Shown here piece by piece: positions 1-32,000 of a DNA stretch of 32,000 bases (position 1 is the first letter of the stretch; each line of letters begins with the position of its first letter). This DNA is from an archaeon (GTDB taxonomy: Archaea; Iainarchaeota; Iainarchaeia; Iainarchaeales; CSSED10-239): assembly GCA_041657425.1 (NCBI GenBank), contig JBBABY010000010.1:12582-44581 (forward strand), given 5' to 3'. The notes under the pieces were generated by a model. That model saw only the letters and a list, made by a program, of their open reading frames with translations, searched no databases and was not told the DNA's origin. The translations under genes and the position numbers were made by a program.

Positions 1-210
1 ACATATACAGGAGTAAGTTATGCTGATCATTTTGTAGATGGAATAAAAATTGGTGCAAAAAGATTTCAAGGGATTGTATATCCTGCGCTACATAAGATGG
101 GATATTATCTTACATATAAACATATGATTTATCAATGTCATAAAGAAGTAACAACTAATGCATTTGTTACTGCTTATAAAACAAAATATAATGGAATATA
201 TTGTAAGTAA
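1..210 (+). CDS. 3' end of an upstream gene (partial, hypothetical protein)
   Basis: Frame 1 is open from base 1 to the TAA at 208-210 (69 codons, ...KTKYNGIYCK*). No recognisable motif. The gene begins outside the window. Confidence 0.4.
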   Translation, partial: TYTGVSYADHFVDGIKIGAKRFQGIVYPALHKMGYYLTYKHMIYQCHKEVTTNAFVTAYKTKYNGIYCK

Positions 211-268
211 TTACAATATTTTCTTCTTTCTTTCCTCTTTTTAAATTTTTTTATTCTATTATCTATTT

Positions 269-2104
269 ATGTGTGGAATAAATGCTTATTTTGGAAATAG
301 AGATTGTGTATCTATTCTTGTTAATGGACTTAAAAGGTTAGAGTACAGGGGTTATGATTCTTGCGGTATTGCTGTTATTGATAGTAATACAAAGAAATTA
401 AAAGTAATTAAAGCAAAAGGAAAAATAAGTAATCTAGAAGCAGAAATAAAGAAAGAACCTGAATTAAAAGCAACAATTGGAATTGCACACACAAGATGGG
501 CAACTCATGGTGAGCCAACAGTAATTAATGCTCATCCACACACTGATTGTAAAGAAGAAATTGCAATTGTGCATAATGGTATTGTTGAAAACTTTGAAAC
601 AATTAAAAAATATCTAGAAAGTGAAGGCCATGTTTTTAAAACACAAACAGATACTGAAGTTATTGCTCATTTGATTGAAAAGTTCAATAAAGGAGACTTA
701 AAACAAGCAGTACAAAGAGCAGTTAAAGAAATAGTGGGAACTTTTGGTTTAGTAGTAATAGATAAACAAGGAAAAGAATTAATAGTTGCTAGACGTGGTT
801 CACCAATAGTCTTAGGAATTGGAGAAGGAGAATATTTCGTAGCAAGTGATGTTTCTGCAATCATAGAACACACAAAAAAAGTAATCTATTTAGAAGATAA
901 TGAAATTGCAAAAATTGATAATAAAGGATATGAAATAACAAGTCTAAGTAATATAACGTTAGATAAAGAAATAATAAATGTAGAAATGAATTTAGAACAA
1001 ATAGAAAAACAAGGATATAAGCATTTCATGTTAAAAGAAATACATGAACAACCAGAAACAATTAGACAAGCACTAGCAGGAAGAATTGATTTAGAAAATG
1101 TAACTGCTAAGTTAGGTGGATTAAACCTAGAACCTGACTTCTTAAGAAATCTAAAAAGAATAATAATCGTTGCTTGCGGAACCTCTTGGCATTGCGGATT
1201 AGTTACAAAGTTTTCAATGGAGCGTTTCTTAAGAATTCCAGTTGAAGTTGATTATGCTTCTGAGTTTAGATATAGAGATCCAATAATTGATAATAAAACA
1301 TTAGTTATTGCAATAAGTCAATCAGGAGAAACAGCAGACACTCTTGCGGCAATTAGAGAAGCTAAAGGAAAGGGTGCAAAAGTTATTGGAATTGTTAATG
1401 TTGTTGGCTCAACAATAGCAAGAGAATGTGATGGTGGAATATATATTAGAGCAGGGCCAGAGATTGGTGTTGCTTCAACTAAGGCTTTTACCAATCAATT
1501 AATAGCTTTAAATCTTTTAACACTTTATATTGGTAGATGTATTGGTTCAATGTCTGAAACTGATGCAAGGAAACTAATAGATAATTTACAGGAATTGCCA
1601 GAAATAATAAAAGAAACATTAAAGGAAGAAAAAAATATTGAAGAAATTGCAAAAGAATACTATACTGCAAAGAATTCTTTATATCTTGGAAGAGGAATCA
1701 ATTATCCTTTGGCACTTGAAGGCGCTTTAAAGTTAAAAGAGATATCTTATATCCATGCAGAAGGTTATCCCGCAGCAGAAATGAAGCACGGGCCAATAGC
1801 TTTAATTGATAAAGACCTTCCAATTGTTGTTATTGCAAATCAAGACCTTAACTATGACAAGGTTTTATCAAACATTCATGAAGCAAAAGCAAGAGGTGCA
1901 AGAATTATAGCAATTGCAACTAGAGGAGACACAGAAATTGGAAAATTATGTAATCATGTAATTTATGTTCCAGACATTTGTACAAACCTTACACCTTTTG
2001 TTAATGTCATTCCTTTACAGCTTTTAGCCTATTACATTGCAGACCTTAAAGACTGCCCAATAGACCAGCCAAGAAATCTTGCAAAATCAGTTACTGTTGA
2101 ATAA
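269..2104 (+). CDS. glmS: glutamine--fructose-6-phosphate aminotransferase (isomerizing)
   Basis: 611 aa. The N-terminal MCGI nucleophile Cys of a class II glutaminase domain is followed by two SIS domains (GTSWH, SQSGETADT) and the canonical C-terminal ...LAKSVTVE. Confidence 0.97.
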   Translation: MCGINAYFGNRDCVSILVNGLKRLEYRGYDSCGIAVIDSNTKKLKVIKAKGKISNLEAEIKKEPELKATIGIAHTRWATHGEPTVINAHPHTDCKEEIAIVHNGIVENFETIKKYLESEGHVFKTQTDTEVIAHLIEKFNKGDLKQAVQRAVKEIVGTFGLVVIDKQGKELIVARRGSPIVLGIGEGEYFVASDVSAIIEHTKKVIYLEDNEIAKIDNKGYEITSLSNITLDKEIINVEMNLEQIEKQGYKHFMLKEIHEQPETIRQALAGRIDLENVTAKLGGLNLEPDFLRNLKRIIIVACGTSWHCGLVTKFSMERFLRIPVEVDYASEFRYRDPIIDNKTLVIAISQSGETADTLAAIREAKGKGAKVIGIVNVVGSTIARECDGGIYIRAGPEIGVASTKAFTNQLIALNLLTLYIGRCIGSMSETDARKLIDNLQELPEIIKETLKEEKNIEEIAKEYYTAKNSLYLGRGINYPLALEGALKLKEISYIHAEGYPAAEMKHGPIALIDKDLPIVVIANQDLNYDKVLSNIHEAKARGARIIAIATRGDTEIGKLCNHVIYVPDICTNLTPFVNVIPLQLLAYYIADLKDCPIDQPRNLAKSVTVE

Positions 2105-2121
2105 ATAATTTGGAGAAAAAA

Positions 2122-2610
2122 ATGAACTCAAAAATAAACCTAAAAGAATTAGTGGAATTTCTAGTTGAAGCAAAGATAAATACATATGCTAATTCCCATG
2201 CAAAGGAAATAAAAGCAGAAAGGCCAAGTTTTAGAGAACTAGAATATAAGAAAGGGAAATGGGAATATAGAGACAGTTATTGTGGGTTTTTTTTTGCTCC
2301 TGGCCAAGAGATTGTAAGATATAATAAAGAACCAATCTGGGCAATGGCTTATTCTGGTGGGATGAATAAGAAGTATCACGGAGATATTTCTTTTGCAAAA
2401 GAAACTTTTGGTTTTCTAAAGAAGGCCTTAGCCAAAGTAAACACAAAGATGCCTTATAGAGGCCCAAAGAACTATAGTGCAGGAGACTACAAATACATTA
2501 ACACAATTAAAGGAAATATAACTGACTTCTCCGGAATTGAAAAGATACTTTACAAAGGCAAAGTTGTATTTAAACAAGAATATATTGGTGGATTAATTAT
2601 TGCTAAATAA
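2122..2610 (+). CDS. DUF5680-like protein (unknown function)
   Basis: The ORF track starts at a TTG at 2110, but the ATG at 2122 sits about 6 nt after a GGAG. The FLVEAKINTYA...YRDSYCG...EPIWAMAYSG pattern resembles the DUF5680 family from memory. Confidence 0.6.
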   Translation: MNSKINLKELVEFLVEAKINTYANSHAKEIKAERPSFRELEYKKGKWEYRDSYCGFFFAPGQEIVRYNKEPIWAMAYSGGMNKKYHGDISFAKETFGFLKKALAKVNTKMPYRGPKNYSAGDYKYINTIKGNITDFSGIEKILYKGKVVFKQEYIGGLIIAK

Positions 2611-2683
2611 ACACACCATTTCTTGGACAAATAAAACTAGTCTTATTCTAAGATGTAAAGTAAAAAACTAAAAGAAAAAAGAA

Positions 2684-2770
2684 CCCAAAAAAACTAAAGT
2701 TTTCTGGGCCCAGAAACATAATAAAAGCTAAGCTTTTATGTGCCCAAGAAAATCACTGATTTTTTTTGGG
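2684..2770. repeat. Composite palindromic element, copy A, built from CCCA(R)AAAA / TTTTCTGGG motifs
   Basis: CCCAAAAAAA at 2684-2693 pairs with TTTTTTTTGGG at 2760-2770. These enclose a perfect 16-bp palindrome TTTCTGGGCCCAGAAA (2701-2716), the palindrome ATAAAAGCT-A-AGCTTTTAT (2721-2739) and CCCAAGAAAA (2743-2752). A related copy lies at 14971-15030. Confidence 0.6.
2721..2739. terminator. Possible bidirectional terminator hairpin between convergent genes
   Basis: Nine-bp arms ATAAAAGCT/AGCTTTTAT with a 1-nt centre, in an A/T-rich context, located between the convergent genes 2122..2610(+) and 2784..3146(-). Confidence 0.35.
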
Positions 2771-2783
2771 AAAGAAAGAAAAC

Positions 2784-3146
2784 TTAGTTCTTTGCTAAGT
2801 TATAGATTTCTTTTAAAGCAACAATTATTGTTGCAGGAACCACAAATGTTGTTATTGCACTTAATACACTGATTAAGTATGGACCAATATACATTACGTT
2901 ACTAAAAGCAACTGTTCCAAATGTTGTAACAATTACAAGAGAAACTGCTGTTAATAAGTAGTCCTTAACTTCAGTATCTGTTACATTTAAAAATCCTACA
3001 ATTAAACCAAGTAAGACTAAAACAGATGTTGTTATAGTATTACCGACCATTTGTGATAAAAGACCAGCAATTAATGCAATTACTACACCTATAATAAATG
3101 CGATTGCACCGAATTTTTTTAAATTATTTTCTGTTTTTTTAACCAT
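2784..3146 (-). CDS. small integral membrane protein (hypothetical)
   Basis: 120 aa with several hydrophobic helices after a short basic N-terminus (MVKKTENNLKKFGAIAFIIGVVIALIAGLL...). Confidence 0.7.
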   Translation of the reverse strand: MVKKTENNLKKFGAIAFIIGVVIALIAGLLSQMVGNTITTSVLVLLGLIVGFLNVTDTEVKDYLLTAVSLVIVTTFGTVAFSNVMYIGPYLISVLSAITTFVVPATIIVALKEIYNLAKN

Positions 3147-3344
3147 TTTATTTTCCCCCTTTTATATTTAGTATTTTTTATTTTTCTATTAGAAAAAAAC
3201 GAAAAATCCTTATTTAAGGTATTTAAATATTTATAGCAAAAACAGTATTTAAATGTTTCTTTTGGACGGTAATATAAAGGTTTTCATACATAATATATAT
3301 AATAAATAACGGGAATTAGTTACTATTGACTACAGGTGATATTT

Positions 3345-5639
3345 ATGAAGAAATTAAAAAAATCAGCAGTAAGTTTTAATAAAAAAGAAATAATGGATAA
3401 ATTAAATAAACAGCTCAATTTTCCAACTACTTTTGTTATTAGTCCAATTGATATATTCTTATTAAAAAAGAAAAAAATTGATATTAAAAATTATGCAAGA
3501 GACTTAAAGAAAGTAAATGCAAATCACACAATTTATCTTGGTATGAAATATAATATTACGGACTTAATGGACGCCGGATTTACCGATACTGAAATTAAGA
3601 CGTTAGGTTTTACATTAAATGAAAAGAAACCAGTTGTTAAAGTTGCAAAGAAACTAGTTGTTATAAAGAAAAAACCAGTTGTAATTAAGAAAAAACCAAT
3701 CCTAAAAAAGGCAACTGCAAGTTTAAGCAAAAAAGAAATTGTTGATAAATTAAGTAAACAGCTTAATTCTCCAACCACTTTCTTAATCAGTCCAATAGAT
3801 ATCTCACTATTAAAGAAAAAGAAAATAAGCATTACAAGATATGCAAAAGACTTAAAAAAAGTAAAAGCAAATCACACAATTTATCTTGGAATGAAATATA
3901 CAATTAAAGATTTAAAGAATGCAGGATTTACAAATTTCGAAATTACAGAACTTGGGTTTAAAGCAGAAGAAAAGAAATCAGTTGTTAAAAAGAAAAAAGA
4001 AATTAAGAAAAAGCAATTACCATTAATAGAACTTCTAAGAAAGAAAACTCCTGCAAGAAAATTACTTTCATTAGGTTATAACTATATAAAACTAAAACAA
4101 AGAAAATATACAGCAACTAAATTAAAAAAAATGAAATTCAGTTCTAAATATCTTTTTACGATTGGTTTTTCAGCAGCAGATTTACATAATGCAAAATATG
4201 CATTAGTGGAATTAAAGAAAGCAGGTTATTCTGCAAAGGAATTAAAAGCAATTGGCTATTTAGCTAAAGATTTATTAAAAGTAAAATATAGTGAAGATGT
4301 TGTCGCTTATGCACAGTATCCCGCAAAGGAATTATATAAATTAGATTTCCCAGTTAAGAAATTAAAGATTGCAGGATATAAAGCAACTGAATTAATTGAA
4401 GCAGGATATACTTTAGAAGATTTAAAGAAGGCATACACAATTAGAGAACTATTAGTTGCAGGATATACTCTTTTAGATTTAGTGGATAAAGAAAAAATAA
4501 ATATACAGCAATTACTTGATGAAGGCATAACTATTGCTGATCTTTTAAAAGAAGGATTTAGAATTAAAGAATTAACTCCAGTTGGCGTTACTGCTAAACA
4601 ATTTAGAGAAGCAGGTGTAAGTTCAAGAGACATGTATAAAGTAGGATATTCTATAAGAGAACTAAAAGACGCAGGATATAAGTTAAAAGACTTATTTGAT
4701 TTAAGAGATCTTTTAACATTAAAAGAAAAGAAAGAAGAATTTAATTTAGAAGATTTAAGATATTTAAATTATTCTGCAAAAGAGTTACTTGGATTTGGGT
4801 ATGCTCCTGCTGAGCTTTATTTCTCTGGATATACCACTAAAGAATTATCAGATGCAGGACTTTCTTGTGTTCAGTTAATGGATGCTGGTTGTTCATTAAA
4901 TGATATAAGATTAATCGGTTGTGGTTTAGCAGAATTTATTTCTAAAGGATATTTCGCAAAAGACTTAAAAAGAGCAGGATTTTCTGCAGTTGAGATTCAT
5001 TTAGCAGGATATAGTTTATATGATTTAAGAGATGCAGAATTTAATGCAAAAGAATTACTTGGTATTGGATATTCAGCAAAACAATTTCATAATCTAGGAT
5101 TTACTGCTAGAGAATTATATTTTGCAGGATTTGGTTTACAAATAATAAAAGATGCAGGATATGGTGCTAAAGAACTTGCAGATTTAGATATTGATATAAT
5201 TGAATTTGCAAATGCGGGATATTCAGCAAAAGAAATGAGGGCTGCAAGTTACAGTGCTTATGATTTAAAGAAAGCATATCCAGCAAGAGAACTTAGACTT
5301 GCAGGTTTTGATGCTGCTTCTTTAAGGGATGCAGGGTACTCAGCAAAAGAATTACATGATGTTGGGTTCTTTCCAAGAGAATTATATTATGCAGGATATT
5401 CTGCAAAAGATGTTAATGGACTAGGATATGGGCCAAGACAATTAAGAGTAATAAGATATACAGCAAAAGAATTAAAGCCAATAGGGTTTACTGCAAGAGA
5501 ATTATATTCTGCAGGATATAGTGCTGATCAATTAATCAAAGCAGGATATAGTTATAAGGACTTATCAGATCTTGGAGTAAGTCAAAGAAGACTACATAGA
5601 CATCTTAGAATACACTCTAAAGGATATAATTTCTTTTAG
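3345..5639 (+). CDS. large decapeptide-repeat protein, about 50 x [YF]-[ST]-A-K-E-L-x-x-A-G, with a duplicated Lys-rich N-terminal module
   Basis: The ATG at 3345 lies 5 nt after AGGTGA (the track starts at a GTG at 3336). The 10-residue periodicity is visible from about residue 225 to the C-terminus (AGYSAKELKA IGYLAKDLLK ...). The stop is TAG. Confidence 0.85.
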   Translation: MKKLKKSAVSFNKKEIMDKLNKQLNFPTTFVISPIDIFLLKKKKIDIKNYARDLKKVNANHTIYLGMKYNITDLMDAGFTDTEIKTLGFTLNEKKPVVKVAKKLVVIKKKPVVIKKKPILKKATASLSKKEIVDKLSKQLNSPTTFLISPIDISLLKKKKISITRYAKDLKKVKANHTIYLGMKYTIKDLKNAGFTNFEITELGFKAEEKKSVVKKKKEIKKKQLPLIELLRKKTPARKLLSLGYNYIKLKQRKYTATKLKKMKFSSKYLFTIGFSAADLHNAKYALVELKKAGYSAKELKAIGYLAKDLLKVKYSEDVVAYAQYPAKELYKLDFPVKKLKIAGYKATELIEAGYTLEDLKKAYTIRELLVAGYTLLDLVDKEKINIQQLLDEGITIADLLKEGFRIKELTPVGVTAKQFREAGVSSRDMYKVGYSIRELKDAGYKLKDLFDLRDLLTLKEKKEEFNLEDLRYLNYSAKELLGFGYAPAELYFSGYTTKELSDAGLSCVQLMDAGCSLNDIRLIGCGLAEFISKGYFAKDLKRAGFSAVEIHLAGYSLYDLRDAEFNAKELLGIGYSAKQFHNLGFTARELYFAGFGLQIIKDAGYGAKELADLDIDIIEFANAGYSAKEMRAASYSAYDLKKAYPARELRLAGFDAASLRDAGYSAKELHDVGFFPRELYYAGYSAKDVNGLGYGPRQLRVIRYTAKELKPIGFTARELYSAGYSADQLIKAGYSYKDLSDLGVSQRRLHRHLRIHSKGYNFF

Positions 5640-5647
5640 TTTTCTTT

Positions 5648-6088
5648 TTATCTTTCATATCTTCTAAAGTGTTTTACTGGAGTTTTATTACTTGACTTAA
5701 CAATAGTATAGAATAATTTAATACAAATAATAATTCCAGGAATCAATAAGGAATTAAAAAGTGTTGCTTTATCTATTGCACCAAATCTAAATAACAATAA
5801 AGAACCAAGACCCCAACCAACTATATAGAATATTCCTTCTTTTAAATATCCCTTAAATGAATAATAAACAGATTGTGCAGTTGTAGCAATCAAATAACCA
5901 TAAGATAAGAAAAGATAAGTTAATCCATTCTTCCACGCAAAGCCAAATGCAATTTCTAAAAATCTAAGGAATACAGTTGAGAGTAAAGAAATAAATGCAC
6001 CGAAGGTTAAACTTATAATTGATTTTTTAAATGAAATAAATAATCCTCTAGTTAGTTCTTTTGTTTTATTATAGTGTAGTTCTGGCAT
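5648..6088 (-). CDS. small multi-pass membrane protein (hypothetical), immediately downstream of the DAC gene
   Basis: 146 aa with about 4 predicted TM helices. Its start is 3 nt after the stop of the upstream 6091..6792 gene on the same strand, so an operon is likely. Confidence 0.7.
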   Translation of the reverse strand: MPELHYNKTKELTRGLFISFKKSIISLTFGAFISLLSTVFLRFLEIAFGFAWKNGLTYLFLSYGYLIATTAQSVYYSFKGYLKEGIFYIVGWGLGSLLLFRFGAIDKATLFNSLLIPGIIICIKLFYTIVKSSNKTPVKHFRRYER

Positions 6089-6090
6089 AA

Positions 6091-6792
6091 TTATTTTTTT
6101 TTAATTTTTTTAACTTCTTTTTTCTGTTTTGTTACAACTAGTTTTCCAGTTGCTAAGAATTCTTTCATACTAATAAGCCCGTATTTTGTGATTATCCAAG
6201 AACCAGTAAATATTGCTCCTGCCATTAATGGATTTAATCTTAAGAGTAATGAAGCTACGCCACCAGCAGTAGCTACTTGAATGTCTGGTCTTGAAAATAA
6301 TTCCCCAATTTTTTCAAAGAATTCTTTTGTTTTACCAGTTTTAGGATTTATTTCTGCAGCTAGTTCTCCGTTTGTAAAAATTCTAACTCTTCCATCTTCT
6401 TCTGAAGAGATGATTGCTAGAACGTTTTTAGTTTCTGAAATTCCTCTTGCTGCAGAATGTCTTGTTCCATGTCCTTTAAGGATTGTAGTTTTCTTAACTT
6501 TTGCACCATAATCAACAATGTACCCATCATTATCAACAACTATTGCTCCATCAAGTTCAAGTAAAGCGATTAAGAGGGTTTGTGTTTCTTTGTTGAAGAT
6601 GCTTATTTTCTTACCAGAAAATAAATCAGGATATAGGCATTCGTATTTATCAGAGATATCCTTTTTAGTAATTATAAAAAAAGAACCTTTCTTTTTATTT
6701 GCCATGTCGTTAACCATTTGAACAACTACGGCTATTACTTTTTTATTTAAATTTGAATTGTGGTTTTTATTCATATTAATATATATATCCAT
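6091..6792 (-). CDS. diadenylate cyclase (DAC/DisA_N domain) with a C-terminal hydrophobic segment
   Basis: DAC hallmarks are present: LELDGAIVV (DGA motif) and GHGTRHSAARGISETKNVLAIISSEEDGRVRIF (RHR-type motif plus SEE(T/D)G). The C-terminal VATAGGVASLLLRLNPLMAGAIFTGSWIITKYGLI looks membrane-associated. The true start may be an internal Met. Confidence 0.85.
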   Translation of the reverse strand: MDIYINMNKNHNSNLNKKVIAVVVQMVNDMANKKKGSFFIITKKDISDKYECLYPDLFSGKKISIFNKETQTLLIALLELDGAIVVDNDGYIVDYGAKVKKTTILKGHGTRHSAARGISETKNVLAIISSEEDGRVRIFTNGELAAEINPKTGKTKEFFEKIGELFSRPDIQVATAGGVASLLLRLNPLMAGAIFTGSWIITKYGLISMKEFLATGKLVVTKQKKEVKKIKKK

Positions 6793-6880
6793 TTAGTTTA
6801 TATAAAGTATATTATTTATTTTTCAGTTATGTTTATAAAATAATTTGATTACTTATATTTATCAATTAAACGGAGAAACC

Positions 6881-8146
6881 ATGAATAGTCCACTTTTATT
6901 TTTAGTGTTTATCGCAGGAATATTTTTATTAGGATTTTTAGGGAATGTATTTTTTAGAAAAACAAAGATTTCAGATGTTTTTATATTAATTTTTATTGGT
7001 TTATTTTTAGGGCCTATATTTCAAGTAGTCCCTCAAGCAACAATATTACAACTAAGGGAATATTCACCTATTTTTGCAGCAATTGCCTTAATTGTTTTAA
7101 TTTTTGATGGAGGACTATATCTTAATTTTTATAGAGTTATTACTGAAATAAAAAATGCATTTTTATTTACAATGCTAGTTTTTGTATTAACTTCTGTACT
7201 TTCTGGAGTGCTGTTACATTTTGTTTTTGGATTTGAATGGATTTATGGTCTTTTATTAGGAGTAATTATTGGAGGAACGAGTTCAGAAATAATAATTCCG
7301 TTAGTTACAAAATCAAGTGCAACAGACCAAACAAAAACAATAATGACTTTAGAATCAGCAATAACTGATGTTTTATGTGTTGTTGCAACAGTTACTATTG
7401 TTGGAATAATTATTACTCAAGTTGCAAATACAAAATTAATTATTCAAGGGGTATTTTCTGCTTTTGCAATCGCCGCAGTTGTTGGCCTTATTGGAGGGAT
7501 AATTTGGTCTAAAATTTTAAGAGACTCTGAAGATGTAAAAGGATTTAGTTACTTTCTTACGCTTTCGTTTTTATTTTTATTATATGCAGCAACTGAATTT
7601 TTAAGTGGTAATGGCGCATTTTGTGTTTTAGTGTTTGGATTAGTGTTAGGCAATGCTTCGGACATATTTAAAACATTTAAGATGAAAGATTTCACTTTAG
7701 AAAAAAACATACACCATTTCCAAACGGAAATCTCACTAGTGATTAAAACTTTCTTTTTTATATATTTAGGAGTAATTATTGAATTTAAATATATAACTTT
7801 TGAAGTAATCTTAATAACTTTAGCATTAGTTGCTTTAATTATTATTTTAAGAATATTAATTACAAAACTATTATTTTTTAAAAATTTTGAAAAGAAAGAC
7901 AAAGCTCTTATCGTTTCATTACACACAAGAGGGTTAGCTGCTGCAGTACTTGCAACTTATCCGATAAGTATGGGAATTAACAATGCCTTTACTCAAAAAA
8001 TAGTAGGTGTTTCATTATTAGTAATACTTATGACAAATGTAACAACTACAATATACTATTTTATAATAGAACACAAAAGTGATAGTGAAACAATAAATAA
8101 AAATTATTTATTAAAAAAAGACAAAAATAAAATGAGTAATAAATGA
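6881..8146 (+). CDS. cation:proton antiporter (Na+/H+ exchanger, CPA1-like)
   Basis: About 420 aa and polytopic (10 or more TM helices), with a typical Na_H_exchanger layout. The ATG at 6881 is preceded by GGAG; the track TTG at 6845 is less likely. Confidence 0.8.
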   Translation: MNSPLLFLVFIAGIFLLGFLGNVFFRKTKISDVFILIFIGLFLGPIFQVVPQATILQLREYSPIFAAIALIVLIFDGGLYLNFYRVITEIKNAFLFTMLVFVLTSVLSGVLLHFVFGFEWIYGLLLGVIIGGTSSEIIIPLVTKSSATDQTKTIMTLESAITDVLCVVATVTIVGIIITQVANTKLIIQGVFSAFAIAAVVGLIGGIIWSKILRDSEDVKGFSYFLTLSFLFLLYAATEFLSGNGAFCVLVFGLVLGNASDIFKTFKMKDFTLEKNIHHFQTEISLVIKTFFFIYLGVIIEFKYITFEVILITLALVALIIILRILITKLLFFKNFEKKDKALIVSLHTRGLAAAVLATYPISMGINNAFTQKIVGVSLLVILMTNVTTTIYYFIIEHKSDSETINKNYLLKKDKNKMSNK

Positions 8147-9162
8147 TTTCTAAAAAAGGGGTTTCTGAAATAATAGTTGTAACAATGGTTATTGTAGTTT
8201 CTATAATTATTGCAGGAATATTTTTTGTTTGGATTAATGAATATTTATCTAAGGATAAGTTAGATCAAACAGGTGGGGTACTATTACAAGCAAGCGATTT
8301 ATCTTGTATGAATGTAAAGATTAAAGTTGATTCTTGTACAATAAACAATGCAAATAAAGTTACTCAAATTTTAGTTACAAATAGTTCTGATTTAACTCTA
8401 TTTAATTTTGTGCTTACAATTGAAGGAAAGAATGTAAGTGGAACAGATATGACACTTATTGGAACATTTGATGAATCGGTTTCTGGAGGTCAAATAGTAA
8501 ATCTATCGACAGATACTAATTTTAATTATACAAGAGAAGACTTTGATTATTTTACTTTGGATACAAGTGAAATAACAAGCATGGTATTAACTAATGGGAC
8601 TTGTCCTAAGAAATCAGAAATTTTAGAATGCGAGATTATCGCAGGTCCATTAACCACACGCATTATTTCTCCAGAAGATGAAAAATATTATTTTTATGAA
8701 GACTCAATAGATTTCAATGCATACACAAGTGGAGGAAGTGAAGATTATAATTGTTCTTGGTCTTCAGATGTTGATGGCGAATTAGACACCGGTTGTAATC
8801 TTGCAATAGATACTTTAAAAAATTTAGGAGCACACACAATTACTTTAACAGTAACAGATGGAGAAAGTACAGAGATAGCAACCACAGGCATTACAATTAA
8901 AGACCACTTAGTACCAATCATTTCATCTCCAGCAGACGAATCCATAGTTGCATTAGGAGCAATTGAGTTCTCTGGTTCAGTAAGTAACGCACAAGGAGAA
9001 TACACTTGTTCTTGGACATCAGATGTAGATGGTGCAATTGGATCAAGATGTGATTTTAATAAAAGTAATTTAACTCTTGGCGTGCACACCATTACTTTGA
9101 CGGTAGCAGATGAATTAGAAACAAGAAGCACAACTGCAGATATTAATGTTTTAGCAGAATAG
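8143..9162 (+). CDS. archaeal type IV pilin-like protein (class III signal peptide) with two PKD-like domains
   Basis: The N-terminus KKG|VSEIIVVTMVIVVSIIIAGIFFVWI is a prepilin-peptidase-type signal. It carries the shared ~165-aa module ending LTNGTCPKK. Two repeats follow: Y(N/T)CSW(S/T)SDVDG...HTITLTV(T/A)D. The ATGA overlaps the antiporter stop. The gene ends at a TAG that is in frame with the next ORF. Confidence 0.8.
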   Translation: MISKKGVSEIIVVTMVIVVSIIIAGIFFVWINEYLSKDKLDQTGGVLLQASDLSCMNVKIKVDSCTINNANKVTQILVTNSSDLTLFNFVLTIEGKNVSGTDMTLIGTFDESVSGGQIVNLSTDTNFNYTREDFDYFTLDTSEITSMVLTNGTCPKKSEILECEIIAGPLTTRIISPEDEKYYFYEDSIDFNAYTSGGSEDYNCSWSSDVDGELDTGCNLAIDTLKNLGAHTITLTVTDGESTEIATTGITIKDHLVPIISSPADESIVALGAIEFSGSVSNAQGEYTCSWTSDVDGAIGSRCDFNKSNLTLGVHTITLTVADELETRSTTADINVLAE

Positions 9163-9225
9163 CCATGTATCACGGAAGGAGATGGCTCAGAAGAAAATCC
9201 ATTTATTATTTGTACAATAGAAGAC

Positions 9226-10161
9226 TTGAATAATGTAAGAAACGATTTAGAGGGTTATTATTTACTTGGTGCGGATATAGATATGAATGTTTCGCCATAC
9301 AATGAAGGAGAAGGCTGGGAACCAATTGGAGATGCTTCTGCAGGATTTTTGGGAAATTTTGACGGCAATAATCACACAATAAATAATTTATACATTAATA
9401 GACCAGAAACAGATAATGTAGGATTATTTGGTTATATTATTAGTAATGTAATAAATAATGTAAAATTAGAAGATGTTAATGTTATAGGTCAAAATTATGT
9501 GGGGGGATTAGTTGGAATGAATAATCAGGGAACAATTTTCTCGAGTAATTCCATAGGAAATATTTATGGAATTGGGGGAGTTATTGGTGGTTTAGTTGGG
9601 TATATAGAACTGGGAGAGATAACTAATTGTTTTTCAAATTCTGTAGTCACTGGAAGAAATAGTGTTGGTACATTAATTGGATCTGGTTTTCAAAGTATCG
9701 TCGTAGAAAGTTATTCAACAGGGTCTGCAATAGGAGAAGAAAGTGTAGGAGGAATGATTGGACTCGACGAAAGTGGAACATTTGAAAATTGTTATTCATT
9801 AAGTAATATAACACGTATATCTGATTCTAGTGAAACATCTTTTGGTGGGTTTATAGGATATACAGAAGGCTGGACAGATATTAACAATAGTTATTCAATA
9901 GGAAGAGTAATTTATGAAGATACATCAAATCCAACAAATAAAGGATTTTCTGGAGATGCAATCAATGGTTACAATAATTTTTGGGATATGAATACATCAT
10001 TGCAAACAACAAGTGATGATGGAGCAATTGGTTTAACAACAGAACAAATGAAAGATCCAAATAATTTTACTGATTGGGATTTCGACACCATCTGGGATAT
10101 TAATGAAGGAACAACTTATCCTTATTTAAGAAATAATATTCCAAGTTCTTTGCCTCAGTAA
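9226..10161 (+). CDS. GLUG-motif repeat protein with no credible own start; likely a continuation of 8143..9162
   Basis: Repeated GG(L/M/F)(V/I)G motifs are present (VGGLVGMN, IGGLVGY, VGGMIGL, FGGFIGY). The frame is open back to the TAG at 9160-9162, and the conserved module opening GDGSEENPFIICTIEDLNNVRNDL lies upstream of the TTG used by the track. Confidence 0.6.
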   Translation: MNNVRNDLEGYYLLGADIDMNVSPYNEGEGWEPIGDASAGFLGNFDGNNHTINNLYINRPETDNVGLFGYIISNVINNVKLEDVNVIGQNYVGGLVGMNNQGTIFSSNSIGNIYGIGGVIGGLVGYIELGEITNCFSNSVVTGRNSVGTLIGSGFQSIVVESYSTGSAIGEESVGGMIGLDESGTFENCYSLSNITRISDSSETSFGGFIGYTEGWTDINNSYSIGRVIYEDTSNPTNKGFSGDAINGYNNFWDMNTSLQTTSDDGAIGLTTEQMKDPNNFTDWDFDTIWDINEGTTYPYLRNNIPSSLPQ

Positions 10162-10223
10162 CTAAAAGCTTTTTTAAAAGTTATATTTATAAAATAATTC
10201 TCCTTCTATATTAATGATAGAAT

Positions 10224-11573
10224 ATGATTAAAACAAATAAAGGCGCATCAGAGGTTATTGTTGTAACTTTAATTATTGTGGTTACAGTAATCCTTGCAGG
10301 TATTTTCTTTGCTTGGCTTAAGGAATCTTCAAATACACAATTAGATCAAACATCAATGCAATTAAAAGAAGCAAGTGATTTGTCTTGCAGCAATGCTACA
10401 TTTAAGATTGAATCTTTTGATTTAGACGAAGTAAATAGAAAGATTAGTTTTGTTTTATCAAACAACTCTGATTTAAAAATTTTTAATTTGATTTTGTCAG
10501 TTCAAGGGAAAGATGCAGAAGGTGTTGATTTAAAAATTAGTGGAAGATTTGATACAATTGTTGAATCTGGACAAATGGTTTCACTTTCAACAGATTCCAA
10601 TTTCACTTATATTTCTGGAGATATATCAGCTTTAGGAACATTAGATTTTGGGAATTTAACAAATATCACTTTAACAAACGGAACATGTCCTAAAAAGATT
10701 TTATTAATTGATAGTTATGATTTAACTTTAATTCAAAGTGATTTAGTTGCAGACCCAAATGCAGATACGTTTTTTGAATCTCAAAACATAACTTTATCGT
10801 CAGAAGAAGGAGCAACAATATATTACACAACAGATGGGAGCGATCCAACAATCGAAAGCGAAGTTTATGTTTCTCCAATTAATATTCCTTTAGATACTGT
10901 TATAACAATAAACGCAATTTCGGTTAAGCCAAATTATGAGACTAAAGATTTTACAGGAAAATACACAGTAACCCATATTCTTGCAACGCCGACTGCTGAC
11001 CCCGAACCTTATGAATTTACAAGGCCAATAGAAGTTAGATTATTTGCAGAAGACGGTGCAACTATTTACTATACTCTTGATTCAAGTATACCTGGCGGAA
11101 AATCTATGCTATATGAATCTCCTATACTAATTAATTCCACAACAGTAATAAATGCAATAGCTGTGAGGGATGGATATGGGGATAGTGATCTGTTTACTGG
11201 CACATATACTTCTTTAGAAAGTTATACTTTAGAATATAACACTTCATCTGGGGTTTTAACATTAGAATTAATTCCAGATTTATCTATTCCGCTTAGTAAT
11301 AATATAGCATTTAGATATTTTGGTGCTTTTAAGGATCCTATAAGTACTTCTGCTTCAGCTGCTACTACTTCAGGTTTTCTAGAGGCTAATCCTAGTCCAT
11401 ACGAATTTAAAGACTGTAGGCTAATTAGATTTGATTGTGAGCAGTTGGCTTTAGATATAGGTATGAACGACGTAGATAGATTTGAGATAATTGAAATACC
11501 AGATAAAGGGAGCATTAATGTTTTGATTACAATTTTACCCGATGATATTACAATAGTTTCTGATAAGAAGTGA
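10224..11573 (+). CDS. archaeal type IV pilin-like protein with two chitobiase/hexosaminidase-C-like (Fn3-associated) domains
   Basis: The N-terminus is NKG|ASEVIVVTLIIVVTVILAGIFFAWL, followed by the shared module ...LTNGTCPKK. Two copies of the (E)GATIYYT(T/L)D(G/S)S.P....S..Y.SPI pattern follow. Confidence 0.8.
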   Translation: MIKTNKGASEVIVVTLIIVVTVILAGIFFAWLKESSNTQLDQTSMQLKEASDLSCSNATFKIESFDLDEVNRKISFVLSNNSDLKIFNLILSVQGKDAEGVDLKISGRFDTIVESGQMVSLSTDSNFTYISGDISALGTLDFGNLTNITLTNGTCPKKILLIDSYDLTLIQSDLVADPNADTFFESQNITLSSEEGATIYYTTDGSDPTIESEVYVSPINIPLDTVITINAISVKPNYETKDFTGKYTVTHILATPTADPEPYEFTRPIEVRLFAEDGATIYYTLDSSIPGGKSMLYESPILINSTTVINAIAVRDGYGDSDLFTGTYTSLESYTLEYNTSSGVLTLELIPDLSIPLSNNIAFRYFGAFKDPISTSASAATTSGFLEANPSPYEFKDCRLIRFDCEQLALDIGMNDVDRFEIIEIPDKGSINVLITILPDDITIVSDKK

Positions 11574-11578
11574 AAAGA

Positions 11579-12082
11579 ATGTTTAAACTAAATAATAAAG
11601 GTGCTTCAGAAGTAATAGTAGTGACTTTAATAATTGTTATTTCTGTAATCTTAGCTGGGCTTTTCTTTTCTTGGCTTAAAGAGTCTTCTAAACAGAATAT
11701 GGATGATGCAAGTAGTGCACTTGTTAATTCAAGTGATGTTTCTTGTATAGATGCTAAGTTTTTAGTTGATTCTTGTGATATTAATAGTACAAGTAGAGTA
11801 ACTAAATTAATGTTTACTAATAATTCTGATTTAAAAATATTTAATATAGTGCTTACTATTGAAGGGAAGAATGTAAGTGGAACAGATATGACACTTATTG
11901 GTAGATTTGAAGATGTTGTTAGTGGTGGAGAAGTAATTGAATTATCCACAGATACTAACTTTACTTACACTAGACAAGATTCTGATTATAATACTTTAGA
12001 CACTAGTGAGATAAGTAATATGGTTCTAACTAATGGAACTTGCCCAAAGAAGGCAGTTGTACTTAATTGTATTGTTAACTAG
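11579..12082 (+). CDS. archaeal type IV pilin-like protein (module only, candidate major subunit)
   Basis: The N-terminus is NNKG|ASEVIVVTLIIVISVILAGLFFSWL and the shared module ends NGTCPKKAVVLNCIVN. A 35-nt run (11867-11901) is identical to 8428-8462. The start could also be the GTG at 11570, which overlaps the previous stop. Confidence 0.8.
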   Translation: MFKLNNKGASEVIVVTLIIVISVILAGLFFSWLKESSKQNMDDASSALVNSSDVSCIDAKFLVDSCDINSTSRVTKLMFTNNSDLKIFNIVLTIEGKNVSGTDMTLIGRFEDVVSGGEVIELSTDTNFTYTRQDSDYNTLDTSEISNMVLTNGTCPKKAVVLNCIVN

Positions 12083-12089
12083 TTGTTTT

Positions 12090-12118
12090 AGCATAGCGAA
12101 CTAATGTGCTTTTTTTTA
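12090..12118 (+). terminator. hairpin plus T-run after the pilin cluster
   Basis: AGCATA (12090-12095) pairs with TGTGCT (12105-12110), including one G-U pair, and is followed by T8. Confidence 0.4.
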
Positions 12119-12346
12119 TTTTTTAATTTTGATGGGCGATTTTTTTAAGGTTTATTTTTATAAAATATATTTCTCATTATTTATTGGACAGTTTTGGCGA
12201 GTAATTTTTGTCGTTGGTAACTTTTAAGTAATATATTATTTAAATAATAAATTATTTAAATATATAATTAAGTAAAACTGCTCTATTTAAAAACATTTTG
12301 TTCTTTCTTATTAATAATTATTAAACCGATAAACGAGAGGGATAAA

Positions 12347-12589
12347 ATGGGAGTAATAACAATATCAATGGATGATAAATCTGAAAAGACTTTGAGAGAG
12401 TCTGCAAAGTTACTTTATGGAGATAAAAAGGACGCAATAAGTAAAACAATAGTACAAGCAGTAGATAATTTAAATAATAAAAGAGAAGATACTCTTGCAA
12501 GATTAAGACATAGGATGTATGTAAATCCAATAAAGGTTGGAAAAGGCGGAAAGATGCCTAAAACAAGAGCAGAGATCTACGAAAGATAA
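12347..12589 (+). CDS. vapB: ribbon-helix-helix antitoxin (VapB-like)
   Basis: 80 aa. The N-terminal GVITISMDDKSEKTLRE is a typical RHH beta-strand plus helix. It lies 14 nt upstream of a PIN-domain gene. Confidence 0.65.
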   Translation: MGVITISMDDKSEKTLRESAKLLYGDKKDAISKTIVQAVDNLNNKREDTLARLRHRMYVNPIKVGKGGKMPKTRAEIYER

Positions 12590-12603
12590 AATGGTGGTAA
12601 GAA

Positions 12604-13167
12604 ATGACTTTAGAAAACTTTTATTATAATCAAAATTCAAATAATGATTTTTTAGATATTCAAGAACAATATTTAATAGATACAAATATACTTGTAATTT
12701 CTCAATCTAAAAAAGAATCAGAAGAACGACGATTAATTGCTGCAGCAATTGTAGAATCCGGCACTATTAAAAAAAATGCATTTGTAAGTATACAAAATTT
12801 TGTAGAATTTGTAAATGTAATAAAACAGAAACTTAAATCCTTAGATGATAATGAAATACAAGAAACACTTATTGATTTCAAGTCTGCATTTACAGTTTTA
12901 TTTTACTCAGAAAACACTGTGTCTGCGACAGTAAAGCTATCTTCAGAAACAAAAGTGCACTTTTTTGATGCCCTTCTAGCACAAACTATGCTTGAGAACA
13001 ATGTAAGAGTGATCTATACAGAAAACACTAAGGACTTCAACAAGATTCCTGGAATTAAAGCAATTAACCCATTTACAGATAAGAAAATAGCGAGACTTTG
13101 TGAAAAGGCAAGAAAGCAGAAGTTAAAGTATTCTGTACAAGTAAAAAAGAAGATAAAAATAAAATAG
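12604..13167 (+). CDS. vapC: PIN-domain ribonuclease toxin (VapC-like) with a Lys-rich C-terminal tail
   Basis: YLIDTNILV supplies the first acidic residue, and HFFDALLAQTMLENNVRVIYTENTKDFNKIPGI matches the D..(I/L)A..A......T.(D/N).(K/D)DF PIN signature. Confidence 0.7.
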   Translation: MTLENFYYNQNSNNDFLDIQEQYLIDTNILVISQSKKESEERRLIAAAIVESGTIKKNAFVSIQNFVEFVNVIKQKLKSLDDNEIQETLIDFKSAFTVLFYSENTVSATVKLSSETKVHFFDALLAQTMLENNVRVIYTENTKDFNKIPGIKAINPFTDKKIARLCEKARKQKLKYSVQVKKKIKIK

Positions 13168-13228
13168 TAGTTATTTTAATATTTATTGATTTAATAAATA
13201 TGGGGGATTAAGATAGGTGATAATTAAA

Positions 13229-13570
13229 ATGACTTTAGATAATAGAATGAAATTATATTTTCAGAATAGAAAACGAATAGTTGGTGCAGTTTGTAGGCAT
13301 GTTCTTAAACATCATGGTAAATTTAATAAAGATCTACCTATTTTAAAAGAAGCTGTAGAAAACACCATTACTAATCTACTAAATCACAAAGATAGAGCAT
13401 TAGGTGTAGATGCAATAATTCATTATGATTCTAAATCTGAGAATTCTTCTTTTTTTATAAAGTTGATTAGCGACAAGGTGTCTTTTGAATACACAAAGTT
13501 AATTAAAGAAAAACATGTTCACTTACAAAAACTAAAGCCAAAACCACACACTCGTGCAAGAATCCATTAG
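13229..13570 (+). CDS. hypothetical protein
   Basis: The ATG at 13229 lies 8 nt after GGTGA (the track starts at a GTG at 13217). About 113 aa, basic, with no recognised motif. Confidence 0.55.
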   Translation: MTLDNRMKLYFQNRKRIVGAVCRHVLKHHGKFNKDLPILKEAVENTITNLLNHKDRALGVDAIIHYDSKSENSSFFIKLISDKVSFEYTKLIKEKHVHLQKLKPKPHTRARIH

Positions 13571-13733
13571 TTAAATTTTCAGAGTATTTTACACTAAATA
13601 TTGGACAATCCCCAGTTAAAAAAAATAAATATTTATAAACTTATCGCAGCATAATATGATTATTATATTAAATAACTTCTATAAGTTATTAAAATATATT
13701 ATTATTAAAAAAAATTAAAAAATGGAGATTAAA

Positions 13734-14063
13734 ATGAAAAATGAAAAAACAAAATTAATCATTTGGGCAGTGGTTGCTTTAGTGATTGGTGTAATAATCG
13801 GGCTATTATTAACAAATGTTGTGTCTGGCAATACAACAAAAGTAATGAATACGAAATTTAACAAAAACCCATTTAATGACACCGTGGGTGCATGTTGTAA
13901 AAATACATTAAACCAGTATACTTCTATTGAATCTGCATCTTGTTGTGTTGTTATTGGGCGCCAAGGCTATGATCCAGAAACTCCATTAAATGAATTAGGT
14001 AGTGTATTGCCACCCGGATTTAATTATCTGTGGGATGATCCTATATTTGATCACCCTTTATAA
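13734..14063 (+). CDS. small secreted or membrane-anchored Cys-containing protein, member 1 of the conserved signal-anchor family
   Basis: The ATG at 13734 lies 7 nt after GGAG. The N-terminus MKNEKTKLIIWAVVALVIGVIIGLLLTNVVSGNT is followed by a unique C-terminus with two CC pairs. Confidence 0.7.
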   Translation: MKNEKTKLIIWAVVALVIGVIIGLLLTNVVSGNTTKVMNTKFNKNPFNDTVGACCKNTLNQYTSIESASCCVVIGRQGYDPETPLNELGSVLPPGFNYLWDDPIFDHPL

Positions 14064-14271
14064 ATTTTTGCGGTTTAATAATTGCTGAGGGTTTAATTGT
14101 AAAATAATAAGGCAACTTATTTAGCCTTTCTTTTTTATTTTAGTTATCTTACACAAAAACTTGGACGTAATCTAGAAAAACATTTATAAACCCTTTGCAA
14201 CACCATAAATATAATAATTAAATAAATTTTATAACTTTTTAAGGTTATTAAAAAATGGAGATGAAAATAAA

Positions 14272-14541
14272 ATGAAAAACGAGAAAATGAAATGGTACAT
14301 TTTAATTGCTGCAGCTTTATTAGTTGGAGCAATAATTGGATACTTTGCGACTGCAAACTTATCTACGACAGGAAATGCATGTCAGAATTTAAACAATCTT
14401 AATGGCATAGTTGTTGATGCAGAAGAAGGCTATTTTATATCTTATGAAGACTGCATAGGTGGCGGCGGGTCAGCCCCAGGATATCCTCGTAGAAGGATTT
14501 GTTTTAAATCGGATCATACAACAGAAATGATACCAAAATAA
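14272..14541 (+). CDS. small secreted or membrane-anchored protein, member 2 of the signal-anchor family
   Basis: The N-terminus MKNEKMKWYILIAAALLVGAIIGYFATANLSTTGNA is followed by a unique 50-aa tail with 3 Cys and a GGGGS stretch. A GGAG lies upstream. Confidence 0.7.
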   Translation: MKNEKMKWYILIAAALLVGAIIGYFATANLSTTGNACQNLNNLNGIVVDAEEGYFISYEDCIGGGGSAPGYPRRRICFKSDHTTEMIPK

Positions 14542-14554
14542 CTGGTTCGGCATA

Positions 14555-14582
14555 AGAGCAAATCTGCTCTTTTTTCTTTTTT
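14555..14582 (+). terminator. hairpin plus T-run terminator-like signal
   Basis: AGAGCA (14555-14560), loop AATC, TGCTCT (14565-14570), then TTTTTTCTTTTTT, located 14 nt after the stop of 14272..14541. Confidence 0.5.
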
Positions 14583-14970
14583 ATTACCTTACATTATATA
14601 ATAAATAGGGCATTAATTAATTTTAAATAGCGATGCTTTACTAGTATCACTTAATCCCGCAATATATTTTTCTTCAACATAGGGGATTGTGTCGTTTTGT
14701 TCTTTTTGTAGGGTTTTTGAATCGATCTCCTCGAGGTCACATAATCTCTTCAGACAATAAGCGGTAATTTTGCATATTTTTGGTTTAATCGGCTATTTTA
14801 AATATGCCGTTCCGTATAATAAGCATTAAGCCGACCGAAAAGTAGAGAAATTGTGGTTTTTTGATGCTTTTTTGCACATTTTAGCTAGCTAAACTAGCAA
14901 AGATTTTGCTTTTTCTTGATTTTTTCTAAATTGGACTTTTTTCATCACCTCCTTTCAATTTTTTTTGTAT

Positions 14971-15030
14971 CCCAAGAAAATTTTTTTAATTTTTCTGGAC
15001 CCAGAAAATTTTTGTTTTCTCGGGTTTTGG
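14971..15030. repeat. Composite palindromic element, copy B (related to 2684-2770)
   Basis: CCCAAGAAAA (14971-14980), TTTTCTGGACCCAGAAAA (14991-15008, a near-palindrome) and TTTTCTCGGG (15015-15024) occur in the same motif order as copy A. Confidence 0.55.
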
Positions 15031-15132
15031 TTGCATTGGGGTAGATCAATTTACTGATGTTTTTTTATACTTTTTTATGTATAACCTTTGGGGAAAGAAA
15101 ACACCACGTTTTGTTATGTAGAAGAAAACAAA

Positions 15133-15279
15133 TTAACACTTTGTAAAATATCTTCTTCTTGGATCGTAGTTTGGAATTCTGGTTGTTCCAATCAATCCTT
15201 TATTCTTTAGTATTAAATCATCAACGGATTTATACATAACACACACATTATCTCTAAACTTATTTTCATTTCGAAACAT
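15133..15279 (-). CDS. possible small ORF (48 aa, hypothetical)
   Basis: ATG (15277-15279, minus strand) lies 6 nt after GGTGA. Translation is MFRNENKFRDNVCVMYKSVDDLILKNKGLIGTTRIPNYDPRRRYFTKC*. It is below the ORF-track size cut-off and has no recognised family. Confidence 0.3.
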   Translation of the reverse strand: MFRNENKFRDNVCVMYKSVDDLILKNKGLIGTTRIPNYDPRRRYFTKC

Positions 15280-15393
15280 TTTACATCACCAGATATATAT
15301 TGTTTTTGAAAGACGGGGTGTTTTCGGGGGGGTACCTGTCCAGTGCGAAAATTAAAGATATTATTATAAATACATTTACCGAAAAGAATCTAT

Positions 15394-15972
15394 ATGGTAG
15401 AAAGAATTGGTTTAAACTATAAGGTTATAGATTTAAGAAATAGAGGAGAAGTAAAAACTTTTCTTTCAAATAAACAATTGATAACTCAAATCAAGTCAAT
15501 CTTAGAAGAAAATAATGCATTAGTTCCAAGAGAAAAACATAAAGATGGAAAAATAAATTCTCAGATTTATAGTTTATTTAAAAGATATGTTGATATCTTT
15601 TTCTTAGCGTATTCTGAAAAAACTGGAGAATTGGTAGGGGTAATTGATGGAGAAATACATCCTACTATAAATATAGATAAAAATGAATTCAATATACATT
15701 GGATAGCTGTAAAAAAAGAATATCAAAATAGAAACATAGGAAAAAGATCAATGTTAAGATTATGTGAATATTTAATTAAAAATGATTTCTCAGAAATTAC
15801 TTTATATTCAATATCTGTTAAGACTGATAAGATACTAAAATTCTTAGATGGAAAAGAATCAAGTTTAGGAAAATATAAAGAAGACAAAGAAATGGTGCAT
15901 TTAGAGAATATTCTCTATGATGGCAAGAGCAGCAAATATAAAAGATTATATTTAAATAAGAAAGTAAAATAA
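15394..15972 (+). CDS. GNAT-family N-acetyltransferase (probable)
   Basis: IHWIAVKKEYQNRNIGKRSMLRLCEYL fits the acetyl-CoA-binding motif A (Q/R-x-x-G-x-G/A) of the GNAT fold. Confidence 0.55.
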   Translation: MVERIGLNYKVIDLRNRGEVKTFLSNKQLITQIKSILEENNALVPREKHKDGKINSQIYSLFKRYVDIFFLAYSEKTGELVGVIDGEIHPTINIDKNEFNIHWIAVKKEYQNRNIGKRSMLRLCEYLIKNDFSEITLYSISVKTDKILKFLDGKESSLGKYKEDKEMVHLENILYDGKSSKYKRLYLNKKVK

Positions 15973-15974
15973 TT

Positions 15975-15987
15975 ATTGTCCAACAAT
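15975..15987 (+). repeat. 13-bp direct repeat ATTGTCCAACAAT, left copy
   Basis: An exact 13-mer starting 3 nt after the GNAT stop codon. The identical copy is at 16793-16805. Confidence 0.6.
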
Positions 15988-16000
15988 ATGTGTGATTGAA

Positions 16001-16777
16001 ATGAAAACTACAAAAGAATTATCTACAGAAGATTGTACCGATTTAATTTTAAACGAATTAAAAAAAGTAAAACAACCAGAAGGACTGTCATTTGAGATAA
16101 CAAATCCTCACGGTCTAGAGAATATAAAACAAAGGTTCTCACAAAAAATAATATATTTAAAAGAAGAAGATAATCCAATAGCGATCTTAGAGTTTTATAT
16201 AAACCATAAATATATTCCTGGAGATTCAAATAATAAATTTGTAATTTCTATTAAAACAATAAAAGGAAAGAAAGGAATAGAACTGCCTTTGATTTTAAAA
16301 TGGAGAGATATACTAATGGGTTCATTTATTAGAGCAACAGTTCCAATAATTGCAAATTATAGTGGTTCAGATATAATCTATACAGATGTGCAAATCGTTA
16401 AACAAGACTTGGAAAAATACAAGAAATGGGGATATATTTCAGAAGAAGATATAAATGATAAGGAAAAGAAAGAATTTAAGAAAAGATTGTTAAAAAAGAT
16501 TGCAAATAAAGAAGTAGATATAGGAAAACAATCTATTGAAAGTATTATTAAAGAAATAAATCATACAGAGCAAATGATAAAATCAGTAAATTTAACTAGA
16601 AATTTATTTTTTGATAAAGAAGGATATCTTAATCCAAATAAAGAAAGAGTAAAACAGATATTTAAAGATTATGCAAAAAAGCAAATAATTTCAAAACAAA
16701 TACTAAAATTAGATGTATCAAAGGTTAAAAGAAAAGAAAATGATAAAAGACTTTTTAGAAAAACAAAAATCAAATAA
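16001..16777 (+). CDS. hypothetical protein with a Lys-rich C-terminal half
   Basis: A long ORF with an ATG at 16001 (the track starts at a GTG at 15992). No confident motif. It is bracketed by the 13-bp direct repeats. Confidence 0.6.
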   Translation: MKTTKELSTEDCTDLILNELKKVKQPEGLSFEITNPHGLENIKQRFSQKIIYLKEEDNPIAILEFYINHKYIPGDSNNKFVISIKTIKGKKGIELPLILKWRDILMGSFIRATVPIIANYSGSDIIYTDVQIVKQDLEKYKKWGYISEEDINDKEKKEFKKRLLKKIANKEVDIGKQSIESIIKEINHTEQMIKSVNLTRNLFFDKEGYLNPNKERVKQIFKDYAKKQIISKQILKLDVSKVKRKENDKRLFRKTKIK

Positions 16778-16792
16778 TAGAAAATTAAGATG

Positions 16793-16805
16793 ATTGTCCA
16801 ACAAT
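16793..16805 (+). repeat. 13-bp direct repeat ATTGTCCAACAAT, right copy
   Basis: An exact copy of 15975-15987, starting 16 nt after the stop of 16001..16777 and touching the stop codon of the minus-strand RHH gene. Confidence 0.6.
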
Positions 16806-16972
16806 TAATGTTTTTTATCAGGATTATGAAAGTATCCCATGTCTGTTAATTTAATTAATGTAAGTTGCTTAACAACATCTGCTCGAGAGCATCCAATTTT
16901 GTTAACTAACCCATCAATTATCTTTATTTGTTCCTTTGAAAAGTAAGGACTCACTCTTGCTTCTGAGGTCAT
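16805..16972 (-). CDS. small ribbon-helix-helix (CopG/Arc/MetJ-type) DNA-binding protein
   Basis: A 55-aa ORF missed by the 60-aa track cut-off: MTSEARVSPYFSKEQIKIIDGLVNKIGCSRADVVKQLTLIKLTDMGYFHNPDKKH*. It shows the beta-strand, helix, helix pattern, and AAGGAGA lies upstream. Confidence 0.6.
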   Translation of the reverse strand: MTSEARVSPYFSKEQIKIIDGLVNKIGCSRADVVKQLTLIKLTDMGYFHNPDKKH

Positions 16973-16992
16973 ATTCTGTCATTTCTCCTTTC

Positions 16993-17077
16993 TTAGTAAC
17001 CGTGTGGCCACTATACAGTTACTAATGAGTGGAAGTATTTTTAAACATTTCTAAACACTAATTAGTTACTAATGAGT
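16993..17077. promoter_or_regulatory. divergent promoter/operator region with three GTTACTAA sites
   Basis: AGTTACTAATGAGT occurs twice as an exact 14-mer (17017-17030 and 17064-17077), and an inverted TTAGTAAC sits at 16993-17000. The palindromes ACTAATTAGT (17057-17066) and TTAGT-T-ACTAA (17062-17072) overlap the site proximal to the MAT RBS. Confidence 0.5.
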
Positions 17078-17091
17078 ACAGGAGAAGAAAC

Positions 17092-17997
17092 ATGAAAACG
17101 AAAATAGAAGTAATTGAAAGAAAAGGAATTGGTCATCCAGATACGATTGCGGATAATTTGTCTGAAAAGTTATCGAAAAGATTATTAAAGGAATACGGAG
17201 CAATAAAACACTATAACGTAGATAAAACAATGGTGTGTGCAGGAGAGATTGAGAACGGAAAGTTTATAACAGAAGTAAGGATTGTTTTTGCTGGTCAATA
17301 TACAAAAGTAAAAGATATTGATAAGATACTTGATTTAGTAGTTAAGGAAACTCTAAGTTTTGAGATAAAGAATGGATTGAAATATAAGATTTACAATTTC
17401 TTAAACCAAGGCAGTCCTGATCTTAATGAAATTTTTTCTTGCAAAAAAGCTAATGATACAAGCTTTGCAGTCGGTTACCCAGAAACAGATAATGAAAGAC
17501 TAGTAAAGTCTATTGGAAACTATATAGATAGTCTTCACAAAACAGATAAGTACATAGGAACGGACAACAAAGTAATGTTTACTTTTGATGGCAAAGATAA
17601 AACAATCTATATTGCTCTTGCTTTCTTAGATAAATTTAAAAAAAAAGAAGAGTATTTTAAATATAAGAGAATACTTGAAGATAAGTTAAAACAAAAGTTT
17701 AAGTTAAAAAATTTATACATTAATGTGGGAGACACAAAAGAAATGCATTTTATAACAAAGACAGGAACTTCTCTAGAGATGGGGGATAGTGGAGCAACTG
17801 GTAGAGGAAACAGAAGAAATGGATTGATAACTCCAACTAAACCAATGACTTTAGAAGCCTACTATGGAAAAAATCCAATAACACACATTGGAAGAATATA
17901 TCAAGATTTAGCAATTGATATGGCAAAGAAAAAGAATATCTTGCTATTAAACAAGATAGGTGGAGATATCAAAAAACCAATTATTTTAGAAATTTAA
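17092..17997 (+). CDS. mat: archaeal-type S-adenosylmethionine synthetase (methionine adenosyltransferase), compact 301-aa form
   Basis: ERKGIGHPDTIADN, ANDTSFAVGYPET and TGTSLEMGDSGATGRGNRRNGLITPTKPMTLEAYYGKNPITHIGRIY match the conserved blocks of the archaeal MAT family (M. jannaschii type, about 400 aa). GGAG lies upstream. Confidence 0.85.
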   Translation: MKTKIEVIERKGIGHPDTIADNLSEKLSKRLLKEYGAIKHYNVDKTMVCAGEIENGKFITEVRIVFAGQYTKVKDIDKILDLVVKETLSFEIKNGLKYKIYNFLNQGSPDLNEIFSCKKANDTSFAVGYPETDNERLVKSIGNYIDSLHKTDKYIGTDNKVMFTFDGKDKTIYIALAFLDKFKKKEEYFKYKRILEDKLKQKFKLKNLYINVGDTKEMHFITKTGTSLEMGDSGATGRGNRRNGLITPTKPMTLEAYYGKNPITHIGRIYQDLAIDMAKKKNILLLNKIGGDIKKPIILEI

Positions 17998-18716
17998 CAT
18001 ATCTTTTCACAAACAAAATTTGTAAATTTAGAATTTACAATGTCAAAGGACATTTCATAAAAATGAAGTGTTCCATCATTCTTTTGTATGTTTTTAAAGA
18101 TTATAAGGTTATCAGGGAATAAAATTCCTTTTTTGTTTTTTTTGTAAAATTCAGTTTTATTTACAAATTGATAATCTCCTTCTCTGTTTTCTTTTATTAA
18201 TTCTCCTTTTGGATTATCAATCAAAATCACAAATTGAGTGAAATGGCTAAGTAATTCTCCATTTTCTTTGATTATAAAATTGATTACTGAAAAAATTTTT
18301 GCGTCTCCAGATAATCCTGTTTCTTCAAATAATTCTCTTTTTGCACAAGAAAGTATATTTTCTCCAAATTCTACTTTTGCACCAGGAAGTCCATAAAATC
18401 CATAATAAGGTTCTTTAGTTCTATGGTATAATAAATATTTTCCATTTTTTCTAACAACTAAAAGTGCAGCAACAAATGGTCTTTGTCTTTTTTTTCCAGT
18501 TTCTCCATCAAGTGATGATTCTAAGGTTTTTCCTTTAGTTGTAAGTGCATATTTCTGATCTTTATCTTTCTTTACATATCCTTCTTCAATCAATTGATTT
18601 AAATGATATGTGAATTTATTAGACGGTACTTTCTTATCCCAAAGATCACTAAATACTGTTTTTTTATTATGTATTAATATGCTTAAAATCTTTTCTCTAA
18701 TTTCATTGTCTTTCAT
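17994..18716 (-). CDS. winged-helix (ArsR/MarR-like) N-terminal domain fused to a Nudix hydrolase domain
   Basis: The Nudix box GAKVEFGENILSCAKRELFEETGL is present. The N-terminal ~70 aa (ILSILIHNKKTVFSDLWDK...YHLNQLIEEGYVKK) looks like a wHTH. Its stop overlaps the MAT stop (TTAA). Confidence 0.8.
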   Translation of the reverse strand: MKDNEIREKILSILIHNKKTVFSDLWDKKVPSNKFTYHLNQLIEEGYVKKDKDQKYALTTKGKTLESSLDGETGKKRQRPFVAALLVVRKNGKYLLYHRTKEPYYGFYGLPGAKVEFGENILSCAKRELFEETGLSGDAKIFSVINFIIKENGELLSHFTQFVILIDNPKGELIKENREGDYQFVNKTEFYKKNKKGILFPDNLIIFKNIQKNDGTLHFYEMSFDIVNSKFTNFVCEKIC

Positions 18717-18812
18717 AATTATAACCTCTTTTTTTCATTAATAAATAGATTTAGGTAAAGAAGTAATTTAAAAGTAAGATGTCAAGAAAAGTTGAGTAAA
18801 ATAGAGTAAACT

Positions 18813-19682
18813 CTATCTTGCTCCTTTAAAGTACATATATGTTTCTTCATAGCATCTGTGTCTAATCATAGTTAGATTTTCAGTGTGTGGAACTGTGAAA
18901 TCAAAGAATAGATATACATATTCTTTATCAGATATAAGTTTTGGATTGATTTGATAATCAGGATAAATTTTAGCGAAATCTTTCTTAATAAACTTAATCT
19001 TTTCTTCAACATTTATTAATTCAACAGAAGTTACAGGCGCTTTAACAATTACAGGAATATTAATTCCACCATAAGTAATTACTTGTTTTTCCAGGAAAAG
19101 TTTATTTGGAATTTTTATTGTTTCTTTAATTTCAGTGTTGATTGGATCAATAAACACAAAGAATGTTCCAATATGCTTTACAATTCCTTCTTCTTCTCCC
19201 ATCTTAATATAATCTCCGATTCTAAATGGCTTCTTTGTAAGAAGCATAAACCATACGATATAAGATAAAATAACTTCTCTTATAGCAAAAGCAATACCTG
19301 TTGCCGCAAGTCCTAAAAATAAAGTGATATTAGATAAAGTAACTCCCATTTTCCAAAGAACAAAGGCAGTAGAAATTACATATATAAAAGAAATATATAA
19401 TTTACTTAGTAATAGTTTTTGTTCAACATCAACACTTTCGTCAAATAATTTAAAGACTTGTGCTTGAGTTAATCTAATAAAAACAGTTGCAATAAAATAA
19501 GTCCATAAAATTATAGATATAGTTTTTAATGTGCTAATAACACCAAGATTAAGACTTATCCAACCTTTTCCTTGAGCCATAACAATTGCAGTTATAGTTA
19601 AAAGAAAGATTCCTAATACTAATATTAATCTATTAACATTGTGTTCTGCTTTAGAAAACAGGTTTTTCTTTAATTTAAACAT
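18813..19682 (-). CDS. mechanosensitive ion channel (MscS family)
   Basis: Three N-terminal TM helices are followed by KKPFRIGDYIKMGEEEGIVKHIGTFFVFI, the conserved MscS beta-domain signature. Confidence 0.8.
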   Translation of the reverse strand: MFKLKKNLFSKAEHNVNRLILVLGIFLLTITAIVMAQGKGWISLNLGVISTLKTISIILWTYFIATVFIRLTQAQVFKLFDESVDVEQKLLLSKLYISFIYVISTAFVLWKMGVTLSNITLFLGLAATGIAFAIREVILSYIVWFMLLTKKPFRIGDYIKMGEEEGIVKHIGTFFVFIDPINTEIKETIKIPNKLFLEKQVITYGGINIPVIVKAPVTSVELINVEEKIKFIKKDFAKIYPDYQINPKLISDKEYVYLFFDFTVPHTENLTMIRHRCYEETYMYFKGAR

Positions 19683-19779
19683 ATTTAATCACTTTATAAT
19701 ATATAAAGAAAAAGAATTTAAAGGCATCTATATAATAAAAAGAAAAAAAATGAAAAGATATAAAAAATTCATTTCTTAT

Positions 19780-20319
19780 TTATCTAATGTTTTCTGAATT
19801 AAGTGGTTCTGGATTTCCAAGTATACTAAATGTTCTTGAATCAGATTTTAAATTTGTAATTCCATTTACTATAGTTTTTGCTTCCACAATTATTCCTAAT
19901 TCTCCACTAATAATTACTCCATTTCGACCAGGGGTGACAGTTATTGAACAATCATTTATTATCGGTTCTGGATTTAATATTTGTCTTTGCCCACCTGGTA
20001 ATCGATCTACTATTGTCCAAGTACATAGGTATCTTGGGGTGTTTGTGGTTGCAGGATATGCAAGTTCTAGTCCACTAAAAATTGGCGTTGCAGTAAAATG
20101 TATTGGTGTTCCATAATACACTGTTGTTCCATTTGTTTCAGGATTAGTAATTCTTACTCCTGTTAATTGAACTGTGCTTTTTTCTTTGTTAACTAATGTG
20201 GATGTGGCATTTCCAGTTATTACAAGATTAGTTAATGCTAAGCCGATTACGACTCCAATTACTAAAGCAACTACTGCCCAAATGATTAATTTTTTATTAT
20301 TAGTTTTTTCTTTTGCCAT
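19780..20319 (-). CDS. signal-anchor family member 3 with an Ig/PKD-like extracellular domain
   Basis: The N-terminus MAKEKTNNKKLIIWAVVALVIGVVIGLALTNLVITGNATS shares about 83% nucleotide identity over 66 nt with member 1 (13734). The C-terminus contains YLCTWTI, reminiscent of the PKD repeats in 8143..9162. Confidence 0.7.
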   Translation of the reverse strand: MAKEKTNNKKLIIWAVVALVIGVVIGLALTNLVITGNATSTLVNKEKSTVQLTGVRITNPETNGTTVYYGTPIHFTATPIFSGLELAYPATTNTPRYLCTWTIVDRLPGGQRQILNPEPIINDCSITVTPGRNGVIISGELGIIVEAKTIVNGITNLKSDSRTFSILGNPEPLNSENIR

Positions 20320-20323
20320 TTTT

Positions 20324-21160
20324 TCATCTCCGTTTATATTTAATGTATATTATTACTAAAATAATTAAAGTAATAAGAATTATAATTAATAATAAGTATT
20401 TTAAATAAGTTGTTTTTAAATTAAAATCTGTATTTGTGTTGCCTTGATTTTCTAAATTTTTATCTTCACCAAATTTTGGAAATTTTAAAAATTTAGGCCA
20501 CCAATTAGTGTGTGGTAAGTTTGAATCCAAATTTATTTTTCCATCATCCGTGTTGTTTATATCTAAATTTGAGGAATTATTTATATATAAATTAGAAATA
20601 TCATTTAGGTCTTTTGTAATTTGAGGTGCGGGGTTATTGTTACTTGAACTTCCACCTCCACTACCGCCGTTTCCTCCGCCAGATATTGGATGATCTATAA
20701 TTATATCATTAGTTTCATTTTCATCATCAATTATTGGAGGAGATTCTGGAGGGACAATCATTTCTTCAAAATTGAAATTAAGGATCACTTTTTTTGTTTC
20801 TCCACTTTCAAAAATTATTATTTCTGGAATTGTTACTCCTAAGATTTCTTGATCTTCTTTAATTAAATAAAATTCAGTTGGTTCTCCAATATCTAAAAAA
20901 TATCCTGCGATTAGAAATCTATTTTCAATACTTGTATTATTTCCAAATTGTCCCGTTTGATTAATGGTATAATCTCCCACAATTACATTATTTATTTTTG
21001 CAATTATTTGAGTATTAATATCTGCAGGATGCTCATTAATTCTAATTGTACCATAGATATTGTCTGGTAATACGGGAGGATTATTTGAATCGGAATAAAC
21101 ACAAATTAAATTACTAAAAAATATAATTGACATTAACATTATTAATAATATTTTTTTCAT
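20324..21160 (-). CDS. secreted surface protein with a Gly/Ser/Asn linker and a C-terminal TM anchor
   Basis: It has the signal peptide MKKILLIMLMSIIFFSNLICVYS, the low-complexity stretch GGGNGGSGGGSSSNNNP, and a C-terminal hydrophobic helix followed by YIKYKRR. Confidence 0.65.
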   Translation of the reverse strand: MKKILLIMLMSIIFFSNLICVYSDSNNPPVLPDNIYGTIRINEHPADINTQIIAKINNVIVGDYTINQTGQFGNNTSIENRFLIAGYFLDIGEPTEFYLIKEDQEILGVTIPEIIIFESGETKKVILNFNFEEMIVPPESPPIIDDENETNDIIIDHPISGGGNGGSGGGSSSNNNPAPQITKDLNDISNLYINNSSNLDINNTDDGKINLDSNLPHTNWWPKFLKFPKFGEDKNLENQGNTNTDFNLKTTYLKYLLLIIILITLIILVIIYIKYKRR

Positions 21161-21165
21161 TCTAC

Positions 21166-22857
21166 TCAGTTTCCTTTGTATAAGGGATTATTTTCTATAT
21201 ATATCCAATATCCTTCATATGGGCTAAGAGGAATAGAAGGGTCGGTTCCAACAATCTGTGTAAATTCGGTTGTGTTGTAATTTGTTCCTTTTACAATTAT
21301 TTGCGTAAACAGATCTGGATTAATTAATATATCATCTATATAAAATGTATATTGGACACTTAAATCAATTGGAAATCCAATTAAATTCCATCCTGGTTTT
21401 AAATTAGAAACATCTAATGTGGTAATTTTTGATCTGTCCCATAATAAATTTAATTCTTGTGGCTTTGTGGATTTTATAAATAATGCTTCTGAATAAGTGT
21501 TTGTATTTAAGGGCAGAGATACCCAACTATTATCAATATAAGTATAAATTTCAATATTTGAACTACTATCGCTTAAATTTGAGAATATATTCCAATTTTC
21601 AGCTAAAGGTTTAGGGAAAGAGACTAAATTCCAACCTTTTTTAAGAGCTAAGGACAATCTATTGTTTTTTGCAAATACAGTGGAATTTTCTGTAATCATT
21701 TGTTTTCCTGAAGCATCATAAATATTGTTAGTAATAATTTTTAAGTTTTCATAATCAGTAATTATTTTATTAAATGAAATAACTGCTTTATTTTCTCCTG
21801 CTAAATGACTTACTCCTTTTATTATGTTTTCTTGTAAACCATTATTTTCAATAGTGAAATTAGAAATGTTAAGTGCTGAATTATTATTAGAATATACCCC
21901 CTCACTAAAATAAACTATTGCATTAGAACTTCCTTGTTCAATTTCAAATTGAGTTATTTTAAAATTATCTTCGATTATTGGTGGATCAATTAATTCTGGT
22001 TCAATAATTTCATAAGGAATATTAGTTTCTTCATTAAAGTAAAAATCTAATGGTTTATTGAAATTTTTATATTGATTTGTTATAGTATCTTTTTTTAGAA
22101 TTAAATGGTATTCAATAAGATTTTTTCTTGTAATTCTTGGTTTGACATAAAGAAAAACCTTATTTTTTTCAGAGTCAATTTTATAAATTGTGTTATTTTC
22201 ATTACCTATAAAAAACAAAGCATTTGGATTCACATCTATAACAAAGATATTTTCGCTAAAATCAAGGGTAATTTTACTCATTTCTGTATCTTCTAAATTA
22301 GAATAAATAGTTATTTTTTCAAGTTCTGGATTTTTAGTGTGGATATTGATAAATAATTTATATTCTTTAGAATCAAATATGGCTTGTGGAATATTTCTTT
22401 TGGAAACTCCACCAGATATTAAAAAATTAGTTATTTTCTCTTGATCTTTATCTTCTATGATTAATTTAGTTGAATAATTAGTGTTATTTGTCCATTGTGA
22501 TTCTTCAAAGGTATAACTTAATTCTCTATCTAAAGTAATAGTGGGATTTATTTCAGTATTCATTTCTTGATTATATCTAACGTTTATTTCTGTAGATAAT
22601 TGATGGTCTGTTATTTGCGTATTTGATATTTTGCTTTTACAAGTTATTGGATTTACATCAATACCATCAATTATTCCACTTAATACTTCTGTAGATTTTC
22701 CAATAATATTAAATTTCGAATTAAGTATACTAAAAGTAACAATTATTATTATAGAAATAATTATAATTAATAATATTTTTTGGATTTTTGGGACCATATT
22801 TTTATCCATTCTATTTTCCATTTGTTTTAATTGGATACATATATATAATATAGACAA
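21166..22857 (-). CDS. large extracellular protein (hypothetical) with an N-terminal anchor
   Basis: A long ORF with an N-terminal TM (ILLIIIISIIIIVTFSIL) and two C-terminal (K/P)GWNL(V/I)(S/G)FP motifs ending EGYWIYI. The true start is probably the internal Met at 22821 (MENRMDK), because 22830-22857 reads like a TATA-rich promoter. Confidence 0.65.
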   Translation of the reverse strand: MSILYICIQLKQMENRMDKNMVPKIQKILLIIIISIIIIVTFSILNSKFNIIGKSTEVLSGIIDGIDVNPITCKSKISNTQITDHQLSTEINVRYNQEMNTEINPTITLDRELSYTFEESQWTNNTNYSTKLIIEDKDQEKITNFLISGGVSKRNIPQAIFDSKEYKLFINIHTKNPELEKITIYSNLEDTEMSKITLDFSENIFVIDVNPNALFFIGNENNTIYKIDSEKNKVFLYVKPRITRKNLIEYHLILKKDTITNQYKNFNKPLDFYFNEETNIPYEIIEPELIDPPIIEDNFKITQFEIEQGSSNAIVYFSEGVYSNNNSALNISNFTIENNGLQENIIKGVSHLAGENKAVISFNKIITDYENLKIITNNIYDASGKQMITENSTVFAKNNRLSLALKKGWNLVSFPKPLAENWNIFSNLSDSSSNIEIYTYIDNSWVSLPLNTNTYSEALFIKSTKPQELNLLWDRSKITTLDVSNLKPGWNLIGFPIDLSVQYTFYIDDILINPDLFTQIIVKGTNYNTTEFTQIVGTDPSIPLSPYEGYWIYIENNPLYKGN

Positions 22858-22885
22858 CTATATATTTTTTAAATATAGTTTAAAT

Positions 22886-24451
22886 CTATTTATCTAGAAT
22901 CTGTTTTGTTTTTTTAATCGCTTTCTTAGTTTTTGAGATTATTTCTTTTCTTGTGAGATTCAATTTCTTAGTTAAACGATTTGTATTCTTTGAGAAATCT
23001 GAAGTAAATCTTTTAGTAGTGTCTTTTATATCTTTATGAATAGATTTTGTTTTTCGACTAACTTTATGGGTTATGTTTTTCTGATGTCTAGAAAATACTT
23101 TAGAGAGTTCTCCAATTCCATATCTTACTGGCCTAAATAGAATTATTTCTTTAACAATATTTGTATCTTTTTTTTGTGGTAGATTTTTATCTTTAATTTT
23201 ACTTGTAAATATTGCAGTTATTACTCTAAAAAAGATTCCTACAATAAACACAATAATAATTCCTTTTGTTTCTGTGCCATAATATCCTGTTGCAATTTTG
23301 TTTATAAGTACACCAAGAAGAGCGCCGATAGTTAATGCCACTGCTTGAAAAAGCATAAAGAAAGTAAAGTGTGTAATTAAGTTTTCTTTAAGATTTTGAT
23401 AGATGTAAGTAGTTATGGATAATCCAAGCCCCGCAGTAATGACTGCATCAATAAAAACAAGTATTGTCAGAATAACCATATTTTGTGGAAATAGTATTAA
23501 TGCTAAAGGGTATAGGGGTAAAAAAAGCATAGTTGCTTTTAATATCTTTGTAGCTCCAAATTTATCACAAGCTTTCCCCCAATAGAAAAGACTTGTAATC
23601 ACTCCTAAGATCATTGTAATTTCCAGTGTTAAGTATTGTGTATAGGTTAATTTCACAATATTAAGTAAATAAAATTTATTATAAGGAGCAGTAACATATA
23701 AACTAAAATAATAAATTAAAACAACCATCATGAAATAAAAATAAGTTTTATCTTTAAGAATTTCTTCTTTAAATACAGAGAACATTGGTTTTTTTGTGTG
23801 TACTGTCTCTTTTAGGATTTCTTCTTTATCTTCTGTTTTGCTCATCGTATTAAGATATAATCCAGAAATAAATCTACAAAATCCTGCGAATATAAAAATT
23901 ATTGTAAATCCCAGAAGTGTATCTTTATTATTTATTGCTTGTAAAAGATATCCCGCGAGAATTAATGGAATTATGGAAATCAATTGTAAGATTATACTTT
24001 TTCTAGCATTGTAGTCTCCCATTTTTTTAAGATTAAATAAATTCCCTATCCAATCAGTATAGACTGGCCCAAGAAATTGACTTATTATTGTATAGACTGT
24101 AGCAATAATTAAAACAAACCAAACTTGTGTTTTCCCCACAAATAAAACATGAGCAAAACCCACAGGAATCCAGAGGACTGCAGAGGTCATAACAAAGAAA
24201 ACTACCATTTGTTTCTTAGAATTAAATAATTTTAAAATTTCATATGAAAAGAAACAAGTAATTGCTGCAATTAACAGCGGAGCATAAGATAATAATCCAA
24301 CTTCAAAACTATTTGCACCAAGTGCAATCAAATAAGGTGTAAGAAAAACAGAAGTAAGATAAAACATCATTGACCAGAATATTCCATCTAATACAGAGAA
24401 TTTAAAATCAATTTTTTGTTGTTCTTCTGATTGAACAAATTTTAAACTCAT
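22886..24451 (-). CDS. MFS-type transporter with a basic cytoplasmic C-terminal tail
   Basis: About 12 TM helices arranged as two six-helix halves separated by a charged loop (MSKTEDKEEILKE). The last ~90 aa are Lys/Arg-rich. Confidence 0.7.
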   Translation of the reverse strand: MSLKFVQSEEQQKIDFKFSVLDGIFWSMMFYLTSVFLTPYLIALGANSFEVGLLSYAPLLIAAITCFFSYEILKLFNSKKQMVVFFVMTSAVLWIPVGFAHVLFVGKTQVWFVLIIATVYTIISQFLGPVYTDWIGNLFNLKKMGDYNARKSIILQLISIIPLILAGYLLQAINNKDTLLGFTIIFIFAGFCRFISGLYLNTMSKTEDKEEILKETVHTKKPMFSVFKEEILKDKTYFYFMMVVLIYYFSLYVTAPYNKFYLLNIVKLTYTQYLTLEITMILGVITSLFYWGKACDKFGATKILKATMLFLPLYPLALILFPQNMVILTILVFIDAVITAGLGLSITTYIYQNLKENLITHFTFFMLFQAVALTIGALLGVLINKIATGYYGTETKGIIIVFIVGIFFRVITAIFTSKIKDKNLPQKKDTNIVKEIILFRPVRYGIGELSKVFSRHQKNITHKVSRKTKSIHKDIKDTTKRFTSDFSKNTNRLTKKLNLTRKEIISKTKKAIKKTKQILDK

Positions 24452-24575
24452 AGTTGATTCCTGGCAGTTTGTAACTTAAAAAAAGATTAATATATTATAA
24501 TTAAATATAATTTATATATAGATGTTTTTTTTTCAAAGTTAAAACCAATATTTAAAAATAGTAATTATCTAAATT

Positions 24576-25145
24576 ATGTATATGGATAATAAAATCACAA
24601 TAGATCGAGTTACATTAAAAGCAATCTCGTCTGACACCAGAATGGATATTCTTAAACAACTAGATAAAAAGAAGAAGATTCTTTCTGATCTTTCAACTAC
24701 TCTTAAGTTATCTAATCCTACAGTTAAGGAGCATCTAGAGGTTCTTGTAAAAGCAGGTTTAGTAATAAAAGAAGAATCTGAAAGAAAATGGAAATATTAT
24801 TCATTAACTGTAAAAGGAAAACAACTATTAAAACCTAATGAAACAAGATTGTTTTTAGCATTAGTTATAAGTATCATTGGAACAACAATTTTTGGTTTAT
24901 TTATGTTATTAAATTCAAATATAGTTAGCATTGGAAGTTCTAATAATTTGAAAATGACAGTGGGCACTACTAATCCCGAAATTGCAAGATCTTTTGTTGC
25001 AGACTCCAGTAATGCTTTAATTACTACTGCTCAAAAGTCTCAATCTGTGGTTTCATTATTAAATATGAATAATATTTTATTGTGTTTTTTTATTGTAATT
25101 GTTATAGTTATATTAATTTTGTATCTTAAAGAAAAACATAAATGA
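24576..25145 (+). CDS. ArsR-family winged-helix regulator with two C-terminal TM helices
   Basis: LKAISSDTRMDILKQLDKKKKILSDLSTTLKLSNPTVKEHLEVLVKAGLV is a typical ArsR HTH. Two hydrophobic helices follow (LFLALVISIIGTTIFGLFMLL and ILLCFFIVIVIVILILYL). It is divergent from the MFS gene. Confidence 0.75.
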   Translation: MYMDNKITIDRVTLKAISSDTRMDILKQLDKKKKILSDLSTTLKLSNPTVKEHLEVLVKAGLVIKEESERKWKYYSLTVKGKQLLKPNETRLFLALVISIIGTTIFGLFMLLNSNIVSIGSSNNLKMTVGTTNPEIARSFVADSSNALITTAQKSQSVVSLLNMNNILLCFFIVIVIVILILYLKEKHK

Positions 25146-25202
25146 TTCTATTGCATTTTTAAATATTTATATAACTAAATATAGTTATACGAGGGATTAT
25201 TA

Positions 25203-25922
25203 ATGCAAAAAAAATCACCAATTAAACCCGTTTTTGAAACTATTAAGAAAAAAGTTGATGCTTATAAGAATAGAAATACTACTGTAAGGCCTGCAGTTGT
25301 TGAAAAATTAAATTCTTTATCAAAAAGATTTATTTCTCCTAAGGCATATTTTACAAGTAATATCCAAAGAATGGCTTCAGAATTCTATGATTTTAATAAC
25401 GCTTTAGTTAGTAAAGAATTACCATTAAATCCAAAAGATATAAAGCTAGATTCTAAAGATCCATTATATAAAGAAAAAAGTAGGTTTGCTGCAATTCAAA
25501 CTGCAAATAGATTGACGAGCAGAATTACACCAAGGAAAGTAGGAAATATTTTTGAAATAAAATTAACTTTAATTTTAAGAAATAAGAAGTTGTCTTCTGC
25601 AGAAAAGCAACAACAACTTAATAATTTAATCAAAGAAATAGATTCTTTCCAAAAGATATCTCAAGTTGATAAAAGAATTAAGAGTTTAGAGTCTGAAATT
25701 AGCAAAAATGTAGACACAGTTACAAATATTCTTAAAGATATCAATTCTTTCTTAGAAAGTAATTCCGTTAATCCAGTAGAAAAAAAAGAATTATTAAATT
25801 TTTTAGAACTATGGAAAAGAAATCTTAGAAATTCAGATGCAATTTTAAGAGAATATAAAGTAAAACGTGAAAATTTAAGAGCATTGAGAGCAAAAATTAA
25901 TGATTCAATTACTAAGTTATAA
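25203..25922 (+). CDS. hypothetical protein (helical or coiled-coil, basic)
   Basis: A long ORF with a GAGGGA-like RBS upstream and no recognised motif. Confidence 0.55.
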   Translation: MQKKSPIKPVFETIKKKVDAYKNRNTTVRPAVVEKLNSLSKRFISPKAYFTSNIQRMASEFYDFNNALVSKELPLNPKDIKLDSKDPLYKEKSRFAAIQTANRLTSRITPRKVGNIFEIKLTLILRNKKLSSAEKQQQLNNLIKEIDSFQKISQVDKRIKSLESEISKNVDTVTNILKDINSFLESNSVNPVEKKELLNFLELWKRNLRNSDAILREYKVKRENLRALRAKINDSITKL

Positions 25923-25944
25923 AAGGATAAATACGAATATACTA

Positions 25945-26898
25945 ATGAAAACTATAATATTCCATCATGATGATATAGATGGACTAATTTCGGCTTTAGG
26001 TTTTGCATATAATGACTACACCACCAAAAATCCTGGAGAAATTCCAGATTATAAAGAACTACGAAAAAACTATTTCTTTTTTGAAGTACATTACGGTATG
26101 TCTGATATCTTTAGTTATTGTAGAAAGAATCATTTTAATTTAAATGGATTTGAAAGAGTGATTGTTGTAGACTTTTGTTTTAAAAAAGAAGTTATGCAAG
26201 AGTTTTCAGATACTTATAAAAATAATTTTATATGGATTGATCATCACAAGAACGTAATTGATGAATTTTCTGATTTAGAAATAAAGGGATTACGAAATCA
26301 TAATTTTGCAGCAAGTGTTCTTGTTTGGAAGTATTTTAATAAAGAGCCATGTTTATTTGCTCAATATATTGAAGACATGGATATCTGGAAATGGCAATTG
26401 CCTAATTCCAGAGAAATATTGCAATATTTAGATTATTTATATATGCAAATTTTTGATAAAGATCATCCAGAGAACGAAAATAAAATAATTAATGATTTTT
26501 TAGATTTTTTTGATGATAATAAATTTAAGAATCAACTTCCTGAATTTATAAATTTAGGAAAGATGATGGAATTATATATTAAAATTAGAGTTAAAGATGA
26601 TGTAATTACAGGAAAAACTTTCGATTTTGAAGGAGTAAAAACATTTGTAGTCAATTCTCAATTTAAAGCAGGATTATTTTCTGATTATATATTTAATAAT
26701 TCAAATTATAATGATGTAGAATTGGTGATTGTTTGGTATAAGTCTTATGCTAAGTATGGAGAAGGAAATAACTTTGATAAAGTGAGTCTTAGATCAAGAA
26801 ATATAGATTGTTCTCCAATTGCTCAGAAATTCGGTGGAAATGGTCACCCTAAAGCAAGTGGTTTTATAATTTCAGATATTGATGATATTATTCAATAA
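25945..26898 (+). CDS. stand-alone DHH/DHHA1 phosphoesterase (NrnA/Pde2-like)
   Basis: IIFHHDDIDGLIS (DHH motifs I and II), WIDHHKN (the DHH motif) and GGNGHPKASGF (the DHHA1 GGGH motif) are present. The ATG at 25945 (MKTIIF) is preferred over the track start at 25900, which overlaps the previous gene. Confidence 0.8.
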   Translation: MKTIIFHHDDIDGLISALGFAYNDYTTKNPGEIPDYKELRKNYFFFEVHYGMSDIFSYCRKNHFNLNGFERVIVVDFCFKKEVMQEFSDTYKNNFIWIDHHKNVIDEFSDLEIKGLRNHNFAASVLVWKYFNKEPCLFAQYIEDMDIWKWQLPNSREILQYLDYLYMQIFDKDHPENENKIINDFLDFFDDNKFKNQLPEFINLGKMMELYIKIRVKDDVITGKTFDFEGVKTFVVNSQFKAGLFSDYIFNNSNYNDVELVIVWYKSYAKYGEGNNFDKVSLRSRNIDCSPIAQKFGGNGHPKASGFIISDIDDIIQ

Positions 26899-26948
26899 GG
26901 TCATAGTTTAAATTCTTTTTGTATTTTATATTATTATTGTGAAAGAAC

Positions 26949-28325
26949 ATGGAGAATAATTACGACGTAATAATTGTGGGTGCAGGGCCAGCGGGCATCT
27001 TTGCTGCTTACGAATTAACAAAAAACACTGATTCTTTAAAAATTCTCTTAATTGATAAAGGACAACTTGTTGAGAACAGACAAAAAACAGAAGTTATGAC
27101 TGGTTTTGGAGGAGCAGGCACTTTCTCTGATGGAAAATTACATTTTACTCCTGTTTTAAGTCATGAGAAGATGTTTCATCTTTATACAATAGATGAATAT
27201 CAAAAATATCTAGATTATGTTGAAAAATTATTTTTAGATTTTGGAGTTCCTCCAGAATATTATCCAAAAGATATGAAAAAAACAAAAGAGATAGTTGATC
27301 TTGCTCAAACTCATAACATTAAGTTGTTTATAAGAAAAACAATACATGTAGGAACTGATAAACTTCCGGCAGTTATTCTTAATTTTGAGAACCACTTAAA
27401 AACAAAGAATATTACTTTACTTCCTAATACTGAGGTGATAGATTTACTTGTCCAAGATAGAGTGTGTGTTGGTGTAAAGCTTGCAGATGGAACAGAACTA
27501 AAAGGGAAATATATTCTTTGTGCACCAGGGAGATATAATTCTTCATGGATAGAAAAGATTGCAAATAAACACGCACTTGAGAAAGCTTATGATAAAATAG
27601 AAGTTGGAGTAAGAGTTGAGTTTCCTGCTTCATTAATTGAAGAGCATGCAGAACTTATGTATGAAACTGTTTTTTTGATGTATTCCAAAACTTACGACGA
27701 TGTTGTAAGAACATTCTGTCCTTGCCCTCATGGGTATGTTGCTATAGAAGAATATGAGGATTTCATTTGTGTTAATGGACACAGTAATCACAATCTAGAT
27801 GGAAAGAATTCTAATTTTGCTTTGGTTACAGAAGTTACTCTTACTGAACCTTTAGAAAACACAAGACTATTTGCAAACTTTGTTGCTCAAGGTGCAACAC
27901 TTGTTGGTGGAGGAAAGCCAATCATTCAAAGATTTAAAGATTTAAAATCAGGAAGAAGAAGCACATACTCAAGACTTCAACATTCTCACATAACTCCATC
28001 CCTTAAAGATGCAATACCTGGAGACATTGGCCTTGCTCTTCCTTACAGAATAACCAAAAATATAATTGAAGGAATAGAGATGCTTGATAAAGTTCTTCCA
28101 GGACTTGATGGAGATTCAACTTTTTTGTATGCTCCAGAAGTAAAGTTTAGATCAAACAAATTCAAGACAGACAAATATCTTGAAACAAACATTAAAAACC
28201 TTTACTTTGCAGGAGACGGTGCAGGAGTTTCAGGTAACATTATTGGAGCAGCAATCACAGGAGTTGTTGCCGCAGAAGGGATAATAGAAAAAGAAAAACA
28301 AAAATCAATTAAGAGTTTTGTTTAA
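26949..28325 (+). CDS. FAD-dependent oxidoreductase (COG2509-like uncharacterised dehydrogenase)
   Basis: The N-terminal YDVIIVGAGPAGIFAAYEL is a Rossmann dinucleotide-binding motif, and the C-terminal YFAGDGAGVSGNIIGAAITG is a second FAD-contact motif. Confidence 0.8.
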   Translation: MENNYDVIIVGAGPAGIFAAYELTKNTDSLKILLIDKGQLVENRQKTEVMTGFGGAGTFSDGKLHFTPVLSHEKMFHLYTIDEYQKYLDYVEKLFLDFGVPPEYYPKDMKKTKEIVDLAQTHNIKLFIRKTIHVGTDKLPAVILNFENHLKTKNITLLPNTEVIDLLVQDRVCVGVKLADGTELKGKYILCAPGRYNSSWIEKIANKHALEKAYDKIEVGVRVEFPASLIEEHAELMYETVFLMYSKTYDDVVRTFCPCPHGYVAIEEYEDFICVNGHSNHNLDGKNSNFALVTEVTLTEPLENTRLFANFVAQGATLVGGGKPIIQRFKDLKSGRRSTYSRLQHSHITPSLKDAIPGDIGLALPYRITKNIIEGIEMLDKVLPGLDGDSTFLYAPEVKFRSNKFKTDKYLETNIKNLYFAGDGAGVSGNIIGAAITGVVAAEGIIEKEKQKSIKSFV

Positions 28326-28334
28326 ATATAAATG

Positions 28335-28994
28335 TTAGAGTTGTAATTTTTTACTTAATTTCTTTTGATATTCATAGCAATTAGTTAAGTATCTTTTTGT
28401 AATTGGTAACAATTGGTCTTTCGGACAATTTAGATCAATAATGAATTCATCTCCTGTAGCATCATTTTTTCTAGTGTTTAATAAATCTTTAATCTTAAGT
28501 ATGTCTTTGTCTTTTCTATCTTTAGAGTTTCTTATACTTTTAAGTAGTGCTTTTCCAATAGTTTCTAGATATTTATCTACAATAGAATAACTATATATTT
28601 TATTTAAATTATGCATAGAGTCTCCATCAAAAAGAATAATAAATCTATCTTTTGGACTATATTTATGATTATCAATTAGTTTCTTTTTCTCAATATAGTA
28701 TCCAAATCTATTAAGTAATCCGGTTTTAGGATCTTTTTTTAATATCTCTAAATCAAGAACAGCATTTGAAAAATTAGATAACGTTTTTTCTATTCTGAGA
28801 TATGCATCTTCCCATTTTTTAGAAAGATAATTTTTATATTTTAAACTAGGACCAGAATAGATTTCAATATTGTATTCTTTTCCTTGATGCTTCTTTGATT
28901 TTGCAATCTTTAATGCTTGCTCTGCTTCAAGGATATTTTTTCCAATTCCTACACTAAGTTTAATTAGAACGCCTTTTAAATTAGCTTTTGTCAT
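28335..28994 (-). CDS. GGDEF-like nucleotidyl cyclase domain protein with permuted motif order, paralog 1
   Basis: The motif order is IKLSVGIGKNILEAEQALKIAKSKK, then a helical linker, then DPKTGLLNR, then FIILFDGDSMHNLN, then TGDEFIIDL. All are GGDEF-domain hallmarks, but the normally C-terminal block comes first. Confidence 0.6.
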   Translation of the reverse strand: MTKANLKGVLIKLSVGIGKNILEAEQALKIAKSKKHQGKEYNIEIYSGPSLKYKNYLSKKWEDAYLRIEKTLSNFSNAVLDLEILKKDPKTGLLNRFGYYIEKKKLIDNHKYSPKDRFIILFDGDSMHNLNKIYSYSIVDKYLETIGKALLKSIRNSKDRKDKDILKIKDLLNTRKNDATGDEFIIDLNCPKDQLLPITKRYLTNCYEYQKKLSKKLQL

Positions 28995-29133
28995 TTATTC
29001 CCTTTTTGTATTTATATTAATTATCTTATACATCAAGCCCTATTTAAAATGCGTATATAATATTTTTTGTAATTTTGAAAAAATTATATGTGGATTTATT
29101 GATTTATTAAAAAATATTTTAATAAAGAATAAA

Positions 29134-29784
29134 TTAGCTTTTCTTTTTTAAAGCTAATTTCTTTTGTGCATTATAGATTTCGGCAAGGTATCTTTTGGCT
29201 ACATTCTTAATATCCTTTTCTTTACAAGAAATATCTATTATAAATTCATCTCCAGCACTATCGTTCTTTCTGTGCATTAATGGATCTTGAGTAATGATAA
29301 TGTCTTTTTCTTTTCGATGATTATCTTTTCTAGTACAATTATTTAAGGTATTTCCAATTAATGTAAGATATTTATCTACAAAACAATATCCATATCTTTG
29401 ATTTAATCTATGCATAGAATCGCAATCAAATAAAATAACAAATCTACTATTATATTTATTATGAGATTTTAATTTTTCTTTTTCAATTAAGTATCCCGTT
29501 TTATTTAACAATCCTGTTTTTGGATCACGTTTAAGTACTTCTAAATCAGATATTGCACTTTTTGATTTAGATAATTCTATTTCTAATCTTTTATATGAAT
29601 TAATAACTTCTTTTGGTAGGTTTTTTACTGTAGATTTAAGACGAGGCCCAGAGTAAAGTTCTATATTATAGGTTTTACGATATTTTTTTGTTTTAGCAAT
29701 TTTAAGTGTTTCTTCTGCCTCTCTTAGGTTTCTGCCAATACCAGCACTTAATTTGATAATTATAGCTGAATCTTCAATTTTCAT
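29134..29784 (-). CDS. GGDEF-like nucleotidyl cyclase domain protein with permuted motif order, paralog 2
   Basis: The ATG at 29784 lies 8 nt after GGAGG (the track start at 29862 adds an unlikely 26-aa extension). The motif order is IKLSAGIGRNLREAEETLKIAKTKK, then DPKTGLLNK, then FVILFDCDSMHRLN, then AGDEFIIDI. It is about 50% identical to paralog 1 by eye. Confidence 0.6.
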   Translation of the reverse strand: MKIEDSAIIIKLSAGIGRNLREAEETLKIAKTKKYRKTYNIELYSGPRLKSTVKNLPKEVINSYKRLEIELSKSKSAISDLEVLKRDPKTGLLNKTGYLIEKEKLKSHNKYNSRFVILFDCDSMHRLNQRYGYCFVDKYLTLIGNTLNNCTRKDNHRKEKDIIITQDPLMHRKNDSAGDEFIIDISCKEKDIKNVAKRYLAEIYNAQKKLALKKKS

Positions 29785-30036
29785 TTTATTGTCCTCCACT
29801 GTGTGATTGTTTCTGTTTCTTCTTTTTAATAAAATTTTACTTTTGTATTTAAAGTGACACAAAGTAAAAAAAGCTATTTTTAAACAAAGAAACGTTTTTG
29901 TCTAATTAAGAAATAAATATAACTACAAGTGAATTATATTAGTTTAGTATTTGAAAGTCAAAAGAAAAACAAAGAAATAAGAGAAAATAAAACCCCTTAG
30001 TACCTAAAGGGAATTATTTTAAGTAAAGAATAAAAA

Positions 30037-31224
30037 TTAAATAAATCCTTTAACAATAACTACAGGGGTGTTGGCATCAGCGCTTCCAGAAACAAGATCT
30101 GCAAGACTTGCTACAAGGTTTCTTACTTTTCTTGGAGTTGTTCCTTCACAAGCAATTTCTCCCTTGTCTGTTCCACACATTATTCTTTTCTTTTCTTTTT
30201 CTATTTCTTTAAGGATTTGGTCTTTGTTTTTTCCTTCGTTTAAAAGTTTTTGCATTAAGTATTTTGTTTTAACTCCAACTCTTCTAATCTTTTCAATACC
30301 CGGAGTGACTCCAAATGCACAAACTGGATCTGCAAGTTCATAGATCCCACTTTCTGGATCTTTATATGCTCCATCTCCATATACCATAACTTCAACTTCT
30401 TTCTTAAATTCTTTTTTTATCATCTTTTGAATCTCAAGACAAACTTTATCTGCATCTCTTGGTGGGAGTTTAAGTAGCCCTTTTTCAGGATCTAAAATGT
30501 TTGAACCAAGTAATCCATATTCAGAATATACTTTTTGGTTCTTGTCTGAACAGATATTTTGAAGAGTTATAACATTTTTAAATTTAGGTTTGATTTCTTC
30601 AAATATTTTTTTTCTCGCGTGAACATTAGAAACAATTATTGCATCTGGTTTACATTTGATTATATCTTCAGAATTATTGGATAAGTAAATTTCTGCTTTT
30701 GCTCCTTCTTTAGTAATTAATTCTTTATAAAACTTAATATAGTCTATTCCTGTTTCTGGATGTATGAATCTATTTTTTCCAATTTTTCCTAAAGTAATTT
30801 TATCTTCTAGTTTTAGTTTATTTTTTTTAAGAAATTCTTCAGAAATGATTTGATTTCCTTGTTCATCAGCAGGGAAAGATAACTGGATAATTACTTTTCC
30901 TTTTGGTACGGAACTTGCAATTGATCTTAAAATTAAAGAAAATCTATTTCTAGAGGTTATAGGATATATAAGTCCAATTGTGGATGTTGGTTTTAGTTTT
31001 AGTTTAGTAGTTATGTCTTTTTTAATATCAGAAAGATTAACAAAGTTCTGTTGAGTAATAGCAGTAACTGCTTCTTTAACACAAATAATGTCTCCATTAT
31101 CAATAGCGGTTGGATTTTTTTTTATTGTTGCTTTAATAACATTTACTAGATTATCATTAGGAGTAATAATACCGGTTTTGATTCCATAAGCAATAACTCC
31201 AAAATAATTTTTATCATAATTCAT
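30037..31224 (-). CDS. CofE-like (F420-0:gamma-glutamyl ligase family) protein with a large internal insertion
   Basis: GIKTGIITPNDNLVNVI...DNGDIICVKEAVTAITQQN, LLKLPPRDADKVCLEIQKMI...EVEVMVYGDG and ADLVSGSADANTPVVIVKGF parallel the conserved blocks of CofE (about 250 aa). This protein is 395 aa. Confidence 0.55.
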   Translation of the reverse strand: MNYDKNYFGVIAYGIKTGIITPNDNLVNVIKATIKKNPTAIDNGDIICVKEAVTAITQQNFVNLSDIKKDITTKLKLKPTSTIGLIYPITSRNRFSLILRSIASSVPKGKVIIQLSFPADEQGNQIISEEFLKKNKLKLEDKITLGKIGKNRFIHPETGIDYIKFYKELITKEGAKAEIYLSNNSEDIIKCKPDAIIVSNVHARKKIFEEIKPKFKNVITLQNICSDKNQKVYSEYGLLGSNILDPEKGLLKLPPRDADKVCLEIQKMIKKEFKKEVEVMVYGDGAYKDPESGIYELADPVCAFGVTPGIEKIRRVGVKTKYLMQKLLNEGKNKDQILKEIEKEKKRIMCGTDKGEIACEGTTPRKVRNLVASLADLVSGSADANTPVVIVKGFI

Positions 31225-31352
31225 TTGTTTTCACGTCCTTGTTTTTTCTAAATTTAATCTTATCTAATAAACATAAATAAAATATCCTTTTAAATATTTG
31301 TATTTACCATTTATATTAATAAAAATATATTATATTAAAAAAGGTGGAAAAA

Positions 31353-31826
31353 ATGGTATTATACAAGTATTGTCCGAAATGTTATTCATTAAATATTGCA
31401 ATGGATCAAAGTACTGGAGGACACAAATGTAGACAATGTGGTTATTCAGGAATGATGAACCAAGATAGTATTGATAAAATAAATATTATGAAAAAATCAA
31501 AAGACGGTCAAAGATATGCAGCAGCAACAAGTGACACAAGACCTACAATGAGAACTGGTGGTGCTGGCAGAGATTGTGAGATAGTTAGAAAGAAAGTAGA
31601 TCCTTATAACGACGATATTGAAGAGATAGATTCTCCACAAGCAAATGATATCGAAGACGATGATGAAGAAACAGATTTAGAGAAATTAGAAAGTAAGCAA
31701 TCAAATATTATGAAAAGATCAAGCCAGCCAATGCCAAGACCAATGCATGGACTTTCATCTAAAGACGGACGTTCATTAAAAGAAAGACTAAAAGACAAAG
31801 GCGGAAAAGACTGGGATTTAGTTTAA
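31353..31826 (+). CDS. zinc-ribbon protein with an acidic, disordered C-terminal region
   Basis: The ATG at 31353 lies 5 nt after AGGTGG. CPKC-x17-CRQC forms a 4-Cys zinc ribbon, followed by D/E-rich low complexity. Confidence 0.65.
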   Translation: MVLYKYCPKCYSLNIAMDQSTGGHKCRQCGYSGMMNQDSIDKINIMKKSKDGQRYAAATSDTRPTMRTGGAGRDCEIVRKKVDPYNDDIEEIDSPQANDIEDDDEETDLEKLESKQSNIMKRSSQPMPRPMHGLSSKDGRSLKERLKDKGGKDWDLV

Positions 31827-31856
31827 ATAATAAATAAAATTAAAGGAGTGAAAAAA

Positions 31857-32000
31857 ATGAAACCAATGAATGAAAAAATGAAATGGTATATTTTAATTGC
31901 AGTAGCTTTATTAGTTGGAGCAATTATAGGTTACTTTGCAACAAACAGTTTAACAACAGCAGGAAATAGTAATATAGTATTTAAGCAACAAAAAAATATT
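31857..32000 (+). CDS. signal-anchor family member 4 (5' partial; runs off the window)
   Basis: GGAG lies 7-8 nt upstream. The N-terminus is MKPMNEKMKWYILIAVALLVGAIIGYFATNSLTTAGNS... It shares about 88% nucleotide identity over 66 nt with member 2 (14287 onward). Confidence 0.7.
   Translation, partial: MKPMNEKMKWYILIAVALLVGAIIGYFATNSLTTAGNSNIVFKQQKNI

What the first reader, a model, noticed from the sequence alone, without database searches (positions are those of the whole stretch)
28335..29784. Tandem paralogs carry all GGDEF-domain motifs in circularly permuted order, in a likely archaeal genome
In canonical GGDEF domains (PleD, WspR) the order is DxLTGLxNR, then the LxDxDxFKxIN strand, then the GG(D/E)EF hairpin, then helix alpha3. 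The final block is (V/L)T(I/V)SxG(V/I)A...AD.ALY.AK..GRN and a last strand. Both proteins here begin with that final block (IKLSVGIGKNILEAEQALKIAKSKK..YNIEIY and IKLSAGIGRNLREAEETLKIAKTKK..YNIELY). A ~40-aa helical linker follows, then DPKTGLLN(R/K), F(I/V)ILFD(G/C)DSMH.LN and (T/A)GDEFIID. Each protein stops one helix later, so every secondary-structure element of the palm fold is present once but rotated. Read across the gene boundary, the C-terminal two-thirds of the upstream gene plus the N-terminal ~45 aa of the downstream gene would form one conventional domain. The pair could therefore derive from a tandem GGDEF array with shifted boundaries, or could complement each other in trans. The signature is (A/T)GDEF rather than GGDEF. 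As far as I recall, some non-canonical first-position variants remain active in bacteria. GGDEF signalling is regarded as essentially bacterial. I know of no described permuted form, so this may be a new nucleotide-cyclase architecture, and its product cannot be inferred.
Basis: partly seen in the sequence, partly recalled or inferred. Interest (0 to 1): 0.8.

Follow-up and report, generated by a model that had tools for sequence, protein, structure and literature searches.

The report
Circularly permuted GGDEF cyclase pair, DPANN archaeon
Two neighbouring genes of a tiny-celled (DPANN) archaeon each encode a complete diguanylate-cyclase-type (GGDEF) enzyme domain whose last third has moved to the front of the protein. 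I found no description of this rearrangement, which defines a small family seen so far only in archaea that were thought to largely lack this signalling enzyme.

Summary
Two intact minus-strand genes, geneA (29134..29784, 216 aa) and geneB (28335..28994, 219 aa), are about 52% identical. Each starts with the strand-helix-strand block that ends a canonical GGDEF domain. A helical hairpin follows, then the DxLTGLLN, DxDxx(H/K)xxN and (A/T)GDEF core, and the protein ends after helix alpha3.

The permutation is well supported:
- Pfam GGDEF matches only profile positions 3-73 in each single protein, but 3-156 across an A+B concatenate.
- A 68-sequence profile of the N-terminal block alone aligns to the C-terminal block of a canonical GGDEF profile (hhalign score 31.3, against a maximum of 13.7 in 100 column shuffles).
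- The artificially un-permuted family profile aligns to canonical GGDEF end to end.
- The AlphaFold model (pLDDT 85, pTM 0.83) retrieves only diguanylate cyclases as its top 15 PDB matches.

About 70 clusters at 50% identity share this order. Every named genome hit is a DPANN archaeon. All other loci examined carry a single copy, so the tandem pair is a later duplication, not a split enzyme.

The metal-, guanine- and phosphate-binding residues are conserved. The most likely function is a sensor-less dimeric diguanylate cyclase, but this is untested. Databases already call these proteins "diguanylate cyclase". The permutation itself was not found in the literature searched.

The parts
29134..29784 (-). 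geneA: permuted GGDEF protein, 216 aa plus stop. Start is the ATG at 29784, preceded by GGAGG.
   Evidence: The exact sequence is NCBI MFA5746238.1 / MFA7708521.1, named 'MAG: diguanylate cyclase [archaeon]'.
29653..29760 (-). geneA N-terminal block (residues 9-44): strand IKLSAGIG, helix AEETLKIAKTKK, strand YNIELY. Equivalent to canonical GGDEF beta4-alpha4-beta5. Carries K31 and K34, which align to the phosphate-binding K442/R446 region of PleD.
   Evidence: AlphaFold elements E12-17, H20-32, E39-43 with pLDDT 77-94. hhalign of this block to canonical profile columns 124-171 of 198. Weak mCpol match at profile positions 83-109 of 114.
29530..29631 (-). geneA helical hairpin (residues 52-85). 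It joins the ancestral C-terminus to the ancestral N-terminus. The second helix corresponds to the stalk helix that precedes canonical GGDEF domains and is a putative dimerisation element.
   Evidence: AlphaFold helices H58-71 and H75-84. Many canonical GGDEF proteins match the family profile from HMM position ~59-63 onward. The dimerisation role is inference.
29137..29529 (-). geneA GGDEF core (residues 86-216). Contains DPKTGLLN, the beta1 motif FVILFDCDSMHRLN (D120, D122, H125, N128), VDKYL (D137), R152, R172, the AGDEF hairpin and a long alpha3.
   Evidence: PF00990 scores 30.2 bits against a cutoff of 23.8, covering profile 3-73. hhalign of the native family profile to canonical scores 138.5.
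29242..29256 (-). geneA signature AGDEF (residues 177-181). It is preceded by a family-specific 4-residue insertion (R172-KNDS-AGDEF, against canonical RxGGDEF).
28995..29133 (.). 139-bp AT-rich intergenic spacer with stops in all frames, oligo-T runs and a TTTAAATA TATA-like element about 40 nt upstream of the geneB ATG.
   Evidence: sequence reading; promoter and terminator roles are inferred.
28335..28994 (-). geneB: permuted GGDEF paralog, 219 aa plus stop.
   Evidence: The exact sequence is NCBI MFA5746237.1 / MFA7708522.1.
28857..28967 (-). geneB N-terminal block (residues 10-46): LIKLSVGIG, AEQALKIAKSKK, YNIEIY. Equivalent to beta4-alpha4-beta5.
28338..28736 (-). geneB GGDEF core (residues 87-219), including DPKTGLLN, ILFDGDSMHNLN, VDKYL, TGDEF (28443..28457) and the terminal helix.
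   Evidence: PF00990 scores 27.2 bits against a cutoff of 23.8, covering profile 3-73. Coordinates.

Best explanation
Architecture. Each of the two genes encodes a self-contained, circularly permuted GGDEF-type nucleotide cyclase. Relative to PleD or WspR, the chain starts just before strand beta4. It runs beta4-alpha4-beta5 and then crosses a ~35-residue helical hairpin that bridges the old C- and N-termini. The second helix of that hairpin corresponds to the stalk helix of ordinary diguanylate cyclases. The chain then continues through the DxLTGLLN turn, beta1 (DxDxxHxxN), alpha2, the (A/T)GDEF hairpin and alpha3, where it stops.

Active-site residues, by alignment to PleD (numbering recalled from memory):
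- metal-binding Asp: D120
- guanine-binding Asn and Asp: N128, D137
- hairpin acids: D179, E180
- phosphate-binding Lys: K31, now at the N-terminus
These are conserved in both paralogs and across about 70 sequence clusters.

Proposed function (inferred, not shown). The protein is a small, sensor-less enzyme that dimerises through the hairpin or stalk and condenses two GTP into c-di-GMP. Dimers may be homodimers, or A/B heterodimers in this genome.

Origin of the pair. The tandem pair is a lineage-specific duplication of an already permuted gene. The family is known so far only from DPANN archaea.

What is shown and what is inferred. Shown: gene structure, permutation, family, taxonomy and residue conservation. 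Inferred: intramolecular packing of the N-terminal block (AlphaFold only), dimerisation, GTP as substrate and c-di-GMP as product. My confidence is about 0.9 for the permutation and about 0.5 for diguanylate cyclase activity; the single figure given (0.6) is for the statement as a whole.
For: Permutation, sequence evidence:
- Single proteins match PF00990 above the gathering score, but only on profile 3-73. An A+B concatenate gives one stretch covering 86-249 of the protein and 3-156 of 161 in the profile, E 3.8e-14.
- The un-permuted family profile aligns to the DosC GGDEF domain, profile 37-201 to chain 2-151. GDEF lies on GGDEF and AE.AL..AK on AD.AL..AK. The native profile covers only 90-156.
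- hhalign against a 54-sequence canonical GGDEF profile scores 31.3 for the N-terminal block alone (P 8.5e-6, canonical columns 124-171; shuffle maximum 13.7). The native family scores 138.5 over 112 columns. The un-permuted family scores 165.8 over 155 columns, end to end.
- In canonical-order proteins, the family's N-terminal block matches downstream of the core in every clear case: P0061 17.1 bits, P0157 12.6, P0097 10.8, P0082 7.9.
- P0061 is a canonical-order protein that shares the family-specific hairpin insertion and the LHxxN motif.

Permutation, structural evidence:
- AlphaFold gives pLDDT 84.9 and pTM 0.83, with the element order E-H-E | H-H | H-E-H-H-E-E-H.
- The Foldseek PDB top 15 are all diguanylate cyclases, for example DgcB 6tts with rmsd 2.8 A over 120 columns.

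Family and conservation:
- About 70 clusters at 50% identity have full-length matches.
- Invariant or near-invariant positions are G15, G17, A23, A26, A30, K31, K34, D87, T90, G97, D120, N128, V136, G144, R152, D167, R172, G178, D179, E180, F181 and R198.
- Position 125 is H in 49 and K in 19 sequences (canonical is K). Position 177 is A in 43, G in 10 and T in 6.
- An AGDEF enzyme is an active diguanylate cyclase (PMC3974145).

Copy number and host:
- Orthologs are single-copy in L001-L011.
- Genome hits are all DPANN.
Against: - No enzyme assay exists.
- Un-permuting single sequences raises the Pfam score by only 3-5 bits, so the single-sequence signal for the N-terminal block is weak. The case rests on profiles and on the model.
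- I could not inspect model coordinates. Packing of the N-terminal block beside beta1 is inferred from pLDDT and pTM only.
- AlphaFold on an un-permuted construct failed (pLDDT 46.5 with 2 sequences).
- The GGDEF hairpin carries a 4-residue insertion, and the first Gly is Ala or Thr. The canonical Lys of DxFK is His in both genes. The Arg of AK..GRN is replaced by Lys at a different spacing. Any of these could change or abolish the chemistry.
- No EAL, HD-GYP or PilZ gene and no conserved partner was seen in the flanks.
- NCBIfam TIGR00254 scores fall below its cutoff (19.4 and 18.6 against 37.4).
Confidence: 0.6

Rival explanations
1. The permuted palm is catalytically active but makes something other than c-di-GMP. 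Candidates are c-di-AMP, cGAMP (as in Hypr GGDEFs), a linear pppNpN, or a cyclic oligonucleotide in the manner of Cas10 or mCpol.
For: - The hairpin insertion, the (A/T)GDEF signature and the His for Lys at position 125 alter the active-site surroundings.
- Across the family, the guanine-specifying position 137 is D in 42, T in 16 and S in 6 sequences. From my own knowledge of Hypr GGDEF enzymes, Ser at this position shifts specificity toward ATP.
- The N-terminal block gives weak mCpol matches (E 0.009-0.02 in single proteins; 28.2 bits in the A+B concatenate).
Against: - Both window genes keep Asn128 and Asp137, the guanine-binding pair.
- GGDEF scores far exceed mCpol scores (53 against 28 bits).
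- The Foldseek top hits are diguanylate cyclases, not Cas10 or adenylyl cyclases.
- There is no defence-system context (PADLOC found nothing).
- The window already encodes a DAC-domain c-di-AMP synthase.
Confidence: 0.2
2. The proteins are non-catalytic, degenerate GGDEF domains. They would act as nucleotide-binding regulators or receptors, or as NTPases, like the GdpP GGDEF domain.
For: - Non-canonical signature and a lengthened hairpin.
- No recognisable sensor domain.
- No turnover or receptor genes nearby.
- A weak GGDEF_GdpP match for the N-terminal block of geneB (E 0.28).
- Archaea are generally held to lack c-di-GMP signalling (PMC5847659).
Against: - Degenerate GGDEF domains usually lose the metal-binding and hairpin acids. 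Here D120, D179, E180, N128 and K31 are invariant or nearly so over about 68 diverse sequences, which is the pattern of an enzyme under selection.
- The canonical RxxD inhibitory or receptor site is not retained in its canonical spacing.
Confidence: 0.15
3. The N-terminal block only resembles the GGDEF C-terminal block by chance. On this reading the proteins are C-terminally truncated GGDEF domains fused to an unrelated small N-terminal domain.
For: Un-permuting single sequences adds only 3-5 bits to the Pfam score. A control with the N-terminal block reversed scored 32.7 bits, against 34.6 for the true un-permuted form and 31.9 for the core alone.
Against: - Profile-level score of 31.3 against a shuffle maximum of 13.7, aligned to exactly the missing segment, with the SxGxG and A..AL..AK motifs in register.
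- The block is found downstream of the core in canonical-order proteins.
- The predicted secondary structure is strand-helix-strand, as required, within a compact model of pTM 0.83.
- A truncated palm lacking beta4 would leave the sheet incomplete.
Confidence: 0.05
4. The pair is a split or trans-complementing enzyme, or an assembly or frameshift artefact of one conventional multi-GGDEF gene.
For: The C-terminal two-thirds of geneA plus the N-terminus of geneB give a canonical-order Pfam match.
Against: - All 11 other loci have one permuted gene only.
- The spacer has stops in every frame, and geneB has its own ribosome-binding and TATA-like signals.
- The same two proteins are adjacent in two deposited MAG records.
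- The N-terminal block is conserved at the N-terminus in about 70 clusters.
Confidence: 0.03

Closest known systems
Canonical GGDEF diguanylate cyclases (Pfam PF00990; PleD, WspR, DgcZ, DosC, SiaD, DgcB)
   Same: - Same palm fold. The Foldseek top 15 are all diguanylate cyclases.
- Same motifs: DxLTGLxNR-like turn, DxDxx(K/H)xxN, GD-like VD, xGDEF hairpin, SxGxG strand and A(D/E).AL..AK helix.
- The same residues align to the metal-, guanine- and phosphate-binding positions.
- A stalk-like helix precedes the core.
   Different: - Circularly permuted: beta4-alpha4-beta5 lies at the N-terminus and the chain ends after alpha3.
- A helical hairpin bridges the old termini.
- A 4-residue insertion sits before the signature, and the first Gly is mostly Ala (43 of 68).
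- His usually replaces the FK lysine.
- The RxxD I-site is split by a variable loop: R152 and D167 are conserved but lie 14 or more residues apart.
- There is no sensor or receiver domain.
- The hosts are DPANN archaea, not bacteria.
AGDEF/SGDEF-type active diguanylate cyclases (e.g. V. cholerae VCA0965, PMC3974145)
   Same: A non-canonical first position of the signature, compatible with c-di-GMP synthesis.
   Different: Those enzymes have the normal order of elements and are bacterial multi-domain proteins.
mCpol (PF18182) and Cas10 palm domains
   Same: Related minimal palm domains, which I recall being placed in the same Pfam clan as GGDEF. The N-terminal block gives weak matches to the last third of the mCpol profile.
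   Different: - Scores are below the gathering cutoff for single proteins.
- There is no CRISPR or defence context.
- GGDEF scores and fold matches are much stronger.
P0061 (JGI metagenome, 258 aa, 'hypothetical protein')
   Same: Shares family-specific traits: the R-x-NGS-x-GDE(Y/F) lengthened hairpin, LHxxN in place of FKxxN, and SVGVGYT..A.EAL.KAK.
   Different: - Canonical order, with the block at the C-terminus (residues 212-236).
- A singleton in the database.
- It lies directly downstream of a RelA_SpoT-domain gene.
- It is a candidate un-permuted sister of the family.

Membership tests
GGDEF domain (PF00990) / diguanylate cyclase | Significant match to the family profile above the curated cutoff | tested here: met
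   geneA scores 30.2 bits and geneB 27.2 bits, against a cutoff of 23.8, but only profile positions 3-73 are covered. NCBIfam TIGR00254 scores 19.4 and 18.6, below its cutoff of 37.4.
GGDEF domain (PF00990) / diguanylate cyclase | Canonical linear order alpha0-beta1-alpha1-alpha2-beta2-beta3-alpha3-beta4-alpha4-beta5 | tested here: not met
   The order is beta4-alpha4-beta5-(hairpin)-alpha0...alpha3. All elements are present once, but rotated.
GGDEF domain (PF00990) / diguanylate cyclase | Palm fold shared with solved diguanylate cyclases | tested here: met
   The Foldseek PDB top 15 are all GGDEF proteins at probability 0.96-1.00, with rmsd 2.8-3.0 A over 120 columns to 6tts, 3mtk and 3tvk. 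The sequential alignment cannot cover the permuted block.
GGDEF domain (PF00990) / diguanylate cyclase | GG(D/E)EF signature at the beta2-beta3 hairpin | tested here: inconclusive
   geneA has AGDEF and geneB has TGDEF. G178, D179, E180 and F181 are conserved at 63-68 of 68 across the family. The first position is A in 43, G in 10 and T in 6. A 4-residue insertion precedes the signature. AGDEF can be active (PMC3974145).
GGDEF domain (PF00990) / diguanylate cyclase | Metal-binding Asp in beta1 and guanine-binding Asn/Asp (PleD D327, N335, D344; numbering from my own knowledge) | tested here: met
   D120 and N128 are invariant (68 of 68). D137 is present in both window genes (family: D 42, T 16, S 6).
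GGDEF domain (PF00990) / diguanylate cyclase | Phosphate-binding Lys/Arg in the AD.ALY.AK..GRN helix (PleD K442, R446) | tested here: inconclusive
   K31 aligns with the AK lysine (60 of 68). The Arg is replaced by K34 (55 of 68) at a different spacing.
GGDEF domain (PF00990) / diguanylate cyclase | RxxD allosteric I-site five residues upstream of the signature (optional in the family) | tested here: not met
   R152 and D167 are each conserved (63 of 68), but a variable loop of 14 or more residues with low pLDDT separates them.
GGDEF domain (PF00990) / diguanylate cyclase | Dimer-dependent synthesis of c-di-GMP from 2 GTP | not testable with these tools
   Requires biochemistry.
mCpol (PF18182) | Profile match above the gathering score | tested here: not met
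   15.5-16.8 bits against a cutoff of 26.4 for single proteins, and only the last ~30 profile positions are matched.
Anti-phage defence nucleotide cyclases (CBASS, type III CRISPR and similar) | Match to a defence-system model, or a defence-island context | tested here: not met
   PADLOC gave no relevant hit. The neighbouring genes are housekeeping genes.

The most novel reading that the evidence does not exclude
DPANN archaea carry their own lineage-specific cyclic-(di)nucleotide signalling enzyme. It would be the first natural circular permutant of the GGDEF/nucleotide-cyclase palm. It is active without any sensor domain and is regulated instead by dimerisation of the bridging hairpin, or by homo- versus heterodimer formation between paralogs. 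Family members with Thr or Ser at the guanine-specifying position may make a different dinucleotide. This would establish c-di-GMP-type signalling in archaea.
Probability: 0.3. Interest if true: 0.8.

Novelty: new variant of a known kind. Interest (0 to 1): 0.62.

Why it matters
- GGDEF is one of the largest bacterial signalling domain families, and all described members share one topology. A natural circular permutant that keeps the catalytic residues shows the palm tolerates re-threading at the alpha3/beta4 loop. This is relevant to cyclase engineering and biosensor design.
- It also gives a concrete case for studying how permutations arise. A candidate canonical-order sister, P0061, exists.
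- The family sits in DPANN archaea. These organisms have tiny genomes and symbiotic lifestyles, and c-di-GMP signalling has not been demonstrated in them. Census papers reported GGDEF as almost absent from archaea.
- If the enzymes are active, they make the question 'do archaea use c-di-GMP?' directly testable with two small soluble proteins.
- On the practical side, current annotation ('diguanylate cyclase') hides the rearrangement. Pfam covers only the first ~70 positions of the domain in each protein.

Tried and rejected
1. AlphaFold on an artificially un-permuted construct. The 2-row version ran but gave pLDDT 46.5 and is unusable. I therefore have no full-length Foldseek superposition on a canonical domain.
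2. Un-permuting single sequences for Pfam gave only +3 to +5 bits. A control with the block reversed gave +0.8 bits. This is too weak alone, so I moved to profile-profile tests.
3. I looked for a conserved functional partner.
   - The close subgroup shows F420_ligase-like, permuted GGDEF, FAD oxidoreductase, DHH/DHHA1, ArsR (window, L002, L003, L005).
   - The distant subgroup shows LeuRS | permuted GGDEF | ~128-aa unknown | CDC48 (L001, L006, L008, L009).
   - L011 differs again.
   - Nothing is shared across subgroups, so I draw no operon-based inference.
   - I considered the DHH/DHHA1 neighbour as a pGpG or cyclic-dinucleotide phosphodiesterase. The window also encodes a DAC c-di-AMP synthase, so that neighbour is not specific evidence.
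4. A defence-system reading (mCpol or CBASS-like) was rejected. PADLOC found nothing and the context is housekeeping genes.
5. I searched for relatives of the canonical-order cousin P0061. It is a singleton.
6. Literature searches for a permuted GGDEF found nothing relevant. The library is limited to open-access papers and bioRxiv, so absence is not proof.
7. No tRNA genes were found in the window.
Full report
**What is there.**
  - geneA is 29134..29784 (216 aa from an ATG preceded by GGAGG).
  - geneB is 28335..28994 (219 aa).
- A 139-bp AT-rich spacer (28995..29133) separates them. It has stop codons in all three frames, oligo-T runs and a TATA-like TTTAAATA ahead of geneB.
- The two proteins are about 52% identical.
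- Both exact sequences are deposited as adjacent proteins in two NCBI MAG records, MFA5746237/8 and MFA7708522/1. They are named 'MAG: diguanylate cyclase [archaeon]'. The gene boundaries are therefore reproduced in two deposited records.

**Is it a GGDEF domain in permuted order? Sequence evidence.**
- Each single protein matches Pfam GGDEF above the curated cutoff (30.2 and 27.2 bits against 23.8). Only profile positions 3-73 of 161 are covered.
- Residues ~10-36 weakly match the last third of the related mCpol profile.
- Concatenating geneA and geneB gives a single GGDEF stretch, residues 86-249 onto profile 3-156, E 3.8e-14.
- I cut the 13-sequence family alignment after residue 50 and moved the N-terminal piece to the C-terminus (11 rows, A2). 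The resulting profile aligns to the crystallised DosC GGDEF domain from profile 37 to 201 and chain 2 to 151. GDEF lies on GGDEF and AE.AL..AK on AD.AL..AK. The native profile (A1, 13 rows) covers only 90-156.
- With single sequences the gain from un-permuting is small, 3-5 bits. I therefore ran profile-profile tests:
  - A 68-sequence profile of the N-terminal block alone, compared with a 54-sequence profile of canonical GGDEF domains, gave hhalign score 31.3 and P 8.5e-6. It aligned to canonical columns 124-171 of 198, which is the 'is.SiGia ... AD.ALY.aK..GkN....y' block.
  - One hundred column-shuffled versions scored 9.0 ± 1.6 (maximum 13.7). The reversed block scored 12.6.
  - The native family profile scored 138.5 over 112 columns.
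  - The un-permuted profile scored 165.8 over 155 columns, end to end.
- In canonical-order proteins retrieved by the family profile, the N-terminal block matches downstream of the core in every clear case. Examples are P0061 (17.1 bits), P0157 (12.6), P0097 (10.8) and P0082 (7.9).

**Structural evidence.**
- AlphaFold2 on geneA with the 13-sequence alignment gave mean pLDDT 84.9 and pTM 0.83.
- The elements are E12-17, H20-32, E39-43 | H58-71, H75-84 | H95-107, E114-121, H124-131, H133-150, E166-172, E180-186, H189-215.
- This is the canonical set of GGDEF elements, started at beta4, with one added helical hairpin.
- Foldseek against the PDB returned diguanylate cyclases as the top 15 hits: DgcZ, SiaD, DgcB, DosP, PA0861, DosC, LapD and GcbC. 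Probabilities were 0.96-1.00, with about 120 columns at 2.8-3.0 A for isolated GGDEF domains.
- Unrelated folds appeared only at E > 0.4.
- Limits:
  - Foldseek aligns sequentially, so it cannot show the moved block.
  - I had no access to model coordinates.
  - My attempt to model an un-permuted construct failed for lack of permitted alignment depth.
  - Packing of residues 9-44 beside beta1 is therefore inferred from the high pLDDT (77-94) and the pTM. It was not inspected.

**The family.**
- A word-indexed search found 12 clusters of 186-233 aa, all with the same architecture.
- An exhaustive profile search found about 70 clusters at 50% identity with full-length matches. Most are 196-279 aa, and a few have larger loop insertions (P0069, 388 aa; P0075, 339 aa).
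- Below these, the hits are ordinary multi-domain bacterial-type GGDEF proteins matched on the stalk and core only.
- Over 68 members the following positions are invariant or nearly so:
  - N-terminal block: G15, I16, G17, A23, A26, A30, K31, K34
  - Core: D87, T90, G97, D120, N128, V136, G144, R152, D167, R172, G178, D179, E180, F181, R198, Y204, Q207
- By alignment to DosC and PleD (PleD residue roles are from my own knowledge of the PleD structures):
  - D120 is the beta1 metal ligand.
  - N128 and D137 are the guanine-binding pair.
  - D179 and E180 are the hairpin acids.
  - K31 is the phosphate-binding lysine.
- Family-specific departures:
  - A 4-residue insertion lies before the signature (R-x-N-G/D-S-A-G-D-E-F).
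  - The first signature position is Ala in 43, Gly in 10 and Thr in 6.
  - The FK lysine position is His in 49 and Lys in 19.
  - A variable, low-confidence loop separates R152 from D167, the residues that align with the RxxD inhibitory site.
- Position 137 is Asp in 42, Thr in 16 and Ser in 6 members. Base specificity may therefore differ within the family. Both window genes have Asp.
- An AGDEF enzyme is a proven diguanylate cyclase (PMC3974145).

**Host and context.**
- All eight hits in the species-representative genome collection are DPANN or unclassified archaeal MAGs: Pacearchaeota, Woesearchaeota, Nanoarchaeia and 'archaeon'.
- The window (GC ~28%) encodes an archaeal-type AdoMet synthetase, GlmS, a DAC-domain diadenylate cyclase and other housekeeping genes.
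- Close relatives (L002, L003, L005) show the synteny F420_ligase-like, permuted GGDEF, FAD oxidoreductase, DHH/DHHA1, ArsR. They carry one permuted gene where the window has two.
- More distant members (L001, L006, L008, L009) sit between LeuRS and a small-ORF/CDC48 cluster, again as a single copy. L011 differs again.
- geneB is 63-64% identical to the single-copy orthologs P0003 and P0004, but only 52% identical to geneA.
- The tandem pair is therefore a later duplication of an already permuted, self-sufficient gene. It is not a split enzyme or an array with shifted boundaries.
- No partner gene is conserved across subgroups, no defence-system model matches, and no EAL, HD-GYP or PilZ gene was seen in the flanks.

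**A possible un-permuted sister.**
- P0061 (258 aa, JGI metagenome) has the canonical order of stalk, core and C-terminal block.
- It shares the family's lengthened hairpin (TRVNGSKGDEY), LHEMN in place of FKxxN, and SVGVGYT..A.EAL.KAK.
- It is a singleton in the database.
- It lies 25 nt downstream of a RelA_SpoT-domain gene, so no N-terminal block is hidden upstream.
- It is the kind of relative expected if the permutation arose within this lineage. One sequence is thin evidence.

**How it most likely works.**
- Shown: a complete GGDEF palm re-threaded so that beta4-alpha4-beta5 comes first; conservation of the catalytic residue set; single-gene sufficiency.
- Inferred:
  - The N-terminal block completes the sheet intramolecularly.
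  - The hairpin, whose second helix aligns with the stalk helices of canonical cyclases (many canonical hits start at profile position 59-63), mediates dimerisation.
  - Two GTP-loaded palms then face each other and make c-di-GMP.
  - In this genome, homo- versus heterodimers of geneA and geneB proteins could add a layer of regulation.
- My confidence is about 0.9 for the permutation and about 0.5 for diguanylate cyclase activity.
- The main alternatives are another nucleotide product (0.2) or a non-catalytic nucleotide-binding role (0.15).

**Comparison with what is known, and novelty.**
- The proteins work like GGDEF diguanylate cyclases and are homologous to them. They fail one structural criterion of the family as described, namely the linear order of elements.
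- Their signature, hairpin length and I-site are also non-canonical.
- Public annotation already calls them 'diguanylate cyclase' or 'GGDEF domain-containing protein'. The homology itself is therefore not new.
- Full-text searches combining GGDEF or diguanylate cyclase with circular permutation, permuted and archaea returned nothing on a permuted GGDEF.
- The archaeal two-component census reported only one archaeal GGDEF domain (PMC5847659).
- A later paper merely noted BLAST hits in Asgard and DPANN archaea (PMC8646023).
- I rate this a new variant of a known kind: a DPANN-specific, circularly permuted GGDEF family.
- Interest is moderate to high. It would surprise c-di-GMP and protein-evolution specialists, and it offers a simple experimental entry to archaeal c-di-GMP signalling. 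Function remains untested.

Noticed in passing
window 6091..6792 (-), next to 6845..8146 (+): A DAC-domain protein (diadenylate cyclase, PF02457, 59.8 bits) lies divergent from a Na+/H+ exchanger gene. The same small genome fragment therefore encodes a c-di-AMP synthase as well as the two GGDEF-type proteins.
   Followed up: partly
window 25900..26898 (+): A DHH/DHHA1-like phosphoesterase with an NrnA-like C-terminus. Its scores are just below the Pfam cutoffs. It lies two genes from the GGDEF pair and is syntenic in L002, L003 and L005. It could degrade pApA, pGpG or cyclic dinucleotides, but it is not linked in more distant genomes.
   Followed up: partly
window 30037..31224 (-): A 395-aa F420_ligase (CofE-like) homolog. 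The 218-position Pfam profile is spread over residues 14-393, which implies large insertions. It is conserved immediately upstream of the permuted GGDEF gene in L002 and L005. This is odd for DPANN archaea, which I would not expect to make F420.
   Followed up: no
window 3336..5639 (+): A 767-aa protein with ten 'Decapeptide repeat region' stretches (PF25296, 406 bits). It is probably a repetitive surface protein.
   Followed up: no
L012 836..2578: The canonical-order cousin P0061 (1802..2578) lies 25 nt downstream of a RelA_SpoT-domain gene (836..1777). This looks like a two-gene nucleotide-messenger cassette. P0061 has no other relative in 5.8 billion proteins.
   Followed up: partly
L001 12843..13868 (-): The contig that carries the permuted member P0012 also encodes a conventional GAF-GGDEF protein of 341 aa. 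Canonical and permuted forms therefore coexist in one DPANN-like genome.
   Followed up: no
L001 7749..11299; L006, L008, L009 around 8000..11600: In the distant subgroup the permuted gene is always followed, on the same strand, by one or two small ORFs (54 and ~119-138 aa, no Pfam match) and a CDC48-type AAA ATPase. LeuRS lies upstream on the opposite strand. This may be an operon or merely conserved synteny.
   Followed up: partly
family alignment, geneA position 137: The residue aligning with the guanine-specifying Asp of PleD is Asp in 42, Thr in 16 and Ser in 6 of 68 family members. This hints at subgroups with altered nucleotide specificity.
   Followed up: no
L003 5119..5709: P0004 is called from an internal Met (196 aa) and lacks the first strand of the N-terminal block. 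This is probably a start-codon miscall or a local frameshift in that contig.
   Followed up: no
hits P0071, P0072, P0074 (2,640-3,558 aa): Giant proteins with two or three separate GGDEF-like stretches rank just below the permuted family in the profile search. Their nature and origin are unknown.
   Followed up: no
L002 8810..9327: A small ORF and a ParE-toxin gene are inserted between the permuted GGDEF gene and the DHH gene in one relative.
   Followed up: no
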